Origin: a virus
Reading direction: 5' to 3' (one strand)
IMG/VR virus record: IMGVR_UViG_3300045988_117710
DNA length: 64,000 nt
The notes beneath the pieces are model-generated. The model was not told the origin of the DNA, searched no databases, and was given only the letters and a program-made list of their open reading frames with translations. This document shows positions 1 through 64,000 of this stretch, piece after piece. Position 1 is the first letter of the stretch; the number at the start of each line of letters is the position of its first letter. The translations under genes were made by a program, and so were the position numbers.

Positions 1-725
1 ACTTTGGTAATCTTTATAGTACTAAACCTATGGGTGAGAAGTTTATCCAAGGTTCTCGTCATGTTTATCAAGGAACTCAATTACAATGTAAGGAAGATGA
101 TTTAGGTATGTATGATTCTGCTGTATATAATCTTCTTACAACTCTTAAGGGAGCATCAATTACTATTGATGATTCTGATATGAGAGAAAAGATTGAGTTT
201 AAAGATGCTTTTGGTCAGTATATTCGATTTACTAATTTAGGAGAATTGCTTTATTATGGAAGAACTCCTAATAAAGATAATTGTGAGATTGAGATTGCAA
301 GTGGCAATTCTAGTTTAGTTGTAAAGAATAGTGGAATACAATTGAAAGGTAAATTACCTTATCAGACTTATTATTTTGTTGATGTTTCAAAGGTTTCTGA
401 TGATTTGTTATTTGTAGTATCTAAAGATTCTTTATTTACTGATAAGAATTTAACAACTGTTTCTGATTCTATTCTTAATGGTGCTAGAATAGTATATATT
501 AATTCAGATAGAGATATTGTAGGATTTGGTGTTATTACTAATATTACTTCAGAAGGAGTTTTCATTAGTAATGGTATAGTTCTAGATTCTATTATATCTA
601 GAAATCCATATCCTGTTGGTTCTTATTACTATTGTTCAGCAGATGTGGACCCTAACAAAGAATTTGGTGGTGTTTGGGAGAAAACTAATTCTACTGAACC
701 TATTTGTTGGAAGAGAGTTTCATAG
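1..725 (+). CDS. tail fibre / receptor-binding-like protein, 5'-truncated at window edge
   Basis: The frame of track ORF 30..725 stays open back to nt 3, and the ATG at 30 has no RBS, so the gene starts upstream of the window. Ser/Asn/Gly/Val-rich composition; lies immediately upstream of the baseplate genes. Confidence 0.4.
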   Translation, partial: FGNLYSTKPMGEKFIQGSRHVYQGTQLQCKEDDLGMYDSAVYNLLTTLKGASITIDDSDMREKIEFKDAFGQYIRFTNLGELLYYGRTPNKDNCEIEIASGNSSLVVKNSGIQLKGKLPYQTYYFVDVSKVSDDLLFVVSKDSLFTDKNLTTVSDSILNGARIVYINSDRDIVGFGVITNITSEGVFISNGIVLDSIISRNPYPVGSYYYCSADVDPNKEFGGVWEKTNSTEPICWKRVS

Positions 726-733
726 GAGGTTAT

Positions 734-1105
734 ATGAATACAGATATTCTTTCTATGTGGTATACTTGGTATGATGTTAAGGTTAAGTCTGTTACTGTTC
801 CTTCAGTTTCTTTAAATGATTCTAGTAGATATAGAAAGATTGCTACAATACATTCTAGTAGAGGTAGTCATCTTAAGTTTATGAGAAAGGGTTTCTATAA
901 CTTTAGTGATAGTGAGGTTACTTATTACATTACTAAGGCCACAGAGTTCAGACCTGATATTGTTTCAGTTGAGATGTATGGTGATCCAAGATATGCTTGG
1001 GCAATTCTTTGTGCCAATGGTATGAAGTCTTTCTTCGAGTTTACTTGTGATCAGTATATTATGGTTCCTACTCTTTCTGATGTTACTAGAGAGTTAGGAG
1101 TGTAG
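734..1105 (+). CDS. hypothetical protein (tail/baseplate module)
   Basis: ATG at 734 preceded by AGGAGG at 724-729. The track ORF starts earlier at 704, without an RBS. Confidence 0.5.
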   Translation: MNTDILSMWYTWYDVKVKSVTVPSVSLNDSSRYRKIATIHSSRGSHLKFMRKGFYNFSDSEVTYYITKATEFRPDIVSVEMYGDPRYAWAILCANGMKSFFEFTCDQYIMVPTLSDVTRELGV

Positions 1106-1108
1106 TGT

Positions 1109-1492
1109 ATGAATATTCAAGTTTTAGGTGGTTTAGCTTCACCGAAGTTTATAGATGATAATGGTAAGACTATTGTAACACATCAAGTTGCGAAGTTGGT
1201 AGAGGATTTGAAATTATATTTATCAACTCCTGTTGGTACTTTATTTGGTAGACCTGATTATGGTACTAATCTTCAGAACTTTTTGTTTCAACCAACTACT
1301 GAAGAAACTGGTCATGAGATTAGAGAAGATATAAGTCGTGCTTTAAGAGTTAGTTATCCTAATATATCTTTTGCTAAAGTTGATGTGAAGTTCATTCCAG
1401 ATGGTATAAACCTTAATATATCGTATTACATTAATAATGAATCTTATTTAATAGATTTAAGTTTTGATATACTTAAGGAAAGGAGTAAATAA
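1109..1492 (+). CDS. baseplate wedge protein, T4 gp25 / P2 GpW-like
   Basis: 127 aa. Matches the gp25 pattern L-T-x-GE-(F)-x-P-x-(Y/F)G-x-L-x-x-F-L-F-Q-P...I-x-Y-Y. Immediately precedes a baseplate-J-like gene. RBS GGAGTG. Confidence 0.7.
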   Translation: MNIQVLGGLASPKFIDDNGKTIVTHQVAKLVEDLKLYLSTPVGTLFGRPDYGTNLQNFLFQPTTEETGHEIREDISRALRVSYPNISFAKVDVKFIPDGINLNISYYINNESYLIDLSFDILKERSK

Positions 1493-3519
1493 TGATTGAT
1501 AGTACTGCAAGAGATTATGAAAAGATTTTTGAAGAGTTAAAGCGTTTAGCAAAAGAGTATTCAGCAGGTCGTTGGACTGATTTCACTGATGGTGATTTTG
1601 GTACTGTTATTATTCACTTACTTTCTTATGTTGGTGATTTATTATCGAATCAGATAGATACTACTGCTAATGAGTTGTTCTTGTTTACTGCAGAAGAACG
1701 TACAAGTTTAATGGAGATTGCAAAGCTTGTTGGTTATGAACCTAGACATTTTATGTCTGCTTTGGCAACTATTAAGTTTACAGCTTCTGAAGATATCACA
1801 ATTCCTAGATGGGCAACTTGGAAAGGTGCAGGATTTGAATTTCATAATATTAAACCACAAAGTTTCTTAAAGGGTGAAAATACTATTTATGTTTATGAGG
1901 GTACTCTTACTACACGTACTTTTACTTATAATGATATAGATGAGAATGGGTGTATTAATCTTCAAGATTATTATGTAGCATTTAATACAGTTCATTTAGA
2001 TTTAACTAATGGTACTTTATCTGGTGAAGTACCACAAGTGGAAGATGCTAGATTTAATACTGGTGATAGTTTTACTTTCTCTTGTCATTTAGGTTTAGAT
2101 GGTTTTGTTTATATTCAACTTCCATCATTCTGGCAAGATACATTAAGTCAATCATCTAAATTGGTTTTCTCTTATTTAAGATGTCATGGTGAGTCTGGTA
2201 ATATTGAGAATAATATTATTACTACTTTAGATCATAGTGTAGGTAATTATATCACTATTGATGAACAGCTTCCAGCTATTGGTGGTTTATCACCAGAGAC
2301 TGTTTCTGAAATGAAACTTAATACTATGGTGTTTGCAAGAACAATGCATACAATTGTTACGAAGAAGGATTTTGAAGATTTATCTAGATTTGTTCCTTCA
2401 GTAGCTACTTTAAGAGCATTAGATTATTTAGATAAAGAGTCTGGTTATGTTCAACCAAGTCCTCCTAATGGATATCCTAATGATGCTTATAAGACTAAGT
2501 TAGTTGTAGTTCCTGCTAATGCAAATGAGAGTTCTATTTGGTATACAGATTCTGCTACTGGTGAGAAAGAGTTAACTGAAGTTGGTGTAGCTCTTAAAGA
2601 GTTTGTTGATGATAAGAGATTAGCAACTCTTTACATTGAGTATGAAGATCCTACTTATATAGTTCCAGATATTATTCTTTATCTTTATATGGATGATTTT
2701 GCAATTCGTAAGAATGCTATTTCATCTGCTGTAGTTGATTTTATTAAAACTACTTTTGGTAGATATGAAACTAAGATTGGTCAATCAATTCGTGGTTCTG
2801 TTATTGGTAAACAAATACTTAATTACTTTGAAGATATTGATTATGTTAACATAGATACTACTATTGTTGGTGAACAAGAAGGTGAGGAAGAAGGATTTGA
2901 GTTTGATATTAAAGCTGGTCCTTTAGAATTCATTGATATGGCAAATGCTAAATATACAGTATATGTTAATGATACACTTCAATATGTTCCAGATGGTAAC
3001 TCTATTGTTAGGTTAGGTTTAGCCGAAAGTACAAATCTTAATTTAAATTCTCAATATAACTTCTTGCAATTTTATGTAACTAAAGAAGATTATGAGAAGA
3101 ATAAGAGTTTAGTAGCATCTGGAGTTAAACCTTTATGGGAAGAAGATGGTCGTAAGTTAGTTCTTACAATTCCTAATGATATGATGGTTTCTGTTAATAA
3201 TTCTAGTGCTGTATTCTATCAAGGTTTATGGGATATTGAAACATCTTATGGTCAAGATGATTATGTTGTTTACTTTGGTGATGAAGAATTAGTATTTAGT
3301 GGTATGTATAATTCAGCTGTTTCTTATGGTAAGAAGAATTATGTATTCAATGATGGATACTATTATGAATCATTAATAGATGAGAATAATAAAGCGTTGA
3401 CAGATGGCTCTGCTTGGAGTAAGATGAGTTGTTACTATCGTTCAACTTCTGATTATAATAAAGAGAATGTTCCAAGTATTTCAGATAATTGGGTAACATT
3501 TGACCCATATACAGAGTAA
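1492..3519 (+). CDS. baseplate J-like protein (T4 gp6 / P2 GpJ family)
   Basis: 675 aa. N-terminal region FTDGDFGTVIIHLLSYVGDLL...LFLFTAEERTSLMEIAKLVGYEPR resembles the Baseplate_J N-terminal domain. Start overlaps the stop of the gp25-like gene (TAATG). Conserved gp25-gp6 order. Confidence 0.65.
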   Translation: MIDSTARDYEKIFEELKRLAKEYSAGRWTDFTDGDFGTVIIHLLSYVGDLLSNQIDTTANELFLFTAEERTSLMEIAKLVGYEPRHFMSALATIKFTASEDITIPRWATWKGAGFEFHNIKPQSFLKGENTIYVYEGTLTTRTFTYNDIDENGCINLQDYYVAFNTVHLDLTNGTLSGEVPQVEDARFNTGDSFTFSCHLGLDGFVYIQLPSFWQDTLSQSSKLVFSYLRCHGESGNIENNIITTLDHSVGNYITIDEQLPAIGGLSPETVSEMKLNTMVFARTMHTIVTKKDFEDLSRFVPSVATLRALDYLDKESGYVQPSPPNGYPNDAYKTKLVVVPANANESSIWYTDSATGEKELTEVGVALKEFVDDKRLATLYIEYEDPTYIVPDIILYLYMDDFAIRKNAISSAVVDFIKTTFGRYETKIGQSIRGSVIGKQILNYFEDIDYVNIDTTIVGEQEGEEEGFEFDIKAGPLEFIDMANAKYTVYVNDTLQYVPDGNSIVRLGLAESTNLNLNSQYNFLQFYVTKEDYEKNKSLVASGVKPLWEEDGRKLVLTIPNDMMVSVNNSSAVFYQGLWDIETSYGQDDYVVYFGDEELVFSGMYNSAVSYGKKNYVFNDGYYYESLIDENNKALTDGSAWSKMSCYYRSTSDYNKENVPSISDNWVTFDPYTE

Positions 3520-3531
3520 TAGGAGTTGATT

Positions 3532-4122
3532 ATGAAGGCGATTAATAGATTGTTAGAAGCTACTAATTTTAAGAAATACAGAAAGTATATTGAAAGAGAT
3601 TTATTACCAGCTATTGAGAGATATTTAGGATTTAAGTTAAGTCCTGTTATTGGTTCTGATTCTTCTTATGGTCGTGCTTATAAAGCAGTTACTAGTCTAG
3701 ATGGTAAGTATCTTAATTTCGTTTTAAACTTTACTACTAATGATATTGGTATTAAGGATGATAAAGCATTGGTAGCTGATTTAATTGTTAATGGTAGAAG
3801 TTATCCTTCTTATATTACTTGTACTAGTGTAGAGGATGATATAGATTCTTGTGCAGTTGCTTTTGAGAAAGCAAGTAGAGATTTTGATGTTGATCTTGCA
3901 TTAGATGATTATAAGTTAGAAGAGTCTGATGGGTTAGATATTGCAGGTAAAGCAATTGATGAATTCAATGATTCTGAAAAGACTTTAGATGATTATAATA
4001 AGGTTCTTAATATTATTTCTAAGTTAGAATGGTATAATAAGATAAGTCGTTCACAGTATGATGAATATCTTGAACGAGTTAAGAAGATTCTAGCAAGTAG
4101 AGATGTTAAGGTTGAGAAGTAA
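3532..4122 (+). CDS. hypothetical protein, possibly baseplate/tail-fibre associated
   Basis: ATG at 3532 with AGGAG RBS at 3521-3525. Follows baseplate J. Acidic. Confidence 0.4.
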   Translation: MKAINRLLEATNFKKYRKYIERDLLPAIERYLGFKLSPVIGSDSSYGRAYKAVTSLDGKYLNFVLNFTTNDIGIKDDKALVADLIVNGRSYPSYITCTSVEDDIDSCAVAFEKASRDFDVDLALDDYKLEESDGLDIAGKAIDEFNDSEKTLDDYNKVLNIISKLEWYNKISRSQYDEYLERVKKILASRDVKVEK

Positions 4123-4146
4123 CAGTTTAGAAACTGTTACTTTTTT
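4119..4146. terminator. intrinsic terminator
   Basis: Perfect 10-bp stem (gtaacagttt / aaactgttac), then T6. Confidence 0.6.
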
Positions 4147-4154
4147 CGTATAAT
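4145..4154 (+). promoter_or_regulatory. class-A promoter-like motif TTCGTATAAT
   Basis: Conserved 10-mer directly after a terminator T-tract. No clear -35 element. Confidence 0.45.
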
Positions 4155-4177
4155 ATTCTAGGAATCATCGAGTTGAT

Positions 4178-4187
4178 GTCGTATAAT
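4178..4187 (+). promoter_or_regulatory. class-A promoter-like motif, second copy (GTCGTATAAT)
   Basis: Tandem copy about 20 nt upstream of the gene that starts at 4206. Confidence 0.4.
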
Positions 4188-4205
4188 TGATTGAGAGGTG
4201 ATATT

Positions 4206-4706
4206 ATGGAAGCTTCTACAGAGACTAAGCAATTGTATAATTATTTACAACCTTTGGGGTTGAGTAATATGAATAGAGCTTTGCTTGCGAAGTTAAATTT
4301 TGATAAGTTTGATTTAGATACAGATTTAGTATTTTGTTGCAAAAGAAGTTGTGCTAATGAAGTTTTCTTAAAGTTATTATTTGCTTTGAAGACAAGTGAT
4401 TCTTATAAGGTTATTCCTTTATCAAGATTGTGTGCAATTAATGATGCCTATAAGACAGGTTATGTTGATCCTGATTATGGAGCATTGGCAGGTATTACTG
4501 ATACTAAGATTTTGTTTATTACTTCTGGAGGGTTTGAAGTTCCTAGTTATGTTGGTAACATTTTAGATGTTTTGATTCAGACTCGTAGACCTGCTGGGTT
4601 AAAGACTTTTGTATTCCATCTAGGAGATAAGACTGAGTTCTTATCATACAAGAGTACTTCTTTAACTAGATTACATTCATTGAGTGTTGGAGGTAGTAAG
4701 GTATGA
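4206..4706 (+). CDS. hypothetical protein, possible helicase loader/accessory
   Basis: ATG at 4206 after GAGAGGTG. Stop overlaps the DnaB-like start (ATGA). Function inferred from position only. Confidence 0.4.
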   Translation: MEASTETKQLYNYLQPLGLSNMNRALLAKLNFDKFDLDTDLVFCCKRSCANEVFLKLLFALKTSDSYKVIPLSRLCAINDAYKTGYVDPDYGALAGITDTKILFITSGGFEVPSYVGNILDVLIQTRRPAGLKTFVFHLGDKTEFLSYKSTSLTRLHSLSVGGSKV

Positions 4707-6220
4707 CGAATAAGGGTAAAGAGAGTCAAGTTGTTGCTAGAAAGTATGAGTTCAAGGATATCTTTGTTAACTTATTTGATAGTGATGAGACTCGAATTAA
4801 TGATTTTATAGGAGCATTAGAATCTAATGAAGTTCTGTATTGGAATGAAGTAGCTGCTTTGAATGGTTTCAAGCAATTACTAAAGGATTCTGGTGGAATT
4901 CCTACTATTGATTTATTTATGACAACTTTTCCAGATTCTAGTGCTGAGTGTGATTCTAGTTTTAAGACTAATGATTTGTTAGGTACTATTCGATTATTCA
5001 TTAGACAAAGAAAGAATATTTTAGCTGCTAATGCTTTAAGTTCATGTGTTAGTGTTGTCATGAGGGATGGAGTTACACCAGAGATTAGTGATGAGATTAG
5101 TAATATTCTTAAATCTGATGTTGTTGAAATTAAGTATGAAAATATCATAGACAGGATTGAAGAAAGATATGAAATGTCTGTTGAGAATTCTGGCATCAAG
5201 ACAGGTATTGAACAAGTAGACCAAGTTATTGGTGGTCTTAAAGCTGGTCAAGTGTCAGTTGTAGCAGGATTCACAGGAATGGGTAAATCTATTTGTTCTG
5301 TTAGTATTATGCATGCGGCTGTTGAACAAGGATATAATGTTTGTTATATTTCTCTTGAACTTAGTGCTGACCATTTAATGTATAATATGATTTCGAGACA
5401 TTCTCTTGAGACTAAGTTCTCAAAGAAGATTGAGCACAGACATCTTAAATCAAAGACTTTAAGTAGAACTGATTGGGATTATGTTAAGTCTGATATTCTA
5501 CCTGATTTGAGAAATATGCCTGGTAAGTTCTATATCCTAGATGAACAAGATATTGAAGGTTATAATTATTATTCCTTTGATAATAAGTTACAAGAGATTG
5601 AGAATTTATGTTTTAAGGAAACTGGTAAAGGTCTTGATTTAATAATTGTTGACCACATTCAGATGTTAGCTTTCTCTGATCAGGGTTCTAAACTTTCAGA
5701 GAATACTGTTATTAATAGATGGTGTAACTATTTCAGAAGTCAGTGTCTAGACTTTCTGAAATCAAAGAGACAGATTCATGTTATTCTGGTTGCTCAGATT
5801 AACCGTCAAGGTTATTTGAAAGCTGCAAGAAATAATGGGATGTATGATATGACTGCTCTTAAGGAAGCAAATGAAATTGAAACTTGTGCATCTGTTATAT
5901 TGGGTATTTATTCTGATACTTCTCTGATTACTTCTAATCAGACTAAGGTTGGTATTCTGAAGAACAGGGATGGTAGTCGTGTTGGAGATGCATATCAAGT
6001 ACCTGCTAACTATCCATATCAATTAATTGGTGGTGTTGGTTCTACTATTAAGACGGTTATGGCAAATGCAACTAGTGATACTCTTAATAATATGTTTGAT
6101 ACTATTGATGCATTTGGTGGAGAGGAAGCTTTCCAAGAAAGTGGTGGCTTTATGCCAGTTGAACAAGAAGATGTTGATTTCGTTGCTGATGATGGTTTTG
6201 GAATCAATGGTTTAATATAG
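4703..6220 (+). CDS. DnaB-like replicative DNA helicase
   Basis: Walker A GFTGMGKS, Walker B IIVDHIQM. RecA-like C-terminal domain with SLELS...ILVAQINRQ motifs and an N-terminal helical domain. 505 aa. Confidence 0.8.
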   Translation: MTNKGKESQVVARKYEFKDIFVNLFDSDETRINDFIGALESNEVLYWNEVAALNGFKQLLKDSGGIPTIDLFMTTFPDSSAECDSSFKTNDLLGTIRLFIRQRKNILAANALSSCVSVVMRDGVTPEISDEISNILKSDVVEIKYENIIDRIEERYEMSVENSGIKTGIEQVDQVIGGLKAGQVSVVAGFTGMGKSICSVSIMHAAVEQGYNVCYISLELSADHLMYNMISRHSLETKFSKKIEHRHLKSKTLSRTDWDYVKSDILPDLRNMPGKFYILDEQDIEGYNYYSFDNKLQEIENLCFKETGKGLDLIIVDHIQMLAFSDQGSKLSENTVINRWCNYFRSQCLDFLKSKRQIHVILVAQINRQGYLKAARNNGMYDMTALKEANEIETCASVILGIYSDTSLITSNQTKVGILKNRDGSRVGDAYQVPANYPYQLIGGVGSTIKTVMANATSDTLNNMFDTIDAFGGEEAFQESGGFMPVEQEDVDFVADDGFGINGLI

Positions 6221-6232
6221 AAGGAGGATTTT

Positions 6233-6610
6233 ATGGAATTAGAAAATAAGAATGGAGTTAAATTTAATTTAACTGAAGAAGAGTTTCTAGATGTTAGTGC
6301 TGCTGGATTACTTTTGGAACAAAGTTTTGTTGATTTTGAAGGAGAACCTAAAGACTTCATAGAATTAGCAAAGCTTCAAGTTCCACAACCAATGTTTTTA
6401 GATAGAACTGAGGAATCTTTATTACTTGGTAATTCTATCTTTATTGGTATTTGCACTTATGGTAAGGATTTTATAGACAAGATGCTTAAGGTTGATGATC
6501 CAACTACTGTAGTATTTAGTTTATTTAATTATTCTTTACAAATGATTGATTCTTTGACTAAAGATTCGTATAACAATGTAGAAAGTGAGGATGATAGTCA
6601 TGTTCAATAA
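6233..6610 (+). CDS. hypothetical acidic protein
   Basis: ORF with RBS AAGGAGG at 6222-6228. Confidence 0.5.
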
Positions 6611-7649
6611 TGATGATTTTAATTTTGATCCGTTTGCAACTGATTTTGAGTTTAGTGAAACAGTTCAACCTGCACAACCTCAAAAACCAATGCAACCAGT
6701 TCAACCAACTCAACAAGTACAACCTGTAAGACCAGTTCAACAAGCTCAACCTACGAGACCTGTTCAACCGGTACAACCAACACAGCCAGTTAGACCAGTA
6801 GCTCCAGTACAACCTGTAGCACCAGTTCAACCAGTAACTCCAGTTCAACAACCTATAGTTGAACCTGTTCAAGGAGGAACTGTGTTTGGTTCAAGAACTA
6901 ATAAGGAGACAGTAGGATTTAATGAACAAATAGTTTCAAAATGGATTGAGTGGAAGAGTTCACTTAAATCATTCTGCTATTATGATTCTAATGCTAAACA
7001 ATTAGTTCCTGTTGATCCTAATTTAGAGTTTATTCCTTTAACTGCTACTTTATCAATTAAGGGAACTCATCAAGTTGGTAAGAAAGGTACTCCATCATTA
7101 CATTGGAATAATGTTTATTCAAATGAATTTACTAATTATAATAGCGATTATATTGTAGTTCGTGAGAAAGATTCTTATAATGGGACTACTGAAGATATCG
7201 CTCAAGGAACTTATACTAAAGACATTAAACCAGTTATTAGTGAATTACCTTATGCTAACTTTACTATCAATGTATATTGTTTAGTTCGTGGTACAGAAGA
7301 AGTTGTTAAGTTCATGTTCTATAAATCAAGTCGTGATGTAGGTTTCGACATTAGTAATAATAGAATGCAAGGACAATGCTTTAAGTTAGATGCTTATGAA
7401 GAAGCTGGTTCTGCTATTAAGTATAACATTCCAGTATTAGCTTTCAGTAGAATTACTATTGAAGAAGATTCTAAAGCAACTGATTTAGCGAAAGAAATTG
7501 AAGCAAAATTATCAGCAAGAAATAAAGCATTTCTTGGAAACTTGATGAAGCAACAACCTGTTCAACCAGTTCAACAAAATGTTCAGTTAACTCCAGACCA
7601 AGTTGATTACTATAATTCAAGTTATGATGATTTTAACTATATGGGATAG
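6600..7649 (+). CDS. Pro/Gln-rich repeat protein with C-terminal globular domain
   Basis: Start is probably ATG 6600 (MFNNDD...). About 70 aa of (P-V-Q-P)-type repeats are followed by a roughly 250-aa non-repetitive domain. Confidence 0.5.
6660..6875 (+). repeat. imperfect tandem 9-12-nt repeats encoding PVQP/PVRP units
   Basis: Repeated ccagttcaacc / cctgttcaacc / ccagtacaacc units are visible in the sequence. Confidence 0.7.
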
Positions 7650-7671
7650 AGCTCTGTGAGCTCTTTTTCTT
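7648..7671. terminator. intrinsic terminator
   Basis: agagctc-tgtg-agctct hairpin, then a T-tract. Confidence 0.55.
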
Positions 7672-7681
7672 TTCGTATTAT
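7672..7681 (+). promoter_or_regulatory. class-A-like promoter motif TTCGTATTAT, fused to a class-B-like TATATAAGTATAGTA
   Basis: Hybrid of the two motif classes, upstream of the gene at 7707. Confidence 0.35.
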
Positions 7682-7706
7682 ATAAGTATAGTATGGAGAT
7701 GTGATT

Positions 7707-8222
7707 ATGAAGATTGATTATTATGATGTGTTGTTATTTATATTTCTTTATGCTGTTGGGTGTATTATAATTTATATTTGGCAACATAGAGATACTTTAT
7801 TTAAAGATGATTATGAAGTAGATAGTGACACTGCTGTTAAGGGTAAGATTTCAAAGACAGATATTTTAAATGACAAGATGGTTGCTACTAGCAAGAATTT
7901 TCTTTTAGTAAATTCTTTGTTCTTTACTGATAACTATTTTGATTTTAAGAAGTATTTAGAGTTTGCATCGAATGTTGAGGATGAAGTTAGTTTTTCTGAT
8001 GCCATTCAAGCTCTTTCTTTGCTTAGTTTATTGGTGAAGGTTAGTTCCGCTCTTAATGAGGATTTTTACCACCAATTATTCTTTAGTAATCGTGAGGTTA
8101 TTCCTATTAAGGATGTTAGGGAGAAGATATCTAATGGAGTGTACTCTGGTACTGTAGCAGACTTTTATGAGATAACTATTTCTCTAATATTTCATTTCAA
8201 GAAGTTCTTAATTTATAAGTAA
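7707..8222 (+). CDS. membrane protein (single N-terminal TM helix)
   Basis: Hydrophobic segment VLLFIFLYAVGCIIIYIW near the N-terminus. An alternative start is at 7701. Confidence 0.45.
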   Translation: MKIDYYDVLLFIFLYAVGCIIIYIWQHRDTLFKDDYEVDSDTAVKGKISKTDILNDKMVATSKNFLLVNSLFFTDNYFDFKKYLEFASNVEDEVSFSDAIQALSLLSLLVKVSSALNEDFYHQLFFSNREVIPIKDVREKISNGVYSGTVADFYEITISLIFHFKKFLIYK

Positions 8223-8261
8223 CTTTTATATATTATCATAGAACGTTAGGAGATTATAATT

Positions 8262-8534
8262 TTGAAGGATTTAGTTATTAAGTGCTGTAGCTGCAACGAA
8301 GAATTTACATTTGATGTTGGAGAACAAGATTATTACAAGAAGAATAATCTATATTTTCCTAAGAGATGTAAAGCTTGTCGTAAAGCGAAGCGAGATCAAG
8401 TTAATGAACTTGAGAAAGATGAAATCACTTCTAGAGGTGATAGTGTTAGTTTAGACAATGTTGAGAAATATATTTCTAAACAAGATACTAGTTCTGATAC
8501 GATAGATTATCGTATCTACGGTTATTATATTTAG
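8262..8534 (+). CDS. zinc-ribbon protein
   Basis: TTG start with AGGAGAT RBS. CxxC...CxxC (CCSCNEE...CKAC). Confidence 0.45.
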   Translation: MKDLVIKCCSCNEEFTFDVGEQDYYKKNNLYFPKRCKACRKAKRDQVNELEKDEITSRGDSVSLDNVEKYISKQDTSSDTIDYRIYGYYI

Positions 8535-8549
8535 TTTAAGGAGAACTGT

Positions 8550-8798
8550 ATGCAAAACTTTAGAATGTTATTAATGACATCAAAACCAAATCCAACTAGT
8601 ACAGGAGTTTATACTTTCTACTCTGAAGCTGGTGATGGACTTACATGGTCAACTACTAATGTTGATGAAGCTCTAGAAATGTATAAGAATTTATTAAGTG
8701 TTTATACAACTACTGAAATGTTTTTAGTGGATATGGTAGACATTGAAGTAATTATTCGTGATAGAGATACTCTTACTGAAGAGACAATTTCTGAATAA
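8550..8798 (+). CDS. hypothetical protein
   Basis: RBS AAGGAG at 8538-8543. Confidence 0.45.
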   Translation: MQNFRMLLMTSKPNPTSTGVYTFYSEAGDGLTWSTTNVDEALEMYKNLLSVYTTTEMFLVDMVDIEVIIRDRDTLTEETISE

Positions 8799-8814
8799 TT
8801 CGTATTGTTATTAA

Positions 8815-8840
8815 GGTCAACTATTTAGTTGACTTTTTCT
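8815..8840. terminator. intrinsic terminator
   Basis: gtcaact-attt-agttgac hairpin, then T5. Confidence 0.55.
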
Positions 8841-8848
8841 TTTGTTTC

Positions 8849-8856
8849 TATATATT
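8849..8856 (+). promoter_or_regulatory. class-B promoter-like motif TATATATT
   Basis: Followed by a second GTATATTATTATAGAATAGG copy at 8874-8893 before the RBS of the gene at 8903. Confidence 0.35.
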
Positions 8857-8902
8857 TTAAAGAACAATAAGTTGTATATTATTATAGAATAGGAGGGCTA
8901 TT

Positions 8903-9172
8903 ATGAAGTTAGTTGTAGAAAGAAAAGCATTAGATAAGGACAATATTAGTTTTTTATTTGAGTTGTCATCTGTCAATAATGTAATTTTCTCTACGAAGGT
9001 TAAGAAACTTTTAGACAAAGGTTTTGTTCCTGATTCAAAAGGATATTTACACAGAGGTACTACTTACATTACCGAAAGTAATGGGTTTTATCATTTAACA
9101 AAGTTTAGTTCTATTTGGCATAATGGTGTACCTGTTAGAGAGGATATAAATGTGTTACATATTTTAGATTGA
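8903..9172 (+). CDS. hypothetical protein
   Basis: RBS AGGAGGG. Confidence 0.45.
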   Translation: MKLVVERKALDKDNISFLFELSSVNNVIFSTKVKKLLDKGFVPDSKGYLHRGTTYITESNGFYHLTKFSSIWHNGVPVREDINVLHILD

Positions 9173-9200
9173 AATGCATTTGTAGATAGTAGGAGAAATT

Positions 9201-10544
9201 ATGAATAATTTAGTGATTGCAAATCCCGAAAGGTTGGATGATCAGTCTTTTAAAATTACTATTGCTGGAAAAGACTATGAATATGAAATTTCAGAAGATA
9301 AGGATATTGATAAAGTAATAGCCAAGTTAGTTCAATGGATTTCAAGAGGAGATGATTCTTTTGGAGGGTTATATGATTATATTAAACGTAGTTTCCAATT
9401 AGTTGGTGAGTACGAGGAACCTGTTGTTGAAGATGAGCTTCCTGAAGAACCAAAATCTATCTTACCATCTGACGGTCAAGATTTAGATGATGTTCAATCT
9501 AATGAACTAGAATTCAAAGTAGATATACTTTCTAGTAGTGAAGTTAGTGTTTCTCTTGGAGAATTTTCTGCAGTATTTAATCTAGCTGGTAATGCAGATA
9601 ATTTTGAGACTGAGTTGAGAGAATTAATTAAAGATGAAATGACTCTTAAAGATAGAATTGATTTAAATACTTTTCTTGTTAAAGAACTCGATACTGATAA
9701 TTCAGTAGATGTTTATAATCTATCTGGTTTGGTTCTTGATCCAAACTTTGAGATAGTTTCTAGTGTTGAAGGTGAAGAACTTACAGATTTAGCTGTGGAT
9801 GGAGAACATGAAGTTCCAGATATTGTTATCGGTGATACAACAGATGAGGTTGATATTCCTAGTGATGATGCCGAGGTTGTTGATACTGAAGAAGTTGTGT
9901 CTGATGAAGATACAGAAGATGATTTAGAAGATGAAGCTCTTAATGCTGAAGAAGATTTAACAGATGATTATGAACCTAGTGAGGATGAAGAGTCTGAAGA
10001 GGATGATTCAGATGAAGAGGATGATGAAGATTCTAAATCAAAGAAGAAATCAAAGAAGAAATCTAAGAAGTCAAAGAAGAAATCGAAGAAGAAATCCAAG
10101 AAAGAATCTTATGATGCTTTTGGTAATCTCTTAACTGAAGATGAGGTGTTTGATGGTGTAATTGATTTACCTGTTGAACCAACTGAAATAGATTTTACAG
10201 ACGAAGAAGTCGAAGATAAGTTTACTCTTGAAGATTTAATTGTTTCTGAAGATTTCCTAAGTAGTTTAAGAGATTTAGGTTTATCTTTATTCAAATTTAC
10301 TAATAAGGATAATAATTTAGAGAATTTATACTTTGTTGGTGGTATTAATAGTAATGATGGTACTCTTTACACTTTAACCTACCAAATGGGAGATTCGTAT
10401 AGTACATTAGATGGAGAATTTGAAGATCTATCTACTAATGAATATGAACTATCTAATATTGAGGACTTAACTATTGTTACTAACTATTTAAGTAAGTTAT
10501 TAGATTTGGTTTATAATAGAGAGTTAGGAGAGGACAATGAGTAA
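9201..10544 (+). CDS. highly acidic protein with a central Lys/Ser (KSKKK) tandem repeat
   Basis: 447 aa, rich in Asp/Glu. A KSKKKSKKKSKKSKKKSKKKSKK block is flanked by DDSDEEDDED. Confidence 0.55.
   Translation: MNNLVIANPERLDDQSFKITIAGKDYEYEISEDKDIDKVIAKLVQWISRGDDSFGGLYDYIKRSFQLVGEYEEPVVEDELPEEPKSILPSDGQDLDDVQSNELEFKVDILSSSEVSVSLGEFSAVFNLAGNADNFETELRELIKDEMTLKDRIDLNTFLVKELDTDNSVDVYNLSGLVLDPNFEIVSSVEGEELTDLAVDGEHEVPDIVIGDTTDEVDIPSDDAEVVDTEEVVSDEDTEDDLEDEALNAEEDLTDDYEPSEDEESEEDDSDEEDDEDSKSKKKSKKKSKKSKKKSKKKSKKESYDAFGNLLTEDEVFDGVIDLPVEPTEIDFTDEEVEDKFTLEDLIVSEDFLSSLRDLGLSLFKFTNKDNNLENLYFVGGINSNDGTLYTLTYQMGDSYSTLDGEFEDLSTNEYELSNIEDLTIVTNYLSKLLDLVYNRELGEDNE
10034..10106 (+). repeat. 12-nt tandem repeat (aagaagaaatca)n encoding the KSKK units
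   Basis: Direct tandem repeats with synonymous third-position variation. Confidence 0.7.
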
Positions 10545-11400
10545 GAAGGTAATTAAGTCTGTTGATGTTTTAGACGATATAAGAGTAAATCCTGAAGAAG
10601 GTAAGAAGACAATTCTTAAGGTTATTGATAAGGATGAGAACAGAGAAGATAGAATGAAGTCAGCTGATTCTGCTGAAGTATTTCCAACTCCTGCTGAACC
10701 AGTTATTAATGAAGCTGTTAGTTCTACATTAAATCAAAATGTTAAGGATTATTTAATTCAAGATTTAACTAAAGAAGATTTTGTTGGTGATGAGGATGTT
10801 AAAGATGTTTTAGATAAGGTTGATATCTTTAAGATTCTTAATTCAGTTGATGGTGATTTAACTGAATCTTATGGTACTAACTATGGAGATATTAATATTC
10901 TATTCTCTAGAAGTTCTAAAGATTGTATCCGTGAGTCAGCTCTTATTGAATACTCTACTTCTGGTAATAAGTCATATGTTTTAGGACTTAATATTTTAGA
11001 AGCGGAAGATAATAAAGTTAACTTTATAGTTAAATCTAGTTATGGTGTTGATATTTATTCTAAAGTTTGTACACCAAATCAAATTGCTAATACTGTTTAC
11101 AGATTCTTGGAAGCAGTTTATTTAAGAGATAAGTTTGCAAGTATTCTTAATGAATCAGTTGATTCTGATAGATGGGGTGAAATCATTAGTGATGTTAATG
11201 AGTTTGCAAAGAATATAGATGCTGGTAAAGATGTTCTTAAGATTAGTTATTCTGAAGATAACTCTAAACCTTTAGAAGTTACTATTGCTAGAGGAACTAA
11301 TAATCAGGTATTCGATGATGTTAGAAAATATATAGAAGATACTTACAGAGATGAAGTTGAAATAACTGATATCGATGATTCAAGTTTCTTACTAAAGTAG
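10537..11400 (+). CDS. hypothetical protein
   Basis: Overlaps the upstream stop. 287 aa. Confidence 0.5.
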   Translation: MSKKVIKSVDVLDDIRVNPEEGKKTILKVIDKDENREDRMKSADSAEVFPTPAEPVINEAVSSTLNQNVKDYLIQDLTKEDFVGDEDVKDVLDKVDIFKILNSVDGDLTESYGTNYGDINILFSRSSKDCIRESALIEYSTSGNKSYVLGLNILEAEDNKVNFIVKSSYGVDIYSKVCTPNQIANTVYRFLEAVYLRDKFASILNESVDSDRWGEIISDVNEFAKNIDAGKDVLKISYSEDNSKPLEVTIARGTNNQVFDDVRKYIEDTYRDEVEITDIDDSSFLLK

Positions 11401-11415
11401 TTTAAGGAGTTAGAT

Positions 11416-14400
11416 ATGAATGGTAATCAATTAATTACAAAGCATTCTGCTAAATTTGATACTGTTGAGAAATCTAAAAGACCTGGAGTTCTAGCTACTT
11501 TGAGAGGTCCTGTTACTGGATGGAAACCTAATCGTAATGGTAGAACTTATTCTAGGGATTTATGGGTTAAAGCATTAAATTCTGATTATGTTAAGGAACA
11601 AGTTGCTCTTAATCATTTTGTTGGTGAAGCAGATCACCCAGAAGAAAGACTTGAACCAGTAATTCAAAATATGTCACACGCTATGAGAGATTTTGAATTT
11701 GATGATGCTAATCAAGAAGTTATTGCTACTATTGATATTCTAGATACTCCATGTGGAAATATGCTTAAGACTTTATATGATTATTCTGGAGCTTTAAGTT
11801 TTTCTACTAGAGGTTCTGGAGATGTTTTAGAAGATGGTGAAGTTGATCCAGAAACATATCAATTATTTGCCATTGATGCTGTTTTAAGACCAAGTTATGC
11901 AACAGCTACTGTTAGAAATCTTTTAACTGAAAGTGAATCTTTACATAAGAATAAAGATGTTAAGAAGGTTCTTGAATCTTATTCTGGTGAGAAAGAATTA
12001 GATGAGTCTGTTGATTGGGATTATTTTAATATATTCCATGATATTAACGATAAATATTTACCTGATTCTGGTGAAGGTGATAATATGGCCACTCAAACTG
12101 TAACAGCTGTTAATAAGTTAGTTTATAAGTGGTATAATGATGGTGATGTATATGATAATTCAACTGCTTCTGGTCTAGATGGTTGGGGAAATGATTTATC
12201 TGATTATGCTAACTGGCTTGCAAAGAATATAGATGGTTGTAAGGATATTCTAGATAGAATTTTTGAAATCCATTATGGTGATAATGGTGCTTATGAAGAT
12301 TTACTTAAGGATTTAGCAAATAATTGTTTAGATGAAAATTTACTTTCTGGTTTAGCTACTCAACCTAAGGAAGGTTCTGTTTATGAATGTTCTGGTGATT
12401 ATTCTTTTGATGAGAGTAGAAACTATGATGAAGAATATGATGAGTCTGAAAACTTAGAAGAGGTTGTTCGTGTATACGATGATGAGAAAGATTATAGTTC
12501 TGAATTAGAGGAAGTATTCAATATTGTTGGTGGTTTTATTAATAATGATTTCAAATCTAATACCAAGGATTATTTAAGATATTCTGGTTCTACTGATCGT
12601 GTAGATAGTAGTAAAGTATTTGATGGTTTAGCTAGTGCATTAGGAGCTGCTGGTTATATTGTTTCTAAAGATCGTGTTTCTCATGCACATAATATTGGTA
12701 ACAATAATGCCTATGAAATATTCAAGGATTCTGAATGTATTGGATTCTTAAATGTTAATAGTGGTATGTATGGTGAAGCATATGTATATGTTGAGAACCT
12801 ATCTAATGGTAGAGTTGGTGGTGCTTGGGAATTACATTCTAGAGGTACTTCTACTTTCAAAGAAGGTGAAGAATTAGGTAAGGTTAATACTAAAACTGAT
12901 TTATCAAAGAAATATATCTTTAATGACAAGGGTGTTGAAAGAACTGTAACTGAAGTTGAACCACTTGCTTATAGAGATGGATATAAGTTTAGAGAGATTC
13001 TAGATAATGGTTCAGTAGGTAAAGTTGTTCATACTATGAGTAAAGCTGATTTTGATTCTTTAAAGGAATTAACTGAAGATGCTGATAGTGTTGTAGCAAT
13101 TCCTGATGATGTTAAGGAAGCTGTTGAAACTGAAGTTTATGATGATAGAAACATTGATGTTAGAAGTTCTATGTTCAAAGGTAATGATTTTGTAGTTGAA
13201 GCTAGAAATGAGTTATCTGAAGATGAATTTACTAAGATTGTTGATAGAATTCAATATCATTTCAATAATTATGGTATTGTTTATGACTCTATTGAAGATG
13301 ATGACAATAATGTAATTGCTATTGATTGTGGTATGTCTGCTAGTGCTTATGAAGAGTACAAAGCAAATTCTGATGATTATACTCTTAATGATGAATCATT
13401 TACTATGTATAATGCTGATACAGATAAAACTGTTAGAGTTTACAAAGATGGTGGTAAATGGGTAGATGAAGATGGTAATCGTTATATGAGTTACCTAACT
13501 AAGTCTGATATTAAGAAGTATTTCAAAGGTAATTGGGTTGAATTAGATGAGTCTGAACAATTAAATGAGTATGGTGATACTAAAGATTATTCAGAAGATA
13601 TTCAAAAGTTATTTAAGAAATGGTTTAAGGATAATGCTGATTTAGGTATTCGTGCTTGGCAGGCAATGACTGATTCATATCATTTAGATATTGAAACTAT
13701 GGATAAGGGTGAAGGTTCTGAAAGAAGAAAACTTTACAAGGTTGTTAATAATTCACCATTTGTTGAAGTTGAAGATTGGGCTGATGAGATTGGTGAGTAC
13801 ATTGCAGATAATTTACATTCATTAAAGTATATCAAACATACTTTCAATGATAAGTCATTCTTTAGTGATGATGAAACTGCTGGTGATATTACTTGGTACT
13901 TTGTTCAACAAATTGGTATGCCAGATTTTGGTGATAATATATTTGATTCAGAGAAGTTATCTGAAGACAATGAACCTAAGACTACTAAAGAGTTTAGAAT
14001 TATAGATACTGAAACTGGTAAGATTCTTAAGGTATTTAAAGATGATGAAGAATCTAAAGGTTATGAAGAAATGAGAGCCATGGGTGAAGAACTTAAGAAG
14101 GCAGGTAAAGAAGATAACTTAATCTATAAAGAGTTTAAGGTTAAGAACAAACCTGAAAGACTTAAGGAAGATTCTACTTGGGCTGAGATTATGATTGATA
14201 GAGCTTTAGAGTCTGGTGTTAGAAAGACACAATATCAAGATGTTGATGGTGTTAAGGATCAGTATTATGTAGTTGCTAATTTCCAAGACGTTGGAACTAG
14301 AGCAGATGCAAGAAAGTATTGTAAAGCTCAAGGATGGAGTGCTGTTAATGATTCTACTTTAGATAAGGGAGTTATGTATAGATATCCTTTAGTTATTTAT

Positions 14401-15249
14401 ATTCCTGCTGATAAGCTTCCAGATGGTGTTCAAGTAATTAATGAAGCTGGTGTTAATTTAGATGTTAGTGCTGGTGTTGATTTACCAGATGATGCTGTTA
14501 GTGGTATTATAAGTGCTCTACCTGCATTACTTGCTTCTGATAAACCAGATTTTGATACATTCTGTGAAGAGAATTATGAAGCAATTAATAATGCTTATGA
14601 TGAATGTAAGGCAAGTGATTTAGGTATTTCAGTAGAAGAGTATTGGGCTATGGATGAACCTGTAGATCCTAAATACTGGGAGATGGTTGCTAGAGATATG
14701 TATGAAGATAGTAATAGTTTAGTTGAAGATGTTAATGATTCTCAAGAATACATTGATAAATTCAATGAACTATATAGCAAGTATTGTGTTGCTAGTAAAG
14801 AAGATGAAGAAGTTATTAAGTCTGAAGTGGTTGATTTACTTACTAATGCACCTGTAGGAACTGCTTTATATAGACTTTATAAAGATACTTCTAGTGGATG
14901 GACTAGTCGTGGTTCTTATTCTAATACTAGAACTGAAATTCATGAATATCTAAAGTCAGGTGAAAATGAATGGACAATTAATGGTCGTAAGAAAAATGAC
15001 ATGAGAGATGCTATGTTATCAATCTTATATAATCCTGGAGAGTTCATGACTAAGGAAGAAGCAGAAGCTCAAAAGAAAGAGCAATCTAAGAATGATACTT
15101 CTTCTCGTAGAGAGATTGTAAATGTTGGTACTGATTCAGCTGGCAATCCTGTAGGTAAGTCTACTAATACTGTAACTTATCCAAATAGAGAAGTTGAGTC
15201 TGTTGATTTCTTGGATGATTACTTTGCATATCATAAAGGTAACTTCTAG
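11416..15249 (+). CDS. putative prohead protease fusion protein: N-terminal HK97-family (S78/U35-like) prohead serine protease domain plus a ~1100-aa acidic extension
   Basis: Residues ~20-135 fit the prohead-protease pattern: G-x-(A/V)-x-x-W...R-x-G-x-x-x-x-x-x-W-x-K-x-L, then L-N-H (candidate catalytic His67), then G-A-L-S-F-S-T-R-G (candidate catalytic Ser). The remainder is Asp/Glu-rich and scaffold-like. C-terminus DDYFAYHKGNF. Confidence 0.45.
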   Translation: MNGNQLITKHSAKFDTVEKSKRPGVLATLRGPVTGWKPNRNGRTYSRDLWVKALNSDYVKEQVALNHFVGEADHPEERLEPVIQNMSHAMRDFEFDDANQEVIATIDILDTPCGNMLKTLYDYSGALSFSTRGSGDVLEDGEVDPETYQLFAIDAVLRPSYATATVRNLLTESESLHKNKDVKKVLESYSGEKELDESVDWDYFNIFHDINDKYLPDSGEGDNMATQTVTAVNKLVYKWYNDGDVYDNSTASGLDGWGNDLSDYANWLAKNIDGCKDILDRIFEIHYGDNGAYEDLLKDLANNCLDENLLSGLATQPKEGSVYECSGDYSFDESRNYDEEYDESENLEEVVRVYDDEKDYSSELEEVFNIVGGFINNDFKSNTKDYLRYSGSTDRVDSSKVFDGLASALGAAGYIVSKDRVSHAHNIGNNNAYEIFKDSECIGFLNVNSGMYGEAYVYVENLSNGRVGGAWELHSRGTSTFKEGEELGKVNTKTDLSKKYIFNDKGVERTVTEVEPLAYRDGYKFREILDNGSVGKVVHTMSKADFDSLKELTEDADSVVAIPDDVKEAVETEVYDDRNIDVRSSMFKGNDFVVEARNELSEDEFTKIVDRIQYHFNNYGIVYDSIEDDDNNVIAIDCGMSASAYEEYKANSDDYTLNDESFTMYNADTDKTVRVYKDGGKWVDEDGNRYMSYLTKSDIKKYFKGNWVELDESEQLNEYGDTKDYSEDIQKLFKKWFKDNADLGIRAWQAMTDSYHLDIETMDKGEGSERRKLYKVVNNSPFVEVEDWADEIGEYIADNLHSLKYIKHTFNDKSFFSDDETAGDITWYFVQQIGMPDFGDNIFDSEKLSEDNEPKTTKEFRIIDTETGKILKVFKDDEESKGYEEMRAMGEELKKAGKEDNLIYKEFKVKNKPERLKEDSTWAEIMIDRALESGVRKTQYQDVDGVKDQYYVVANFQDVGTRADARKYCKAQGWSAVNDSTLDKGVMYRYPLVIYIPADKLPDGVQVINEAGVNLDVSAGVDLPDDAVSGIISALPALLASDKPDFDTFCEENYEAINNAYDECKASDLGISVEEYWAMDEPVDPKYWEMVARDMYEDSNSLVEDVNDSQEYIDKFNELYSKYCVASKEDEEVIKSEVVDLLTNAPVGTALYRLYKDTSSGWTSRGSYSNTRTEIHEYLKSGENEWTINGRKKNDMRDAMLSILYNPGEFMTKEEAEAQKKEQSKNDTSSRREIVNVGTDSAGNPVGKSTNTVTYPNREVESVDFLDDYFAYHKGNF

Positions 15250-15270
15250 GAGTTGCCTTTTTCTTTATTA

Positions 15271-15280
15271 TTCGTATAAT
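15271..15280 (+). promoter_or_regulatory. class-A promoter-like motif TTCGTATAAT
   Basis: Follows a T-rich tract after the stop of 11416..15249; 23 nt upstream of the AGGAGGAG RBS. Confidence 0.45.
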
Positions 15281-15302
15281 ATAGTAATTAGGAGGAGATT
15301 AT

Positions 15303-16388
15303 ATGAGTACTCATTGTGGTATAGGAATTAAACGTAAGAATGGTGCTGTTGATGCTACTTATTGTCATTTTGATGGATATCTTGATGGTGTTGGTGAGAA
15401 TCTTAAGAATTTCTTTAGAGATGCTGATAAGGTAAGTAATCTAGTTAGTATGGGTGATTTAAGAGGTATTAGTGATTCTGGTGAAGTTGAAGCTTTCGAT
15501 GATGAAGTTGGTTTTGATGACAAACATTTCAGATCTGTAGAAGAGTTTCTTCAAAGTGATTTAGGAACTTTAGAATATACTTATTTATTTGATGAAGATA
15601 CTAATAGATGGTATTTCCTAGGTGGAGAGGATCCAGAAACTGATATTTTTGATGGTTCTTTAGGAATGTATCATTTAGATAGAGAATCTTTAGAGGAAGA
15701 TGATAAGTCAACTTTCGAGATATTTAGAAGAACTTATCCTAGAGGACAAAATTCTTATGAAGTAGTTATTGATGAAACTATTTATAGAGATGGACGTGGT
15801 AGAAGACATAGTGACCATAAGACTTATAAGGTTTATAAGAATGGTGAACAAATTTTATTTACTTCAGTTCCTCAAACTTATAATAAGTGTTTAAGAAATA
15901 TTGAAGCTGGTAAGTATGATTTTATGTCTGTTAAAGAGATTTCTAATTCTCTTACTGGTGTTAATGAAAGTGAGTTCTATGTTAAGGAATTCAATCAAGA
16001 TGGAACTAATATAGATTATGTTGAGTTTGATAGTCAACATGAAGCAGAAGATTATGCAAGTTCTTTAAATAAGAAGACAGGACATGAAGTTGCTGTTTAT
16101 ATGAGTTCTAATGATGAATGTATTTCTCTTTATGATAAGTTAGATGAACATTCTTTAAAAGACTTAGTTGCTGATAATGATAGTGAGGCAATGAGAAAGT
16201 TAATTAGTTATTGTGAAAATTTTGGTACTAATGAAGTTTGGGAAGAAACTTTAAAACAATTACTAAAATATGTTTCTGAAGATGTTATTGAAAATTATAT
16301 TCATTATGAATTGAATGATTTAGTTTCTGATGAAGTTCCAGAAAGTATTACTGATGACTATTTTGATTTCCATAATGGAAATTATTAA
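15303..16388 (+). CDS. hypothetical protein sharing a C-terminal DDYF-x-FH-x-GN-[FY] motif with the upstream protease-fusion protein
   Basis: C-terminus DDYFDFHNGNY, compared with DDYFAYHKGNF in the previous gene. Confidence 0.5.
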   Translation: MSTHCGIGIKRKNGAVDATYCHFDGYLDGVGENLKNFFRDADKVSNLVSMGDLRGISDSGEVEAFDDEVGFDDKHFRSVEEFLQSDLGTLEYTYLFDEDTNRWYFLGGEDPETDIFDGSLGMYHLDRESLEEDDKSTFEIFRRTYPRGQNSYEVVIDETIYRDGRGRRHSDHKTYKVYKNGEQILFTSVPQTYNKCLRNIEAGKYDFMSVKEISNSLTGVNESEFYVKEFNQDGTNIDYVEFDSQHEAEDYASSLNKKTGHEVAVYMSSNDECISLYDKLDEHSLKDLVADNDSEAMRKLISYCENFGTNEVWEETLKQLLKYVSEDVIENYIHYELNDLVSDEVPESITDDYFDFHNGNY

Positions 16389-16414
16389 TTCTAATTAAGA
16401 AAGAAGGTAGATTT

Positions 16415-17887
16415 ATGAAATTATTAAGTAATGACAGACCCTTTGATGTTTGGTCTAAAGCAACTAGTATTCTCTATAGAGCTGTGGCGCATACTTTAGG
16501 TCCTAATGGTGCTAATACAGCTGTTGTATATGGAGATAGATTAGAATCTAATGCTAAGTTTAATATTATTAATGATGGTAAATCTATTATTGATAATTTA
16601 ACTAGTGAAGAAGCTGTTGTGGCTTGTGCTTTACAAACATTGAAAGAGTCTGTTCTTTCAACTAACAATAATGCAGGTGATGGTACTACTAGTACTATTG
16701 TTATGTTGCATGGTTTAGTTTCTGATTTGAATAATTATTTTGATGTTGATAAGGATTCTATTAAGTTATGTTCATTGGTTAGAAGAATCAAGAAAGAGTT
16801 ACTTGATATTCTTCCAAGTATTACTGAAGATGTGTCTATTGATGATGTTTTCAATATTGCAACTACCAGTTTAGGTTCTGATGAGTATTCTTCTTTGTTT
16901 GATGAAGCTTTCAGATTTGTTGGGGAGAATGGTAAGGTTCTTCTTGAGAGAACTACTGGTGATGAGTGTGTTGTTGAGAAGTTAGATGGTGTTTCTTTTG
17001 ATCGTGTTGGTCTTGTTGCAGAGTTACTTCTTGATGATATTGGAACTATTAATAAGACAGTTGATGCTAGGTCAATTATTCTAGATGGAGATATTTCTTC
17101 ATTCAGTCAGATATCAAAGATTCTTTTAGCAGGTAAGACATCTGATGTTCCTATTGTAATGTACTTTACGAAGATGACTCAAGAGGTTTTCCAATTGATG
17201 CTTCAGAATATTGTTAAGTCTGATATGAAGATAATTCCTGTTTCTCTTGAAGGTTATGGTCAAGAGAAAGTAAGATATATTAAGTTACTTGAATCTGTAA
17301 TTGGTCATGATGCTGTTAAGATTGGTGACTTGGCTGGGGTTCAAGATTTATCTGATGTGAATCATTATATTTTTAATTCTGATGCGATGATGGTTCGTCC
17401 ATTGGATATGGAGAAATTTGAGGAAGTAAAAGACCAATTAAGGTTGAATATTTCTTCAAAGACTGCTATTATTAAAGTAGGTGCTGGTAATGCTGTACTC
17501 CAAGAGGAATTATTCAAGAGATTTGAAGATGCTGTGTATTCAGTGTCAAATTCTCTTAAATTTGGTCGTTGTTTAGGGGGAGGGGTTAGTTATATTACTT
17601 TGGCAGATAAGTTTGCTGAAGGGGCTGATTCTTCGGTTTCTAGTTGGATTAAGAATGCTATGCGATGTGTATACAAGTTGTTACTTGAAAATTGTGATTT
17701 GACTTTTGAGGATAATGGTACTTATTTATTACCTAAGTTTGATGCTGAAACTGATTCTTGGTCTTTGAGTGATGAATTGGTTGTATATGATTCTTATAAG
17801 GTAATTGAGCAAGTAGTTTCCAATAGTTTTGATATGTTATACTCAATTCTATCGGTAAAAGCATTTATTCTTGATCCAAAACGTTAA
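16415..17887 (+). CDS. GroEL-like group I chaperonin (phage-encoded Cpn60 homolog)
   Basis: 490 aa. Aligns with GroEL at TLGPNGANTAVV (GroEL VTLGPKGRNVVL), NDGKSI (KDGVSV) and AGDGTTSTIVML (AGDGTTTATVLA), with a later GGGV motif. No GroES-like gene adjacent. Confidence 0.7.
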   Translation: MKLLSNDRPFDVWSKATSILYRAVAHTLGPNGANTAVVYGDRLESNAKFNIINDGKSIIDNLTSEEAVVACALQTLKESVLSTNNNAGDGTTSTIVMLHGLVSDLNNYFDVDKDSIKLCSLVRRIKKELLDILPSITEDVSIDDVFNIATTSLGSDEYSSLFDEAFRFVGENGKVLLERTTGDECVVEKLDGVSFDRVGLVAELLLDDIGTINKTVDARSIILDGDISSFSQISKILLAGKTSDVPIVMYFTKMTQEVFQLMLQNIVKSDMKIIPVSLEGYGQEKVRYIKLLESVIGHDAVKIGDLAGVQDLSDVNHYIFNSDAMMVRPLDMEKFEEVKDQLRLNISSKTAIIKVGAGNAVLQEELFKRFEDAVYSVSNSLKFGRCLGGGVSYITLADKFAEGADSSVSSWIKNAMRCVYKLLLENCDLTFEDNGTYLLPKFDAETDSWSLSDELVVYDSYKVIEQVVSNSFDMLYSILSVKAFILDPKR

Positions 17888-17904
17888 TTTTTCAAAAAGT
17901 TTAC

Positions 17905-17945
17905 ACTGAACAAAGTCTTATTTCACTGGGCTTTGTTCTCTTTTA
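17905..17945. terminator. intrinsic terminator
   Basis: gaacaaag...ctttgttc stem with a long loop, then TCTTTT. Confidence 0.45.
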
Positions 17946-17997
17946 TGAAAAGTTTTCTAAATTTTTTGCAAAATTTAGTTCACTTTTTTAGAGTTCT

Positions 17998-18007
17998 AGT
18001 GTATAAT
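17998..18007 (+). promoter_or_regulatory. class-A variant promoter (AGTGTATAAT) in the 173-nt regulatory region
   Basis: GTGTATAAT is the -10-like element. Downstream hairpin ggttata-N11-tataacc (18008-18033) sits in the leader of the gene at 18062. Confidence 0.3.
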
Positions 18008-18061
18008 GGTTATAGTTGGAGGCAGGTATAACCACTGCACTAACGAGAAAGGTGGTATATT

Positions 18062-18934
18062 ATGAATACAAATGAACAATTCGGTTATGACAAATTATTG
18101 ACAAAGGAGGAATTCTACTTAGATGTGATTTATCCCAATATTGTGAAGTCTGCTGGTATCTTTTATTTCAAAGAGGAGTATGCAAGAGCCAGAAGAAATG
18201 GTAATACTATTGAGGATGTAATCCAACAAACTTTCTTCTATGCTTATAAGCCATTAGTACGTGGTGGTAAGTATGGCAAAGCTGGAGGAACTATTTATGA
18301 TTATTATGTGGATAATTATTTCCATGTAAAGAACGGGGATGTTGCACAAGTTCCTATTTATGAAAAGGATGAGAATGGTAAGAAGGTTGAGACAGGTGAG
18401 TATCGTGAAGTTCCTATAACACCTTGCCTTAATACAATTCGTGCTTATATGAATACCTTTGTTAGAAATGTTTTGGTTGATATGTGTAAGGTAGCAGAGA
18501 ATCAAAAGACTTTAGTTTCTTTTGATACACCTATTGGTGATGAAGAGGATGGTAGAACTCTTCTAGATGTTTTCTCTGATACTGAAGATAGCTCTATTAA
18601 TGAAACTATTGATGATTTTCATATCACTGTTAAGGATACGTTTTTGATTAACACTTATGGTAAAAAGATTAATATTCTTGATGTTTTATATTCTTTAGAG
18701 AGTGGTTCTTCTGTTAAGGATGTATGCAATCAATTTAATTTAAGTACTTATGATGTTCTTAACTTCTTTAAAGAGAATTTTAATCTAATGCAAGATAGTT
18801 TTGATGCTGTTACAGATGTTAGTAGAGTTAAGCTAGAACAAAAGTTACGTCGTGCCAAGAAAGAATTGTCTAAAGTTGAAGAAGTAATTTCTGATTATAC
18901 TTTAGATGCCATCAGGGAGTTTATGTTAAGTTAG
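18062..18934 (+). CDS. hypothetical protein, possibly a sigma-factor-like transcription regulator
   Basis: Weak resemblance to sigma region 2.2 (IEDVIQQTFFYAYKPL, compared with EDLIQEGNIGLMKAV). Possible C-terminal HTH (SVKDVCNQFNLSTYDVLNFF). Long regulatory leader. Confidence 0.25.
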   Translation: MNTNEQFGYDKLLTKEEFYLDVIYPNIVKSAGIFYFKEEYARARRNGNTIEDVIQQTFFYAYKPLVRGGKYGKAGGTIYDYYVDNYFHVKNGDVAQVPIYEKDENGKKVETGEYREVPITPCLNTIRAYMNTFVRNVLVDMCKVAENQKTLVSFDTPIGDEEDGRTLLDVFSDTEDSSINETIDDFHITVKDTFLINTYGKKINILDVLYSLESGSSVKDVCNQFNLSTYDVLNFFKENFNLMQDSFDAVTDVSRVKLEQKLRRAKKELSKVEEVISDYTLDAIREFMLS

Positions 18935-18961
18935 CAATGATTCATTCATTGCTTTCTTTTT
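18934..18961. terminator. intrinsic terminator
   Basis: gcaatg-attcatt-cattgc hairpin, then TTTCTTTTT. Confidence 0.55.
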
Positions 18962-18969
18962 CGTATAAT
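18960..18969 (+). promoter_or_regulatory. class-A promoter-like motif TTCGTATAAT
   Basis: Directly after the terminator; 20 nt before the RBS of the clamp-loader gene. Confidence 0.45.
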
Positions 18970-18989
18970 ACATTGAAAGAGGTGAATTT

Positions 18990-19979
18990 ATGTTATCAAT
19001 TGAGAAAAGACCTAAGACTTGGGATGAAGTAGTTGGTCAAGATTCTGCTGTTCGTCTTTTGAAATCGGTTGTCAAGAATGCCAAGGAAGCTCCTAGGTGT
19101 ATTATTTTACAAGGTCCTTTTGGTACTGGTAAGACAACTTTAGGTAGAATATTTGCTTCTGCTCTTAACAAGAATTTATTTACTGGTCCAGTGGATGCTT
19201 CACCATTCTATAGTGAGTTTGACTCGAGTGCAGTTGGTAATGTAGCAACTATTAGGGAATTAAGAGATAGTTTTCATTGGTCTGGTGAGGGGTATCGTGT
19301 ATTTCTATTCGATGAGATGCAACTTTCTTCTAAACAAGCTCAATCAGCTTTGCTTAAAGTTATTGAGGAAGTAGAAGATAATTGTTTCTTTATGTTTGCA
19401 ACTACTGATCCACAGGATTTACTTCCTACTATTATTTCTAGATCTTTGGTTGTACCACTTAATCTTATTTCTGATGAAGCTTTAAGGGAAAGATTAGATG
19501 TTGTTATTGGTGAGCTTAATGTTAATGTTTCTGAAGATGTAAGAAAGTTAATCGTTGAGAAGGCACATGGTCATGGTCGTAACCTTATGATGTTATTAGA
19601 TAATTATCTATTGTTGGGTGAAGAACATTTTCATGAGTTTCTTAAGTCTTCAGTAGATATATTTGTGGAGTTATTTGTTTCTATATTCAATCATGATTTA
19701 ACTACTTTTAAGAAGTGTATAGATGATTTACAAACTTTTAGTTTATCTGATTTAAATTCAGATTATAATGTTTGTGTTAGTGATATTCTTAAGGGTTGTG
19801 TTGGTGCAGAGGTTTCCCATCCTGAAGTTAATAGGATTGTTAATACTTGTAAACCACATTTTGTTAGATTAGCAAGATTGTTAAGAGATAATGTTGTAAC
19901 TTCTTGTTTTACAGATCCTGTATCTTTTATGTCAGGAATGTATTTTATTTATGGTTCTATAGCAGGTGTTTCACGTTAG
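18990..19979 (+). CDS. AAA+ clamp-loader ATPase (T4 gp44 / RFC small-subunit / DnaX-like)
   Basis: RFC-box-like KTWDEVVGQ, Walker A GPFGTGKTT, Walker B LFDEMQ, sensor-1 FMFATT and an SRS motif (IISRSLVV). Confidence 0.75.
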   Translation: MLSIEKRPKTWDEVVGQDSAVRLLKSVVKNAKEAPRCIILQGPFGTGKTTLGRIFASALNKNLFTGPVDASPFYSEFDSSAVGNVATIRELRDSFHWSGEGYRVFLFDEMQLSSKQAQSALLKVIEEVEDNCFFMFATTDPQDLLPTIISRSLVVPLNLISDEALRERLDVVIGELNVNVSEDVRKLIVEKAHGHGRNLMMLLDNYLLLGEEHFHEFLKSSVDIFVELFVSIFNHDLTTFKKCIDDLQTFSLSDLNSDYNVCVSDILKGCVGAEVSHPEVNRIVNTCKPHFVRLARLLRDNVVTSCFTDPVSFMSGMYFIYGSIAGVSR

Positions 19980-19991
19980 AAAGGAGTGTCG

Positions 19992-20528
19992 ATGATTAAT
20001 TGGAAGAAATTACATGAGTCATCTTATGCAGATATTTTGTATAATGTTTCAGAGGTAATATTTAATATGTATTACAGTAATTATCCTCGAACTCTTTTCG
20101 AAGATATGCAACAATTTATGATTTATAAGATGGTGAATGTAATTAGTACAACTGGTGTTGATACTATGAGGTCTTTAAGAAATTATTTAATGATGATTTC
20201 TAGAAATGGTGGTTCTATGTATTTGTATCATGATAATAAGACTTCTAATTTAGTTGAGTTGACTGATTTGAATGCTCCGTCAGTTGATTTTGCATATGTA
20301 GATGAGTTATCTAGTAAGGATGTATATTCTATTACTTCTAGATATCTTGATTTAGGAGATTACACTATACTTATTATGGATACTCTTAAGGATTATGGTG
20401 TTACTTTTGATTCTTGGTATTCTGATAATGTAGTTAGTGAACCGTTAACTGATGTGGATATGGATATTTTCTATATGCTCAGAGGTATGGTTATTTGGAA
20501 ATTAGCAAAGGTAGGTGATTTATCGTGA
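19992..20528 (+). CDS. hypothetical protein in the position of the clamp-loader small subunit (T4 gp62)
   Basis: ATG at 19992 after AAGGAG. Function inferred from position only. Confidence 0.35.
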   Translation: MINWKKLHESSYADILYNVSEVIFNMYYSNYPRTLFEDMQQFMIYKMVNVISTTGVDTMRSLRNYLMMISRNGGSMYLYHDNKTSNLVELTDLNAPSVDFAYVDELSSKDVYSITSRYLDLGDYTILIMDTLKDYGVTFDSWYSDNVVSEPLTDVDMDIFYMLRGMVIWKLAKVGDLS

Positions 20529-21010
20529 ATGATTCAAATTTTAAAATAGAGAATGCTGGGTTACTAGTTAGCTACAGAGATTTGACTAAGGAAGATTTAG
20601 ATGTCTTTATTCAACAGTTCTCTAGTGATAAGGGTGTTATTTATAGATTTATTGCAGATTTGTTAGAGTCTCCTGATAACTTTTTACAATTTATAGATGT
20701 TCTATCTTCGAAGTCTATTAAAGTTCCTTCTATTAATCAATCTTTAAAGATTTTAGAGGAAATTAGGATTTGGAGATATTTAAGAAATAGAGAGATTACT
20801 TACAATGTTCTTAAAGCATGTTCTAATGCTTTTAAGGATAGTGAGTCTATTATTAAAGCTACTCCTAAGAGATGTTATGACATCTTTATTAAGATGGAGA
20901 GTTTATATGGTGATAAGTCTTTAGTAGAGAAGTATCAAGAGTATCCAAAGTCTAAAGGTGTTAAAGAAGTTTCTGATGAAGATGATTCAGAAGAGTCTGA
21001 AAACCTTTAG
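20525..21010 (+). CDS. hypothetical protein with an acidic C-terminus
   Basis: GTG start overlapping the upstream TGA. Confidence 0.4.
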   Translation: MNDSNFKIENAGLLVSYRDLTKEDLDVFIQQFSSDKGVIYRFIADLLESPDNFLQFIDVLSSKSIKVPSINQSLKILEEIRIWRYLRNREITYNVLKACSNAFKDSESIIKATPKRCYDIFIKMESLYGDKSLVEKYQEYPKSKGVKEVSDEDDSEESENL

Positions 21011-21016
21011 ACTTTC

Positions 21017-21026
21017 TTCGTATAAA
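21017..21026 (+). promoter_or_regulatory. class-A variant promoter TTCGTATAAA
   Basis: Upstream of the DNA polymerase gene. Confidence 0.35.
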
Positions 21027-21090
21027 TATTTAGTTGGTATAGGTTTATGTAACTTTAGCCGAAAAGTTATAGAGGGAAGAGGTGTATATT

Positions 21091-23580
21091 ATGGCTCAAA
21101 ATAGTCAAGCATATCAACATTATATTCATGATGTTCCTGTGGATCCTGGTTTTCCTAGGGATTTTAAATTTATACTTGTAGAGAGTATAGAACAACTTCG
21201 TGAGTTGTTGTCTGAACCAGTTAATTTATTTGGTTTCGATATTGAAACTACAGGTCTTAATTCAGAGACTGATGATATAGTTTCATTTAGTTTTTGTAAG
21301 GAATCTCATGTTGGTTACAATGTTCCTGTTGACCACGATCCTGTTGTTAATGGTGGTAATCCTGGTCTTGGTGAGGAAGCATTGGATTTAGTTTATGAAT
21401 TTATGAGAGATAAAGCAAGATGGGTTGCAATTCACAATTTTGCTTTCGAATCTAGAATGATGGAGTGGCATGGGTTTACTTCACTAGATGATTATCATAA
21501 GAGAATGTGGTTAGGTTTGGAACCTTATGTAGAGAATGAATTCTTTACTCAAGACCAAGTTAGTCATTGTTTTAAGTATGATATGGGTAAGATTAATTAT
21601 TTTGATACTATGGTGTCATGTTGGTTGTCTGATACTAATGACCAAAAGACAGGGTTAAAGAAATATGAAGAGAAGTTTCTTGGTTGGCGTTCTAGTTCTT
21701 TCGAAGATACTTTAGGAGATAATGTCAATTTTAAGTTTACCAATTATCGTGATCCTTCAATTATTGAGTATACTTGTTTGGATGCCATTGGAGCTTTCAA
21801 TTTGGCAGTTAAAACTAAGAGATTTTATGATGAAGCAAAGACTTCTGGTAAGATTGATATGAAGTTTATTTATACTATTATGAGAGGTTCTACTTTATTA
21901 CAGAGATTAGACCCAGTGGTTCTTAAGAATTATGAGGATGAACTTTCTGAACATTTATATAAGTTAGAGCAAGAGTGTTGGTCTATTGCAGGTCAACCAT
22001 TTAATCTTAAGTCTCCAAAGGACAAGGCAAGAATCTTTGAATTGTTAGGTTTGAATACTGGTGAGGTTGGTAAAGCTGGTGTTATGAAGACTGGTAAGGA
22101 GTTACTTAACAAACTTAAGAAATCTTTGGATAAGAGTGATCCTAATTACAAGTTATTAGATAACATTACACAGTTTGGTATCTTATCAACTGTTAAGAAT
22201 ACATTTGTTAAGAATTTACTTAATGCTTGTGAGTCTGGTGGTTATCGTGAGAACTTTACTAGATTCAATTATAAGACTACTCATGTTCCTACTGGTAGAC
22301 TTTCAGCTGCTGGTGATAAGAAGAGTTTAGGTTTCTTCTCTGATTTAAATATTCAAAATATTCCTAAACCACATCCTGCAGATTATCATGCAATTTCTAT
22401 TCAAGATGCAATGAGATTGAATCCTGAATTAGTTGAGTTAGGTCGTGGAGATGAACCTGGTACATTTAAAGATGTTTGGTATTATCAAACATCTAAACGT
22501 AATTGTAAGATTGTTAGAATTATGGGTTGGTTGTTTACTCAAGTTTATTGGAAGAATATTGTTGTTGATGCTGATGGTCGTACAGAGAAGTGGCCTGATG
22601 ACTTTCCATTCAATAATGAGTTTGAGAATCCGATGATTGAAGAAGGAGCAGACCAACATTTAAATATTCGTTCTGCAATGTTACCTTTTGATGACGATGA
22701 TTATATTTTATCTCTAGACTATTCTGGTCAAGAGTTAAAAGCGGCGGCAATGCTTTCTAGGGAACCTGTATGGTTCGATGCTTTCGCTAATGGTGATGAT
22801 GCTCATAAGCAAACTGCCTATGCAATCTTTGGTAAAGAGAATTATGACAAAGAGAAGAGAAAGCTTGCTAAGGGATTAAACTTTGGTATTATTTATGGTA
22901 TGGAAGCATATTCTATTTATTCTAGGGGAATGGCAAAGACTCCAGAGGAAGCAGAAGATTTCTATACGAAGTTTAAGGATGGACTTCCTGTACTATTCAA
23001 TTGGCTTGATTCAGTTGTTCAGGATGGTAAGAATAATGGTACAGTTTATACTATGTTTGGTCGTCCTAGAAGAGTTAAGTATTGGCTTGATAATGATAAC
23101 TTTAAGTTTAAAGCATTTGGTGCTCGTACTTGTAAGAATACAGTAGTTCAAGGAACTGGAGCGGATATTACAAAGACAGCTCTTAATAGAGTATTTGATA
23201 ATGTTCTGAATGTTCCTAAGAATAAGACTATTGTTAGATTTATGTCTACAGTTCACGATGAAGTTAACTATTCTGTTAAGAAGAAGTATTTCTCTAGTGT
23301 AGCCAAGACTATCAATAAATTGATGACCATTTGGATTGGTTCTAATGATAGATTCCCATTTGATACTGGTCTAGGTATTGGTTTACGTTGGGGTGAGTTA
23401 TTTGACTTTGATTATGATAAGAAGACGTTTGATATCCTTCATCCTAAATGGGATCCACTTCCACCTAAACCTGTTGAGTATGTAGTTGAGAATTCTGAAG
23501 AGGAAGTTGTTGAAGAGATTACTTACGATTTCTCTAAAATGTTTGAAGGATTAGATGAGGAAGGTTCTAATGAATTCTAG
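21091..23580 (+). CDS. DNA polymerase, family A (Pol I-like), with N-terminal 3'-5' exonuclease domain
   Basis: Exo I FGFDIETTGL. Polymerase motif A LSLDYSGQELKAAA, motif B RKLAKGLNFGIIYGM, motif C VHDEV. ATG at 21091 after GAGGGAAGAGGTG. Confidence 0.85.
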   Translation: MAQNSQAYQHYIHDVPVDPGFPRDFKFILVESIEQLRELLSEPVNLFGFDIETTGLNSETDDIVSFSFCKESHVGYNVPVDHDPVVNGGNPGLGEEALDLVYEFMRDKARWVAIHNFAFESRMMEWHGFTSLDDYHKRMWLGLEPYVENEFFTQDQVSHCFKYDMGKINYFDTMVSCWLSDTNDQKTGLKKYEEKFLGWRSSSFEDTLGDNVNFKFTNYRDPSIIEYTCLDAIGAFNLAVKTKRFYDEAKTSGKIDMKFIYTIMRGSTLLQRLDPVVLKNYEDELSEHLYKLEQECWSIAGQPFNLKSPKDKARIFELLGLNTGEVGKAGVMKTGKELLNKLKKSLDKSDPNYKLLDNITQFGILSTVKNTFVKNLLNACESGGYRENFTRFNYKTTHVPTGRLSAAGDKKSLGFFSDLNIQNIPKPHPADYHAISIQDAMRLNPELVELGRGDEPGTFKDVWYYQTSKRNCKIVRIMGWLFTQVYWKNIVVDADGRTEKWPDDFPFNNEFENPMIEEGADQHLNIRSAMLPFDDDDYILSLDYSGQELKAAAMLSREPVWFDAFANGDDAHKQTAYAIFGKENYDKEKRKLAKGLNFGIIYGMEAYSIYSRGMAKTPEEAEDFYTKFKDGLPVLFNWLDSVVQDGKNNGTVYTMFGRPRRVKYWLDNDNFKFKAFGARTCKNTVVQGTGADITKTALNRVFDNVLNVPKNKTIVRFMSTVHDEVNYSVKKKYFSSVAKTINKLMTIWIGSNDRFPFDTGLGIGLRWGELFDFDYDKKTFDILHPKWDPLPPKPVEYVVENSEEEVVEEITYDFSKMFEGLDEEGSNEF

Positions 23581-23935
23581 TCTTGAAGAGATGGTATATG
23601 CAAAGATTAAGTCTATTCTAGGTACTAGGATTAAGGTAGTAGATAGGAATAGAACTAATTGTAGAGGTAAAACTTATATTGGTTTACATCCTAGAGATGG
23701 TGAGTATATTCAAGGTTTCAATTATGAAGACTTTTGGGCAGGTTATGGTACTATAGATTGTGTAGCTTCTAATGAAGGAGTATATGTTAACTTCTATGAT
23801 GGTCATGGGAAGTGTCACTATGGTCCTTATATAACCAAGTTTACTTTATCTGGTAATATTGATTATTTATTGAAAGATTTCTGCAATGAGATATTTAGAA
23901 ATTTACATATTGTAGCAATTCCAAAGAAGAAGTAA
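23570..23935 (+). CDS. hypothetical protein
   Basis: Probable start ATG 23570 (MNSSLEEMVYAK), overlapping the polymerase stop. Contains Cys/His pairs. Confidence 0.4.
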   Translation: MNSSLEEMVYAKIKSILGTRIKVVDRNRTNCRGKTYIGLHPRDGEYIQGFNYEDFWAGYGTIDCVASNEGVYVNFYDGHGKCHYGPYITKFTLSGNIDYLLKDFCNEIFRNLHIVAIPKKK

Positions 23936-23940
23936 AGTTG

Positions 23941-23968
23941 TTGACATTTAATTTCATTATGGTATAAT
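23941..23968 (+). promoter_or_regulatory. host sigma-A/sigma-70 consensus promoter (TTGACA-16 nt-TGgTATAAT)
   Basis: Perfect -35 TTGACA at 23941-23946. Extended -10 TGGTATAAT at 23960-23968. The only perfect-consensus host-type promoter seen in the window. Confidence 0.6.
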
Positions 23969-24016
23969 GATATTAGAATATAAGAGAGATATTCTGATAG
24001 GGTATAAAGGATTGTT

Positions 24017-24292
24017 ATGAATGAGAATGTAATTTATAATTTACCTGTAACTGTTGATAATTCCAAAGAGCGAGGAAGTTTCATGGGACTTTGTCGCTCT
24101 TTTTATTGGAAACTTTCAAGAGATTATAGAGAGGTAAGAAGTTGTTTTACTGGCTGTGATGAGGGTTTTGAGTTAAGAACTAGTGATAAGGATTTATTTG
24201 TTAGGGTTTTATTGATTTTGGATTTATCACTTACTTCTTTTACACATTATAGATTTATGAATACTTATGTGGTTGTAGTTAACGGATTTTAG
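24017..24292 (+). CDS. hypothetical small protein behind the consensus host promoter
   Basis: 91 aa. No recognisable domain. Confidence 0.4.
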   Translation: MNENVIYNLPVTVDNSKERGSFMGLCRSFYWKLSRDYREVRSCFTGCDEGFELRTSDKDLFVRVLLILDLSLTSFTHYRFMNTYVVVVNGF

Positions 24293-24302
24293 TTCGTATA
24301 AT
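24293..24302 (+). promoter_or_regulatory. class-A promoter-like motif TTCGTATAAT
   Basis: Overlaps the stop of the previous gene; 10 nt before the RBS (GAAGGTG) of the primase gene. Confidence 0.45.
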
Positions 24303-24321
24303 ATTGTAAAGAAGGTGTCAT

Positions 24322-25449
24322 ATGAATCAAGGTAGAGAAGAGTTCACTAATTATCAAATTAAGAAGTATTTAACTTATATGGTTAGTTTTGAGTCTGTTT
24401 ATAATAAGTATATGGATGATGAGATGCCTGTATCTGGTTCTTGTATGTGTCCGTTTCATGATAATGAAAATACGGAAGCTGCCAAGTTTTATCGTGAGAG
24501 TAATACTTTGTGGTGTTTTTCTGAAACTCAGTTGTATACTGTTTATGATTTACTTGTAGAGTTTAATTTAGATCCTGTAGATATTTTTTATAGTCTTTGG
24601 GATTCTTATTCAGATGATAGGAAAGAGTTTATTAAGAAACAAGTAGATCAACCATTTACTACAAAGTGTATGTTTAAGGATTCTCTGATTTCTTTTGAGA
24701 AAGATTTAATTTCTTATGATGAGTTATGTTATGATATATTTAATTCTATTGATGGTTTGAGAGACCCATTAAATGTTTTGTATAATATATCTAGACCTAT
24801 TACAGAGAAGAATTTAGATAAGGTCTCTGATTATATTTATTTGGGAGCTTATCCACAGAATGTACATATTAGAAATATTACTTCTGGTGAAATTATTAAT
24901 TATACAAAGTCTTTGTCTAAGGTTATGGTTTCATTTATTAAAGAACAGAATGATGTTACTATTATTTTCAATATGTATAAGGACCAACCTATTGGTGCAA
25001 CGATGCGTGGGAATAGGAAGAAGGAATTTAGAGATATAGGTAATACTGGAGGTATCTTCTATAACTTACTTAATTTGAAAGATTTCAAGAGAGGAGATCC
25101 AATATTCCTTGTTGAAGGGCCTAAAGATTGTGAAGCATTCAATGTTTTCTTTAAAGGGTATCATTGTTTGTCTTTGATGACTTCGAATCTCACAACGGCT
25201 CAACAATTGGTTTTAAGGGCTCTTACAGATAAGATTGTGTTGTGTTTGGATAATGATAGTGTTGGTATTGAATCAACGACAAAGTTTATTAAGAAGAATT
25301 CAGTGTATTTTGATATCAGACCAATAACATTTCCACCTGGGGTTAAGGATTTTGGAGATTTGATTACTTTATATAGAAAGAATAAAGATTCTTTTAAAAC
25401 TGTGTATAAGAATATCAAATCTCAATTGTCTAGAATAGATTTCGTATAG
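24322..25449 (+). CDS. DnaG-type DNA primase (CHC2 zinc finger plus TOPRIM)
   Basis: N-terminal CxC...C..H zinc-finger-like (GSCMCPFHDNE). TOPRIM-like EGPKDCEAF...LCLDNDSVG. Confidence 0.7.
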   Translation: MNQGREEFTNYQIKKYLTYMVSFESVYNKYMDDEMPVSGSCMCPFHDNENTEAAKFYRESNTLWCFSETQLYTVYDLLVEFNLDPVDIFYSLWDSYSDDRKEFIKKQVDQPFTTKCMFKDSLISFEKDLISYDELCYDIFNSIDGLRDPLNVLYNISRPITEKNLDKVSDYIYLGAYPQNVHIRNITSGEIINYTKSLSKVMVSFIKEQNDVTIIFNMYKDQPIGATMRGNRKKEFRDIGNTGGIFYNLLNLKDFKRGDPIFLVEGPKDCEAFNVFFKGYHCLSLMTSNLTTAQQLVLRALTDKIVLCLDNDSVGIESTTKFIKKNSVYFDIRPITFPPGVKDFGDLITLYRKNKDSFKTVYKNIKSQLSRIDFV

Positions 25450-25474
25450 TATATGTGAAAGGAGAGATAGTATC

Positions 25475-25723
25475 ATGAATGAAGTTGTAGAGAAAATTGT
25501 TTCAACTACTGAAGTCAATGCAAACGATGTTAAAGTAGTTATCAAAGCTTTTCTTGATGAAGTTCAAAAAGGAGTTTCATTAACAGGATACTTCACTAGT
25601 TCAATTGTTGAAGTACCTGCCAAGAGTGGAGTTACTAAACTAGGTGGAACTGAGAAAGCTTGGTCTAAACCTGCTCATAAAGAATTAAAGATTAAACTTG
25701 CTAAAAGTTATAAGAATCTATAA
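25475..25723 (+). CDS. HU/IHF-family DNA-binding protein
   Basis: 82 aa. HU-like N-terminal helix (MNEVVEKIVSTTEVNANDVKVVIKAFLDEV) and arm region (G.FTSS...P...G). Followed by two tandem terminators. Confidence 0.5.
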   Translation: MNEVVEKIVSTTEVNANDVKVVIKAFLDEVQKGVSLTGYFTSSIVEVPAKSGVTKLGGTEKAWSKPAHKELKIKLAKSYKNL

Positions 25724-25749
25724 TTCTGATTAATCATTTGTATTCATTT

Positions 25750-25780
25750 AAGAGAGTCTAACCAACTCTCTTTTCTTTTT
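25750..25780. terminator. intrinsic terminator 1 of a tandem pair
   Basis: agagagt-ctaaccaa-ctctct hairpin, then TTTCTTTTT. Confidence 0.6.
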
Positions 25781-25795
25781 ATGATTTTTATGAAA

Positions 25796-25827
25796 GAAAA
25801 TCAATATAACTGTTGATTTTCTTTTTT
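25796..25827. terminator. intrinsic terminator 2 of a tandem pair
   Basis: gaaaatcaa-tataactg-ttgattttc hairpin, then T6. Confidence 0.6.
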
Positions 25828-25831
25828 CTTT

Positions 25832-25841
25832 ATCGTATAAT
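25832..25841 (+). promoter_or_regulatory. class-A promoter-like motif ATCGTATAAT
   Basis: Directly after the tandem terminators. Confidence 0.45.
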
Positions 25842-25859
25842 ACTAATATGAAAGGAGAC

Positions 25860-26195
25860 ATGACCCATATGAATTTTATCAAGAAGTTGTTAGGGATGGA
25901 GTATTTTGTTCCATTAGTAGGTGTTAAGGATGTAGCTGATGATCAGTATATGATCTCATCTGCTGGTAGAATCAAAAGACTTTATTCTAATAAGAGCTCG
26001 AAGGAATCAGTTAGTTTTCTTAAAGGTTCTTTAAATGCAGGTGGGAAGAGAGTTGTTACTTTAGGTAAGAGTACTTATCTAGTAGGTTCTCTTATGTTAT
26101 ATGCATTTGGTAAAGCTGACAGTCCTAGAGTTAAGTACAATGTTAGAGACAACGATAACTCTAACTTAACACTATCTAACCTAGAGGTTATGTAG
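25860..26195 (+). CDS. hypothetical protein (start ambiguous: 25848, 25860 or 25869)
   Basis: RBS AAAGGAGA at 25850-25857. Several in-frame ATGs. Confidence 0.4.
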   Translation: MTHMNFIKKLLGMEYFVPLVGVKDVADDQYMISSAGRIKRLYSNKSSKESVSFLKGSLNAGGKRVVTLGKSTYLVGSLMLYAFGKADSPRVKYNVRDNDNSNLTLSNLEVM

Positions 26196-26204
26196 TTAAC
26201 TGTG

Positions 26205-26234
26205 AAAGGGACTGGTTCTAGTCCCTTTATTTAT
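26205..26234. terminator. intrinsic terminator
   Basis: aagggact-ggttct-agtccctt hairpin, then T-tract. Confidence 0.6.
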
Positions 26235-26239
26235 ATATT
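26232..26239 (+). promoter_or_regulatory. class-B promoter-like motif TATATATT(ATTTTAGTTAA)
   Basis: Immediately upstream of the first MNKLFES-family gene. Confidence 0.4.
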
Positions 26240-26267
26240 ATTTTAGTTAATATTGAGGAGGATTTCA

Positions 26268-26576
26268 ATGAATAAGTTATTTGAATCTGTAGAAGGTTGT
26301 GACAAATATATTCTTTTAGAAAATGAATATCCTACTTCTATGAGTAGAGAGGAATATATTAGTACTTTAAAATCTAAAGTAAACAAGCTTGCAGATGAAT
26401 TTGCTAGTTTAGCTAATTTCTTTAATTCTTATATTGAAGATTCTGCTACTGGTGAAAGTATTGATTGTAATGAGTTTATTTGTATAGCTCAAGAAGAGTA
26501 CCCATTTGAAAATAGTTTTGATGAGAAAGCATATGAGTTTTCAAACTGGGCTGATAAGATTAATGAAATTAAGTAG
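26268..26576 (+). CDS. MNKLFES-leader family protein 1 (103 aa)
   Basis: True start is ATG 26268 after GAGGAGG (the track ORF begins at TTG 26253). N-terminus MNKLFESVEGCDKY. Confidence 0.6.
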   Translation: MNKLFESVEGCDKYILLENEYPTSMSREEYISTLKSKVNKLADEFASLANFFNSYIEDSATGESIDCNEFICIAQEEYPFENSFDEKAYEFSNWADKINEIK

Positions 26577-26585
26577 GAGGTAAAT

Positions 26586-29500
26586 ATGAACAAGTTATTT
26601 GAATCTGTTGATAATTTATTTGATTCTGGTAAGAGTCTTATTAATGAAGATTATCGTGATGATGTTATTAATGATTTAGGTATTGAACCTGGTTCTGATG
26701 AAGAAGCACAAGTTGATGAAATCCTTAATACAGTTCCAACTGTTTATGATGTTTTCACTTTATCTCAAGTTGATGTTAATGAGTATAAGTCAGATCTTTA
26801 TACTACTGTAGAAGATGAAGACCAAGCTTATGATATAGTTGCTGAACTTGGAGCTCAAGGTATTAATGCTTTTGTAGAAAGTAGAGATGCTAATGAAGAT
26901 GTTATAGTTCCTAACAATTTCTTATCTGGTCTTTATGCTAGGGATTTGAATGAATCTACTGAAGGGTTAAGTAAAGAAGATAAGATTTGTCGTTTAGAAG
27001 ATAAGATTAAGGAATGTAAAGATAGAATTGAAGAGATTGGTAATACTGAATTCTTCGATGATGGTTCTTATGAAGCAGGTTTAGAGTTAGAAGATAGAGC
27101 AATGGAAAGAGCTTCTCTTGAGTATGCTATTTCTGAATATCAAAAGGAAATAGATGAACTTAAAGGTGAAACTATTAATGAAGGTAGTAAGTTTGATTTA
27201 TATTCTATCAGAGGAGAAATCAGAGATGATGAAACTGGTAGATTAATGCTTCATACTAAGAATAAGAATAATGGGTTAGTTGGTTGTGCAAATTTCTTTG
27301 GTGATGGTTCAGATATGGTTACTGTTTACGAAGGTAATGGTGATGGTTCTGATGACAAGAGTATGGGATTCGATGAGTTCCTAGCAAACTATGATTATGT
27401 TCTTGCTGATGAAGATGAACAACCATTTGGTGTTACTGAAGCTTCTGAAGAGAAAGTATTTGTTAAGAAAGTTAAAGGTCCTAATGGTCAATTCTTTGAT
27501 GTTTATAAGAAAGATGGTAAGTTTGTGGATGAATATAATAATGAACTTACTGCAGAAGAATTAAAAGATTATAAGTTAGTTGAAGATGAATCTAATGGTT
27601 CTACTGCTATTTTATATCAAGTTACTCCTGGTAAGACTAGAGAATATGGTTTTGAATCTTTAAAGATGTTAGATAAGTTTGGTATTGAGCTTAGTTTAGA
27701 TAATTATACTGAAGTTGCTAATATTGATTATAGTAAGTATACAGATGCTACTGATACTAATGCAATTCTAGAAGCAATATTCAGAGAAGGTAATACTAAT
27801 CAAGATATGAGAGTTGAATTCCCTACTATGAGATCTGTTTCTATGTCTGATATTGTTTTATTAGATGGTAGATATTACTATTGTGATGACTTTGGTTGGA
27901 CAGATGTTACTGATCGTTTAACTGGTGTTAATGAGTCTGAAGGTGGAGATTTAAAATCTCAAGTTGTTGAGTATTTAACTTCTAAATATGGTGAAGGTTT
28001 TGAATTAGAAGACAATGTTAATGGTTTTACTAATCAAGATGAAATTATTGATTCTATTGTTAATTCTTATGAAGGAAATGAAAATTTAACTGTTGCTGAG
28101 TTTATAGATTCTTTAATTGAACCTCATGGTTTAATTGTTGTTAAGTCTAAAGGTTTATCTGAAGGTACTTCTGCTAAACGTATAGCAAGATATAATGAAT
28201 TTGATAATGGTAGAGTTTTACATTCTTGGAAAGATATGACAGATGAAGAAGCTGAAGAGCTTGCTAAACAAAAGTCAATTGAAGATCCAAATAATGTTTA
28301 TTATGTATGTAATGATAATGTTATGAATCCTACTTCTGATAAGGTTTGGTATAATGGTAAGTCTTATGATTTCAGTGATGTTAAGTTTAGTGAAACTGGT
28401 ACTTACTGTGAATCTGAAGAAACTGATCCTAGATTAGATACTTTTGCTGAGTTATATTATAAGTATCAAGATGGTGAATCTCATGAATGGACAAGAGAAG
28501 AAGTTATTGATTGGATTAATGATGAAATTAAGTTAGGTGATACTTCATTTACTTTAGATGATGAAACTATTGATTTATTATTAGGTTTCCAACATGATTT
28601 ACATCAAGCTGATATAGAAGATTTAGATGAAGCTTCTAAACCTTTAGTTAAAGATAAGTTCTATATTGATGGTGTTGGTCCAGAGTTTGATGGTTACCAC
28701 GATCCTAGTGTTCTTTGGAATGGTTGGGAATGTCCATTCTTTACTAAAGAGGTAGCAGATGAGATAACTAAAACTTTTACTGATGAGTCTGTTACTTTTG
28801 AATATGATGAAGCTGGTAAGAAATATATAATTACTTGGAATGGTGAAGATACTGAAGAAGTTCCTATGACACGTCGTGAAACTGTTGATGGTGAGTTAGA
28901 TTTATTCCCATTAGGTTATTATGGTTGGTGTTGGAATAAAGCTTCTGATGATTTAGAAGAGTCTAATAAATTAGATGAAACAGCTTGGAAGGGTACTCTT
29001 AAGTCTGGTTCTGCTTTAAGAGCCCTAATTAATAATCCAGATGATACTATTGAATATTATCAAGCTGTATTAGATAAGATTAAAGATGTTTGTAATGAAG
29101 CAATTCCAATGTGTGATGATGAATATTATGCTAATGGATTCCAATCTTTAATAGATGATATTGAATGTATTTATTATGATGAAGAATTAGATGAAGGTAA
29201 TGTTGATTATATTCTAGATGGTCTTTGGGATTGGGCTGATGGTGCTAAGTTATTCGTTGCCTTAGGTGAATCTGAAGTAGTTATGGAAGAAGATTCTAAT
29301 TATACTAATAAATATCGTTGTGTTACTGCAGGATATGATACTGTAGAAACATTTGATTCAAAGGATGATGCAATTGCATTTGCTAAAGAGAATGACAGGG
29401 TGTATTCAGTAATGTCTGATATTTATCAAGGTGATATGTTAATTAGTGTTGGATTAAATGATATTTGGTCTAAGTATGATGAAGATTTAACTGAAGCTTC

Positions 29501-29816
29501 TAGTGTAGATGGTTTAGTTACTAAGTTTGTTGAGTTACCATATGGTGATTTCAAAGCAAATAATGCCATTGGTGTTCTTAATGATGGTACAGTGTTTTGG
29601 GTAGATAGTGAGAATGAAGCTTATTCAGTTCCTTGTTCTTACGATGAGTTAAAGAGAGCAATGTATGGTAAAGAACAAGATGATTGGATGGAATTTTCTC
29701 AAAGTTTCACTAGAATAGAAGACCCACTAGAAACTAAGATTATGGTTGCTATTGGACGTTACTCTGAAGATGTTCTAGATTATCATGAAACTTTTAAAGA
29801 TGGGTTACCATTCTAA
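26586..29816 (+). CDS. MNKLFES-leader family protein 2, giant member (1076 aa)
   Basis: N-terminus MNKLFESVDNLFDSGKSLINEDYRDDVINDLG. Acidic, with a coiled-coil segment (ICRLEDKIKECKDRIEEI...). No recognisable catalytic motif. Confidence 0.6.
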   Translation: MNKLFESVDNLFDSGKSLINEDYRDDVINDLGIEPGSDEEAQVDEILNTVPTVYDVFTLSQVDVNEYKSDLYTTVEDEDQAYDIVAELGAQGINAFVESRDANEDVIVPNNFLSGLYARDLNESTEGLSKEDKICRLEDKIKECKDRIEEIGNTEFFDDGSYEAGLELEDRAMERASLEYAISEYQKEIDELKGETINEGSKFDLYSIRGEIRDDETGRLMLHTKNKNNGLVGCANFFGDGSDMVTVYEGNGDGSDDKSMGFDEFLANYDYVLADEDEQPFGVTEASEEKVFVKKVKGPNGQFFDVYKKDGKFVDEYNNELTAEELKDYKLVEDESNGSTAILYQVTPGKTREYGFESLKMLDKFGIELSLDNYTEVANIDYSKYTDATDTNAILEAIFREGNTNQDMRVEFPTMRSVSMSDIVLLDGRYYYCDDFGWTDVTDRLTGVNESEGGDLKSQVVEYLTSKYGEGFELEDNVNGFTNQDEIIDSIVNSYEGNENLTVAEFIDSLIEPHGLIVVKSKGLSEGTSAKRIARYNEFDNGRVLHSWKDMTDEEAEELAKQKSIEDPNNVYYVCNDNVMNPTSDKVWYNGKSYDFSDVKFSETGTYCESEETDPRLDTFAELYYKYQDGESHEWTREEVIDWINDEIKLGDTSFTLDDETIDLLLGFQHDLHQADIEDLDEASKPLVKDKFYIDGVGPEFDGYHDPSVLWNGWECPFFTKEVADEITKTFTDESVTFEYDEAGKKYIITWNGEDTEEVPMTRRETVDGELDLFPLGYYGWCWNKASDDLEESNKLDETAWKGTLKSGSALRALINNPDDTIEYYQAVLDKIKDVCNEAIPMCDDEYYANGFQSLIDDIECIYYDEELDEGNVDYILDGLWDWADGAKLFVALGESEVVMEEDSNYTNKYRCVTAGYDTVETFDSKDDAIAFAKENDRVYSVMSDIYQGDMLISVGLNDIWSKYDEDLTEASSVDGLVTKFVELPYGDFKANNAIGVLNDGTVFWVDSENEAYSVPCSYDELKRAMYGKEQDDWMEFSQSFTRIEDPLETKIMVAIGRYSEDVLDYHETFKDGLPF

Positions 29817-29829
29817 TTAGGAGGTTAGT

Positions 29830-30162
29830 ATGAATAGTTTATTTGAAAGTGTTGACGCTTGTTTTGAATCTGATGTTATAGTTGAATCAGATTCAAAACT
29901 TGGTTCTATTTTTGTTGCTGAGGTTGGTTACAATGGTGTAGTCGGTACTTGTAGAGGTGCTGGTTCTACTCCTGAAGAAGCCAAAGCAAATGTTATTAAA
30001 TTCTTCAAGCAAGTTTATCCTAGTGTATTAGAAGATTTATTAACTAAAGAAGATTATCAAGATGTTTCTGAAGATAAAGCTCTTGAAGATTGGTATGGTA
30101 TCAATGTATTCGATTTAAGTTCTGGAGCTACTTGTGAGAGTGGAGAAACTTTAAAAGGATAA
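29830..30162 (+). CDS. MNKLFES-leader family protein 3 (110 aa)
   Basis: N-terminus MNSLFESVDACFESD. RBS TAGGAGG. Confidence 0.6.
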   Translation: MNSLFESVDACFESDVIVESDSKLGSIFVAEVGYNGVVGTCRGAGSTPEEAKANVIKFFKQVYPSVLEDLLTKEDYQDVSEDKALEDWYGINVFDLSSGATCESGETLKG

Positions 30163-30165
30163 TTT

Positions 30166-30495
30166 ATGAATAAGTTATTTGAAAGTATAGATAATTTATT
30201 TGAATCTGATATTCTAACTCTAGATGACTTCCTTAGTCATCTAGATGCCTATATGGCAGAGCAATCTATTTTCTTTGAACCATTAGGTGGTTATATTGTC
30301 TATGATGGAGAGTATAGGTTTGTTTATTATGAATTATTAGATACTAATACAACTTATAGTCGTGATGCAAAGAGAAAGCATTATCGTATATTAAGTTATG
30401 ATGGTTCTACTTTTGTTGAGAATCGAATTACAGCTCCTATGTATAATGACTATATTAGATTAGGCATGGTTAGGGAGTATAGTAGAGAGGTATAG
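30166..30495 (+). CDS. MNKLFES-leader family protein 4 (109 aa)
   Basis: N-terminus MNKLFESIDNLFESD. Confidence 0.6.
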   Translation: MNKLFESIDNLFESDILTLDDFLSHLDAYMAEQSIFFEPLGGYIVYDGEYRFVYYELLDTNTTYSRDAKRKHYRILSYDGSTFVENRITAPMYNDYIRLGMVREYSREV

Positions 30496-30504
30496 GAGAT
30501 TATT

Positions 30505-31002
30505 ATGAATAAGTTATTTGAGTCTGTTGATGACTTATATGAATCTGGAAGAAGTTTAGTTGTTGAAGATACTGAAGATTTTGTAGATGATGTTATTACT
30601 GATCCTTATGATTTAGGGTTTACTGAAGAAGATTTACAAAATAATCTTAATGTAAAGTTTACTGAATATGGTGAATTAGATAGTGCTGAACAAGAAGACT
30701 TTCCAGAATGTGATGCAGTATTATATTTTGATGTTTACTATGGAGATTCTAAAGTTGGTGAAACTCAATGTTATGGTGCTAAAGAAGATAATGTTGAAGA
30801 GTATTTTCCTCAAGTAATTGAAAATCTTGTTGGTAATACTTTTGGGTTAGACTTTAGTGAAATTAAGAAAGAAGAAAAACCTTTAGGTGAATCTATTGAA
30901 TATTGTTTAGTTTTACCAGAAGTAAAATCTGATGAAGAAATGAATAAGGTAATTGAAGCTCTTAAGGATTTAGGTTACGAAGCTTATTCTTGGACTCGTT
31001 AA
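30505..31002 (+). CDS. MNKLFES-leader family protein 5 (165 aa)
   Basis: N-terminus MNKLFESVDDLYESGRSLVVEDTEDFVDDVITD. The leader homology with member 2 extends to about 35 aa. Confidence 0.6.
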   Translation: MNKLFESVDDLYESGRSLVVEDTEDFVDDVITDPYDLGFTEEDLQNNLNVKFTEYGELDSAEQEDFPECDAVLYFDVYYGDSKVGETQCYGAKEDNVEEYFPQVIENLVGNTFGLDFSEIKKEEKPLGESIEYCLVLPEVKSDEEMNKVIEALKDLGYEAYSWTR

Positions 31003-31005
31003 TAT

Positions 31006-31035
31006 AAGACTAGTTAATCTAGTCTTTTTCTTTTG
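31006..31035. terminator. intrinsic terminator
   Basis: aagactag-ttaat-ctagtctt hairpin, then TTTTCTTTT. Confidence 0.6.
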
Positions 31036-31044
31036 TCTTTCTAT

Positions 31045-31052
31045 TATATATT
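31045..31052 (+). promoter_or_regulatory. class-B promoter-like motif TATATATT(TATTATAGTAGAG)
   Basis: Upstream of the terminase gene RBS. Confidence 0.4.
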
Positions 31053-31074
31053 TATTATAGTAGAGAGGTGGCCT

Positions 31075-32883
31075 ATGGATAATACTAATTTCCTAGATAA
31101 GATTATTGATTATAACAAATCTCAATATATTTCGAAAGCTACTAAGATTAGAGAGATAGTAGCACCAGAAGTTTGGATTAACGATCCTTACTATTGTGGT
31201 GAGGATGGTAAGTTTTTATATCCATTCTGGAAGAAACACTTTGTTGAGATTTTTTCTCGTCCAAATGAGAAGAGAATTAATGAGATTATAATTACTGGTT
31301 CTTTAGGAACTGGTAAGACTACATTCATGACTTTCTGCTTCTTAAGACTTTTATATGAGCTTAGTTGTTATGATTGTCCACAGATTCTTTATAATTTGAT
31401 GTCAAGTACTTCTATTGTTCTTATGTATTTGTCTATCAATAAGGATATAGCAGAGAATACTGGTTATGGGGATTTGAGACAGAGAATTGATACTATTCCA
31501 TACTTCATTGAGAATTATCCTAGAAATCAAAGATTGTCTAATGATATTGAGTTCCCACAATCTAATATTCGTGTAGGTTCTGGTTCTAGAGCTTCTCATG
31601 CAATTGGTACTAACTTAATTGCTGCGGCTCTTGACGAATCTAACTTCAAAGGTACGGGTGAAGCTGCTACTGATGTCAACTCAATGTCTAAAGCACAACA
31701 AGTTTATAATGCTTTACGTAGACGTGGAGAAAACCGTTTTACCGTTGGTGGTATTGATTATTCATTGTCTATCTTACTTTCTTCTGCAACTACTTCAAAC
31801 TCTTTTACAGAGGCACGTATTGCTCATACTGCTTCTAATGAGCATGTTTATCATATTAATGCTAAGGTTTATGAAGTTAAACCTGCAGGAACTTATAGTA
31901 GTGAGAAGTTTATAGTATTTATGGGTAATGACCAATTGGATCCTACTCTTGTTGAGACTGTTCCAGCTCTTAATAATATTATGGATTCGGTTGGATTACC
32001 AAGATTTGCAGATACAGTCAATCTCGTAGATAGTATTAACTCATTGAGAGAAGATATTAGGGCAATGTTTGAACTTGTTCCTATGAATTTTATTGAGTCT
32101 TTTAGAACAGATGTTGTTAAGTCTTTACAAGATATTTGTGGTGTTCCTGTTAACCCTATTGGTAGATTGTTTACAGCAAAGAGATATTATAATGAGTGTA
32201 TTGACAATCAAGTTACACATCCATTTATTCAAGATGAGTTTATTCTTTCTACTGGTTCATCTGTTACTGGTATTGAGTATTTAAGGTCTGATTGGAAACC
32301 TTTAGAACCACATAAGACTAGATTTGTTCATATCGACCAATCTACAGCATCCGATAAGACTGGTATTTGTATGGGATTTATAGACCATTTTGAGAATATT
32401 AATGGTGAGAATAGACCGGTTATTTATGTAGATTTTATGTTAGCTGTTAATCCACCATTGGCACCAGAAAAGATTCATATTGCCAAGTGTCGTCAGTTAG
32501 TTTTAGATATAGCCAAGAAGTTTAATCTTAAGATTGGTAAATTCACTTACGATACCTTTGCATCTCAAGAGTCTGTTCAACAGCTTCAACAAGAAGGTAT
32601 TAATGCTGATTTTCAATCAGTGGATAGAACAGTTGATGCTTATCTTGAGTTGTGTGATTTATTTTATGAGAAGAGAATTCATATCTATTCTTATCCGAAG
32701 TTTGAGAAGGAGTTCTTTAATTTACAATACTATCGTGATAGGAAGAAGATAGACCACTTACCAGAGTTTTCAAAGGACGTTTCTGATGCTGTTGCAGGAA
32801 TGATTCATAATTGTACTCATAATGATGCTCAGTTGGATGCACTTCGTAAGATGGATGCTGAAAACATTCTTAAGTGGTTATAA
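31075..32883 (+). CDS. terminase large subunit
   Basis: Start ATG 31075 after AGAGAGGTGG (the track ORF begins inside the terminator). ATPase Walker A GSLGTGKTT and Walker B-like AAALDESN. C-terminal RNase-H-like nuclease region with conserved acidic residues (HIDQSTASDKTG...DTFASQ...DAV). Confidence 0.7.
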   Translation: MDNTNFLDKIIDYNKSQYISKATKIREIVAPEVWINDPYYCGEDGKFLYPFWKKHFVEIFSRPNEKRINEIIITGSLGTGKTTFMTFCFLRLLYELSCYDCPQILYNLMSSTSIVLMYLSINKDIAENTGYGDLRQRIDTIPYFIENYPRNQRLSNDIEFPQSNIRVGSGSRASHAIGTNLIAAALDESNFKGTGEAATDVNSMSKAQQVYNALRRRGENRFTVGGIDYSLSILLSSATTSNSFTEARIAHTASNEHVYHINAKVYEVKPAGTYSSEKFIVFMGNDQLDPTLVETVPALNNIMDSVGLPRFADTVNLVDSINSLREDIRAMFELVPMNFIESFRTDVVKSLQDICGVPVNPIGRLFTAKRYYNECIDNQVTHPFIQDEFILSTGSSVTGIEYLRSDWKPLEPHKTRFVHIDQSTASDKTGICMGFIDHFENINGENRPVIYVDFMLAVNPPLAPEKIHIAKCRQLVLDIAKKFNLKIGKFTYDTFASQESVQQLQQEGINADFQSVDRTVDAYLELCDLFYEKRIHIYSYPKFEKEFFNLQYYRDRKKIDHLPEFSKDVSDAVAGMIHNCTHNDAQLDALRKMDAENILKWL

Positions 32884-32891
32884 TTTTGTTT

Positions 32892-32901
32892 TTCGTATTA
32901 T
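32892..32901 (+). promoter_or_regulatory. class-A-like motif TTCGTATTAT overlapping TATATATT
   Basis: Hybrid A/B motif upstream of the gene at 32933. Confidence 0.35.
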
Positions 32902-32932
32902 ATATTATGAATGAAGAAAGGATTGGTTTAAT

Positions 32933-33208
32933 ATGTATGTAATTATTATTGAACACTCATTATCTGATGAACATGATAATGATATTGCTTTTATATCAGT
33001 TAAAGAAGTAGGAGCTCCTGGTACTCCTATATCTGGTCAATATTCTGCTGATAATGAATGTTATTATGAATGGTATGAAACTTATGAAGATTATCAAGTT
33101 GCTCTTGATGTTAAGAATGAGTTAGTTGATAGATTCAAACCATATATGATGGTTAAGAAAAATAAGAAGAATCATAAAAATGTAACTAAAGTTGTGACTT
33201 CTGAATAG
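32933..33208 (+). CDS. hypothetical small protein
   Basis: 91 aa. RBS AAAGGATTGG. Confidence 0.45.
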   Translation: MYVIIIEHSLSDEHDNDIAFISVKEVGAPGTPISGQYSADNECYYEWYETYEDYQVALDVKNELVDRFKPYMMVKKNKKNHKNVTKVVTSE

Positions 33209-33225
33209 TAAATTAGGGAGGAGTT

Positions 33226-34989
33226 ATGTCTGGACCTTTAAACGATAAATTATTGGACGAGGCAGTCAACAAGACTCTTAATGAAAAGAGTTATGAGACT
33301 AACAAGTCTTTTATTGCTGGTATGTCTTTATCACAATTTAGTGACTTTATTCACTCTGACCAAATGTCAGATTTAAATGATAAGGCACTTTATGATGAGA
33401 TGTTACTAGATGCCACAGTTCGTAATGTAATTGATGCTTATGTTGCTGAGATTGTAATTCGTGATACTAATACAAATCATATTTGTACTGTTTTATCTGA
33501 AGATGCTAAACTTGTCGAAGAGTTAAACTCTTTTCTATTTGATAATATCAATATAGATGCTTTAGCAAATAATATTGTATTAAGAATGTTAGCTTATGGA
33601 TGTGCTCCATGTGAGTTAGCTTATATTGATTCAACTACAGATTCTCAATGGCAATTATTCTCTGAAAGTGAGAAGTTAAAAGATATGACTTCTGAAAACT
33701 TATTAGAGAGTTTATCCAAGAAGGATGTTAAAGAGTTTCTTGTTGAAGGTAAGAAACTACGAGTTGTTTCTAATAAGAAAGCTCTTAAGGAAGATGTTCT
33801 TGAGTTAAGAAAGAAACAGTTCCCTGTTAGATGGTATTTAAATCAATTACCTATTTGGTCTTTGAAGGTTTTAAATTCTAAGGGTAAAGATATCGCTTAT
33901 TTAGATCCAACTGTAACTGATAGAGTTTATGATGGAAGAACTCTTGTTCCTTTTATGAACATTTCTTCTAATGATTCAACTAGTATTAGTTCAACAGATG
34001 GTTCTGATAGTTATACTATATCAGCATCTGAAAGTTTTCTTAAACCTGCTAGAAAAGCGTATAGAGTTTTAAGTTCTTTTGAGGATTTATTATTAATCCA
34101 TGCACTTACTACTTCAATTAACTATCGTATTTTTAGTGTTGAAGTTGGTAATTTAGATGAGAAACAAACTCCAGCTCTTTTAGGAGATATTAAGAAGAGA
34201 ATTAATGAGAATGAATCATTCAATTTAGAGACTTCATTCTATAATGCTTCTATGACAGGTGTTCCTCTAGGAGCGTCAATCCTTATTCCAACAAGAAATG
34301 GGGTTGGAACTATTTCAGTTCAACAAATTGATAATAGTTTTGGTACTAGTGAATTAGGTGATTTTAATTATTTCAAGAATAAATTAGCAACTGCTTTACA
34401 TAGTAATTCACTTTTAACTGGTTCTACTGATAATGCAGGTGGACTTGATTCTGGTGGTTCTATGTCTGTTCTTGATGATAGAGCATCACAATATATAGAG
34501 TTATATAGAAATATATTTGCTTCTGGTATTGAATCTTTATGTGATTATTATTTAAGATTAACTAGAACAGAGTCTGCTTATTCAAAGTTAACTACTTTTA
34601 GTATTAGACTTGCTAGAAATATAGATGCTGAACAAGTTAATTTCTTAAAGGGACAATCTGAAGCTGCAAGTTCTCTACAACAAGTTGTTAGAGCACTTAA
34701 AGATTTAGGTTTAGATATGAAGAATTTCTCTGATACTCAATTATTACTAGTTCGTAAATTCTTGGGTAATGAGATTGCAGATTCTTTAGCTCTTGAGATG
34801 GAGAGTGCTAGTTCATTGTCTAGTCGCAAACCTCCTATTGTAGGAGATGATTCTACTGGTGGTGAGTTAGGTTCTACTGGTGATGATTCATTTGATTCAT
34901 TCGAAGTAAGTGATGAAGAAGTTGACAATGCAGTTTCTGGTTCTGATGAAGAACAATTAACTGTTGAAGAACCTGGTATTGAATTATAA
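33226..34989 (+). CDS. putative portal protein
   Basis: 587 aa. Downstream of the terminase. Acidic C-terminal tail. Assignment is by position and size only. Confidence 0.4.
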   Translation: MSGPLNDKLLDEAVNKTLNEKSYETNKSFIAGMSLSQFSDFIHSDQMSDLNDKALYDEMLLDATVRNVIDAYVAEIVIRDTNTNHICTVLSEDAKLVEELNSFLFDNINIDALANNIVLRMLAYGCAPCELAYIDSTTDSQWQLFSESEKLKDMTSENLLESLSKKDVKEFLVEGKKLRVVSNKKALKEDVLELRKKQFPVRWYLNQLPIWSLKVLNSKGKDIAYLDPTVTDRVYDGRTLVPFMNISSNDSTSISSTDGSDSYTISASESFLKPARKAYRVLSSFEDLLLIHALTTSINYRIFSVEVGNLDEKQTPALLGDIKKRINENESFNLETSFYNASMTGVPLGASILIPTRNGVGTISVQQIDNSFGTSELGDFNYFKNKLATALHSNSLLTGSTDNAGGLDSGGSMSVLDDRASQYIELYRNIFASGIESLCDYYLRLTRTESAYSKLTTFSIRLARNIDAEQVNFLKGQSEAASSLQQVVRALKDLGLDMKNFSDTQLLLVRKFLGNEIADSLALEMESASSLSSRKPPIVGDDSTGGELGSTGDDSFDSFEVSDEEVDNAVSGSDEEQLTVEEPGIEL

Positions 34990-35004
34990 ATTTCGTAGAA
35001 TAAG

Positions 35005-35034
35005 TAGAGAATTTAATTATTCTCTACTTTTTTA
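35005..35034. terminator. intrinsic terminator
   Basis: gtagagaat-ttaat-attctctac hairpin, then T7. Confidence 0.65.
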
Positions 35035-35044
35035 TTCGTATAAT
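35035..35044 (+). promoter_or_regulatory. class-A promoter-like motif TTCGTATAAT
   Basis: Before the SSB gene. Confidence 0.45.
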
Positions 35045-35069
35045 TTATTATGAAAGAGAGGTTAAGTAT

Positions 35070-35540
35070 ATGAATACAGTTATTATGTGTGGAAATCTAA
35101 CAGCAGATCCTGAATTACGTCAGGGAGCATCTGGAGTTAATTATACTCAGTTTACTGTTGCTGTTCAACGTTCTAATTTAGAGAAAGATGGAACAAGAAA
35201 AGCAGATTTTATTCCTACTACAGCATTTGGAAACAATGCAATCAATATTTGTAAGTATTTTAAGAAGGGTTCAAAGATACTTCTAAATGGTGAGTGGAGA
35301 ACTGATTCTTATGACCAAAATGGTGTAAGAGTTTATACTCATAAGTTTATAGTTACTCGTTTCTTCTTTACTGGAGGTTCTAGTAATAATAACAGTACAA
35401 CTGCAAATCAATCGTTAGGTGTTCCATATCAACAAGCTCAACAAAATGCACAAATTCGTCAAGATTTTGAAGTACCAACTATAGCAGATGTACCTCAAGA
35501 AGATTTCGGGTTTAGTACAGAAGATGATTTTGGTTTCTAG
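35070..35540 (+). CDS. ssb: single-stranded DNA-binding protein (OB-fold SSB)
   Basis: Typical SSB N-terminus (MNTVIMCGNLTADPELRQ...V.YT.FTVAV.R) and an acidic C-terminal tail ending DDFGF. Confidence 0.75.
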   Translation: MNTVIMCGNLTADPELRQGASGVNYTQFTVAVQRSNLEKDGTRKADFIPTTAFGNNAINICKYFKKGSKILLNGEWRTDSYDQNGVRVYTHKFIVTRFFFTGGSSNNNSTTANQSLGVPYQQAQQNAQIRQDFEVPTIADVPQEDFGFSTEDDFGF

Positions 35541-35549
35541 GAGGTTAAT

Positions 35550-35756
35550 ATGATAAGAGTTAATGATAATTTATATCCAAAAGAAAATATTAAGAATGTT
35601 TCAATTACTTCTGATAATGGTTCTTTTATACTAACTTATTATTTTAAGGAAGATACTAGATTAAGACCTGTTTCTGAATCATTTACTTCTTCTAAAGATA
35701 TGGAGAAGAAGATTACAGAATTACAAGGTAAGAAGGGTAAGACACTTCTTGGCTAG
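35550..35756 (+). CDS. hypothetical small protein
   Basis: RBS TAGGAGG. Confidence 0.4.
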   Translation: MIRVNDNLYPKENIKNVSITSDNGSFILTYYFKEDTRLRPVSESFTSSKDMEKKITELQGKKGKTLLG

Positions 35757-36090
35757 TATGAAAGAGTTTTCTATCTTTTTAGATGAGATAACTCCTTGTT
35801 TGGAGAGTCGTGAGGAGATAGATATTATAACTATAAGGGATAAAGTTAATAATCTCATTTCCTATTATAATTTAAATAAGTCGAATTTGATTACCAAGTG
35901 GATTGAGATTAATGGCAATGATGCTTTTAAGATTCTTCAAGTAACTGATGTGGATTCTTATTTTAAGGTTTTGAGTGTTGTTTTGATGAGTTCTATTGAG
36001 TATTTGTCTGTTCGCAATGATCCTTTATATCTTTTAGCACAATTATCAATTATGTCGGATTGGTATTCGTATAATTCTTTGGATATTTAA
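35749..36090 (+). CDS. hypothetical protein
   Basis: Overlaps the upstream stop. Confidence 0.4.
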   Translation: MASMKEFSIFLDEITPCLESREEIDIITIRDKVNNLISYYNLNKSNLITKWIEINGNDAFKILQVTDVDSYFKVLSVVLMSSIEYLSVRNDPLYLLAQLSIMSDWYSYNSLDI

Positions 36091-36107
36091 TGATTTGAGG
36101 TGATTAA

Positions 36108-37076
36108 GTGTTAAAGCTTTATTTTGTAGGAGATTTACATTTACATGATGTAAGTCCTAGTTCGAGAATAGATGATTATTCTCAAGCAATTTTAGATAAG
36201 CTTTCTCAAGTATTTACTAAGGCGAAGGAAAGTAATGTTGATGCAATTATATTTGAAGGAGATATTTTCCATAAGCCATCTGGTATTTCAGTTAGATACT
36301 TGAATAAGGTTATTGATGTGTTTAAGGAAGCACATTGTCCATGTTATTCTGTTATAGGAAATCATGATGTTCAGTATGGTCGAATAGATGATATTGGTGG
36401 CACTTCTTTAGGAGTTCTATTTAAAGCTGGTTTACTGAAACCATTCTTTGCTGGAGCTTTCTCAATTCCTTTTATGGATGGTAAGGTTTTAGTTGAAGGA
36501 TATAACTATGGTGAGGATATTTCTCAAGCAAGTCCAAGTAGACAAGCAAATTTAACTATTTGTGTTGCTCATAGTTATGGTGAAGATGTTTCATTTGGTG
36601 CTGCAGATACACCAGAGTACTTTAAGTTTAATTCTATAGCTCCTGAAGTTCCATATAATGTTTATGTTTTAGGACATGACCATTCATATCATGATACTAT
36701 GGATTTGTTTGGTGGTCTTTCTAAACTTTATCGTTTAGGAGCTTTGTCTAGAGCAACTTCTAGTGTTACTGATACTAGTAGAGATGTTCAAGTTCTAGAG
36801 TTAGATATTAATGAGGATGGTTCTTATATTCCAATTCCTGTTCACATTGATATTAATCCTGCAGAAGATTGTTTCTCTGCTTTAGCTCTTGATAAGGATA
36901 TGATGTCAAAGAGAGATAGAGAGTTGATTAATAAGTCTTTAGAGGAAGTTTTAGCAAATCTAGATTTTTCAGTTAAGAGTTCTATTTATGATATTCTTGA
37001 TGCTATGGATTTAGATGATAATGTCAAAGCAACTGTAGAACGATATTTGAATAATGCGTTCATTGTAAGGAAGTAG
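36108..37076 (+). CDS. Mre11/SbcD-like DNA repair nuclease (T4 gp47-like metallophosphoesterase)
   Basis: Calcineurin-like motifs GDLHL, GDIFH and GNHD in the order seen in gp47/SbcD. GTG start after GAGGTGA. No adjacent Rad50/SbcC-like gene. Confidence 0.65.
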   Translation: MLKLYFVGDLHLHDVSPSSRIDDYSQAILDKLSQVFTKAKESNVDAIIFEGDIFHKPSGISVRYLNKVIDVFKEAHCPCYSVIGNHDVQYGRIDDIGGTSLGVLFKAGLLKPFFAGAFSIPFMDGKVLVEGYNYGEDISQASPSRQANLTICVAHSYGEDVSFGAADTPEYFKFNSIAPEVPYNVYVLGHDHSYHDTMDLFGGLSKLYRLGALSRATSSVTDTSRDVQVLELDINEDGSYIPIPVHIDINPAEDCFSALALDKDMMSKRDRELINKSLEEVLANLDFSVKSSIYDILDAMDLDDNVKATVERYLNNAFIVRK

Positions 37077-37091
37077 TATACTTCCTTTTTT
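37069..37091. terminator. intrinsic terminator
   Basis: ggaagta-gta-tacttcc hairpin, then T6. Confidence 0.55.
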
Positions 37092-37099
37092 CGTATAAT
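37090..37099 (+). promoter_or_regulatory. class-A promoter-like motif TTCGTATAAT
   Basis: 12 nt before the AGGAGG RBS of the gene at 37123. Confidence 0.45.
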
Positions 37100-37122
37100 A
37101 ATTAGATGATAGGAGGTATATT

Positions 37123-37356
37123 ATGCTTTGTATGAATGGTGTTAGTACAGGTAAGATTCCAATGACTTATACTTGGGTTCCTTGTTTTGTTTGTAATCAT
37201 TGTAGAAAGATAGTATCTGGTGGTGAGTATATTCAAGGAGTTTTCTATTGTCCTATGTGTGCAAGTATAATTCATAGGAATAATAGAGAGTCTAGGGAAG
37301 TTGTTCCTGTGGTAGTTCCTATTAGTATTCCAATGGATAGACAAATTACTTATTAG
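37123..37356 (+). CDS. zinc-ribbon protein
   Basis: CFVCNHC...CPMC. Confidence 0.45.
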   Translation: MLCMNGVSTGKIPMTYTWVPCFVCNHCRKIVSGGEYIQGVFYCPMCASIIHRNNRESREVVPVVVPISIPMDRQITY

Positions 37357-37365
37357 GAGGTATTT

Positions 37366-37683
37366 ATGGAGAAGTTTGAGTTTTGTATTCCAGAAGGGAT
37401 TTCGATTCCCACTGATTTGAAGGTTAAGAAAGGTAAGATTATAGTTAATTATCATAGAGATTCTGATGATTCTATGACTTGGCATTTTACTGTTTATAAT
37501 GCAGGTTCTTTGTCTGAAGCTGATAATGTTGTTCATGAGATTATTCAATTAATGTGTGATCAGTCTTTTGATCATGGTGCTGAGTGGAGAATGACTTCTT
37601 GTGAGATGGGTGATTCTTGTTTTAATAACTTTCTTGACTATGCTGATTTTAAGGTATCATTTAGAATAAAGGATAGTTGGTAA
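37366..37683 (+). CDS. hypothetical protein
   Basis: RBS TAGGAGG. 105 aa. Confidence 0.45.
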   Translation: MEKFEFCIPEGISIPTDLKVKKGKIIVNYHRDSDDSMTWHFTVYNAGSLSEADNVVHEIIQLMCDQSFDHGAEWRMTSCEMGDSCFNNFLDYADFKVSFRIKDSW

Positions 37684-37684
37684 T

Positions 37685-38146
37685 ATGGAGAAGATTGCAA
37701 GTTTTACTGTAGATCATACAGTTTTGTTACCTGGAGTGTATATTAGTAGGGTTGATGAAGATATTGTTACTTATGATATTAGAATTAAGCGACCTAATAC
37801 TGATGATTTGATGTCTAATGAGGAGATGCATTCGGTTGAGCATTTATTGGCTACGGCATTGAGGAATTCTTATCTTAAGGATGATGTTATTTACTTTGGT
37901 CCTATGGGTTGCCAAACGGGTTATTATTGTCTTATGAGAGTGGATTCTGGGTTTAATTTTATGAAGTTTCTGAAGGATGTTATGATTTATGCTCTTTCTT
38001 TTGATTCTATGCCAGGTCAATCTGCTGTTGAGTGTGGTAATTATAAGAATTTAGATTTAGAATTAGGTAAGTCTTGTATTAAGAATTACTTGAATTTACT
38101 TGATTCTTTTGAGGATATTTGTGAATATCCAAAGAAACTTGATTAA
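37685..38146 (+). CDS. luxS: S-ribosylhomocysteine lyase (LuxS) homolog
   Basis: SFTVDHT matches the LuxS N-terminus. Metal-binding HxxEH is present as HSVEH. The catalytic-Cys context GPMGCQTGYY matches SPMGCRTGFY. CGNY matches CGTY. 153 aa. Confidence 0.8.
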   Translation: MEKIASFTVDHTVLLPGVYISRVDEDIVTYDIRIKRPNTDDLMSNEEMHSVEHLLATALRNSYLKDDVIYFGPMGCQTGYYCLMRVDSGFNFMKFLKDVMIYALSFDSMPGQSAVECGNYKNLDLELGKSCIKNYLNLLDSFEDICEYPKKLD

Positions 38147-38173
38147 GTTATCAGTTTAAGATTAATTTATTTT

Positions 38174-38190
38174 ATATTAATATAGTAGAT
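38174..38190 (+). promoter_or_regulatory. class-B promoter-like motif TATATTAATATAGTAGA
   Basis: Upstream of the strongly RBS-ed gene at 38214. Confidence 0.35.
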
Positions 38191-38213
38191 TTTAGTATTT
38201 AAAAGGAGAATTT

Positions 38214-38663
38214 ATGGCTGTTAGAACAGGTATCGCTACAAGCGAAACTATTAAAGAAACTCTTGAAAATGCAGGAGTTGAATTATCTTATGGAGCTACT
38301 GCCGAAACTTGGAAAGAAGCATTAACTACTATTAGTGGTACAGATACTACTATTGCTCCTAGAGAAGTTGAAGGTGTTACTGGTTTCATGAGTACTAACG
38401 AAACAGTTTTAAAAACTTTTAATAATGAAGTTTCTGGTTCAGCATTCACTGTTGATTTAGTTTTCATTAAAGATGGTAAAGCTGTTGAAGTTGAAAATCC
38501 TACATTAGGTGGTCAAGTAGGAGTTAAAGAAGATGACCATTATGAATTTGCAAATATTAGTGCAGAACTAGTTGATGCAGAATTAACATTTAGTTTCGAT
38601 GGAGAAGATTATAGCTTAACTAAATCTTATTCAACATTTACTGATGATATTGTAATATTATAA
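38214..38663 (+). CDS. probable abundant virion structural protein (function unknown)
   Basis: Strong RBS AAAAGGAGAA. Ala/Thr/Gly/Val-rich 149-aa protein behind a late-type motif. Confidence 0.45.
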   Translation: MAVRTGIATSETIKETLENAGVELSYGATAETWKEALTTISGTDTTIAPREVEGVTGFMSTNETVLKTFNNEVSGSAFTVDLVFIKDGKAVEVENPTLGGQVGVKEDDHYEFANISAELVDAELTFSFDGEDYSLTKSYSTFTDDIVIL

Positions 38664-38683
38664 TTTAATAGAAGGAGGAAAAT

Positions 38684-40336
38684 ATGAATAATTTTTATGA
38701 TTCAATTGATAAAGTAGATTTCACTTCTATTTTTGAGGAAGACAACAATATTTCTCTTGATGATGTAAAGTTTTGTAAAAATTGTTTTAATGAGTTTAGT
38801 GGCGAAGGTGACATATGTCCATCTTGTAGCAAACTAAATGAAGAAATTCCTGCAGAAACAAAATTGATTCTAGATGCAGTTAGAGAATTTGAAAACCAAT
38901 TACCAATGTTTGGTTATTCAGATCCTACTGAACTTAGTTATGAAGAACAAGAAGAACTTCTTACTGATACAATGAATTTTGTATATGGTGAAAACAATTG
39001 GTCAAAGAAAGAATTCAATGATGTTGCTAGAGAGTTAGGAATTCCTGGAATCATTAAAGAGAATGTAGAAGAAGATATTTCTGATTTACAATCTGCTTTA
39101 TCTGAACTTAAACAAGGTATTGAAGGTTTAGAAAAGACTGATGATGTTTCTGATGAAGATACTTTCGAGTTCAGAGGACAAAAGTATACTAAAGAGAAAG
39201 CACAAAAGGAAATCGACAAGATTGAGAAAGATTTAGATAATCTTAATCAAGAAAAGGTTGATGACTTAGATAATGCATTCAATGATAATACAATCACTGA
39301 ACCTGTTGCTTCTGAACCTGTTGAGGAACCTGCTGCACCTGAACCAGTTGAAGTTGTAGATGGTGTTATTGATCCAACTAATGGTGATGCTGGTCAAGCT
39401 ACTGATGTTGATGTTATTGATGGTGTTGATCCATTAAGTGATATTGAATTAGCTGCTGAAGAACCTAAGGAAGAACCTAAAGAAGATACTGAAGATTCTA
39501 AAGAAGATTCTAAAGAAGATGAAGGTTTAAATGAAGCAATTCAAGCCCATGTAACAGTTGATAATATTGACCAAGAATCTAAAGACAAAGCAACTATTGA
39601 AAAGGCAATTGCTTTAGCTGGTGATAAGAATGTTATCGATAATGATACTTTCAGAGCTTTACGTTTAGCTCTTGCTAATAAAGATTATGACTTAATTGAT
39701 AGACTTAAAGATTATGCATTAGTTCGTGGTGAAGATGTAGTTTACACTTGGTTACGTGCTGAAGATTCTAATCTTAAGGAATCTGCTAGTAGCAAGAAGT
39801 TCTGCTTAGTTGAAGGTGTTGATTGTGGTACTTGTAAAGAAGAAGTTCTTGAAGAACCTGAAGATGATGAAGTTGTTGAAGATGGTGCTTTACAAGTTGA
39901 TGATGTTCCTGCCAAGGTTGATCAAGGTAAACCTGGTAAACGTCTTGAATTAGCAAGACTTGAAAATGAAGGTGTTGTTTCTTACAGAGTTTCTTATCTT
40001 AAAGAAGATGATGAAATTATGGGTTGGGATATAGAAGCTGATTCTGATGAAGAAGCTTTAGATGCCTTAGACAAGTTTGATGCTGCAAGTGATACAATAG
40101 ATGGTGTTTCTAATTTAGAGTTTAATGATACTCCTATTGCTGGAATTAGTTCTACAAGTTACAATGGTGTTGATTTAGCATTATCTACTGCTGAAGATGG
40201 AAACGCTTTATTAACTATTACTACTCAAGAAGGAATTCCTGTACTTTTAAAAGGTGAAAACCTAGACGATATATTGACTAAGTTAATTTATTGGTTTATA
40301 ATGGGTGCAGAGAGTACTTGCAAGGAGGTAATGTAA
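38684..40336 (+). CDS. acidic protein with N-terminal zinc ribbon and Pro/Glu-rich linkers
   Basis: CKNCFNE...CPSC, EPVEEPAAPEPVE and KEEPKEDTEDSKEDSKEDEG. Confidence 0.5.
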   Translation: MNNFYDSIDKVDFTSIFEEDNNISLDDVKFCKNCFNEFSGEGDICPSCSKLNEEIPAETKLILDAVREFENQLPMFGYSDPTELSYEEQEELLTDTMNFVYGENNWSKKEFNDVARELGIPGIIKENVEEDISDLQSALSELKQGIEGLEKTDDVSDEDTFEFRGQKYTKEKAQKEIDKIEKDLDNLNQEKVDDLDNAFNDNTITEPVASEPVEEPAAPEPVEVVDGVIDPTNGDAGQATDVDVIDGVDPLSDIELAAEEPKEEPKEDTEDSKEDSKEDEGLNEAIQAHVTVDNIDQESKDKATIEKAIALAGDKNVIDNDTFRALRLALANKDYDLIDRLKDYALVRGEDVVYTWLRAEDSNLKESASSKKFCLVEGVDCGTCKEEVLEEPEDDEVVEDGALQVDDVPAKVDQGKPGKRLELARLENEGVVSYRVSYLKEDDEIMGWDIEADSDEEALDALDKFDAASDTIDGVSNLEFNDTPIAGISSTSYNGVDLALSTAEDGNALLTITTQEGIPVLLKGENLDDILTKLIYWFIMGAESTCKEVM

Positions 40337-42288
40337 TGAAAGTTAAAGTAAATAAACTTGTTAAGGAAGCTGACATCGCTGTTGATACAAATTTAATAGA
40401 TATGGGTGAAGGTTCTAGTTTTATTACTGGAACCGAAGCTCTTACTAAACTTAAATCTTTAGAAGTTGGTATGCCTGTAGTTGTTAAGTGGGGTACTGAA
40501 AGTAATTCACCTGCTAAACAATCTATTTTTGTTGGTATTGCTGAAGGTCCTTATGGAAACGTTTTCGATTTCTATGATGGTGAAGGTGTTACTGGTATTT
40601 CTTCTGCTTCTGAAGGATTTATTAAGAATGGTAAGGTGTCATTTGATTTTGATAATAATGACGCTACTGAAGTTACTAGATTAACTAATGAAGTTAAGAG
40701 TCAATCAGGAATAGTTGAAGAATCTGCTGAAGGTTCTGAAAAGACTTTCTCTCAATGGTTTGATGAAACTTATCCAGAAACTCATGATGTTAGTAGTGGT
40801 GAATTCTATCCATTTACTAATTATATTAAAGCATTTCCAAATGCTGCTTGTCTTAAAGATGCAACTGCTAAAGACATAAGAGCAAATGCTAGTAAGTTCT
40901 ATGATGTTTATGATGTAGACTCTGATGATAGAGAATATGCATTTATTTTTGCTAGTGAAGAACTAGGTATAGATTATGATGAATTATACTATGCTTGGTT
41001 ACATGGTGAAGATTCTGAATCTCTTAATGAAGGTGAAGCTTTCTATAAGATTCCAGAAGATTTACAAAAGATTATTGATGGTTTCTCTACTAATGTAGAT
41101 GATCCTATGTATGATAATGGTTATGAAGTTCCAGATGAACTTTTAGATCTTGCAAATAATCCACCTAAGAATATGAGAGTTAAAGATTGGATGAGAATTA
41201 TAGCTCCATTTGAATATCAATTAGATCGTATTCCATCAGATATTACTTTCGAAAACCTATATAATGGTATTGATGATGGATTCTTAACTAATATTGATTC
41301 TGATCCTAGAAATGAAGTTTTAGATAAGCTTTATGATATCTATGATTTAGATAAGGATAAAGAATTAGCCAATAAGATTTGGACTAGTTTAGGATTTGAA
41401 AGATGGTTTGAATCTGAAGAACCTAAAGTTTCTGAAACTGCAGTTGAAAGTAGATTATTAGATTTAGTTAAAACTGTTAATTCAGAGTATTCTTTAGACA
41501 ATGTTCAATTATATACTACTGATAAAGGTAATTATAATATTAGAACTAAAGCTGATGAATCTAATCCAATTGGTAAGGATATTGTTACAGTTTCTTATAG
41601 TGCTTTAATTAAAGATGAAGATGATGAAATTGCTTTACGTGATTTAGGTTACTTTGATGATTATATTAATAATATGATTAATGGTTCTGAAGGATTAACT
41701 GAAAGTGTTATTCCTGCTAGTAACTTAGATTTTGCTCATCAAGAGTTAGCAATTATTCAAAGTGAGATTGAAAAGATTGCTGGTCTTAAGTCTGAAGATA
41801 CTGCAAATGATTTATATACTGATTTACTTGAAGTATTAGACAAAGCTGTTGAAGTTCTATCTGACCATATAGCAGAACAACCTATAGGAACTGTTGTTGG
41901 TGATGAACCAGCTCCTACTCCTGTAGAACCAACTCCAGAATTACCAATGGATATGCCTATGGGTGAATCTGAAACTCTTACTGAGGATGAAGATACTTTA
42001 GAGGCAATGTGGACTGCTGTATGTAGTGGTGATGCTGATACTATTAAGAGTATGTATGATAATGGTGTAATTCAACCAAACACTAGATATGAACGTTTTG
42101 GACATAATAATTCATTTATAATGGGTGCTTTAAGAAATGGTGATTTTGATACTGCAGAGTTATTAAAGAACTACGGTGAAACTATTTTAAAAGCAGAGTT
42201 AGATGAATATAAGTCAATTATGGCAAAGCGTAATTATGAAGATGAAACTACTAAGTCAGCATTAGATGAAAATAAGAGTGCTGAATAA
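40336..42288 (+). CDS. large hypothetical virion-associated protein with possible C-terminal ankyrin-like repeats
   Basis: Start ATG 40336 overlaps the upstream TAA. C-terminus (GHNNSFIMGALRNGDFDTAELLKNYG) resembles an ankyrin repeat. PT-rich linker EPAPTPVEPTPELP. Confidence 0.45.
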   Translation: MKVKVNKLVKEADIAVDTNLIDMGEGSSFITGTEALTKLKSLEVGMPVVVKWGTESNSPAKQSIFVGIAEGPYGNVFDFYDGEGVTGISSASEGFIKNGKVSFDFDNNDATEVTRLTNEVKSQSGIVEESAEGSEKTFSQWFDETYPETHDVSSGEFYPFTNYIKAFPNAACLKDATAKDIRANASKFYDVYDVDSDDREYAFIFASEELGIDYDELYYAWLHGEDSESLNEGEAFYKIPEDLQKIIDGFSTNVDDPMYDNGYEVPDELLDLANNPPKNMRVKDWMRIIAPFEYQLDRIPSDITFENLYNGIDDGFLTNIDSDPRNEVLDKLYDIYDLDKDKELANKIWTSLGFERWFESEEPKVSETAVESRLLDLVKTVNSEYSLDNVQLYTTDKGNYNIRTKADESNPIGKDIVTVSYSALIKDEDDEIALRDLGYFDDYINNMINGSEGLTESVIPASNLDFAHQELAIIQSEIEKIAGLKSEDTANDLYTDLLEVLDKAVEVLSDHIAEQPIGTVVGDEPAPTPVEPTPELPMDMPMGESETLTEDEDTLEAMWTAVCSGDADTIKSMYDNGVIQPNTRYERFGHNNSFIMGALRNGDFDTAELLKNYGETILKAELDEYKSIMAKRNYEDETTKSALDENKSAE

Positions 42289-42298
42289 TAGATTTTAC

Positions 42299-42306
42299 TA
42301 TATATT
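42299..42306 (+). promoter_or_regulatory. class-B promoter-like motif TATATATT(AGTATAGAA)
   Basis: 18 nt before the RBS AAGGAG of the gene at 42331. Confidence 0.4.
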
Positions 42307-42330
42307 AGTATAGAATATAAGGAGATTGAA

Positions 42331-42585
42331 ATGTTTAGTTTAGACGTAATGAAAGCTGAAATTTTAGAAGTTATCAAAGAAGTTAATCCTGAAACAGTTG
42401 TAACTGAAGCTGATATCACAGTTGATTTTACAAGAAATGTATTCGAAGTTACTATTGCTAACTTAGATGTTGAAACAAAGACATTCTTTGTTAGAGGTTC
42501 TGATGTTATCGGAAGATATGTAGTTAGAACTATTGGATTTATAGCTCCAACTGAAGAAGGATTTGTTACTTTCTTTAGAGGGTAA
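42331..42585 (+). CDS. hypothetical protein
   Basis: 84 aa. Confidence 0.45.
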   Translation: MFSLDVMKAEILEVIKEVNPETVVTEADITVDFTRNVFEVTIANLDVETKTFFVRGSDVIGRYVVRTIGFIAPTEEGFVTFFRG

Positions 42586-42605
42586 TTACTAATTAGTCTT
42601 TCTTA

Positions 42606-42632
42606 AGAGTCACATATGTGGCTCTTTTTATA
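42606..42632. terminator. intrinsic terminator
   Basis: agagtcacat/atgtggctct stem (one G-U pair), then T5. Confidence 0.6.
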
Positions 42633-42636
42633 TATT
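42629..42636 (+). promoter_or_regulatory. class-B promoter-like motif TATATATT(AGAATAGTT)
   Basis: Overlaps the terminator T-tract, upstream of the lysis operon. Confidence 0.4.
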
Positions 42637-42664
42637 AGAATAGTTTAGATATGAAAGGATTTTT

Positions 42665-42841
42665 ATGGCAAAGAAAAAGAAGAACTTAGTAGATAAAGTT
42701 AAAGAAGCTTTTTCTAAAGAAGTTAAGGAAGAAGTAGAAGTTGTTGATGAGGTTGAAGAATTAGAACCTGAATTACGTTCTGCTGATTTTGGTATTCCTG
42801 CTGAAGATGAAGAGTTAGTTGTTTTAGAAGATGAGGAGTAG
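42665..42841 (+). CDS. small acidic protein (58 aa), not in the ORF track
   Basis: ATG 42665 after GAAAGGA. Translation MAKKKKNLVDKVKEAFSKEVKEEVEVVDEVEELEPELRSADFGIPAEDEELVVLEDEE. Stop lies 2 nt before the endolysin start. No TM helix, so probably not a holin. Confidence 0.35.
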   Translation: MAKKKKNLVDKVKEAFSKEVKEEVEVVDEVEELEPELRSADFGIPAEDEELVVLEDEE

Positions 42842-42843
42842 AG

Positions 42844-43803
42844 ATGAAAGTATTTGGTATTGATATAAGTACTTGGCAAAAGAATTATCCTTATGATAAA
42901 GCAAATAAGGAAGGTGTTAAGTTTGCTATTTTAAGAGCTGGGTTTTCTAGAACTAAAGACAATCAATTTGAAACACATTATTCTAATGCTAAAAGATTAG
43001 GATGGGGTGTTGGAGCTTATTGGTATATGTATGCTACTACTGTAGATGCTGCTAAAGCCGAAGCACAAGCTTTCCTAAATGCAATCAAAGGTAAACAATT
43101 TGATTATCCTGTTTATTTGGATATTGAAGATAAGACAGTTAGAGCAACAGGTAAGACTAACTGTAATAATATGATTAGAGCTTTCGGTGAAATTATTGAA
43201 GGTGCTGGTTATTATTTTGGTGTTTATACTAACTTAGATTGGTATAGAAATGTTATTAGTGGTGCTGAGTTAAATAAGAAATATGATTGGTGGATTGCTT
43301 GTTGGTCAACAGGAGCTCCTAAAGGAGTTAATTATGGTTTATGGCAATTTGGTGGTGAAACTAATTATATTAGAAGTAATAAAGTTGCTGGTGTAGTAAC
43401 TGACCAAAACTATGCAGTTAAGGATTATCCTTCTATTATTAAAGGTTTAGGTCTTAATGGATATCCAAAACCTGAACCAACTCCAGTTGTTCCAGAACCT
43501 GAACCAACTCCAGTTGTGCCAGAGCCAACTCCAGTTGTTCCTGAACCAGAACCTAAGCCAGAACCAACTCCAACTCCTGCACCTGTTGTTAAGAAGATTG
43601 GTGTAGGTGATACTGTTGTAGTTAATGGTGTTGGTAGATCTACTTCTTATGGAGAAGGAAATCATACTAGAAATTATACTAATCATACTGCTAAAGTTAT
43701 TTATGTAAGAGAAGGTCGTTCTCATCCATATGCTCTTAATTGTAACAACAATATGAATGGAGTTACTGGATGGTTTAAAGCGAATGATGTAACTAAGATT
43801 TAG
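42844..43803 (+). CDS. endolysin: GH25 muramidase, Pro/Thr linker, SH3b-like cell-wall-binding domain
   Basis: GH25 N-terminus MKVFGIDISTWQK...GVKFAILRAGFS...GAYWY. Linker (PEPTPVVPE)n. C-terminal KIGVGDTVVVNGVGRSTSYG...GWFKANDV resembles SH3b. Confidence 0.8.
   Translation: MKVFGIDISTWQKNYPYDKANKEGVKFAILRAGFSRTKDNQFETHYSNAKRLGWGVGAYWYMYATTVDAAKAEAQAFLNAIKGKQFDYPVYLDIEDKTVRATGKTNCNNMIRAFGEIIEGAGYYFGVYTNLDWYRNVISGAELNKKYDWWIACWSTGAPKGVNYGLWQFGGETNYIRSNKVAGVVTDQNYAVKDYPSIIKGLGLNGYPKPEPTPVVPEPEPTPVVPEPTPVVPEPEPKPEPTPTPAPVVKKIGVGDTVVVNGVGRSTSYGEGNHTRNYTNHTAKVIYVREGRSHPYALNCNNNMNGVTGWFKANDVTKI
43471..43591 (+). repeat. imperfect tandem repeats encoding the PEPTPVVPEPEP linker
   Basis: cctgaaccaactccagttgttccagaa units repeated. 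Confidence 0.65.
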
Positions 43804-43827
43804 TCATTTTGTTATATATTACTATGA

Positions 43828-43917
43828 GTGATACTTCGGTATTGCTCTAGGACTACCTCCTTTCTGTGGTGTGTTTTTCACACGAAGAAGAGCTGTTTAT
43901 CAGTTCTTCTTTTTTGT
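43828..43917 (+). ncRNA. candidate small RNA: a class-B motif drives about 90 nt ending at an intrinsic terminator, with a 16S-3'-end-like CCUCCUUUCU core
   Basis: TATATATT at 43813-43820 directly after the lysin stop. Contains tacctcctttct (43854-43865) and the small hairpin gtgtg-ttttt-cacac. Ends at terminator 43884-43917. No ORF. Confidence 0.2.
43884..43917. terminator. intrinsic terminator
   Basis: 11-bp stem aagaagagctg/cagttcttctt with loop tttat, then T6. Confidence 0.65.
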
Positions 43918-43925
43918 TATATATT
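43918..43925 (+). promoter_or_regulatory. class-B promoter-like motif TATATATT(TAATTAGTATAGAA)
   Basis: Upstream of the phosphoesterase gene. Confidence 0.4.
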
Positions 43926-43949
43926 TAATTAGTATAGAAAGAAGATGGT

Positions 43950-44735
43950 ATGCAATATTTTGTTTGTTCAGATACTCATGGTTATCATTTAGAGTTTCTT
44001 TCTGGGTTATATGCTAGTGGGTTCGATGTTAATAATGACAATCACAAGTTAATTGTTTGTGGTGATATTTGTGATGGTGGTATCTGGTTTAAGGAGCATT
44101 TGTTGTTCCTATATGATTTGTGGAAGAATTGTAAAGCAATTATTCTTCATGGCAATCATGATTATATTTTGATAGGTTTTCTTAAGAATTTATATTCTTA
44201 TGATCATTTTCTTAATGATAGGTTAGAAGAGACTTTGAGTAGTTTATTAGATTTTGAGTTTTCTTTTGAAGTTTTCAAGAGAGGTTTCACTAATAAGAGT
44301 GATTCTGAAATATTCAGTATTTGGCAAAGTATTGTAGCAAAGAAGATTAAGAAGAAGTATCCATTTCTTCTTAAGTTTTTATCAGGATTGCCACATTACT
44401 TTGAAACAGAGCATTATATCTTTACTCATGGTGCAATTGATTATCAATGTTCTGATTGGCATAATCCTACTATTCAAGGTAATAAGTGTTATGGTTGGGT
44501 TGCTCTTCATTTTGTAGGCCCTGATTATTATCGTACATTTATAAATAGTACGGGTAAGACATTGGTTGTTGGACATTTGAATGCAGATTTGATGAGATTT
44601 CATTTAGAAGGTATTGCTTCAAATGGTGTATATCAACAAAATAGTATATATTATAATGAGTTTTTAGATGTTTATTTTCTTGATGCTCTAACTTCCTATA
44701 GTAGGAGAGTAAACTTTTTAGTATTAAATGATTAG
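43950..44735 (+). CDS. calcineurin-like metallophosphoesterase (Ser/Thr phosphatase / ApaH-like)
   Basis: Motifs DTHG, GDICDGG and GNHD. Confidence 0.65.
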   Translation: MQYFVCSDTHGYHLEFLSGLYASGFDVNNDNHKLIVCGDICDGGIWFKEHLLFLYDLWKNCKAIILHGNHDYILIGFLKNLYSYDHFLNDRLEETLSSLLDFEFSFEVFKRGFTNKSDSEIFSIWQSIVAKKIKKKYPFLLKFLSGLPHYFETEHYIFTHGAIDYQCSDWHNPTIQGNKCYGWVALHFVGPDYYRTFINSTGKTLVVGHLNADLMRFHLEGIASNGVYQQNSIYYNEFLDVYFLDALTSYSRRVNFLVLND

Positions 44736-44746
44736 GAGGAGTTAGT

Positions 44747-47320
44747 ATGAATAAGAAAGAGTTTCTAGATAATTATATTAAGTCTTATGCTGCTTTAGTT
44801 GAGGATATAGAGAATACTGTTAATTGTTTAGGGAAGAAGCAAGTTCTTATTGATTTAATAAAGGATGCCAAGAGGGTTAATTTATGGGATATTTGGTATC
44901 ATTTATGTCAAGTAGGGTATTATTCCGAAGATAAGAGAAAGCTTCGTGATTTTGCCTTAAATGTGGTAAATAACTGTTATGTTGATAGTCCTTCAACTCT
45001 TGATGAGAAACGTAACAATCATGAGATTGAGAATGCAATATTTAATGCTTTACGTAAGGATAAAGAAGAGTATTTTCAAGGTCTTGAGAGTCAATTGTTA
45101 GCTACGGATTCAGCTATTCTAGATAGAGTTGAAGAAGCTGTTTTGTCTGATAATTATCAACTTATCAAGAATGAGATAGTTCAGCTTGAGTCTATTGAGT
45201 CTTTGTCTGATTATTTAGAGAGTACAAAGATTCTTGAAAAGATGTCTGATAGATATTCTGAACTTAAGGTTCTTAAGGAATATGAAGATTATATGAATCT
45301 TAATCCTAAGATTGAGTTTGATGATTCTGATATGGCTTCAGTTAATTATTGGAAGGAGCAAATTAAACAAGGTAATCACAGACCAATTCTTATTAATGAT
45401 GAATTAGAAATTTTAGATGGTAATCATACTATGGTTGCTTATCAAGAGTTAGGTGTAGAACCTCCTTATGTTTACAAGGGTACTAGGTCTGATTTCTTTA
45501 AGCATGTAGCAAATACTAAACCTATTGATGCTTTAGTAGCTGTTAGAGATATGGTTGCTGATGGTTCTGCTACTTTAGTTGAGTGGGCAAACTATAGAGA
45601 TGTTACTGTTGAGGAGTTGAATAACAATAAGTGTTTGTTTATTGTTATTGATCCTACAACTGGTTATATGTCAGAGAATGAATTTGACAATCTTAAAGAA
45701 GTTTTCACTTATGTTAAACAATGTGGTGGGTTTGGTGATTTCAAGGATTTCCGTTGGTATATCAAGTCTACTTATAAAGATGGTGAATTCTATTATGTTC
45801 GTGATAGATTTGCTAAAGGTGGATGGCATTGGGAAGATTGTAATGGTGATATAGTTGGTGGATTCCAACCTAAGTCATTTAGACATACTTATACAGAGGA
45901 TTTAAAGTCTTATCCTATTACTTCTGATGCTGTTGTTAAGTTACTTACTGATGCTTTAAGAGGTTTTAATTGGTTTGTTGAGTTATATCCTGGTAATAAG
46001 AAGAAACTTAATATTATTACTCTTAAGAGTAGACGAGAAGGTAATGATAAGATTGTTGGTACTGTTAATATAGATAATCGCAATAGAAAGATTTATATTC
46101 ATTATCGTGGTGAACAATTAGAATTCCATATTCCTGATAGTTATGATAATAGTGATTACGAATATGAAGCTACTTGTAGAAGTATTGATAGGTCTATGGT
46201 AGATTTGGTTCGTGGTGCTAATGAGAAGAGAGTTTCATCTAATGAGATAGAACCAGAGGAAGAAGTTGATGATTTCACAGGTATTCGTCAAGATGAAGAT
46301 GGTGTTTATTATCACTATCAAGATGGTGTTCGTGGGGAAGTTGCTAGTGATGATGATTTGAAGGAAGCTCAAAGACTTAATGAAGCTGACTTATTAGATA
46401 TTCTTAATAAAGCAAAGTCAGAAACTCCAAAGAGAGTTAGACGTTCTCAATCTTTATATTCTGAATATTCTGGTCTTGATTCTGATGGTACTATTATGTT
46501 CCATACAGATTCTCAAACTAGATCTGTTCATGATGGTCATGATGAGTTTATATTCTATGAAGGTTTCTTTGATTTATTAGATAAGGTTGATGCTGGTGAC
46601 CACATTACTCCAGAAGATGTACTAGAGATTATTACAGGTGATGTTATGATTCGTTGTACTTGTGAAGACTTCTTGTATGGTGGTTTTGCTTATATGTCTT
46701 GGAATAATGGTTATGGGCTTCAGAAAGAGTTGAGAGCTCCAGATGTTCGTAATCCTAATCGTGAGGGTAGTGCTTGTAAGCATTGTCTATCTGTTCTTAA
46801 TCTAATCAATCAGTCCAATACTTTATTTGATAAGATTGCTAAAGATTTAGATGCTTTATTTCAACGTTATAAGAAGTTAGCAAAGTCTAAACCTAAGAAG
46901 GAGTCACAAGTTCTTACTGAAGTTTCTGAACTTCATGGAGATTTAGATCCTTATGATTTGGCTGATAACTTACTTAGACTTTCTTCTGATATAGAGGTTC
47001 TTTATAGCAATTATGATAAAGACAATTCTGGTGTTAATGATAGAAATAGTATTATTCAATCTTTAGATGATATTAGAGATTTTGTAGTTAACAAGTTTGG
47101 TATGATGGGAGATACAACTGGTATGGTTTATGAATCAACTAGTGATGCAACTCCTCAAGGTGTTTTACAATCTTTAGATGATATTTATAAAGAGATTGAA
47201 GATTTATATAAGCAAGAGCAGGAAGTTGTTCCTACTGCGACTAAGAATGACCATTTAGCTTCTATTAAGAAGATTAAAGGTTTCTTTACAAAGAAGTTCA
47301 GTGAAAGTAAGAAAATATAG
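44747..47320 (+). CDS. large protein with ParB/Srx-like nuclease domain and SWIM-type zinc finger
   Basis: ParB-like ILINDELEILDGNHTMVAYQELG. SWIM CxC-Xn-CxH (RCTCEDF...ACKHC). 857 aa. Confidence 0.45.
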   Translation: MNKKEFLDNYIKSYAALVEDIENTVNCLGKKQVLIDLIKDAKRVNLWDIWYHLCQVGYYSEDKRKLRDFALNVVNNCYVDSPSTLDEKRNNHEIENAIFNALRKDKEEYFQGLESQLLATDSAILDRVEEAVLSDNYQLIKNEIVQLESIESLSDYLESTKILEKMSDRYSELKVLKEYEDYMNLNPKIEFDDSDMASVNYWKEQIKQGNHRPILINDELEILDGNHTMVAYQELGVEPPYVYKGTRSDFFKHVANTKPIDALVAVRDMVADGSATLVEWANYRDVTVEELNNNKCLFIVIDPTTGYMSENEFDNLKEVFTYVKQCGGFGDFKDFRWYIKSTYKDGEFYYVRDRFAKGGWHWEDCNGDIVGGFQPKSFRHTYTEDLKSYPITSDAVVKLLTDALRGFNWFVELYPGNKKKLNIITLKSRREGNDKIVGTVNIDNRNRKIYIHYRGEQLEFHIPDSYDNSDYEYEATCRSIDRSMVDLVRGANEKRVSSNEIEPEEEVDDFTGIRQDEDGVYYHYQDGVRGEVASDDDLKEAQRLNEADLLDILNKAKSETPKRVRRSQSLYSEYSGLDSDGTIMFHTDSQTRSVHDGHDEFIFYEGFFDLLDKVDAGDHITPEDVLEIITGDVMIRCTCEDFLYGGFAYMSWNNGYGLQKELRAPDVRNPNREGSACKHCLSVLNLINQSNTLFDKIAKDLDALFQRYKKLAKSKPKKESQVLTEVSELHGDLDPYDLADNLLRLSSDIEVLYSNYDKDNSGVNDRNSIIQSLDDIRDFVVNKFGMMGDTTGMVYESTSDATPQGVLQSLDDIYKEIEDLYKQEQEVVPTATKNDHLASIKKIKGFFTKKFSESKKI

Positions 47321-47342
47321 TTACTTTGTTGGAACTATTTGT

Positions 47343-47361
47343 ATATTATATTAGTAATAGA
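47343..47361 (+). promoter_or_regulatory. class-B promoter-like motif TATATTATATTAGTAATAG
   Basis: Before the RBS TAGGAG of the gene at 47377. Confidence 0.35.
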
Positions 47362-47376
47362 TTTTAGGAGATTAAA

Positions 47377-47907
47377 ATGAGAGCATTATTTAAACCTGAA
47401 GATGGTAATGTATTGCTTGTTAGAGATGCTGATATTAATGAGTCTACATTACTTCGTAATTTTTGTAACAAAGTTAAGAATGGTGCTGTTATAGAAGTTC
47501 AAGAAAGAAATACTGGAGTAAATGATTTACTTACTGGTTTAGTGTTTACTGTTACTGAAGCAGAAACTCCTGTTGATGTTCCTTCTTATATTTCTATTGT
47601 TAGTACTGTTGTAAATAAGACTACTGAGTTACCATTATTTAGTATTGATTTCAAACCTGAAAATGCAAACTATTTACAATTTAAAGTTGATATTAGTAAG
47701 TGGGCACTTCTTAAGTATGATTTAGAAGCATTAGGATTAACTAATGTAACTCTTACTTCAGAAGGAAATATTATTGCTAGTAACGATAGTTTAGATATTG
47801 TTAGAGGTGTTATCACTGTTCCTAAGGGATTATTCCAATATGTTAACAAGTTAGATGCAAGTGTTAATAACTTTAGTGATATAACTGAAATCGTGTTAGG
47901 AGACTAA
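47377..47907 (+). CDS. hypothetical protein
   Basis: 176 aa. Confidence 0.45.
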   Translation: MRALFKPEDGNVLLVRDADINESTLLRNFCNKVKNGAVIEVQERNTGVNDLLTGLVFTVTEAETPVDVPSYISIVSTVVNKTTELPLFSIDFKPENANYLQFKVDISKWALLKYDLEALGLTNVTLTSEGNIIASNDSLDIVRGVITVPKGLFQYVNKLDASVNNFSDITEIVLGD

Positions 47908-47908
47908 T

Positions 47909-48232
47909 ATGAATTATGTTAATGAGGTTTTTGAAGCAGTATCTGGTGTTGATGTAATAACTGAAGAAATCAATGAATCTTATTTAGAGTATATTGCTAC
48001 TAAGTTAAATACTCTTTATAGTGATAGTGGTATATCTGTAGTTTTAGAAGGTGATTCTATCTTCTTAAACTTCCAAGGTGTTGATTTATTTGATTTAGAA
48101 CAATGTCTAATTTGGTTATTCAAATATAGAGATGAAGCTGAAGAAAGAATAGAGGATATTGGTGATTATTCTGGTGACTTTGAAGTTAGAGGTTGCGAGA
48201 GTGGTCTTGAAGTAATTGCAAAGAGATTATAG
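47909..48232 (+). CDS. hypothetical acidic protein
   Basis: 107 aa. Start overlaps the upstream stop. Confidence 0.45.
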   Translation: MNYVNEVFEAVSGVDVITEEINESYLEYIATKLNTLYSDSGISVVLEGDSIFLNFQGVDLFDLEQCLIWLFKYRDEAEERIEDIGDYSGDFEVRGCESGLEVIAKRL

Positions 48233-48254
48233 TATCTCAATAATGTGTGATTCT

Positions 48255-48291
48255 TATGCTAAGGATTTTGTATTAATCCTTAGCATTTTTT
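48255..48291. terminator. intrinsic terminator
   Basis: 12-bp stem atgctaaggatt/aatccttagcat, then T6. Confidence 0.65.
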
Positions 48292-48292
48292 G

Positions 48293-48310
48293 TATATTTA
48301 TATAGTAAGA
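48293..48310 (+). promoter_or_regulatory. class-B promoter-like motif TATATTTATATAGTAAGA
   Basis: Directly after the terminator; upstream of the gene at 48323. Confidence 0.35.
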
Positions 48311-48322
48311 CAGGAGTGGATT

Positions 48323-48859
48323 ATGCATTCAGATTTTGAAAATTTGGTAGTACATAATGACACTGAAATATTTAGAGATGTTTCACCGGAAGGTCGTAAT
48401 GTAGTTATCAAGATAATAAAGATTATACAAAGTGTTTATGGTGAAGATGGTGTTTATCCTTTGAGTGAGTTTTCATTCGGGTTTATTGAAGATGATTTCC
48501 TAATATTTGATAGAAATTCAGTTTATATAAAAGATGTTCCTGTTAGTACTTTTTCTGAAAGTGAGATTGAGTGGATTCTTTCCAATTTGAATATATTTAA
48601 TCCAGAAGCAGGTTTTATACCAACTAATTATCCTGTTGTTAGTTTTACTCATTTACGTGATGAGGAGTATTTAGTTTGGAGAGTTCCTAATTCTACTCCA
48701 GTATTGTTAGGTTCTATTCTTTATAATATTTCTAGTGATATTGAGGACTTGTTTGTGTTTCATCCTAGAACAGATGGTTTAATTATTACAGATGATGAGT
48801 TAGAAGAAATTCAAGCTTTTATTAAGGAGGTAAGTAATGAAAAGATTAATGGAGAATAG
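48323..48859 (+). CDS. hypothetical protein
   Basis: Start ATG 48323 after CAGGAGTGG (the track ORF starts inside the promoter). Confidence 0.45.
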   Translation: MHSDFENLVVHNDTEIFRDVSPEGRNVVIKIIKIIQSVYGEDGVYPLSEFSFGFIEDDFLIFDRNSVYIKDVPVSTFSESEIEWILSNLNIFNPEAGFIPTNYPVVSFTHLRDEEYLVWRVPNSTPVLLGSILYNISSDIEDLFVFHPRTDGLIITDDELEEIQAFIKEVSNEKINGE

Positions 48860-49658
48860 TGCATATCTTCCTGGTGAGAAGGAAGCAATGGATGCTTTAG
48901 ACCATTTTGAACGTGAGTCTCTTCCTACAGCTCTTGAGAATGCAATACCTGGTTCTGCTGAGCAATTGTTTATATCAGGTGTAATTACTTTTGAAAGTGA
49001 TGTTCCTGTTATAACTGGTGAAGAGAATATTGAGAAGGCAAAGAAGGTCTTAGTAGATGCTTTTAAGGTTGCACCTGATAAGGTTACTTTCAAAGGTTTA
49101 GAGAGAAACAAATTAAGAAAGACTAGTTATGATAGAGTTTATTCTGATGGATATCAACCTTACAGAACTGTTGATGTTCTAGTATTTCATGTAGATTGGC
49201 ATGATACTACTGAACCTGATTTAGTTACTTATAGGGATTATATTAGAGATCATATGAAGAGTCAGGGAATTGTTTGGGAGAGGGTTGTTCTAGAGAGTCT
49301 TTATAGTAAGACTAGAGATAGAACTGAACAATTCTTATTTGATGTTTTTGTTGGTAATAAGTATGGTACAATGAAATGGCCATGTATTGCTGATTGGGAT
49401 ATGACTAAGGATTCTATTGAGTTAGCTTTTGATTATCGTCAAGATATTGATAATAAGGTAGCTTATACTACACGTCAGTCTGTAGAGAAGAGATTAGATA
49501 ATTTCATGATGAATGAGTTTACTAAACTTTATAATAAGGAGTTGAATACTAAAGCTTGGTATACTATTACTCCTGCTGGAGTAGATGACGATGGTTCTGG
49601 TATTGTTATTTATTCATATGATATTAATAGTTTCAATAGTAAGAGAAAGGATTTGTAA
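48837..49658 (+). CDS. hypothetical protein (273 aa)
   Basis: Overlaps the upstream gene. Confidence 0.45.
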   Translation: MKRLMENSAYLPGEKEAMDALDHFERESLPTALENAIPGSAEQLFISGVITFESDVPVITGEENIEKAKKVLVDAFKVAPDKVTFKGLERNKLRKTSYDRVYSDGYQPYRTVDVLVFHVDWHDTTEPDLVTYRDYIRDHMKSQGIVWERVVLESLYSKTRDRTEQFLFDVFVGNKYGTMKWPCIADWDMTKDSIELAFDYRQDIDNKVAYTTRQSVEKRLDNFMMNEFTKLYNKELNTKAWYTITPAGVDDDGSGIVIYSYDINSFNSKRKDL

Positions 49659-49659
49659 T

Positions 49660-49669
49660 TTCGTATAAT
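49660..49669 (+). promoter_or_regulatory. class-A promoter-like motif TTCGTATAAT
   Basis: 2 nt after the stop of 48837..49658. Confidence 0.45.
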
Positions 49670-49691
49670 ATGAGAAAGAGAGGTGGCTTAT

Positions 49692-49901
49692 ATGAAATTT
49701 ACTTTATATACTCAATTTACCAATCTAGAGGATTTTAAGAATGGTTTACCTATTAACTGTTCCCCATCACCTCGTTCAGATCATGATGTTTTATTTACAG
49801 TTGATTTGAAGAAGGTTAATATTCTGACCAATCAGTCAGGAATCTATATTGAAAGGATGACCTTTAAGAAGAAGTTGAAAAGGTTATTTAAGAAGAGGTG
49901 A
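49692..49901 (+). CDS. hypothetical small basic protein
   Basis: ATG 49692 after GAGAGGTGG. Confidence 0.4.
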   Translation: MKFTLYTQFTNLEDFKNGLPINCSPSPRSDHDVLFTVDLKKVNILTNQSGIYIERMTFKKKLKRLFKKR

Positions 49902-49908
49902 GATTTAG

Positions 49909-50337
49909 ATGGATAATAATCAAGATTTAATTATTGGTTTAGTTGAGAAATTAGTTAATCATTGTTCTGATATTTATAAGGATTTAGAGAGTTATATTGA
50001 TAGTATTGATAATATTTCTTTACCTTCTTATGAAGATTTGATAGATGCAGAGTTCTTTTTCAAGGAGTATTCAAAGTATACTACTAGGTCTGATAAGAAT
50101 CATGTTTATAAGGTCAGATGTTCTAAGGTGATAGTAGATATTAATTCTCTATTGTTTGAGTTATCTAAACACAAGTTGTCTACTTTACTTAAGAAGTATA
50201 CAGATACTCTTAAGTTTCATAAAGATAAGTGTGGTGCTTATGTTAAGATTTTAGATTCTTATCAAAAGGATTTAACAGATACTCTTAATTATTTCAGTGC
50301 TGTTCATTATGCTATCACAACTCCTTATAGAGATTAG
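49909..50337 (+). CDS. hypothetical protein
   Basis: 142 aa. Confidence 0.45.
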   Translation: MDNNQDLIIGLVEKLVNHCSDIYKDLESYIDSIDNISLPSYEDLIDAEFFFKEYSKYTTRSDKNHVYKVRCSKVIVDINSLLFELSKHKLSTLLKKYTDTLKFHKDKCGAYVKILDSYQKDLTDTLNYFSAVHYAITTPYRD

Positions 50338-50339
50338 TT

Positions 50340-50347
50340 TATATATT
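50340..50347 (+). promoter_or_regulatory. class-B promoter-like motif TATATATT(TAATAGAAAG)
   Basis: Before the RBS GTGAGG of the gene at 50367. Confidence 0.4.
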
Positions 50348-50366
50348 TAATAGAAAGTGAGGTTTT

Positions 50367-50825
50367 ATGAAAACAAGTTTCGATGTAGCTGTGTCTGCTA
50401 CACATTTTATTCAAGTTAGTGTTCCTGGTATGGGAGATGTTACTTTTCCTGCAGGAGGAACTTTACAGTTATTTAATGCAAGTAAGCAAACAATTGAGTA
50501 TTTCAGAAGTTTATATGATTTAGGTTTCAAGGTTGAGATTGGTAAGGTTGTTTCTAAACCATTCATGACTTATAACTATGATGTTGGTGGTTCTTCTAAA
50601 GATTCTTTTGATAAGAAGGTTGAGGAAGAAAGAGCAAAAGCCGAAGCTCAAAAGACAACTCCTTTACAGAAAGTTTCTAATTATATAATTTCTAGAGGAG
50701 CAAACAAGGGTAAGAGAGTTTGTGATGTTCCTGTTAAGAATTTAAAAGCTGTTATGAATAGTACTACTGATGAAACTCTTAAGTCAGTAATTAATACTTA
50801 TTTGAATCTTACTAATCAGAACTAA
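50367..50825 (+). CDS. hypothetical protein, possibly head-tail joining/neck module
   Basis: Inferred only from position upstream of the sheath. Confidence 0.35.
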   Translation: MKTSFDVAVSATHFIQVSVPGMGDVTFPAGGTLQLFNASKQTIEYFRSLYDLGFKVEIGKVVSKPFMTYNYDVGGSSKDSFDKKVEEERAKAEAQKTTPLQKVSNYIISRGANKGKRVCDVPVKNLKAVMNSTTDETLKSVINTYLNLTNQN

Positions 50826-50834
50826 GGAGTTAGT

Positions 50835-51497
50835 ATGTTGACTAAGGATATGATTTCCAAGTATATAACTACTATGCTTGGTGGTAATACTGTTAAGGTT
50901 GAGTTAGATGAAGAAGACTTAGACCAAGTTATTCAACAAGCTCTAGATAAGATGAGAGCTTACTATTATGGTGTTAGATATATTCAAGTTAATGGTGTTA
51001 ATCCTATTGATTTATCTTCTCATAATATTATTGATATTGTTGGTATTTATCAAACTGGTTCTAATGGTATTACTCAATTACAATCACAAATGTTTCTGAA
51101 TCCTGGAGTGTTTGTGTACAATAGTGATTATAAAGATAATTATATAGCTTATTTAGAGTATGCGAAGTTAGCAAGTACTTATCAAGCAACAAACAATTTA
51201 ACTTGGAAGTATGATTCACTAACTGGTTTACTTTATTTAAGTAAAGCACAAGAGTGTGTTCTTAAGTGTAGAGTTAAGGTTATGACTCCTTCTGATATTG
51301 AAGAGGATTCTAAATGGTATGCTTGGATGAAGGATTATTCTTTAGCTTTAGCAAAAGTTTTAGTTGGTAGAAAGAGAAGTAAGTATACTTTATCTAATGC
51401 ACAATATCAATTAGATGGTGATCGTTTGGTTCAAGAAGGTTTAGCTGATATTGCTAGATTAGAAGAGGGTATGGCTGGTTCTTTCCCAATATTCTAG
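50835..51497 (+). CDS. hypothetical protein, possibly neck/tail completion module
   Basis: Position only. Confidence 0.35.
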   Translation: MLTKDMISKYITTMLGGNTVKVELDEEDLDQVIQQALDKMRAYYYGVRYIQVNGVNPIDLSSHNIIDIVGIYQTGSNGITQLQSQMFLNPGVFVYNSDYKDNYIAYLEYAKLASTYQATNNLTWKYDSLTGLLYLSKAQECVLKCRVKVMTPSDIEEDSKWYAWMKDYSLALAKVLVGRKRSKYTLSNAQYQLDGDRLVQEGLADIARLEEGMAGSFPIF

Positions 51498-51506
51498 GAG
51501 GATAAT

Positions 51507-51899
51507 ATGAAGTCATTTGTTTTAGCTGATTTAAGTAGGGATTTTACAATTACTATTGCAAAGAAAGAATTCTCTTTAAAGAAGGGAATGTCTTATCGTT
51601 TTAACTTTGCTAGTAAGAGTGATGTAAAAGAAGTTCTTAAATGTTTAGCAAAGAATAAAGGTTTATTTAGATATTTAGAAACTACTTCTTTTGTTAATTG
51701 TGTTCAAACATTTAGTTTGGCAAAGGAGAGAGCTGCTGTTGAAAGTACTAAGCTTTCTACTAATTTCAAGAGTGGTAAGAAGAAGTCTAGTTTAGAGAAA
51801 GTTAAGGTTGATAAAGAAGAGTCTGAAGAAGTTGAAGAGGGTAGAGGTTTCTCACCTGAAGATGTTTCTTTAGATGTTGTTGAGGATCTTTCAGAGTAG
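51507..51899 (+). CDS. hypothetical protein
   Basis: RBS TAGGAGG. Confidence 0.4.
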   Translation: MKSFVLADLSRDFTITIAKKEFSLKKGMSYRFNFASKSDVKEVLKCLAKNKGLFRYLETTSFVNCVQTFSLAKERAAVESTKLSTNFKSGKKKSSLEKVKVDKEESEEVEEGRGFSPEDVSLDVVEDLSE

Positions 51900-51911
51900 T
51901 AAGGAGGTCTT

Positions 51912-52439
51912 ATGATTCCATCTGTAGATGAATTAAGTTTCTTAAGAGAACAATTTGTTGAAGCTACTACTTTACATGGAAGATTGGCAGATTTTTATCA
52001 GATTGACCATAGTAAGTGGATAAGAACTGATCCAGATATTATTTATAAGGATCCTGTTAAGGTTTCTTATACTTTGGATGCCAATCCATCTATTAATACT
52101 ATTTCTAGATTTGGTTGGTTTACAGAGGACCAAGAGTCTTTACCTATTCTTGCTTATATTACTTTTACTGATGTCAATAATAAGCCAATTAATATTGAAG
52201 AGCAATGTTTGATAGATATTATTTCTATGATAGATGTTGCAGGTAATACTAAGGTTAATAAGTTTAAGGTTCAAAAGGTTGCAACAGATTTAGAACTTAA
52301 TCAAGCTGTTTTAAATCTTATTCCTTATCGTGAGACTCTTAAGTCTGGTGTTAGACAGTTAGAGACTGATGCTGATCCACAACTTGAGCATAAATTTACT
52401 AAACGTGATGAAGTTTGGTGTAGAGAAGTGGAGGGATAG
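51912..52439 (+). CDS. hypothetical protein
   Basis: RBS AAGGAGG. Confidence 0.4.
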   Translation: MIPSVDELSFLREQFVEATTLHGRLADFYQIDHSKWIRTDPDIIYKDPVKVSYTLDANPSINTISRFGWFTEDQESLPILAYITFTDVNNKPINIEEQCLIDIISMIDVAGNTKVNKFKVQKVATDLELNQAVLNLIPYRETLKSGVRQLETDADPQLEHKFTKRDEVWCREVEG

Positions 52440-52441
52440 TT

Positions 52442-53122
52442 ATGTGGGATGTAAATAATAACAAGATTACATTACCTCTTGCTAATGAAGATGTTAAACT
52501 TGTGCAAGAGCAAACTGGTATTCCTCATTTAGAGAGATATGATTTAGGATTACAGGATTTTCTTAAGAATTTCTTTGTTGGGGATGTAGTTATTACTCCT
52601 GTAGATAACTTTTGGGGTTTATACATTAAGACCACAGAGAATGATATTAAGTTTCCTGCAGTAAGTTTTTATCCAGTTGATTATTCTATTCCTAATACGA
52701 ATAGTTTCTCAATGCAACAGAAGGGTTTTATTATGGATAAAGCTCTTACTGTTAAGGATCCATTAACACATGATGATAAGGGTTCGACTATTCTTATGTC
52801 GAAGTTTGCAAGGTCTCTTAATGTTGATATTTCATATAATATCAATGTTTGGGCTCTTAATCGTTCTGATGCACTTCAACTTACTCAAGAGTTAATGTTT
52901 CCATTGTTTAATCATAGGGAGTTCCCTATTTCTTATTATGATGAGATTCATAATGTTTCTTTTGATATAAGAGACTCTGTAACAGATAATTCTCGTTTTG
53001 GTATGACACAGAGTTCAGATGTTGTTTATAGATATTCTTTTGATATTGTTGTCCATGCTGCTATTTATGATAGTAAGAATTACCAAAATGTTGTTAAACC
53101 TAAATCTTCAGTTATAGAATAA
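52442..53122 (+). CDS. hypothetical protein
   Basis: Coupled to the upstream gene. Confidence 0.4.
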   Translation: MWDVNNNKITLPLANEDVKLVQEQTGIPHLERYDLGLQDFLKNFFVGDVVITPVDNFWGLYIKTTENDIKFPAVSFYPVDYSIPNTNSFSMQQKGFIMDKALTVKDPLTHDDKGSTILMSKFARSLNVDISYNINVWALNRSDALQLTQELMFPLFNHREFPISYYDEIHNVSFDIRDSVTDNSRFGMTQSSDVVYRYSFDIVVHAAIYDSKNYQNVVKPKSSVIE

Positions 53123-53151
53123 TAGGTTTTATGTTATAATAGGTGTGAGGT

Positions 53152-53868
53152 ATGGTAGTTGTATATGGTGTTAATAACAAGTGGAGTGATTATGTACTTG
53201 TTTCGATTAAGTCTTTAGTTACTAATAATGATGTCAGTAAGATTTATCTTTTAGTTGAAGACTTTATTGATACTAGTATGTTTTCTTCTATTGATATTGA
53301 ACAGATTAGATATGTTGATGCCTTGTCAACATATATCAATTCTACCAATAAGAATACTTTCTTTAGTGAAGCTTGTATGGTTCGTTTATTGCTTCCAAAG
53401 CTTCTGAAGGAAGATAAGGTTCTATGGTTAGATTCTGATACTATTGTTGATGGAAGTATTGAGGGGTTGTGGAATATAGATTTGAGTAACTATTATGTAG
53501 CAGGTTATCCAGATTCTGGTATGGATAGTTATTCTGGTTATAGTCGTGAGGGTGAGTCATTAGATTTGTATATTAATAGTGGAGTGTTACTTATGAATCT
53601 TTCATTGATTAGAGAGTGTTCTGTTGATGATGAGATGTTTAGGTTGATTAACTCTTATGAGTATTTATATCCAGATCAGGATGTTATTAATGTTTCTTGT
53701 AGAGACAAGATTTATCCGATTTCGATTATTTACAATTATTTTGATTTCAATAGAAATATTGATAATATAGTCATTTATCATTGGGCTGCTCAAGATAAGA
53801 GTAATTGGGTATATGATTTACCTTTTGGTGATAAATGGATTAAGTATAAGGAGATGTTATATGAATAG
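53152..53868 (+). CDS. family GT8 glycosyltransferase (LPS alpha-1,3-galactosyl/glucosyltransferase-like)
   Basis: GT8 N-terminal Rossmann region, DxD motif LWLDSDTIV, and YINSGVLLMNL. Confidence 0.65.
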   Translation: MVVVYGVNNKWSDYVLVSIKSLVTNNDVSKIYLLVEDFIDTSMFSSIDIEQIRYVDALSTYINSTNKNTFFSEACMVRLLLPKLLKEDKVLWLDSDTIVDGSIEGLWNIDLSNYYVAGYPDSGMDSYSGYSREGESLDLYINSGVLLMNLSLIRECSVDDEMFRLINSYEYLYPDQDVINVSCRDKIYPISIIYNYFDFNRNIDNIVIYHWAAQDKSNWVYDLPFGDKWIKYKEMLYE

Positions 53869-55309
53869 GTTATTTGAGTCTGTTAATAGTTTCTTTGAAT
53901 CTGATGGTTTAGACAAGATTAGTGAAGATTTTATTCCTAATTCTCTTAATATTTGTTGTCCTGAATGTGGTTCTAATGAATATTATGAAATAGATGGTGC
54001 TGAGTATGATGATTATCAAGAAGTTATCTACAGATGTGAGAAATGTGGTCATGAAGAGAAAGATGAGATTTCTTTTGATGAGTTAGAAGAGTCAGATAAT
54101 TCTCAAGCCACTATTTTAGATTTTGAAGAAACTGGTGGTGGTTGTCTTAATTATGTAGGTGAAGTTGGTGATTACAACTTTGTTGGTGAAATTGATGGTA
54201 TTTTAGAGTTCTTTGATAAGAAGTTTGGTATTACTTCTTGGGAAGCTTATTCTAATATTGAAGATGAAGCTTACGGTGCTTACTCAGATTATGTTGAGAC
54301 TGGAGAATATAATGGTAAGTATGATAAAGATATTCAAGGTACTTATGATTTTGAACAAAAGTATGCTGAGTATAAACCAGAATATGTTTCTGCTGTTGCT
54401 GATGCTCTTAAGTCTTATGCTGATAGTAATATAAGTAATTTCGTTTATTCTTCTTTAGTTTATGACGAAGTTGAGAGATTAAAAGGTTCTTTAGAAGAGT
54501 CTACTCTTGTTGAAGCTGGTTCAAAGATAGATCCTGCCAAAGCATATGTAACTATTTATACTAATTATTATGATGGTATGGGTGATTTTAGTGATAGTTA
54601 TGAGTATATCACAAGTCTTGCTGATGATTGTGGTATTGAGTTTGATGAAGATTCTATTGATTCTTTTAGAGAGTTAAATTCTTTAGCAAATAAGGTTATC
54701 GCTTTTATTTATAATAATCATCCAGATATGTTTAGAGATATTTGTTCTGATTTAATTGATTCTATTGATGTTGACTATCTTGCTGATACTTTAGAACATA
54801 AACAAGGTGTAGTTGAATGCTTTAATGTTCTTAAAGATTTTGTTCCTGATTCAAGTAAGGTTGATGAAATACTTTCTAAATTACAAAGTGTTAATGTTGA
54901 TATTAGATTAATTGCTCAAGAATTTCAAAGATATTTCCATGATAATTATGAACCATGGACTTTCCTAGGAACTACTACTGGACCTAGAGTTTATAATGGT
55001 TTATTCGAATGTCCTACAGATTATGAAGTTGTTTCTGCTGATTATTTTAACTATGCTGGTAGACCTTCTGATATGTTAGATCATATTGGTTATGGATGGA
55101 AACAAACTGATAATGGTGTTCAAGCTGATTTAATTGGATTTAGACATAGTAGTAATGGTCATGCTGCTGTATATGACCAACCTCCTGTTGCTTATGGATA
55201 TTCTACTGTTGTTAATAATTCTAACAAGGAAGAGAAGTTCAAAGAAATGGCTGATACTCTAACTTCTAAAGCAAAAGAAATCAAGAGTCAATATAATTTA
55301 GGTAAATAA
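53861..55309 (+). CDS. MNKLFES-leader family protein 6 (482 aa) with zinc ribbon
   Basis: True start ATG 53861 (MNRLFESVNSFFESDG) after AAGGAG, overlapping the GT8 stop. Zinc ribbon CCPECGSNEYY...RCEKCGHEE. Confidence 0.6.
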   Translation: MNRLFESVNSFFESDGLDKISEDFIPNSLNICCPECGSNEYYEIDGAEYDDYQEVIYRCEKCGHEEKDEISFDELEESDNSQATILDFEETGGGCLNYVGEVGDYNFVGEIDGILEFFDKKFGITSWEAYSNIEDEAYGAYSDYVETGEYNGKYDKDIQGTYDFEQKYAEYKPEYVSAVADALKSYADSNISNFVYSSLVYDEVERLKGSLEESTLVEAGSKIDPAKAYVTIYTNYYDGMGDFSDSYEYITSLADDCGIEFDEDSIDSFRELNSLANKVIAFIYNNHPDMFRDICSDLIDSIDVDYLADTLEHKQGVVECFNVLKDFVPDSSKVDEILSKLQSVNVDIRLIAQEFQRYFHDNYEPWTFLGTTTGPRVYNGLFECPTDYEVVSADYFNYAGRPSDMLDHIGYGWKQTDNGVQADLIGFRHSSNGHAAVYDQPPVAYGYSTVVNNSNKEEKFKEMADTLTSKAKEIKSQYNLGK

Positions 55310-55310
55310 T

Positions 55311-55340
55311 AAGGAAGTTTTCTTCCTTTTTCTTTTGCTT
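55311..55340. terminator. intrinsic terminator
   Basis: aaggaag-ttttc-cttcctt hairpin, then TTTTCTTTT. Confidence 0.55.
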
Positions 55341-55354
55341 TTATAATGTTTTAT

Positions 55355-55362
55355 TATATATT
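55355..55362 (+). promoter_or_regulatory. class-B promoter-like motif TATATATT(ATTTTAGTAAG)
   Basis: Upstream of family member 7. Confidence 0.4.
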
Positions 55363-55388
55363 ATTTTAGTAAGTATTGAGGAGATTAT

Positions 55389-56153
55389 ATGAATAAGTTA
55401 TTCGAGTCTGTTGATAATCTTTTCTCAAGTGATTCTAACCTTATTCTTGATGCTGAAAAGGAAAGAAAAGATAGAGTCGCTAAGTTAAGAGAATCTGTTA
55501 AATTAAGAAAGTTAGAAGAATCTGAAGATAAGAAATCTCTAAAAGAGCATAGTTTTGATACAGATTCAGATCCTGTTGAAGTGTTAAAAGCAATTCATGA
55601 ACAATATATGGATTTAGGTATGAACGATGAGTTCTATAATGATGTTCTTAATAGATCTGATTTAGGTATTGAAGATTTAATTAGTTGGTTAGAGATGGGT
55701 GAATCAGATAAGTGTGCTAAACCTGAAAAGAAAGATGTTCTAAAAGAAAGTTCTGAAATGTGTGTTGCTATGGAATGTAGTAGAACAGGATATGGTCCAG
55801 ACCAAGTAGTTGGTGATTCTATGACAGTTAATGAACTTATTGATGTTCTAAATGGTTTCGATGGAGATATGAAGATAGTTACTAGTCATGATGGTGGTTA
55901 TACTTATGGACCTATAAGTTATGGTGATTTCGAAGAAATCAATGTTAGTGACGATGAAGAATCTGAAGATGAGGATTATAATGAATCTGAAAAAGTTTCT
56001 CATAGAGTTAAGGAAAATGAAGAAACTAGATTATTCAATAAAGTAGCAAGAATTTGTGAGTCTAGAAAAGCAACAAATAATGTTGTTAAAGAATCAAATG
56101 CTAATATATTAAAGAGAGCTGGTAAGAAGCCAGTTAATAAGAAAAGTTTATAG
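55389..56153 (+). CDS. MNKLFES-leader family protein 7 (254 aa), highly charged and helical
   Basis: N-terminus MNKLFESVDNLFSSDSNLILDAEKERKDRVAKLRESVKLRKLEESEDKK. Composition is charged, coiled-coil-like and scaffold-like. Confidence 0.6.
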   Translation: MNKLFESVDNLFSSDSNLILDAEKERKDRVAKLRESVKLRKLEESEDKKSLKEHSFDTDSDPVEVLKAIHEQYMDLGMNDEFYNDVLNRSDLGIEDLISWLEMGESDKCAKPEKKDVLKESSEMCVAMECSRTGYGPDQVVGDSMTVNELIDVLNGFDGDMKIVTSHDGGYTYGPISYGDFEEINVSDDEESEDEDYNESEKVSHRVKENEETRLFNKVARICESRKATNNVVKESNANILKRAGKKPVNKKSL

Positions 56154-56163
56154 GAGGTAACAG

Positions 56164-57669
56164 ATGGCAAATAAGTTAGCTAGTGTTAATGTTAATGTAA
56201 GAGAAGTCAGAACTGTTTCTAATGTTCCTATTAATTATGTTCCTGCCATTTTAGGTAAAGCTGTTGATGGACCTGTTGGTGAAGTTACTTGGGTTCAAAA
56301 CAATAAGAATAATCCATTTGGTTATTCTGCTGATACTCCTGTTGCATATGGTGTTCATGATTACTTAGAACAATATGACGGTGTTTACTTCACAAGAATA
56401 GTTTCTGAAGATGCTATTGAAGGTACTGGTGAAGTATTAGTTAAAGATGTTGATGGTGTTGAAGTTTTAGATGCTATAACTAATGAAGCAATTAGTTTAT
56501 TTACAATTAAGACTCAATATCCTACAGATATCTATAATGGTATTGAAGTTAGTGTTTTAAATGATGCTGATGCAAATACTATTAGAATTCACGCTATTAT
56601 AGGTGAACAAGTATATGAATCAATAAGAGCAAGTTTTGTATTTGGTACAGATGATGCTTTAAGATATCAAGCTGCTTTAGAAGCTTGTATCCAATCATTC
56701 AACGAACAAAATCCTGGATTTGTATTAACTCAAACTTACCTAGATAAGACTGTTGATAGTACAGTTCCAAGAGTTACAGATGTTTGTGTTGCTGCTATTG
56801 AGAATGGTAATGCTGGTTTAGGTGATGTTGATGAAGAAGTTGTTCAAAAGGCAATTCATTTATATGATAATACTGAGATTTCAATCAATTCTATTCAATT
56901 CCCTGAATTCCAAACTCTTAACAATATTAAGTATGCATTAACTGCTGCAGCTGTTGAAGATAATTTATTCAGAGTTTTAGTTACTGCTTATGGTGATACT
57001 GTTGTTGATGTTCAAAACCAAATCGGTGAATATCCTCAAGATAGACAATTATCTATTTACTTAGATACATTCCATTTAATGGGTGATGTTGATAATCATG
57101 AAGTTCCTGCTACTATTGTAGTTCTTCCTGGTTTTGCTAAATCTTATGTTACTGGTGAGTATTCAGTACCAGCTGGTGTAAGAAGAACTACATTACCTAG
57201 AATTAAAGAATCTAGAATTAAATGGTCAGTTACTGATTTAGGTACTTTAAGTAATTACTTAGTTCCTGTTAATCCAATTCTTTATAAGACTGGTATTGGT
57301 TATGTTATCTGGGATGAAAAGACAACAAGTCCTGAAAAGGAAAATCCTTATTCAGCATTCATCGATGGTGCAGACTTAATTAATTACTTAGTTAAACAAT
57401 TAAGAATTATAGGTAATAATTATATATTCGAACCTATTACATTTAGTACATTTGGAAGTTGGCAATTAGATGTTGAAAATCTATTAGCTCCATTAGTTGC
57501 TAATTCAGTTATCACTTCTGATTACTCTATTGTAATGGATTCTACTAATAATACTCCTGAAACATTAGCAGAACATAAATTGATTGGTGATATAACTATC
57601 CGTAAGGTTGGTGTAACTAGAGAAATAACTATTAATCTAGATGTATATAACCAAGTGGATTTAGTATAG
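56164..57669 (+). CDS. contractile tail sheath protein
   Basis: 501 aa, immediately upstream of a gp19-like tube gene. N-terminal region resembles sheath/pyocin-sheath strands (VNVNVREVRTVSNVPINYVPAILG). Confidence 0.55.
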   Translation: MANKLASVNVNVREVRTVSNVPINYVPAILGKAVDGPVGEVTWVQNNKNNPFGYSADTPVAYGVHDYLEQYDGVYFTRIVSEDAIEGTGEVLVKDVDGVEVLDAITNEAISLFTIKTQYPTDIYNGIEVSVLNDADANTIRIHAIIGEQVYESIRASFVFGTDDALRYQAALEACIQSFNEQNPGFVLTQTYLDKTVDSTVPRVTDVCVAAIENGNAGLGDVDEEVVQKAIHLYDNTEISINSIQFPEFQTLNNIKYALTAAAVEDNLFRVLVTAYGDTVVDVQNQIGEYPQDRQLSIYLDTFHLMGDVDNHEVPATIVVLPGFAKSYVTGEYSVPAGVRRTTLPRIKESRIKWSVTDLGTLSNYLVPVNPILYKTGIGYVIWDEKTTSPEKENPYSAFIDGADLINYLVKQLRIIGNNYIFEPITFSTFGSWQLDVENLLAPLVANSVITSDYSIVMDSTNNTPETLAEHKLIGDITIRKVGVTREITINLDVYNQVDLV

Positions 57670-57681
57670 GTTAGGAGGTAA

Positions 57682-58296
57682 ATGATGAATAATACTTTTG
57701 ATATTAACAATAATAAGAAAGTTGCTACTGGTGCTGAACCTAAGTTAACAGCAGATCATTTTAACCTAAGACAAAACCAAGTTCAAGGTTCTGAACACTT
57801 TATAGTTACATTTGGTAAGTTATTAGATGGAACTGAAATATTTGATGAGAACTTTGCTCTATGTGTAGATAGTTGGCAATTACCAAGTAAGACTACTAAT
57901 GTAGAGAATATGTCTTGGTTCAATGGTGTTGTTAAGTTAGCAGGTAGAACAACATTTGGTGATTTAACTGCTAGTTTCAAAGACTTCATTGATTATGATA
58001 CTGCTTCTAGACTTGAGTTATGGGCTGCTAAAGTTAATAACTTAAAGACTGGTATGAGAGGATTCAAAGATGCTTATGCTTGTACAGCTTATGTTGATGT
58101 TTACTCTCCAAATGGTTCTCAATATCGTAGATGGAAATACACAGGTTTATGGCCTTCAGCAATTAGTTATCCTGCTATGAGTTATAGCCAACCTGGTTAT
58201 GTAATGGTATCTGTTACATTCCAATATGATTATGCTTATCCAGAATCAATTGAAAATATATCTAAAGATATCTTAACTACAGATATCAATGGATAG
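57682..58296 (+). CDS. tail tube protein, T4 gp19-like
   Basis: Aligns with T4 gp19: C-x4-LP-x9-V-x4-F-x4-K-x-AG-R-TF-x-D (ours CVDSWQLPSKTT...KLAGRTTFGD) and C-terminal GLWP...DY..E. Confidence 0.7.
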   Translation: MMNNTFDINNNKKVATGAEPKLTADHFNLRQNQVQGSEHFIVTFGKLLDGTEIFDENFALCVDSWQLPSKTTNVENMSWFNGVVKLAGRTTFGDLTASFKDFIDYDTASRLELWAAKVNNLKTGMRGFKDAYACTAYVDVYSPNGSQYRRWKYTGLWPSAISYPAMSYSQPGYVMVSVTFQYDYAYPESIENISKDILTTDING

Positions 58297-58317
58297 TTCT
58301 AATTTAGAATTTATTTT

Positions 58318-58346
58318 AAAGACACAGCAATGTGTCTTTTTATTTT
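58318..58346. terminator. intrinsic terminator
   Basis: aaagacaca-gcaa-tgtgtcttt hairpin, then TTATTTTT. Confidence 0.65.
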
Positions 58347-58355
58347 TCGTATAAC
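58346..58355 (+). promoter_or_regulatory. class-A variant promoter TTCGTATAAC
   Basis: Heads a roughly 230-nt untranslated region containing the hairpin ctaggt-gttacaa-acctag (58358-58376). Confidence 0.35.
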
Positions 58356-58580
58356 AATCTAGGTGTTACAAACCTAGACATTGGTTGGTTCTATTAATAC
58401 TAATACTAACAATCAAAACATTAATTTTAATAAGGATATTATTAAACAAGAGAAAGACAAAGAGATAGTATTCAGTAATCAAGACGGTATCTGTGATTTA
58501 GAGGGTATTTATTAATCTAGATGATAATTATTATTTAACTTTTCAAAATTCATTCGTATTAAGATATAGGAGGCGAGATT

Positions 58581-59402
58581 ATGAATGAAGAAGTTCAAGC
58601 AGGAGTAGAGATGAAAGTTAAAACTCCTCAAGAGATGATTGAAGATGTTCAATCTATGGATGAAGTTCCTCATGGAGGAGAGCGTCCAGTATTTAAGTTT
58701 AAGAGATCGGATAAGGGATTAATCTTTTCGAGCGATGATGACGCCAAAGAGGTGAGTTCACCATTCGAACTGTTAGAACCGGGAGATGATGTGAATCATC
58801 AAATCGTTGAAGCGGTAGAACAAGATGAGCAAGGAAACTATAAGGTTCACTTAGATTATTTTGGTGTGAAGACCGTGTTAGACAGCCCAGATGATGTGTT
58901 CAGTATATTCTTGAAAGAGCAAAGAGATTTATTCAAGCGTACAATAACTGATTACGTAGAAAGCTTCGAAGGTAAGTTCTTACCAGAGTATTTGTTGAGT
59001 AACATCGATGTTTTATTGATGGCGATGGAGCTTCTATGTGCGAGAGTAGACATGAATACAATAGATGGCTTTATTGTTGGAAATGAGGGTGTGGATTTGG
59101 CGATTGCGTCCCTATTAGGTCTTACTCTACGTAAGCCGGTTTATATCGTTGAGAGGGGCAAGAAGTTCGAACCAGACCATCAGATGAATGTTATCCTATT
59201 TACTGAAAGTTATGTTCGTAGAGCAGTTGATGATGCCTTAGAAATTCTAGGTAACGAAACTCAATTCTATATTAGTTATCAATTATCATTATTTGATACA
59301 GATTATATCAATGGTCAAACTGAAGCCAAGATTATAGATGACCCTGTCAGAGATGATCTTGAACGTTCTAACGACCAAATAATTATAGGAGGTAATATTT
59401 AA
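58581..59402 (+). CDS. hypothetical protein with atypical codon usage; weak phosphoribosyltransferase-like motif
   Basis: Many GCG/CCG/CGT/GAC/ATC codons, unlike the rest of the window. FIVGNEGVDLAIASLLGLTLRKPVYIVERGKK resembles the PRTase type-I core, but no DD-TGGT-like PRPP-binding loop was found. Confidence 0.45.
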   Translation: MNEEVQAGVEMKVKTPQEMIEDVQSMDEVPHGGERPVFKFKRSDKGLIFSSDDDAKEVSSPFELLEPGDDVNHQIVEAVEQDEQGNYKVHLDYFGVKTVLDSPDDVFSIFLKEQRDLFKRTITDYVESFEGKFLPEYLLSNIDVLLMAMELLCARVDMNTIDGFIVGNEGVDLAIASLLGLTLRKPVYIVERGKKFEPDHQMNVILFTESYVRRAVDDALEILGNETQFYISYQLSLFDTDYINGQTEAKIIDDPVRDDLERSNDQIIIGGNI

Positions 59403-60634
59403 TGGCTACGAAGAAATCACCTGCTGAGCTTTCTACTGAAGAATGCTTAAGCAGATTATCGAAGAAGTATTCTGGTTATACACCAGATGAATTTGTTAAG
59501 ACTGGGTTATTGTCTGTGGACATAGTTCTAGGTGGTAAGGGAATCCCTATGGGTAAGCTTATCGATGTTAGTTCTGAATCTGGTCTTGGTAAGTCTACTC
59601 TATTGTTACATATAGCAAAGAGTTTATGTGATCAAGGTCACAAATGTGTGTGGATAGATTCTGAATGTGCTTTATCTGATTCTATTCTTAATGGTATCGA
59701 CAATGCGAACAATGCCCCTGTTGGTCCTTTAATGAAGTATAAGGATGAAGGTATGTTCGAGATATTCACAGTTTCATCTTATGCTGCTGTTGAAGAGATA
59801 TTAGATATGTTAATGCCACAAGGTGATTTTAAGTTCTATTTTATAGATAGTTTAACTAATATTACTTCTGAAGCATTCCTTAAGTCTACTGTTTATGATA
59901 AAGATGCGAAGTCTGTTGACAGTGTTACAGTAGCAGAGGATGCGAGAGTTCAAAGTAAGTTTATGAAGAAGGTTAAGGTGTTTGCTAAACAGTATATGGC
60001 TACTATCTTCTTTGTAAGTCAACAAAGAACTTATATCAACATGGGTTATGGTGGTAAACCATCTGGAGCTGTTAGAGCTGGTGGTAAAGCCATTAAGTAT
60101 AATATGGATGGTATGATTGATATTATCAATCTAGGTGAAATCAAAGAGAAGAAGACTACTCTTAATGGTGAAGAAGAGATTAAGGTTGGTCGTAATATTG
60201 CTCTATACATCCAAGAGAAGTGTAGATTTGGACCTGGTAATGTTAAGGTTCCTGCAGTAATTTATTATGGTAAGGGTTATTCTAATGCTTCTACTTTAAG
60301 AAGATTTATGGAGACTAAGCAAGTGGCTGATGGTAATAAGTTAGCTCCTATGTTATCTAACTCTGGTCGTTCTTATACTATTCGTTTAGGCGATGAGAAG
60401 ATTAAGTTAGATGGTGGTAATGCTGTTAAGGAGTATATCAAAGAGAATTTCGATAAGATTCTATCATTCTTTGATGCATCAGACTTTGCATTAGTACAAG
60501 AAGATTTCAATGAAGCTCTTCAGAATTCTACTGCTGATTCTTTAGGAGATGATTTTGATGTTGTTATCGATGATGGACCTGTCAATGATGACGAGTTTGA
60601 TTCTGGTGATGACTTTGAGGTTACAATCGACTAA
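59402..60634 (+). CDS. RecA/UvsX-like recombinase
   Basis: Matches RecA at LSVDIVLGGKGIPMGKLIDVSSESGLGKSTLLL...CVWIDSECALS (RecA [32 protein letters not shown]...CAFIDAEHALD). Acidic C-terminus. Confidence 0.75.
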   Translation: MATKKSPAELSTEECLSRLSKKYSGYTPDEFVKTGLLSVDIVLGGKGIPMGKLIDVSSESGLGKSTLLLHIAKSLCDQGHKCVWIDSECALSDSILNGIDNANNAPVGPLMKYKDEGMFEIFTVSSYAAVEEILDMLMPQGDFKFYFIDSLTNITSEAFLKSTVYDKDAKSVDSVTVAEDARVQSKFMKKVKVFAKQYMATIFFVSQQRTYINMGYGGKPSGAVRAGGKAIKYNMDGMIDIINLGEIKEKKTTLNGEEEIKVGRNIALYIQEKCRFGPGNVKVPAVIYYGKGYSNASTLRRFMETKQVADGNKLAPMLSNSGRSYTIRLGDEKIKLDGGNAVKEYIKENFDKILSFFDASDFALVQEDFNEALQNSTADSLGDDFDVVIDDGPVNDDEFDSGDDFEVTID

Positions 60635-61359
60635 TGACTGAGAATCAAGAGAAGCAAGATGTTAAAGAGAGAATCGAACCGATTTCTCTCTTGAAGCATA
60701 CTGTTAATGTACCAAGTCCTTATCTACTTCAATTCTTCTATCCTAATTTATCTATTGTTAACTCATTAGAGGAGTATGAACCTGGAATGAATAATATTAT
60801 TTATGATGGGAATTATAAGTTGGTTGCTAAGTTTAATCAACTTGGTATTGATTATATTGCAACTAAGACTCCTGTGTTTGAGTATGATCTTACTGATAAG
60901 AATGAGCTTATTAAGTTTGTCTATTCAAAGTATCGAAAGAATCCACCTAGTTATCTTCAGAATAAGTCTGTTGTAGAATCTATGAGTTATGAAGATTGTC
61001 TTACTTATTGTAAGATGTTCTGGGTGTCAGGTGTTTGGTATGGAGTTAAGGAAGAGAATGCGAAGAAGACATTTGATTTCTATTTATCAATGTGTAATGA
61101 TGCATATCTAACGGTTCTGAAGAAGTTCTATGAGTTAGATTTTGATATCTCTTTATCTCTATTGAGTTTTCTATTCAATATTGCTATTAAGGGAGATACA
61201 AAGGATGGTAAGTATAAGGAGTTGTTGGTTAGAGCCAATGGACAATTTGGTAATAGAATTAAGCCAGCAGTAAATAATTATCTGAATTCAAATATTACAG
61301 ATAAGAAACTTAGATGTTTCTATTTATTGTTTGATATTTATAATCCTCAAGCACAATAG
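60634..61359 (+). CDS. hypothetical protein
   Basis: 241 aa. Coupled ATGA. Confidence 0.45.
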   Translation: MTENQEKQDVKERIEPISLLKHTVNVPSPYLLQFFYPNLSIVNSLEEYEPGMNNIIYDGNYKLVAKFNQLGIDYIATKTPVFEYDLTDKNELIKFVYSKYRKNPPSYLQNKSVVESMSYEDCLTYCKMFWVSGVWYGVKEENAKKTFDFYLSMCNDAYLTVLKKFYELDFDISLSLLSFLFNIAIKGDTKDGKYKELLVRANGQFGNRIKPAVNNYLNSNITDKKLRCFYLLFDIYNPQAQ

Positions 61360-61368
61360 ATTATTTAT

Positions 61369-61378
61369 TTCGTATAAT
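61369..61378 (+). promoter_or_regulatory. class-A promoter-like motif TTCGTATAAT
   Basis: Between 61359 and 61405. Confidence 0.45.
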
Positions 61379-61404
61379 GTACTATAGAGGATTAAGGAGT
61401 AGTC

Positions 61405-61638
61405 ATGGCAATTCATTATTCATCTAAGGGTGCAAGAAATTTAAAGTTTAGGTTTTATCGCAAGTATGATAACTTCTATTGTTATCAATTGTTAGATAAA
61501 GATGACAATTTGCTTTTCAAAGAATGTTTTAGGACAAAGGAAGAATTTGCTGCAGAACATCCTGGAGTGGAGATAGATTATTCTAAACCACTTTATAATG
61601 AATTATATCCAGAGGAGGTTCAAGATGGCAAATGTTAG
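61405..61638 (+). CDS. hypothetical small protein
   Basis: 77 aa. Confidence 0.45.
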   Translation: MAIHYSSKGARNLKFRFYRKYDNFYCYQLLDKDDNLLFKECFRTKEEFAAEHPGVEIDYSKPLYNELYPEEVQDGKC

Positions 61639-62038
61639 AAAAGCAAAGGGTACAACTTATGAGACTGCATGTGTCAAGGAATTACAAGCAAGAGGTTTTA
61701 CTTCTAGAAGATTAGCTTTAGGAGGTTCTCTAGATACTGGTGATTTAGAGATTACAGAACCTTTTCTTGCAATTGTTGAATGCAAAGCTTATAAGGGTGA
61801 GCTTACTGAGAAGCAAGATAAAGAGTTTAGACAACAAACTGAAGTCGAAGCTCTTAATTATCAACGTAAGTTTGCAGAAGGTAAGGAAGTCAGAGGTTTA
61901 TTATTTGTTAAGACACCTGGTCAGTCTATTGCTAGAACTAAGGTACATTTCTATCATAAGACTTGGGGTTGTTGGATAAATATGAAACTTACTGAGTTTC
62001 TAGATAATTGGGAAACAATTATCAATGATGTAAGATAG
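61625..62038 (+). CDS. Holliday junction resolvase, archaeal Hjc-like PD-(D/E)xK nuclease
   Basis: Start ATG 61625 after GAGGAGG (the track ORF starts at 61598). KGTTYE...GF...R...GGS...GDLEI...AIVECK matches the Hjc catalytic core (E...D...E-x-K). Confidence 0.55.
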   Translation: MANVRKAKGTTYETACVKELQARGFTSRRLALGGSLDTGDLEITEPFLAIVECKAYKGELTEKQDKEFRQQTEVEALNYQRKFAEGKEVRGLLFVKTPGQSIARTKVHFYHKTWGCWINMKLTEFLDNWETIINDVR

Positions 62039-62085
62039 TCACAAAAAATGTTTCGGTGACTTAATGAAGGGAAGGAAAATATATT

Positions 62086-63258
62086 ATGTTGAAAAGTTTA
62101 AAAGGTAAAGTTATTACAGCTGAGTCAGTTTCAGTAGGACATCCAGATAGTTACATGGATTATGTTGTTAACAGTTGTTTGGATGCAGTTATGGGAGCAG
62201 ATCCTAGTGCCAGATTTGCTTGTGATGGTGTTGCGAAGGATAAGAAAGTAGTTCTTGCTGGTGAGATTACTACAACTAATGAAAATCTTAAAGAATTACT
62301 TAAGTCTACTGTTTTAGAAGCAACTAAAGAAGTAGGATATGAATGGGAACCAGAAGTTCAATTAGAAGTTTATCAACAATCACCTGATATTGCATTAGGT
62401 ACTAATGATGGTATGGGTGAACAACTTGGAGCTTCTGACCAAGGAACTCAATCTGGTTATGCTTGTAATGAAACTGATGAATACTATCCATTAGTTAAAG
62501 CAGTGGCTGATGAATTAGTTAGAGAATTATTCTTCAAGTTCAAACATGGAGAATTTAAAGATGCGAAAGCAGATATTAAAACTCAAGTTACTATTGATTA
62601 TACAGGAGATGTTCCTAAAGCAAAGACAGTTGTAGTTGCTGCAAGTCATGCTGAAGATTTCAATGAACCTGAATTCAAGATGTTTATTCAAAGAGAAGCA
62701 ATTACTATTCTAGAAAGATTTGGTGTAGATGCTTCTGATGTAAGATTTATTATTAATGGAACTGGTAAATTTACTATCTATGGTCCTATTGGAGATTCTG
62801 GTGAAGTTGGTCGTAAGATAGTTGTAGATGCTTATGGATTACATCCACTTGCTACTGTTGGTGGAGGTACATATAATGGTAAGTATGCTGGTCATGTTGA
62901 TCGTGTTGCTGCTTATGGATGTCGTTATCTAGCAAAGAATATAGTAGCTGCTGGGTTAGCTGATGAATGTCGTATTGATGTTGCTTATTGTATTGGTATT
63001 TCTGAACCAATGTCTGTAAGATTTGATTTCAATGGAACTGCTCATATAGATGAAGAAACAATTATTGCTAAGGCATTAGAATTATTTAGCTTTACTCCAT
63101 ATAACTTAAGAAAGATGTTCACAATGGGTGATTTTGCAACTGCTGGATTAATGTGTCACTTTGGTGAGACTAATAAGTTAAGTTTACACAATGGTGAACC
63201 TGTTGCAATTCCATGGGAGCAATTAGATTTAGTTGATGAATTAAAGAAACTTGTATAA
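62086..63258 (+). CDS. metK: S-adenosylmethionine synthetase (MetK) homolog
   Basis: ESVSVGHPD matches SESVSEGHPDK. GEITT is present. [12 protein letters not shown] matches [19 protein letters not shown] matches [42 protein letters not shown] matches [35 protein letters not shown]. Confidence 0.85.
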   Translation: [390 protein letters not shown]

Positions 63259-63271
63259 AGTTTCTTTTTTA
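63243..63271. terminator. intrinsic terminator
   Basis: aaagaaact-tgtataa-agtttcttt hairpin, which includes the metK stop, then T6. Confidence 0.6.
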
Positions 63272-63301
63272 TTGCAAAAGTGTTGTGTTTTTTATTTTGT
63301 T

Positions 63302-63311
63302 ATCGTATAAT
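63302..63311 (+). promoter_or_regulatory. class-A promoter-like motif ATCGTATAAT
   Basis: 12 nt before the GAGAGGAGG RBS. Confidence 0.45.
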
Positions 63312-63336
63312 ACTATCGAGAGGAGGATTGAACCCT

Positions 63337-63606
63337 ATGTATAAACATGATGATACTGTTAGAGATAAAGTTATGAGAGTTGTTGATAGTGTAACTCATC
63401 AAGGTATTGGTGGTCAGACTATTACTCTAGAGTTTGGGTTATCTTGTAATGAAGTATTCGATCAGTCTATGTCAGGGAACTGGGCTTGTTTGAATTTCAC
63501 AGATAGAAGAGAAGACTTTGATTGTAACTTCCCACATAAACTTTATTATGGTAAGGTTAATGGTTTAGGTTACGTTGTAGCCGAAGATGAATTGGAGGAA
63601 GTTTAA
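63337..63606 (+). CDS. hypothetical protein
   Basis: Start ATG 63337 (MYKHDD...) after GAGGAGG. The track ORF begins at 63280, inside the promoter. Confidence 0.4.
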   Translation: MYKHDDTVRDKVMRVVDSVTHQGIGGQTITLEFGLSCNEVFDQSMSGNWACLNFTDRREDFDCNFPHKLYYGKVNGLGYVVAEDELEEV

Positions 63607-64000
63607 TGGCAAAGAATTTTTATTTCAATGGTGATTTAGGTGACGCTATTGATGATTTTGTAAATAATATAATGAAAGATGTTGAGGATTTAGTTGACCA
63701 AGAGTCTGTTAATAATAAGGTTAGAGAATTTCAAGCCATTATAACAGATTCTGGACTATCTGCTGCTCAGAATTCTTATCGTAAGAAGAGAGAATCTAAT
63801 AAGAGTCAAGTTAAGAAGACTAAGAAACAAACTAATGTTATTAATAGTTCGTTTAGTTATTCTTCAAAATCTGATGATAAGGGAACTGATATTAATTTTA
63901 GAAAGAATACAGATATTAATTTGAGTATGTCTTTATTGAAATGGTTTCAGATAGTTCTTTTGGTTAATCTTATATTCTCTCTTAAAGAGGATTATGGGTT
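63606..64000 (+). CDS. hypothetical protein, 3'-truncated at window end
   Basis: ATG 63606 overlaps the upstream stop (TAATG). The frame is open to the last base. Begins MAKNFYFNGDLGDAIDDFVNN. Confidence 0.4.
   Translation, partial: MAKNFYFNGDLGDAIDDFVNNIMKDVEDLVDQESVNNKVREFQAIITDSGLSAAQNSYRKKRESNKSQVKKTKKQTNVINSSFSYSSKSDDKGTDINFRKNTDINLSMSLLKWFQIVLLVNLIFSLKEDYG

Follow-up and report, generated by a model that had tools for sequence, protein, structure and literature searches.

Why should the head protease of a phage carry an extension several times its own length, and why should the protein encoded next to it end in nearly the same peptide? We addressed these questions in a 64,000-nt stretch of DNA from a large gut phage (the window), which is the scope of all whole-stretch ORF comparisons and proteome statistics reported below. 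The two ORFs concerned, of 1277 and 361 aa, have the coordinates and the near-identical ending that a preliminary description of this DNA gave for them, and the GroEL-like gene that it noted 3' of the locus is confirmed by a Cpn60_TCP1 match. The features are as follows, with ↓ marking a cut or junction.

11416-15249, plus strand: protease-fusion ORF, 1277 aa
11416-11931, plus strand: prohead protease domain of T4 gp21 / Peptidase_S77 type, residues 1-172 (Pfam, phrog_207, 5jbl profile match)
11635-11637, plus strand: codon of predicted catalytic H74, aligned to the T4 gp21 H85 position
11803-11805, plus strand: codon of predicted catalytic S130, aligned to the T4 gp21 S140 position
11932-12006, plus strand: linker, residues 173-197, with candidate sites SE174↓S, VLE187↓S and LDE197↓SVD (motif listing)
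12007-12420, plus strand: module 2, residues ~198-335, all-helical (WDYFNIFHD...YKWYNDGD...; recurrence, AF2)
12421-15198, plus strand: mosaic passenger region, residues ~336-1261, small alpha/beta and helical modules (HSP maps, AF2)
15199-15249, plus strand: tail S1262-F1277 (SVDFLDDYFAYHKGNF) and stop codon, after candidate EVE1261↓S (motif, relatives, disorder prediction)
15303-16388, plus strand: second tail-bearing ORF, 361 aa
15303-16343, plus strand: body of the 361-aa protein, residues 1-347, modules A-D (phrog_1987, natural variants)
16344-16388, plus strand: tail S348-Y361 (SITDDYFDFHNGNY) and stop codon, after candidate VPE347↓S (motif, disorder prediction)
16415-17887, plus strand: GroEL-like chaperonin gene (Cpn60_TCP1, E=7.5e-25; phrog_5725, E=4e-43), context only

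The protease gene has chaperonin, clamp-loader and DNA polymerase genes as neighbors, with the portal gene (33226-34989) 18 kb away and a family of proteins with a common MNKLFESVD... leader encoded at 26253-31002 and 53813-56153. We identified in the window neither a gp23-like major capsid gene, which could supply a partner for the tail, nor a separate gene for a scaffold. The close relatives L005 and L006 lack the 361-aa gene and have the GroEL-like gene immediately after that of the protease; the preliminary description had overlooked this absence.

The protease domain and its candidate cleavage sites

On profile and alignment evidence, the N-terminus of the 1277-aa protein is a real prohead serine protease of the T4 gp21 / Peptidase_S77 family. 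Residues 39-174 match Peptidase_S77 (PF03420) in the Pfam scan with 28.7 bits (E=1.1e-6; the Pfam cut-off is 27 bits), residues 3-210 match phrog_207, "head maturation protease," with E=8.7e-32, and a second PHROG match, phrog_3014, is likewise annotated only "head maturation protease." A profile built from 7 relatives also matches the T4 gp21 structure 5jbl (E=2.7e-9). The domain had been described as an HK97-family prohead protease of ~135 residues. Its identity as a prohead serine protease stands, given the S77 and phrog_207 matches, and HK97-type membership is rejected: the S78/U35 profile check suggested for the N-terminus, a Pfam scan at E≤1, gave no S78/U35 match and returned only S77 plus a weak DUF5866. 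The domain actually extends to about residue 172, where LLTE172↓S aligns with T4 KEITE↓S. Both H74 (GEADHP) and S130 (FSTRG) are invariant across the 7 relatives (alignments A1 and A2) and fall on the Ala-substituted positions 104 and 159 of 5jbl_A (offset 19; H85A/S140A), where wild-type T4 gp21 reads GELNHP and GVSSRG. The catalytic Ser proposed earlier, in ALSFSTRG, is this same S130, on the T4 S140 position, while the His proposed with it, H67 in LNHF, is rejected as variable in alignments of relatives, the conserved His being H74. The extension is indeed unusually long, at 1277 aa for the whole protein compared with a median of 543 aa and a maximum of 1151 aa among 77 complete IMG/VR relatives, and there are close relatives with a 220-aa or 423-aa protease and neither extension nor tail.

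We infer from motif content that the protease cleaves itself and head proteins after Glu at L/x-x-E↓S junctions. The T4 protease cuts after L/I-x-E (PMC9026906). The earlier suggestion that the LFE leaders are linked to this protease fits, in that LFE↓S obeys the T4 rule and the E↓SVD of the protease linker is the same site as that of the MNKLFE↓SVD leaders and of the protease tail; T4 gp22, for its part, contains IFE↓SVN and PEE↓SVD. Across the window proteome, L.ES occurs 35 times (10±3.2 expected) and ES[VI]D 9 times (1.5 expected), the latter including five leader N-termini, E197↓SVDW and E1261↓SVDF. Model residues 1-14, which correspond to full-length residues 186-199 in the linker, have an AF2 pLDDT of <50. 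Within the 1277-aa protein, 8 of 12 L-x-E sites (p=0.014) and 6 of 9 x-x-E-S sites (p=0.034) fall in low-pLDDT linkers, against a baseline of 32% that Glu residues as a whole do not depart from (34%), a test made weak by the low confidence of the AF2 models (mean pLDDT 59 for the extension and 52 for the 361-aa protein). ES dipeptides show no excess within the 1277-aa protein (11 observed, 8.9 expected), and some module break points have no candidate cleavage site.

A mosaic extension and its modular neighbor

The extension is a rapidly shuffling mosaic of small modules, a feature that the preliminary description had overlooked. At least 6 to 8 unrelated modules are joined in one polypeptide, with break points near residues 350, 481-497, 545-551, 689-712, 839-850, 1032-1042, and 1198 and with low-confidence linkers between them. 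HSP maps against P0001-P0018 show modules inserted, deleted, and reordered although the aligned regions are 92 to 97% identical, such that the length and content of the extension differ by hundreds of residues between near-identical phages. The AF2 models, of low confidence, predict alternating small beta-rich and helical modules, on which basis the extension is not a coiled-coil scaffold; it also has no similarity to the extensions of the SP-15 and GXN1 proteases. We found no internal repeats in the 1277-aa protein and no paralogous modules elsewhere within the window.

Database searches gave little to go by. Pfam, NCBIfam, and PHROGs searches with the passenger modules of both proteins yielded only phrog_1987, which has no annotated function, a Foldseek search of the PDB gave nothing below E=0.1 and just generic ferredoxin-like folds, and the Pfam, NCBIfam, and fold searches found none of the catalogued polyvalent effector or LPD domains in the 1277-aa protein. 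No module thus has a recognizable function or fold, so a reading of the passengers as cargo draws solely on their context. The most widely shared of them, module 2, is present at 49 to 68% identity in more than 30 nonprotease proteins, including the leader-bearing P0019-P0029, and in these it always stands directly after L-x-E-S/G/D/Q. It is modeled with a pLDDT of 84 to 92 and has a sole fold match, in BFVD, to the 176-aa stand-alone phage protein A0A8S5MLC3 (E=8e-10), with no Pfam, NCBIfam, or PDB assignment. In relative L010, a protein composed of leader and module 2 is encoded 4 kb from the protease gene. LPD11, a polyvalent-protein domain, is present only in a distant protease fusion, P0050, and the window's 1076-aa leader protein carries YodL.

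The 361-aa protein is built in a similar manner, from modules A (residues 1-~125), B (~137-220), C (~221-275), and D (~280-345), with junctions at DRE↓S and VNE↓S. Module A is the phrog_1987 match (E=1.1e-20), and natural variants have the composition A+D (229 aa), A+B+D (308 aa), and A+B+C+D (361 aa). The model of the whole protein has no match in the BFVD fold library. Module D is, with module 2, one of two modules that recur elsewhere behind the leader; it does so in P0058, after MNKLFEAVDSL and without the tail.

The extension had been called acidic, and the 1277-aa protein is so (D+E 20.3%, pI 4.45), as, however, is the window proteome as a whole. The D+E fraction of the two tail-bearing proteins (0.20 to 0.22) lies within that of the leader proteins (0.17 to 0.27), and replication and tail proteins have 0.13 to 0.15. 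Strongly acidic proteins suit packaged DNA badly, which favors a degraded scaffold over cargo.

The shared tail and the competing explanations

The endings DDYFAYHKGNF and DDYFDFHNGNY are identical at 7 of 11 positions with two further Y/F swaps (consensus DDYF-x-[YF]-H-x-GN[FY]), and each follows a leader-like site, EVE↓SVD in the 1277-aa protein and VPE↓SIT in the 361-aa protein. In a six-frame scan of the window the motif was confined to these two C-termini; the runner-up among 2701 pairings of window ORFs had 4 identities in the final 11 residues, and shuffled proteins reached 7 identities in 1 of 300 trials. The tail codons differ synonymously between the genes (GAT/GAC, TAC/TAT, GGT/GGA, and AAC/AAT), which indicates conservation at the protein level and leads us to reject a recent DNA duplication. 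The shared ending reported earlier is thus a real, selected feature. We also reject a herpes-like nested gene, as the only in-frame internal start that has a ribosome-binding site is a weak one at residue 1211. Both tails are predicted to be disordered (AF2; residues 337-361 in the 361-aa protein), and L[DS]DYF-x-[FY]-HKGN[FY] is retained in P0015-P0018 despite differing upstream sequence. A HMMER search of 1.84 billion representatives with a tail profile (E≤0.001) retrieved this clade only, at a threshold that a bare 13-residue match would miss, such that other tail carriers are possible. A degenerate DNA pattern for the tail gave 0 matches in IMG/VR, and 2 matches in JGI metagenomes were dismissed as chance, lying inside unrelated bacterial-type ORFs. 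With its occurrence on two protein families only, the tail differs from the leader in being no general address label.

We hypothesize that the 1277-aa product is a self-processing protease-passenger polyprotein whose C-terminal propeptide docks it and its neighbor into the prohead and is then clipped, a reading for and against which we see the case as evenly balanced. The precursor would consist of the catalytic domain (1-172), an L-x-E↓S linker, ~1060 residues of passengers, and, after EVE1261↓SVD, a 16-residue disordered tail. This tail would be a C-terminal propeptide, the counterpart of the T4 gp21 tail after ITE↓S, that docks the precursor into the prohead core or shell, and the adjacent 361-aa protein would be recruited through the same tail. 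Other head-internal proteins of the phage would use the N-terminal MNKLFE↓SVD leader, equivalent to the T4 capsid-targeting-sequence route, and the active protease, cutting after Glu at L/x-x-E↓S, would free itself, separate the passengers, and clip the tails. The docking role suggested earlier for the ending fits the family by analogy, as T4 gp21 and most protease-scaffold fusions have a tail after x-x-E↓S. Given the fast turnover of the passengers and the presence of the same modules behind the leader in other phages, a scaffold that determines size is a less likely role for them than that of proteins, head-internal or ejected, engaged in an arms race with the host. A bolder version, which we advance only tentatively and think unlikely, is a two-address system of head loading in which the N-terminal LFE↓SVD leader and the C-terminal DDYFxxHxGN[FY] tail, both removable by the protease, draw on a common pool of modules, and the protease carries a string of modules that is released in the capsid and ejected as a protease-led polyvalent effector; such an architecture was not found in the literature searched.

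The extension could instead be a disposable scaffold or core, like the ~390-aa coiled-coil of SP-15 and GXN1 or T4 gp22, that is cut at L-x-E and leaves before the DNA, with the tail as a coat- or portal-binding end and the 361-aa protein as another core protein, its gene placed like T4 gene 22. We regard this as possible if rather improbable. It accords with the nearest characterized relatives, which are fusions of protease and coiled-coil beside the major capsid gene, with the conserved tail of the median, 543-aa relative, with an acidic composition like that of T4 gp22 and gp67, and with the window's want of an identified scaffold gene of its own; the order of protease and tail-bearing protein, moreover, mirrors T4 genes 21 and 22, the products of which both end with a tail after ITE↓S. 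It is harder to reconcile with an extension that is modeled, at low confidence, as modular rather than coiled-coil and that varies by hundreds of residues among near-identical phages, which is odd for a scaffold that determines size. The modules are present in many unrelated architectures, L005 and L006 do without the 361-aa gene, and the close relatives with the 220-aa or 423-aa protease do without extension or tail.

Two further explanations concern the tail alone. It might be a functionless remnant of module 2's N-terminal helix (ESVDWDYFNIFHDIN compared with ESITDDYFD-FHNGN), kept after truncation at a junction and spread likewise to an inserted 361-aa gene. The tail does resemble the start of module 2 at least as much as it does T4 or canonical tails: the 361-aa tail and the module 2 start in the same polyprotein are identical at 9 of 18 positions, similar alignments were obtained in a further comparison, and module junctions are recombination hot spots. 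We nonetheless consider this very unlikely, since every complete clade member has the tail precisely at its C-terminus, at ~80% protease identity and after unrelated upstream sequence, and the synonymous differences between the two copies indicate that the peptide is under purifying selection. Outside the clade, module 2 does not conserve the His of FHDIN, and the resemblance may therefore run the other way. Alternatively, the tail could be a recognition peptide for the adjacent GroEL-like chaperonin, or another noncapsid partner, marking two mosaic clients that are hard to fold. In all 3 tail-bearing genomes examined (the window, L005, and L006), the GroEL-like gene and that of the protease lie next to each other, the tail-less L007, L010, and L011 have no called chaperonin gene within 8 to 10 kb on each side, and the tail is rich in aromatic residues and predicted to be disordered. 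As these three tail-bearing genomes all come from one clade, the co-occurrence amounts in effect to one event, and tails after E↓S occur family-wide in phages without an adjacent chaperonin gene, T4 gp21 included. To our knowledge no chaperonin-binding motif resembles the tail, and a search of IMG/VR for relatives of the GroEL-like gene retrieved none. We judge a chaperonin tag highly improbable and prefer the protease-passenger polyprotein.

Comparison with known systems

T4 gp21 belongs to the same family, has the same catalytic His and Ser positions, and likewise ends in a tail after E↓S, in ITE↓SQTAEADTSADDAYMALAEAMKKAL. Its tail DDAYMALAEAMKKAL and DDYFAYHKGNF are both acidic and then hydrophobic, a loose likeness (DD-Y-hydrophobic-A-hydrophobic). 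At 212 aa, however, gp21 is far shorter than the 1277-aa protein, in which ~1060 residues of unrelated modules separate catalytic domain and tail, and the gene here is, unlike that of gp21, far from the portal gene and beside replication and chaperonin genes. Both gp21 and Alt are C-terminally processed, and their propeptides have been proposed to target proteins to the prohead (PMC9026906); targeting by a C-terminal propeptide was likewise inferred for SPN3US gp245 (PMC5694885).

Closer in architecture are SP-15 gp031 (568 aa, Bacillus phage), GXN1 (558 aa, Streptococcus phage), and fusions on many IMG/VR contigs, which have an N-terminal S77 domain with 38 to 46% identity. These protease-scaffold fusions, from T4-like and jumbo phages, have many L-x-E-S sites and a tail located ~20 to 30 residues after x-x-E↓S, a site of the kind that also precedes the tail of the 1277-aa protein (EVE1261↓S), and dozens of those in IMG/VR end in x-x-E↓S followed by ~20 residues and DDxLLxLAGLK, where the motif here is DDYFxxHKGNF. 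Their extensions are of about 350 to 450 aa, coiled-coil, and adjoin the major capsid gene, whereas the extension described here is 2 to 3 times longer, globular-modular, and hypervariable. In none of the protease-scaffold relatives examined is the tail shared with a neighboring gene. Such sharing has a parallel in the herpesviruses, in which UL26 joins a scaffold to a protease from the same fold superfamily and UL26.5 carries the same C-terminal tail. It is this tail that binds to the major capsid protein, and the protease cuts it off at the maturation site. In the herpesviruses the two proteins come, nested and in frame, from a single gene, whereas the genes here are separate and share only 11 to 14 residues.

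The capsid-targeting sequence of T4 offers a further parallel: a variety of proteins are sent to the prohead by short peptides, which are then removed by cleavage after L/I-x-E. The MNKLFE↓SVD leaders of the window look like targeting sequences of this type. T4 Alt is trimmed at both ends (PMC9026906), and its C-terminus reads KVE↓SSLGIIAS.... The address on the 1277-aa and 361-aa proteins differs from the T4 targeting sequence in being C-terminal and common to the protease itself, and the same modules occur behind either address in different phages. How gp21-type proteases enter the prohead, and the role of the C-terminal propeptide, is a gap even for T4 (PMC9026906). The lineage described here amounts to a natural experiment, with the same short tail on a protease, 1060 residues from its catalytic domain, and on an unrelated neighbor, and with close relatives that lack the tail, the extension, or both; the targeting hypothesis is thus directly testable. 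In phage engineering, where the N-terminal T4 targeting sequence is in use, a C-terminal tag of 14 to 16 residues with which to load foreign proteins into capsids would be its complement.

The mosaic content of the extension also recalls the polyvalent proteins of phages and of conjugative elements, described as very large and multidomain with extremely mosaic orthologues; release of the domains by a built-in peptidase has been proposed for them, as have packaging into the head and injection (Iyer et al. 2017, PMC5512222). They resemble the 1277-aa protein in joining several unrelated domains in architectures that are mosaic among orthologues, and they differ in their usual processing enzyme, a zincin-like metallopeptidase where a prohead protease is found here; the passages of Iyer et al. 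2017 (PMC5512222) consulted contain no gp21-type protease at the head of a polyvalent protein. If the passengers are ejected, the locus would be a source of uncharacterized, fast-evolving candidates for host takeover or antidefense in jumbo phages abundant in the human gut. Taken as a whole, the system looks, by analogy, like an enlarged form of the T4 practice of packing proteins into the head and trimming them afterwards.

Genome setting and the protease domain

The window DNA is AT-rich (31% G+C), comes from a large, myovirus-like phage and carries essentially all of its genes on the + strand, with a strong and uniform positive GC skew (0.16 to 0.40 in every 2-kb bin of positions 1-64000). 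The features needed here are as follows (both ORFs had been exactly placed and sized in the preliminary description).

11416-15249, + strand: protease fusion ORF, 1277 aa
15303-16388, + strand: tail-bearing neighbor ORF, 361 aa
33226-34989: T4-type portal
56164-57669: tail sheath

Further recognizable genes encode a baseplate wedge protein, a DnaB-like helicase, a family A DNA polymerase, a clamp loader and a UvsX-like recombinase. Public assemblies made independently contain copies of the two ORFs that are 97 to 99% identical, on contigs as long as about 180 to 197 kb, so the long ORF is not an assembly artifact; one related ∼180-kb contig originates from a Hadza human-gut sample. Among related loci, the family A polymerase of L006 (17307-22055; 1582 aa) contains intein and LAGLIDADG homing-endonuclease domains, while the PHROG matches of the 832-aa window polymerase (21082-23580) include none that are intein related; a related ∼197-kb phage contig has a free-standing 290-aa Hint/intein-like ORF (L001/L002, 6738-7610).

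On sequence evidence, the first ∼172 residues of the 1277-aa protein form a T4 gp21-family prohead serine protease. An HK97-family assignment had been proposed, but the Pfam scan gave no match to HK97-type S78/U35 profiles at E ≤ 1, and Peptidase_S77 scored above its cutoff instead (28.7 bits; cutoff, 27), with a further match to phrog_207, "head maturation protease" (E = 8.7e-32). A profile built from seven relatives matched the T4 gp21 crystal chain 5jbl (E = 2.7e-9), in which GELNAP and VASRG replace the GELNHP and VSSRG of wild-type T4; the chain thus carries H85A and S140A. These two positions align with H74 (GEADHP) and S130 (FSTRG) of the 1277-aa protein, neither of which varies even in relatives as distant as 34% identity. 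The candidate catalytic serine earlier placed in ALSFSTRG therefore stands, whereas the histidine proposed in LNHF (H67) is not conserved among relatives and gives way to H74. The domain ends at LLTE172↓S (↓ marks a candidate cleavage site), aligned with KEITE↓S of T4.

A long, mosaic extension

In 77 complete IMG/VR relatives the protease ORF is at most 1151 aa long (median, 543 aa), and the characterized relatives, SP-15 gp031 (568 aa) and the protein of Streptococcus phage GXN1 (558 aa), join a protease to a coiled coil and are encoded next to the major capsid gene. Fusion itself is therefore the norm and 1277 aa the extreme of the length distribution, in keeping with the earlier remark that the extension is unusually long. 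Compared with 18 homologous protease fusions, whole extension blocks are present, absent or reordered (among them residues 351-480, 689-850 and 1033-1197), even where the aligned regions are 92 to 97% identical. The AlphaFold model of the extension, only indicative given its mean pLDDT of 59, consists of small modules, helical or alpha/beta, with linkers of low confidence between them and no coiled coil seen. Searches of Pfam, NCBIfam, PDB and BFVD assigned no family or fold to any extension module.

Module 2 (residues ∼198-335; pLDDT 84 to 92) was found in >30 otherwise unrelated proteins at 49 to 68% identity, including proteins with MNNLFNELD... leaders, proteins with N-terminal zinc ribbons and a 176-aa stand-alone phage protein. 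In the related locus L010, the gene for a protein that joins a leader to module 2 is located 4 kb upstream of that for a 423-aa protease and is directly followed by one for a 1004-aa protein with PT-HINT (12741-15755). A distant protease fusion (40% identity) has the domain LPD11, which was defined in "polyvalent proteins" (PMC5512222), and the 1076-aa leader protein of the window (26586-29816) contains YodL (E = 1.6e-8), another domain of that class.

The 361-aa protein is likewise mosaic, with natural variants of 229, 308 and 361 aa that differ by whole internal modules; phrog_1987 (function not assigned) matches only its first ∼110 residues. Its penultimate module reappears at 68% identity in a tail-less 228-aa protein of another ∼197-kb phage, which starts MNKLFEAVDSL. 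The 361-aa gene is missing from the related loci L005 and L006, where the GroEL-like gene directly follows the protease gene. Both loci do keep the two ORFs upstream of the protease gene (9201-11400), one encoding a strongly acidic protein of 447 aa (D+E, 29%) that includes a KKSKKKSKKSKKKSKKKSKK run and the other a 287-aa protein containing ILNE↓SVD; these could be core or scaffold components.

In L010 (15796-18296) and L011 (7438-10364) the protease (423 and 220 aa, respectively) lacks the tail; homologues of two ORFs of the window, 47377-47907 (MRALFKPEDGN...) and 50367-50825 (MKTSFDVAV...), flank it. The protease gene of the window lineage seems to have been relocated by some 36 kb, into a slot upstream of the GroEL-like gene.

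The shared tail and candidate cleavage sites

Only the last 11 to 14 residues of the 1277-aa and 361-aa proteins are significantly similar. Their final 11 residues are identical at 7 positions (next best, 4 among 2701 window ORF pairs; 7 reached in 1 of 300 trials with shuffled proteins), and a six-frame scan found the motif nowhere else in the window. L[DS]DYF-x-[FY]-HKGN[FY] stands at the exact C terminus of four divergent fusions (P0015-P0018) whose upstream sequence is unrelated, and the tail-coding DNA of the two genes differs at synonymous sites. The shared motif of the preliminary description is thus not due to chance. Both tails are predicted to be disordered, and a Glu-Ser bond immediately precedes each (EVE1261↓SVDFLDDYF... 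and VPE347↓SITDDYF...). The 361-aa tail also resembles the stretch where module 2 begins, junction plus first helix (9 of 18 identical; ELDESVDWDYFNIFHDIN at 12007-12060 versus EVPESITDDYFD-FHNGN at 16335-16385). Possible reasons for the likeness are primed-side preferences of the protease common to both, an origin of the tail in a truncated module 2, and mimicry.

Among IMG/VR relatives the C terminus is widely conserved as an (I/V)-x-E↓(S/A) site followed by about 20 to 25 residues, closing with an acidic run plus a hydrophobic motif, usually DDxLLxLAG(L)K (loci L012-L090). T4 gp21 follows this design too, KEITE↓SQTAEADTSADDAYMALAEAMKKAL (…ITE↓S…DDAYMALAEAMKKAL), as does the scaffold encoded by the adjoining gene 22, with a tail after TITE↓S (…ITE↓S…EDIVSVYAKVASRF; T4 locus L092, 949-2427). 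We found no description of the LLxLAG(L)K design of protease-scaffold fusions in the literature examined. Given this family-wide pattern, the window tail (DD-Y-F-A-Y versus DD-A-Y-M-A-L) seems to be this lineage's own form of an old feature. None of roughly 65 distinct IMG/VR loci has a neighboring ORF sharing the protease tail, and the second tail-bearing protein is the unusual element of the window locus.

The window leader family begins MNKLFE↓SVD(N)LFE↓S. Seven window ORFs have MNKLFESVDNLFES-like starts (26253-31002, 53813-56153 and 38684-40336), at an internal Met in those beginning at 26253 and 53813, and are alike only over roughly their first 20 residues. ORF 53813 probably begins in reality at the Met near 53861. 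The leader of ORF 38684-40336 is a variant, MNNFYDSIDKVDF, that resembles those of the leader-bearing module-2 proteins P0019-P0029.

T4 gp21 cleaves after Glu in L/I-x-E (PMC9026906), and T4 gp22 itself contains IFE↓SVN and PEE↓SVD. The window proteome contains 35 L-x-E-S sites (10 ± 3.2 expected from shuffles) and 9 ES[VI]D sites (1.5 expected), the five leader sites among the latter being homologous and thus not independent.

ES[VI]D sites in the window proteome
Five sites: leader N termini
E197↓SVDW: start of module 2
E1261↓SVDF: start of the tail
Two others: one in the upstream 287-aa protein

Within the extension, 8 of 12 L-x-E sites (p = 0.014) and 6 of 9 x-x-E-S sites (p = 0.034) fall in low-pLDDT linkers, against a baseline of 32 to 34% for Glu residues overall. 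This enrichment is suggestive rather than strong. ES is not overrepresented in the whole protein (11 versus 8.9 expected) and the models are weak.

A candidate self-processing polyprotein

We hypothesize, with about even confidence, that the 1277-aa product is a polyprotein of protease and passengers, able to process itself, with a removable propeptide at the C terminus as its docking element. The precursor would process itself into protease and passengers, the neighboring 361-aa protein would use the same C-terminal address and the leader family an N-terminal one. The main alternative, that the extension is a bulky degradable scaffold, draws on the architecture of relatives, the acidity of the extension and a gene order like that of T4 21-22. 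We consider it rather unlikely: the modules turn over fast, are globular rather than coiled coil in the model and recur in unrelated architectures, and close relatives have a tail-less protease of just 220 or 423 aa. It is very improbable that the tail is a functionless recombination stub or a chaperonin-client signal.

In T4, gp21 and Alt undergo C-terminal processing, and their C-terminal propeptides have been suggested to target proteins into the prohead, with removal breaking core contacts (PMC9026906); a similar prohead-targeting role was inferred for the propeptide of SPN3US gp245 (PMC5694885). S77 proteases, protease fusions, C-terminal propeptides, targeting leaders and mosaic polyvalent proteins are all known kinds. 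What is new is their combination: a prohead protease heading a very long, fast-shuffling chain of candidate passengers, encoded by a gene apparently relocated away from the head genes, with a tail common to a separate mosaic protein.

Follow-up and report, generated by a model that had tools for sequence, protein, structure and literature searches.

The window, i.e. the whole 64-kb stretch of DNA from a large uncultured phage analyzed here, carries on its plus strand an ATG-started ORF (16415..17887, stop codon included) that encodes a compact group-I-type chaperonin of 490 aa. Both the size of this ORF and the Cpn60 signatures named in the original prediction (TLGPNGAN, AGDGTTST and GGGV) were confirmed, as the translation contains HTLGPNGAN at residues 26-34, AGDGTTST at residues 87-94, and LGGGV at residues 387-391. 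The protein matched Pfam Cpn60_TCP1 (PF00118) over residues 21-486 of 490 (E = 7.5e-25, 88 bits with a cut-off of 34.3) and PHROG 5725 'chaperonin groEL' (E = 4e-43). Among PDB chains, bacterial and chloroplast GroEL were retrieved at E ~1e-19 to 2e-20, group II chaperonins at E = 4e-7 at best, and EL gp146 (6tmt) at E = 2.6e-7 with residues 15-159 alone aligned. The product is a genuine chaperonin of the Cpn60 family and of the group I (GroEL) type, which shares ~21% identity with GroEL and is 58 residues shorter.

The chaperonin gene is preceded by a Shine-Dalgarno-like GAAGG read from the sequence (16403..16407, plus strand, 7 nt before the ATG) and followed on the same strand by a terminator-like hairpin (17908..17938) with an 11-bp stem and then UCUCUUUU. 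RNA folding assigned this hairpin a dG of -14.6 kcal/mol (z = -3.38; equally stable shuffles 0/200), and together with the U-run it appears terminator-like and would close the transcription unit of the chaperonin. A promoter-like TTCACT-17-TATAAT lies 3' of the hairpin (17979-18007) as a consensus match only; the sigma-70 promoter scan was uninformative (58 sites versus 70 expected by chance). Directly upstream of the chaperonin, and probably co-transcribed with it, is an acidic 361-aa ORF (15303..16388, plus strand), with a terminator-like hairpin (15235-15260) and a promoter-like site (15253-15280) on its 5' side. Its N-terminal 110 aa match the uncharacterized phrog_1987, and its C-terminus bears the motif DDYFDFHNGNY. 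The same C-terminal motif recurs as DDYFAYHKGNF at the end of a 1277-aa protein (11416..15249, plus strand), which consists of an N-terminal S77 (T4 gp21-type) prohead protease domain (PHROG 207, E = 8.7e-32; Pfam Peptidase_S77, E = 1.1e-6) and an acidic extension of ~1080 aa. Farther upstream on the plus strand are members of a 287-aa acidic protein family (10537..11400) and of a 447-aa very acidic one (9201..10544; D+E 29%, KSKKK repeat). The downstream side is occupied by a member of a 290-aa gene family (18062..18934, plus strand), which directly follows compact chaperonins in eight distinct loci.

An alignment to the GroEL ATP-binding motifs had been proposed as a check of the assignment, and it recovered the complete nucleotide and Mg2+ set of GroEL in the window chaperonin (T30-N37 loop, D52, D87-T91, D398, G414-G416, and D495). 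This set is near-invariant in 16 family members, the exceptions being T30 (Ser in 1/16), T91 (Ser in all), and G415 (Ala in some). Invariant over all 16 members were L31, G32, P33, G35, N37, D52, G53, D87, G88, T89, T90, D398, G414, G416, and D495, so that the equivalent of the catalytic D398 is kept family-wide. The invariant columns of a 35-sequence alignment comprised LGPxGxN, NDG, AGDGT-ST, ED, and GxG, with T92 only nearly invariant. The gene has also been maintained by selection: dN/dS between the window and its closest relative, locus L004, was 0.22, and the chaperonin in the subclade of the window is still under purifying selection.

The AF2 model of the chaperonin (pLDDT 85.1, pTM 0.74) comprises three domains, and all of the top 50 Foldseek matches were group I proteins. 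TM scores were 0.70-0.76 for apo GroEL and mtHsp60, compared with 0.57-0.61 for GroES-bound subunits; the confidently predicted fold matches GroEL in its open state. The model shows neither an apical insertion nor a built-in lid nor the helical protrusion of group II, and its apical domain is smaller than that of GroEL. In the window chaperonin the R197-E386 pair of GroEL is broken (E386A) and GroES/substrate-contact positions are altered (Y199G, L234S and V264Q), which makes binding of a host GroES uncertain. The hydrophobic apical groove is partly kept (L204, L205, L237, F259, and L263).

Related compact phage chaperonins of 455-511 aa form a large metagenomic family of at least several hundred distinct sequences, hundreds of them full-length, and PF00118 was present in 120/120 homologues among the matches listed. 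Our literature search found no description of a compact, helix-K-less chaperonin family. Relative to GroEL, the deletions cover residues 333-350 (helix K), 431-434, 463-468, and 527-548, and the loss of helix K, of both inter-ring contact loops, and of the tail extends across the family. In the helix-K region 5-13/24 residues are left in the compact family, compared with 21-25/24 in the other viral chaperonins tabulated, and the AF2 model retains a single helix (332-341) where GroEL has the alphaK-alphaL hairpin. This hairpin is present in group I but not in group II chaperonins (PMC7185714). At the sequence level the window chaperonin thus lacks the K-L hairpin, the ring-ring contacts, and the Gly-Met tail of group I. 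The staggered double ring of GroEL is held together at R452/E461/S463/V464 and A109/E434; in the window chaperonin the 463-468 and 431-434 segments are deleted and R452/E461 are unconserved. Because both ring-ring contact loops are lost, the likeliest assembly of the compact chaperonins, as far as the sequences suggest, would be a single heptameric ring.

The original prediction had also pointed to the missing C-terminal GGM tail. This observation is correct, since the protein stops with a conserved Arg at the equivalent of GroEL K526, yet it is no oddity: in the majority of the 74 tabulated chaperonins, which come from the fetched loci, 0-9 residues follow this position, and the loss does not discriminate because most viral chaperonins likewise lack the tail. 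Truncation by 27 residues leaves GroEL able to assemble and to function (PMC11978752). Judged from the alignments, the loss of helix K is the sole distinctive family-wide loss among viral chaperonins. The presumed rarity of phage chaperonins was not borne out, as 113 records of deposited phages, all <25% identical, matched the window chaperonin by tblastn, and such genes are common in virioplankton surveys (PMC5649160). A near-identity DNA search of positions 15000-19000 against deposited phages gave no match, and a tblastn search with PolA found no relative above ~33% identity among cultured phages.

The search for a lid gene in this phage spanned the 64-kb window and a further 10 kb, i.e. 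74 kb of a ~179-kb genome, with ~104 kb (~58%) outside; the left end of the contig is ~800 bp beyond that of the window, and the extra 10 kb lies on the right. Neither Pfam nor PHROGs detected Cpn10 or co-chaperonin families among the 38 small plus-strand ORFs of the window, and two local Cpn10 profiles run against all stop-to-stop segments on both strands returned nothing beyond noise (best E = 0.3). The GroES-like gene described below was not found in the 10-kb right flank, nor by profile search at the L004 locus, and a large protein search found no such protein on contigs of the subclade. The predicted absence of an adjoining GroES- or gp31-like gene hence extends over the whole window and the next 10 kb. 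In L002, L010, and L008 the GroES-like gene is located immediately upstream of the homologue of the window's ORF 6233-6610. According to the synteny table the corresponding slot in the window is empty, with merely 12 nt (6221..6232) between DnaB (4703-6220) and this ORF.

A small GroES-like (ES-like) gene was found within 10 kb of the compact chaperonin in 13/17 related loci, whereas L016 and L017, which also encode compact chaperonins, had none within this distance. The ES-like ORF occupies 12210-12527 in L007 and 5968-6291 in L002. We relied on a control Cpn10 profile built without the compact loci, which replaced an iterated profile whose own included matches had inflated the E-values; the control profile matched the L007 ORF at E = 0.003. 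A four-sequence seed profile, scored at the first round (round 0) before any iteration, matched the bona fide GroES of L052 at 8e-5, the L002, L008, and L010 ORFs at 1e-4 to 2e-5, and the counterparts of this gene in L011-L015 and L018 at 1e-13 to 1e-22. When the ES-like family was compared with 23 bona fide GroES sequences by hhalign, 84 of ~95 columns were aligned (91.8% probability, E = 7.6e-7), compared with 0.2% probability for the negative control, and the ES-like alignment shows N-terminal PLxDxVLVK-like and C-terminal DIlAvi-like segments. Pfam Cpn10 scored the L007 protein at 14.6 bits (E = 0.033), below the 21.1-bit cut-off, and found no match for 8/9 of the ES-like proteins tested, compared with 47.5 bits for the L052 control GroES. 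PHROG GroES matches were likewise sub-threshold (E = 0.016 and 0.036), although Cpn10/GroES was the top or joint-top match for the L007 and L009 proteins in Pfam and PHROG. The ES-like family profile reached no GroES chain in an HMM-versus-sequence search of PDB, and the family was missed by precomputed Pfam annotation.

Contigs that encode both an ES-like protein and a chaperonin measure 196977, 191401, 189772, 183464, 114585, and 10284 bp. The position of the ES-like gene shifts between clades, and distant compact clades have the order GroEL>...>ES-like with a gene of the 290-aa, sigma-like family in between. From these profile matches and the linkage, the small gene is probably a divergent GroES homologue, whose product probably supplies the lid in most family members.

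The genes adjoining the chaperonin upstream differ between clades, which refutes one conserved partner family at this position. Other clades have no homologue of the 361-aa ORF in front of the chaperonin gene, and as a candidate cryptic co-chaperonin this ORF was rejected (no Pfam match, phrog_1987 only, no positional homologue elsewhere). A homologue of the S77 protease gene was found only in L004 and not in L002, L008, or L010; from this distribution the protease gene beside the chaperonin is apparently an insertion of the window/L004 subclade and no family trait. In L002, L008, and L010 the gene of the 287-aa family immediately precedes the chaperonin gene, and elsewhere it lies one to three genes upstream. 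AF2 modeled the window member of this family at pLDDT 66 with 88 disordered N-terminal residues, and neither Foldseek (E <= 0.001) nor single-sequence and profile PDB searches found a match. The 447-aa family keeps its place two genes ahead of the chaperonin and is scaffold-like by composition only, with no PDB, Pfam, or PHROG match for the window member. The 290-aa family matched a sigma factor (E = 0.0064) and RpoD regions 3-4 (E = 0.08) in a PDB profile search, and Pfam Sigma70_r3 and r2 were found in 3/7 and 1/7 members, respectively, all sub-threshold; this similarity to sigma-70 is weak and serves as a lead.

In our assessment, the chances are about even that the window encodes a phage chaperonin of a compact two-component family which still cycles with a lid, provided by a moved or diverged phage gene or by the host GroES. 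The protein would then be a working ATP-driven, ring-forming group I machine which in infected cells folds or holds proteins of the phage, and the family would combine this ring with a linked, very divergent GroES-like lid. For the window's chaperonin, the lid could be encoded by a relocated or further-diverged phage gene outside the 74 kb searched, or be the host GroES. Most of the family keeps the ES-like gene, and it can therefore be argued that the ancestral machine needed a lid gene; as this gene has moved between clades, its relocation is plausible in the window's phage as well. Alternatively, the window chaperonin may work without a lid, as a ring that binds and releases its substrates in ATP-driven cycles without encapsulation, in a subclade that truly lost the ES-like gene. 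The empty syntenic slot, the lack of Cpn10-like genes in the 74 kb and of ES-like proteins on the subclade contigs, the persisting purifying selection on the chaperonin, the similar situation in L016 and L017, and the open state of the AF2 model are all consistent with such a loss, and so are the EL, OBP, and AR9 chaperonins, which function without a co-chaperonin, and a known GroEL-only viral clade (PMC5649160). We nevertheless regard this as a clearly less probable explanation, given the retention of the ES-like gene by most of the family, its mobility between clades, and the portion of the ~179-kb genome that the search covered. Moreover, the protein has no built-in lid or apical insertion, its apical domain is smaller than that of GroEL, and its kinship to EL gp146 is distant. 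The earlier inference of a lid-free mode of action like that of EL gp146 is not supported as stated, because the match to this protein is weak and sister loci usually contain an ES-like gene. It is improbable, in our view, that specifically the host GroES serves as the lid, which would be the reverse of T4, whose gp31 is given to the host GroEL. The group I fold, the partly kept apical groove, and the lack of a visible phage lid gene in the 74 kb would permit this arrangement, and Marine et al. (PMC5649160) raised the option for GroEL-only viral clades, but the contact positions L234S, V264Q, and Y199G are changed, helix K is deleted, and E. coli GroES is not bound by EL gp146.

Which proteins a lid-cycling or a lid-free ring would serve is a separate question. 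The original prediction had deduced from the gene position a folding aid for a head protein, and a dedicated head-assembly chaperone with a prohead client (major capsid, protease, or core) would fit any lid scenario. The chaperonin gene is the last in its transcription unit, and this unit comes after the genes for very acidic proteins of scaffold-like character and for the protein with the S77 prohead protease domain. Two of these upstream proteins have a C-terminal motif in common, the acidic families of 447 and 287 aa remain neighbors of the chaperonin across clades, and in T4 the capsid protein depends on GroEL together with gp31 (PMC9598537). The transcription unit and the acidic and protease neighbors lend weak support to this proposal; it is weakened by the restriction of the protease gene to the subclade and by the lack of an identified capsid gene nearby or of a major capsid gene within the window. 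The conserved neighbors have no recognizable function or fold, the surrounding genes encode DnaB, a clamp loader, PolA, and primase, with structural and replication genes interleaved, and the reported substrates of the EL, OBP, and AR9 chaperonins are endolysins and not head proteins. We therefore treat a dedicated role in head assembly as doubtful. Far less credible still is a decayed or repurposed GroEL homologue without ATP-driven chaperone activity. The low identity to GroEL and the several deletions might suggest decay, but the family-wide nucleotide and Mg2+ site including the catalytic Asp, the low dN/dS, the hundreds of full-length homologues, and the confident three-domain model all argue for a functional protein.

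The question whether a GroEL-type ring works without a lid is addressed, among natural proteins, mainly with phage chaperonins. Three have been studied, all of them full-size, and the compact family is smaller than any characterized subunit of this type. It is abundant in metagenomes, lacks a helix that is regarded as a hallmark of group I, and seemingly possesses its own lid that annotation pipelines have missed. Provided that the lid has been assigned correctly, the same error may affect many phage annotations of the "GroEL-only" kind. Should the window's subclade truly have lost the lid, a comparison with the lid-bearing sisters, which are 45% identical, would directly test what a lid-free ring needs, and such a closely related pair of lid-dependent and lid-independent chaperonins would be useful for dissecting the gain or loss of encapsulation. 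The combined proposition, that the compact chaperonins and their cryptic GroES-like partners represent a distinct, previously unrecognized two-component lineage of large host-associated phages in which the window's subclade is a case of natural lid loss with a ring kept by purifying selection and now lid-free, is speculative and in our view unlikely to hold in full.

Among known systems, the bacterial GroEL/GroES pair (E. coli/Salmonella) is the best match in sequence and structure. It has the three-domain subunit and the nucleotide site in common with the window chaperonin, and a probable Cpn10 partner is likewise present in the sister clades of the window's phage. Bacterial GroEL keeps helix K, the Gly-Met tail, and full inter-ring loops, whereas the window chaperonin is without the first two and its loops are shortened. 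In contrast to the GroES/GroEL operon, the partner gene of the compact family is not adjacent to the chaperonin gene, and it is absent from the searched part of the window's genome. The single-ring GroEL mutant SR1 reportedly carries substitutions at R452, E461, S463, and V464, residues that are unconserved or deleted in the window chaperonin. Single-ring structures of mtHsp60 are among the best fold matches of the model; SR1 and mtHsp60, however, retain helix K and depend on GroES or Hsp10, and the ring state of the window chaperonin is deduced from its sequence.

The three characterized phage chaperonins, EL gp146, OBP gp246, and AR9 gp228, are lid-free in vitro, and those of OBP and AR9 are single heptamers. 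Like the window protein they are phage-encoded GroEL homologues (of large myoviruses) with no built-in lid and weak or absent ring-ring contacts. They differ in their size of ~550-560 aa (61 kDa) and in keeping the helical K-L hairpin, a source of additional contacts in EL gp146, while the compact family deletes helix K. The relation of the window chaperonin to EL gp146 is weak and confined to the N-terminal 145 aa, and the EL, OBP, and AR9 genomes contain no recognized GroES, whereas the compact family usually has an ES-like gene. For virioplankton, GroEL clades with the orders GroES>GroEL or GroEL>GroES or with no GroES have been described (Marine et al. 2017, PMC5649160). The GroEL>...>ES-like order of the distant compact clades is similar, but with a sigma-like gene in between. 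That survey used sequences spanning GroEL 8-514 and found GroES by BLAST/CDD, while the partner of the compact family is below the Pfam and PHROG thresholds; in addition, the compact family stems from host-associated metagenomes, an HMP sample among them. T4 gp31 and RB49 CocO, phage co-chaperonins that resemble GroES little in sequence, provide a precedent for phage lids that are too divergent for routine detection. Both serve the host GroEL in phages without a chaperonin of their own, whereas the ES-like gene of the compact family accompanies a phage-encoded chaperonin.

The protein encoded at 16415-17887 (+ strand; ATG start, 490 aa, GAAGG ribosome-binding site 7 nt upstream) matched Pfam Cpn60_TCP1 over residues 21-486 far above the curated threshold (E = 7.5e-25) and PHROG 5725 'chaperonin groEL' at E = 4e-43, and its closest solved structures by sequence were bacterial and chloroplast GroELs (E ~1e-19 to 2e-20). 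These matches agree with the original prediction of a 490-aa GroEL-like chaperonin, and all Cpn60 motifs quoted there are present in the translation. The gene is real, and its family assignment secure. A search of 5.8 billion proteins retrieved 424 homologues (E ≤ 1e-5). The best 120 of these are all 392-511 aa long and include six that are 74-96% identical to the window chaperonin, about twenty at 42-47% identity on contigs of up to 197 kb, and large clades at 28-30% identity (471-479 aa) on 115-134-kb contigs.

The chaperonin has a group I fold and an intact ATP site, and has lost helix K, the C-terminal tail and ring-ring contact residues. Residue-by-residue comparison with Salmonella GroEL showed that the lining of the nucleotide site (T30-N37, D52, G53, D87-T90, the catalytic D398, G414/G416 and D495) is kept throughout the compact family, i.e., metagenomic phage chaperonins of 455-511 aa, with T30 alone not invariant. 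The alignment to the GroEL ATPase motifs proposed as a check thus recovered these residues family-wide. Four deletions (GroEL numbering) are common to the entire family: apical helix K (333-350); the segments 431-434 and 463-468, with the inter-ring contacts E434, S463 and V464; and the 22-residue Gly-Met tail, the last residue being a conserved Arg equivalent to K526. Removal of 27 residues from the C-terminus leaves E. coli GroEL able to assemble and function (PMC11978752), so the tail truncation is compatible with activity. Among 74 chaperonins tabulated from the fetched loci (window, related metagenomic contigs and IMG/VR contigs), a missing GGM tail is the rule; its absence, rightly noted for the 490-aa protein, is therefore not a special feature. 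The helix K deletion is restricted to the compact family within this set. An AF2 model based on 35 diverse family members was confident (pLDDT 85.1, pTM 0.74) and placed a single helix at the site of the GroEL K-L hairpin. It resembled open apo GroEL/mtHsp60 (TM 0.70-0.76) more than GroES-bound subunits (0.57-0.61 only).

No Pfam or PHROG match to Cpn10 or a co-chaperonin was found among the 38 small + strand ORFs of the window, and precomputed Pfam annotations contained no Cpn10 within 10 kb of the chaperonin in six relatives. Applied to a control set of 73 IMG/VR chaperonin loci, a Cpn10 profile seeded with Salmonella GroES found ordinary GroES adjoining about half of the non-compact viral chaperonins, and also matched small ORFs near compact chaperonins (referred to as ES-like). 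Because an iterated profile will always match the sequences it was built from, a second Cpn10 profile was made without any compact loci; it still matched the ORF in locus L007 (E = 0.003). In its first round, a profile seeded with four ES-like ORFs detected the gene in six more compact loci (1e-13 to 1e-22), matched ORFs in L002, L008 and L010, and recovered the bona fide GroES of L052 at 8e-5 (Pfam Cpn10 1.9e-12 for L052). Curated profiles gave sub-threshold but top or joint-top matches to ES-like proteins (Pfam Cpn10, E = 0.033; PHROG GroES, E = 0.016 and 0.036), and profile-profile comparison of 12 ES-like members with 23 bona fide GroES yielded 91.8% probability (E = 7.6e-7, nearly full length; negative control 0.2%). 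Despite a search of PDB sequences with the ES-like HMM that returned no GroES match, these results indicate that the ES-like family is a probable, highly divergent GroES homologue. Of 17 compact loci, 13 have the gene no more than 10 kb from the chaperonin, and both proteins share the same long contigs. A separate IMG/VR clade of 501-508 aa (L035, L038, L051, L054, L055, L057, L060, L061, L067, L073) keeps helix K, lacks the tail and has a shortened 461-470 loop; no GroES was detected within 10 kb of its chaperonins, and it may be the published 'GroEL-only' clade.

In L002 and L010, DnaB is followed by two genes, the ES-like gene and a homologue of window ORF 6233-6610; in L008, the ES-like gene directly follows DnaB and precedes this homologue. 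In the window and its closest relative L004, the ORF begins 12-15 nt after DnaB (12 nt in the window), and the window phage is without an ES-like gene at the expected position. As noted at the outset, no GroES-like gene adjoins the chaperonin: no ES-like sequence was detected in the 64-kb window, in L004 or in the 10 kb past the window's right edge, and a large protein search found no ES-like protein on contigs of this subclade. The window's left edge lies ~800 bp from the end of a 179-kb contig.

The compact family is thus linked to a probable lid gene whose slot is empty in the window lineage, while comparison with the L004 copy (74% identical) gives a dN/dS of 0.22, indicating continuing purifying selection on the chaperonin. 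We infer that the protein would act as a heptameric, ATP-cycling chaperonin on phage proteins, probably as a single ring. We give an even chance to operation with a lid, supplied either from elsewhere in the phage genome or as host GroES. The ES-like gene occupies different positions in different clades (the 45% clade has it upstream, following DnaB; distant clades have it downstream of the chaperonin, following a sigma-like gene), so that relocation is as plausible as loss, and the stretch searched covers 74 kb of ~179 kb. Host GroES specifically, a subset of this reading, appears improbable. Lid-free operation, by analogy with EL gp146, OBP gp246 and AR9 gp228, is a weaker candidate that would fit the empty slot; the window protein is not closely related to these three. 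That the gene is an inactive relic is very improbable given the selection on it.

The most constant neighbour, always directly 3' of compact chaperonins (8 distinct loci; homologues in L002, L004 and L006-L010), is the gene at 18062-18934 (+), with weak similarity to sigma-70 regions 2/3/4; distant clades have it between the chaperonin and the ES-like gene. A hairpin with U-run at 17908-17938 (dG -14.6, z -3.4, significant) ends the chaperonin transcription unit, and a promoter-like site lies 5' of the following gene. Terminator-like hairpins also sit exactly at gene ends at 8813-8836, 15235-15260 and 18933-18953 (six found versus 2.6 expected in 13 kb scanned), suggesting short transcription units.

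Four very acidic proteins (D+E 20-29%) are encoded upstream. Across clades, the families of the 447-aa (9201-10544, +) and 287-aa (10537-11400) proteins stay close to the chaperonin; the 1277-aa (11416-15249, +) and 361-aa (15303-16388) ORFs occur only in the window/L004 subclade. The 447-aa protein (29% Asp+Glu) contains a long stretch of acidic residues and then KSKKK repeats, and has a variable middle that separates its conserved N-terminal and C-terminal parts; structure comparisons with the 287-aa protein were uninformative. The 1277-aa protein begins with an S77 protease domain of ~195 aa, which is fused to a ~1080-aa acidic extension; parts of this extension recur within separate proteins of distant loci (573 and 995 aa in L007). 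It shares the C-terminal motif DDYFx[FY]HxGN[FY]-stop with the 361-aa protein and the 876-aa homologue in L004 (window 15214-15246 and 16353-16385; L004 9942-9974); the motif is a possible tail for prohead targeting or docking. The proposed head-folding role started from a protease/scaffold adjacency that is present, but the S77 gene is specific to the window/L004 subclade. A link to prohead proteins, based on composition and a non-conserved adjacency, is possible.

The window belongs to a large uncultured myovirus, with all predicted genes on the + strand, 31.7% GC, very strong and uniform GC skew (about +0.29, 1-64000) and no tRNA genes found. Structural and replication genes are intermixed in T4 fashion (baseplate wedge, DnaB, S77 prohead-protease-domain protein, clamp loader, PolA, primase, portal, SbcD, endolysin, tail sheath, UvsX). 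No close deposited phage was found by DNA or PolA protein. A 179,133-bp contig assembled from a Human Microbiome Project sample carries the same phage, and a 185,308-bp contig carries a relative with 97% identity, so the window is about one third of the genome. It also encodes a 153-aa LuxS (S-ribosylhomocysteinase, AI-2 synthase) homologue (37685-38146, +; Pfam LuxS E = 3.5e-42; HxxEH motif) and an S-adenosylmethionine synthetase (62086-63258, +; identical protein with all three Pfam domains); L007 and L009, too, have a SAM synthetase close to the chaperonin. Past the right edge (L083, 11331-18596) lie further proteostasis and translation functions: TelA, a 398-aa Clp_N+AAA protein, ribosomal protein L9, Thg1 and a 216-aa proteasome/HslV-like protein (weak match). 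SpoVS-family genes in distant compact-chaperonin phages (L006 1921-2181, L007 1318-1590, L009 3899-4156) hint at Firmicutes hosts.

Earlier work has described viral GroELs, including clades without GroES (PMC5649160), and has characterised three phage chaperonins. The searchable literature yielded no description of the compact family or its ES-like partner. Of greater interest is the result for the family as a whole: a lid gene that is cryptic and is missing from one subclade. No characterised chaperonin of this type shares the window protein's subunit size or its lack of helix K.

Follow-up and report, generated by a model that had tools for sequence, protein, structure and literature searches.

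Seven genes on the + strand of the analysed window, a 64,000-nucleotide stretch of DNA from a large, uncultured, T4-like phage of human metagenomes, open with the same peptide, MN[KSR]LFES[VI][DEN] (starts at 26268, 26586, 29830, 30166, 30505, 53861 and 55389, exactly where an earlier note on this DNA had placed them). On computational support, this leader can be read with a probability of about 0.65 as a cleavable capsid-targeting propeptide of the kind represented by the T4 capsid-targeting sequence (CTS), a reading that the earlier note had proposed and that is now supported by the N-terminal position of the leader, selection on its peptide, a T4-type head kit, the recurrence of its motif and module swaps. 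The tag most likely loads proteins into the head and is then removed, i.e., the T4 "internal protein" strategy with an unusual cargo. The leader sequence is new; the principle is already known from the T4 CTS (PMC9026906, PMC3012670, PMC12373910). The genes and their surroundings are as follows.

26232..26250, + strand: late-type promoter-like motif TATATATTATTTTAGTT, preceding the leader cluster; identical 16-mer ahead of 55389
26268..26576, + strand: leader gene 1, 102 aa, MNKLFESVEGCDKYILLE then N; profile score 35 bits
26586..29816, + strand: leader gene 2, 1076 aa, net charge -158; polyvalent-type cargo built of modules
29830..30162, + strand: leader gene 3, 110 aa, MNSLFESVDACFESDVIVE then S; matches the leader profile
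30166..30495, + strand: leader gene 4, 109 aa, MNKLFESIDNLFESDILTLDD; matches the leader profile; homologue P0028
30505..31002, + strand: leader gene 5, 165 aa, net charge -32; directly upstream of TerL
31075..32883, + strand: large terminase (TerL), late gene with the same promoter type; directly downstream of the cluster
53861..55309, + strand: leader gene 6, 482 aa, MNRLFESVNSFFESD; zinc ribbon (aa ~29-65) behind the leader
55355..55371, + strand: second copy of the late-type promoter motif, ahead of 55389
55389..56153, + strand: leader gene 7, 254 aa; the tail sheath gene follows immediately downstream

Extent, specificity and conservation of the leader

The leader consensus spans ~21 residues (MNKLFESVD.LF.S...[LIV][LIV].E) and not the 14 first assigned to it. 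With a profile built from 27 leaders, the window members score 30-44 bits and every family member found reaches at least 18 bits, as against 6.9 bits for the top non-member overall and 5.9 bits for the best among the window ORFs; given this last gap, the window holds exactly seven members, all of which (7/7) were also recovered by a six-frame peptide search. The look-alike MNNFYDSIDKV at 38684 is excluded by the profile. The family had been described as seven-membered, which holds for the window but not for the genome, where at least one further member (the P0056 family) brings the count to at least eight leader genes, spread over at least three loci. The HMM search that had been suggested was run in full with HMMER against 1.84e9 proteins and gave 25 matches at E <= 1e-3, 23 of them true; in 23/23 the alignment starts at residue 1, ahead of bodies of 31-1076 aa.

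Within the leader, LFES is invariant, F5-E6-S7 being present in 28/28 distinct family members. Two L-x-E sites had been proposed as cleavage sites, of which only the first, LFE6|S7, is invariant; the second "LFE" is poorly kept, with Glu in only 9/28 members, and leader gene 1 is without the second LF.S element. A third site, [LIV][LIV]xE near residue 21, is usually kept, with Glu in register in only ~15/28. The variation at the second and third sites precludes a confident prediction of the mature N-terminus and thus counts against the capsid-targeting reading. Hydrophobic pairs occupy positions 4/5, 11/12 and 18/19, and the leader carries an amphipathic helix signal, its muH of 0.42-0.55 being matched in no more than 1.3% of shuffles. 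Also on the negative side, a cut at E6 only would remove just six residues, most of the helix staying on the cargo; judging from the sequence, the propeptide is likelier to end at the third site near E21.

As previously noted, conservation extends to the nucleotides: the 26-nt leader consensus has five copies at three or fewer mismatches (0 in 100 shuffles), and the first 26 nt are near-identical across five leader copies. Nevertheless, the invariant Ser7 is encoded by TCT in 10/17 and by AGT in 7/17 distinct DNA copies, mirroring genome codon use, and Glu6 alternates between GAA and GAG at genome-wide frequencies. No conserved RNA structure was predicted over the leader (RNAalifold -0.83 kcal/mol). 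Because Ser7 uses both codon types and no RNA structure is predicted, selection acts on the peptide and not on the RNA, which disfavors the alternative, raised in the earlier note, of a cis-acting RNA element. Additionally, in the relative L019 the spacing from the start codon varies (MSKLFES, MSNKLFES, MRGNKLFES) and the peptide core is kept.

Genomic setting, prohead protease and candidate cleavage sites

The cluster lies directly upstream of the large terminase gene, as had been reported. The first of its five genes encodes 102 aa from its ATG, one fewer than the 103 initially given, and the sizes of the others (1076, 110, 109 and 165 aa) hold. Six of the seven leader copies follow a GGAGG/AGGAG-type RBS, the type previously ascribed to every copy, and 30166 has the weaker AAAGGA. 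The late-type motif upstream of the cluster is likewise real, with its consensus corrected to TATATT-N3-6-TAG[AT]A (11 matches vs 2.7 expected); it also precedes TerL and the tail/structural operons, and the replication genes carry a different motif, TCGTATWAT (14 vs 0.67 expected). That the cluster shares this late-type motif with TerL and tail genes supports the capsid-targeting reading. Three member genes adjoin tail or baseplate genes and not head genes, which counts against it.

The following genes belong to the head kit or lie next to the protease gene.

10537..11400, + strand: protease-adjacent protein, 287 aa, with internal ILNE|SVDSD (aa 204-210)
11416..15249, + strand: prohead protease; S77/gp21 fold at aa ~15-167, then ~1,100 aa of fused cargo modules
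33226..34989, + strand: T4 gp20-type portal (Pfam PF07230, E = 2.8e-26)

The prohead-protease domain recognized earlier at 11416 is borne out by Pfam S77 (28.7 bits; cut-off 27 bits) and PHROG 207 (E = 9e-32). Its AF2 fold is confident, with T4 gp21 (5JBL) as the best PDB match (probability 1.00), and H74 and S130 are invariant. A gp23-like capsid protein is encoded in a same-species contig. T4 gp21 cleaves after L/I-x-E, and 10-residue CTS propeptides direct its internal proteins to the core (PMC9026906). The motif L-x-E|S-[VE]-[DN] recurs here at the places where cleavage would be expected, i.e., the linker that follows the protease and the capsid propeptide. The protease has candidate self-cleavage sites at LLTE172|S (nt 11923-11931), VLE187|S and LDE197|SVD (nt 11998-12006); directly after the protease fold, x[LA][TSA]E|S[EV][ND] is present in nearly all of 31 homologues, E172 is invariant among them, three have LTESV[DN], and the linker holding E172 (aa 169-177) has an AF2 pLDDT below 50. 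The capsid propeptide contains five [LI]xE sites in 66 aa vs four in the remaining 398 aa, ILESVE being present within it. Likewise, ESVD occurs seven times in the window (0.8 expected), and all three non-leader copies fall in two adjacent genes, that of the protease and 10537 just upstream; the product of 10537 is possibly a core/scaffold substrate. An independent case is L001, an unrelated S77-encoding jumbo phage, in which NKLFE|S is found ~100 aa into the probable capsid protein and again after the protease domain.

Cargo modules, strain variation and a possible packaging route

The bodies behind the leader are unrelated, as the earlier note had it: BLASTP among them gave nothing below E = 0.05, and similarity within the window is limited to the leader, reaching ~33 residues between 26586 and 30505 and ~45 between 26586 and 53861. 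In gene 2, aa 691-798 form a PHROG 9945 module and aa 343-441 a YodL-like domain, a kind of domain characteristic of proteins whose predicted fate is injection along with DNA (PMC5512222), and the gene shares modules with P0045, P0048 and P0050; a module of gene 6 (aa 76-210) is common to the leader protein P0042. Cargo modules also interchange between the leader tag and the protease fusion, of which aa 212-344 are homologous to a leader-tagged protein of L019 (E = 1e-15), whose protease stands alone, and aa 550-690 to the leader protein P0050 (E = 3e-21). None of the cargo matched known anti-defence families, which counts against the capsid-targeting reading. An AF2 single-sequence model of leader gene 5 had low confidence. 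All cargo is strongly acidic (net charge -8 to -158), whereas T4 IPI-III are basic DNA-binding proteins (PMC9026906); acidic proteins beside DNA need explaining, which counts against the capsid-targeting reading.

Among strains of 92-99% DNA identity the cluster comprises five, three or two genes, with crossovers or indel breakpoints at the RBS/leader. Leader gene 1 has 93 aa in L013/L014 and is absent from L009; gene 2 has variants of 682 and 610 aa that differ by module-sized indels; L009 and L013/L014 lack both genes 3 and 4, the break falling at the RBS/leader; gene 5 is kept in all strain variants; and one additional module lengthens gene 7 to 415 aa in L015-L017. With its breakpoints at the leader, the locus resembles the T-even ip loci in behaviour, which supports the capsid-targeting reading. 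Farther away, 20 kb of L019 (TerL 61% identical) contain four leader copies, one in a syntenic position ahead of the tail sheath gene; L018 also has a leader gene, the pre-sheath position being read in L019 only. No leader copy occurs in the 2-22 kb around TerL of L003, L005-L008, L010 and L011, which counts against the capsid-targeting reading.

From these features we infer a course of docking, cleavage, packaging and ejection, with a role for the cargo. Late in infection, tagged proteins would be made alongside head proteins, and their ~21-residue amphipathic leader helix would dock them onto the assembling prohead core. After shell closure, the gp21-family protease would cut after Glu at the invariant L-F-E6|S7, and a second cut, probably near [LIV]-x-E21, would free the cargo within the head, from which it would enter the next host cell together with the DNA. 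At the DNA level, the repeated RBS-plus-leader could act as a homology patch for the gain, loss and swap of cargo genes between strains.

Alternative readings and known systems

The leader might instead address another virion part or assembly line (tail lumen, baseplate or neck), cleaved or not. This is unlikely, although 53861 and 55389 precede the tail sheath gene, L019 has a leader gene in the same pre-sheath position and P0056 lies between a methyltransferase gene and baseplate genes. Such neighbourhoods are weak evidence because T4-type phage genes are scattered; moreover, the main cluster is adjacent to the genes for terminase and portal, the capsid propeptide and protease linker have the motif in common with the leader but tail proteins do not, and cargo modules swap places with those fused to the prohead protease. 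It is quite unlikely that the leader stays on the protein as a docking or oligomerisation helix, perhaps a handle for a phage or host partner, and is never cleaved or packaged. Its amphipathic, heptad-like periodicity and the variable second and third Glu positions would suit such a helix, but a generic helix fails to explain F5-E6-S7 in every member and its identity with the protease-linker motif, and both the protease-fusion equivalence of cargo modules and the late co-expression with head genes speak against it.

A Clp_N-AAA+ gene and a proteasome/HslV-like gene ~4 kb past the window end (in same-species contigs) would fit an N-terminal degron or adaptor tag that times protein removal by a phage AAA+ unfoldase and HslV-like peptidase. 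We know of no degron of this form, and this improbable reading leaves unexplained the motif in the capsid propeptide and protease linker, the protease-fusion swap and the late promoter. Least probable is conservation of the nucleic acid only, as a translation-initiation cassette or recombination patch that is incidentally translated: strain indels breaking at RBS and leader and the near-identical copies would agree with it, but the Ser7 switch needs at least two substitutions via non-Ser codons, Ser7 and Glu6 codons follow genome-wide frequencies, no shared RNA structure is predicted, and L019 keeps the peptide core at varying distances from the start codon. A recombination role of the leader DNA would not conflict with the peptide role, to which it is probably secondary.

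Under the preferred capsid-targeting reading, the closest parallel is the T4 CTS of IPI/IPII/IPIII and Alt, likewise a short N-terminal peptide common to unrelated, non-essential-looking proteins, with an L/I-x-E site for a gp21-family protease in a phage with a gp20/gp21/gp23-type head. The T4 CTS begins MKTYQE, and residues 1-6 of the leader have a similar outline, M-x-K-[hydrophobic]-x-E. Homology was not found: the leader profile retrieved no T-even protein in the 1.84e9-protein scan. The leader differs from the T4 CTS in having roughly double its length and three hydrophobic pairs at heptad spacing; its cargo is acidic instead of basic, has up to 1076 aa with shuffled modules and is encoded by at least eight genes per genome at three or more loci. 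As in the T-even ip loci, the loci are strain-variable and only the leader is conserved (PMC9026906, PMC3012670, PMC12373910).

The protease of phages phiKZ, 201phi2-1 and SPN3US is homologous, cuts after Glu and cleaves itself at the C-terminus, and the propeptides of their ejection/inner-body proteins have several redundant sites; in SPN3US, the first 15 residues of the paralogues gp53 and gp54 are identical (PMC5694885). However, their propeptides are mostly >100 aa and have no family-wide signature, their cleavage motif is A/S/G-x-E and not L-x-E, and these phages have virion RNA polymerases and an inner body. The cargo also resembles the polyvalent proteins of phages and conjugative elements, among whose listed domains are YodL-like ones (Iyer et al. 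2017, PMC5512222), in being large, multi-module, predicted to enter the host with DNA and shuffled between proteins. The cargo differs from those proteins in that neither an enzymatic nor a known anti-restriction domain was detected in it and in that delivery would proceed via an N-terminal address or protease fusion and not via MuF/portal fusions or zincin self-processing.

Cargo-loading peptides can also be C-terminal, as in encapsulins and the HK97-type protease tail. Similarly, the protease fusion (...EVE1261|SVDFLDDYFAYHKGNF) and g15303 have a common C-terminal tail with E|S in front, a candidate second address seen in these two genes only, and in relatives a related tail, DDM[ML]F[ML]LNHP[KR]L, is found at the C-terminus of the stand-alone proteases.

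An N-terminal leader on otherwise unrelated proteins

A six-frame peptide search recovered all seven ORF starts (MN[KSR]LFES[VI]) that the earlier note had assigned to a common leader. They are also separated by a leader profile built from 27 family members, with which every family member found scores at least 18 bits and the seven window members 30-44 bits, against 5.9 bits for the next window ORF.

Leader genes of the window, by start coordinate
26268, + strand, main cluster
26586, + strand, main cluster
29830, + strand, main cluster
30166, + strand, main cluster
30505, + strand, main cluster
53861, + strand, outside the cluster
55389, + strand, outside the cluster

Conservation extends to the nucleotides, as had been claimed: the 26-nt leader consensus has five window matches at no more than 3 mismatches and none in 100 shuffles. 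The bodies are indeed unrelated, since BLASTP between them gave no pair below E = 0.05, and when 68 window proteins were compared all against all, nothing but the leader linked these genes. This similarity reaches about 33 residues in the 26586/30505 pair and about 45 in the 26586/53861 pair. A possible eighth member, the ORF at 38684 (MNNFYDSIDKV), is not counted, because it does not register with the leader profile; it encodes a faintly leader-like, acidic protein of 550 aa (38684-40336, start MNNFYDSIDKVDFTSIFEED) that is kept in all strain variants.

The earlier note had proposed an HMM search of phage proteomes; here 1.84 billion representative proteins were scanned in full by HMMER with the leader profile, which gave 25 hits at E <= 0.001, two of which were discarded as repeat-protein artefacts. 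All 23 true hits align from the first residue, ahead of bodies of 31-1076 aa. Together with members read from fetched contigs they comprise 28 distinct leaders, with the consensus M-N-[KR]-L-F-E-S-[VI]-D-x-L-F-[SEDN]-[ST]-[DGN]-x-x-[LVI]-[ILV]-x-E. F5-E6-S7 is invariant (28/28), L4-F5-E6 is present in 27, and most leaders carry a third hydrophobic pair followed by x-E ([LIV]-x-E) near residue 21. Two L-x-E cleavage sites had been proposed within the leader; the first, at the invariant F5-E6-S7, stands as a candidate, whereas the Glu of the second 'LFE' is found in only 9 of the 28. Because the hydrophobic pairs (4/5, 11/12 and 18/19) are spaced by seven residues and the helical hydrophobic moment (0.42-0.55) is matched by at most 1.3% of shuffles, the leader is best described as a predicted amphipathic helix of about 21 residues.

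A word-index protein search with the leader alignment retrieved nothing, an IMG/VR scan with the exact leader pattern gave no match, and degenerate patterns found none in JGI metagenomes and GTDB genomes. In IMG/VR the degenerate pattern matched only two unrelated contigs, L001 (see below) and L002 (UViG_2706796524_000001, 241 kb); in the latter, the match at 2988-3014 is the start of an ORF that reads MNKLFESVDD and continues into a Cys-rich body, which may be a chance match.

The leader and the gp21-type prohead protease

T4 gp21 cuts after L/I-x-E, and ten-residue capsid targeting sequence (CTS) propeptides carry the internal proteins (Ips) into the prohead core; gp21-type enzymes also cleave themselves C-terminally (PMC9026906, PMC5694885). 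The prohead-protease domain reported at 11416 matches Peptidase_S77 (PF03420) with 28.7 bits, against a cut-off of 27. A model of residues 1-260 of its product, g11416, built on 31 homologues (35-70% identity) and confident over residues 15-167, has T4 gp21 as its best PDB match (5JBL; Foldseek probability 1.00, target-normalised TM 0.66), and H74 and S130 are invariant among the 31 homologues.

Four observations link the leader to the logic of gp21. First, the last strand of the protease fold (…RPSYPTATV) is followed in almost all of the 31 homologues by x-[LA]-[TSA]-E|S-[EV]-[ND], in three of them as LTESVD or LTESVN, nearly the leader core. The Glu of this stretch, E172 in g11416, is one of only two invariant columns past the fold, in a segment with pLDDT below 50. 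Two further sites of this kind follow in g11416, VLE187|S and LDE197|SVD, the second of which coincides exactly with the start of the first cargo module. By analogy with gp21-type enzymes (PMC5694885), the protease would cleave itself C-terminally. Second, the gp23-family capsid gene, which lies outside the window, was recovered from the same-species contig L020 and the distant relative L019. The L020 capsid protein (PF07068) aligns to T4 gp23 from residue 87, equivalent to gp23 residue 101. Its first 66 residues hold five [LI]xE motifs and the other 398 hold four, the proteome average being 1.25 per 100 residues. Within this rich region, residues 18-23 read I-L-E-S-V-E, a hexamer pattern whose chance occurrence in a protein of this type is estimated, from typical residue frequencies, at below one in a thousand. 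The mature capsid protein would begin after IME49, LIE56 or IME66. Third, the tetrapeptide ESVD occurs seven times in the window proteome against 0.8 expected, and the three copies outside leaders all fall within the protease gene and its upstream neighbour, g10537. Fourth, L001 (IMG/VR UViG_3300050120_000361, 208 kb, 52% G+C), an unrelated phage that encodes both an S77 protease and a T4-type portal, carries leader-like sites (1692-5754): NMNKLFE|SVDSPGS, with the exact 9-mer MNKLFESVD, about 100 residues into a probable capsid protein; HNKLFE|SAGP past the protease domain; and, in a scaffold-like protein rich in Q, DQLFEA. These sites are suggestive only, because about one chance match was expected in the pattern scan.

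Two genes upstream of the protease, 9201-10544 encodes an extremely acidic protein of 447 aa (net -0.20 per residue) with a run of KKKSKKKSKKSKKKSKKKSKK; no family match was found for it, and it is a scaffold or core candidate.

The leader resembles the T4 CTS in several respects: a short N-terminal peptide is common to otherwise unrelated proteins, it contains a predicted prohead-protease site (L/I-x-E in T4), its genes occupy loci that vary between strains up to a boundary conserved at the leader, and the phage encodes a gp21-family protease, a gp20-type portal and a gp23-type capsid protein. However, among 1.84e9 proteins the profile retrieved members of this phage clade alone and not one T-even Ip, so that the leader would work like a CTS from outside the T-even CTS sequence family. 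The cargo differs too, since T4 IPI-III are small and basic, whereas the proteins found here are acidic and span 102-1076 aa. We predict that the leader is a capsid-targeting, protease-cleavable peptide of the T4 CTS kind, with a probability of roughly 0.65.

Among the alternatives is a leader that targets proteins to another part of the virion; with the leader core recurring in the protease linker and the capsid propeptide, we consider it unlikely, if the least so. A docking helix that stays on the protein uncleaved would suit the amphipathic pattern, and is slightly less probable again given the invariant Glu-Ser junction. There is a small chance that the leader is read as a degron by the AAA+/HslV-like pair of the phage, a reading that makes use of genes the phage does possess but does not account for the sites shared with the protease and the capsid protein. 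Least credible is a purely nucleic-acid cassette, which would fit the conserved 26-nt consensus and fares poorly against the codon evidence.

This evidence also bears on whether the leader acts as a peptide or as RNA, an alternative framed in the earlier note and decided here in favour of the peptide by codon switching at invariant residues and the absence of a conserved fold. Among 17 distinct DNA versions, the invariant Ser7 is encoded by TCT in 10 and by AGT in 7, and passing from one to the other takes two substitutions via non-serine codons. Glu6 alternates between GAA and GAG and Phe5 between TTT and TTC, in proportions close to genome-wide codon use. RNAalifold over -30..+48 gave -0.83 kcal/mol without covariation support; given the weak consensus fold and the free variation of synonymous codons at invariant residues, a cis-acting RNA element at the ORF 5' ends was rejected. 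In L019, whose terminase is 61% identical, the KLFESVD core is retained at varying distances from the start (MSKLFES, MSNKLFES, MGKLFES and MRGNKLFES). A secretion or lipoprotein signal has a positively charged n-region followed by a hydrophobic core of at least 10 residues. By inspection the leader is acidic, polar residues alternate along it and its hydrophobic runs never exceed 2; a signal peptide of this type was rejected.

Phage genome, promoter motifs and the strain-variable cluster

The window has 31.7% G+C, with every gene on the + strand, and is identical to part of a 179,133-bp ENA contig (ERZ28576703, HMPC12-1_SAMN00034694 scaffold_33). One of its proteins occurs in 32 blocks of the public assembly collection, for which 23 contigs of up to about 182 kb were read; the phage is present on contigs of 179-188 kb in many assemblies, and the sample names, taken alone, suggest human metagenomes. 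No relative was found in INPHARED (megablast with an 8 kb query), IMG/VR (terminase-based scan), or JGI metagenomes and GTDB genomes (degenerate leader patterns), and the best tblastn matches of the large terminase, from Vibrio and Maribacter phages, are only about 30% identical. By gene content this is a distant T4-superfamily myovirus: besides the large terminase and a gp20-family portal (PF07230), it has a gp6-like baseplate wedge, DnaB, clamp loader, DNA polymerase, primase, UvsX, tail sheath and tube, endolysin and GroEL. Auxiliary genes for a GroEL-like chaperonin, LuxS and SAM synthetase lie at 16415-17887, 37685-38146 and 62086-63258, and just past the window end (11748-17684 of the strain variant L015) come TelA, a Clp_N-AAA+ and HslV-like pair, ribosomal protein L9 and Thg1. 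The terminase of a 97%-identical strain (L009 3493-6132) and that of a 60% relative (P0016) contain an intein with a LAGLIDADG endonuclease, which the window copy does not.

Two promoter-like motifs are enriched, all matches being on the + strand.

Motif examples
4146, 15272, 18961 and 25833, + strand, TCGTATWAT
8875, 31047, 42301, 47342 and 55357, + strand, TATATT-N3-6-TAGWA

TCGTATWAT (14 matches, 0.67 expected) precedes replication and early-type genes, whereas 9 of the 11 matches to TATATT-N3-6-TAG[AT]A (2.7 expected) stand just upstream of genes or operons, among them the terminase, several tail and structural operons, and 55389. The 26268 cluster is preceded by a copy of the latter with one mismatch. 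The description of this motif as late-type is thus supported by comparison within the genome: the same motif class precedes terminase and structural genes, and the two motifs partition replication genes from terminase, structural and leader genes.

Strains that are 92-99% identical in DNA differ in the content of the cluster ahead of the terminase gene.

Cluster content by strain
Window: five genes
L013 and L014: three genes (93, 610 and 165 aa)
L009: two genes (682 and 165 aa)

Around the 165-aa gene of L013 and L009, the sequence follows window gene 29830 on the upstream side and 30505 on the downstream side, with the switch mapping within a few bases of the start codon, at the RBS and leader. 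From strain to strain, the genes of 1076 and 254 aa vary in whole modules. T-even ip loci behave likewise in being strain-variable (PMC3012670, PMC12373910).

Cargo, module exchange and a C-terminal tail

All leader proteins are acidic (net charge -8 to -158; 102-1076 aa), as is the whole proteome, whose median acidity they exceed. The 1076-aa protein (26586) contains a YodL-like domain (E = 1.6e-8) of the type common in 'polyvalent' proteins, whose delivery with the DNA is predicted (PMC5512222). Polyvalent proteins join several unrelated domains, catalogued ones among them, and are encoded near virion genes (Iyer et al. 2017). The 1076-aa protein is a candidate: module-level indels and shuffling are seen, and no enzymatic or anti-restriction domain was found. 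The 53861 product has a zinc ribbon. Apart from these two domains, sequence searches of Pfam, PHROGs and PDB with the cargo gave only PHROGs 9945 and 3939, both of unknown function, and a single-sequence AF2 model of the 165-aa protein was unusable (pLDDT 51). By analogy with T4 Ip1-3, an anti-defence role is plausible. In T4 it is such injected proteins that specifically inhibit the restriction systems of the host (PMC12373910), and the cargo set, in which at least 28 distinct proteins are already visible, is therefore a reasonable hunting ground for counter-defence and host-takeover functions.

The protease itself takes part in module exchange. In the window it is fused to about 1,100 further residues, whereas the L019 protease is a stand-alone protein of 222 aa. 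Fusion residues 212-344 match a 753-aa leader protein of L019 (36% identity, E = 1e-15) and residues 550-690 match the leader protein P0050 (42% identity, E = 3e-21); the same cargo is therefore joined either to the leader or to a known component of the prohead core. Such exchange would be expected of two attachments with equivalent roles. Modules are also shuffled among the leader proteins themselves.

The first post-protease module (12010-12450, fusion aa ~199-345; VDWDYFN...NKLVYKWYNDGDVYDN...), which has no Pfam family, shares more than 60% identity with a stand-alone protein, about 150 aa long and very common, that ends in a poly-acidic C-terminus (e.g. P0163, on 202 contigs). An untagged 107-aa protein (47909-48232, N-terminus MNYVNEVFEAVSGVD) matches a module in a 531-aa leader-tagged protein of L019 (34% identity, E = 2e-13). 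At their C-termini, g11416 (15181-15249) and g15303 (16320-16388) end alike, in ...E|S[VI][DT]..DDYF.[FY]H.GN[FY], and the stand-alone proteases of relatives end in a related tail, DDM[ML]F[ML]LNHP[KR]L. This shared tail may be a second capsid address.

Tentatively, and with the odds somewhat against it, the clade may load its cargo as modular cassettes that carry either of two interchangeable addresses, the N-terminal leader or a C-terminal tail derived from the end of the protease, between which modules would move freely in leader-tagged, tail-tagged and protease-fused form. In such a system the leader would be a peptide address and also, with the RBS, a DNA homology patch for swaps of cargo genes. 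It would amount to natural programmable loading of large acidic multi-domain effectors into a T4-type head and offer a way to list, from sequence, the proteins that uncultured human-associated phages inject. Confirmation of capsid targeting as such would make the leader a simple flag, readable from metagenomes, for packaged and probably injected proteins of a widespread uncultured clade. It would widen the CTS principle from small basic proteins to modular, acidic cargo of very large size, as well as to protease fusions, with a bearing on the amount and kind of protein that a T4-type head carries and on the engineering of heads as protein carriers. Nothing would be overturned, the mechanism being that of T4 in a new guise.

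A different N-terminal signature was seen in relatives whose terminases are 57-65% identical, each with 3-5 genes that start with MKxxRxxIFETNSSSTHSL.

FETNSSSTH genes
L003 14995-19866
L005 16684-21803
L007 17508-20819
L010 15812-20491

Within a genome their bodies have no BLASTP similarity to each other, and they have no Pfam match. They may form another N-terminal signature family, equivalent to the leader, or share a fast-evolving domain; their conserved C-termini suggest a true domain.
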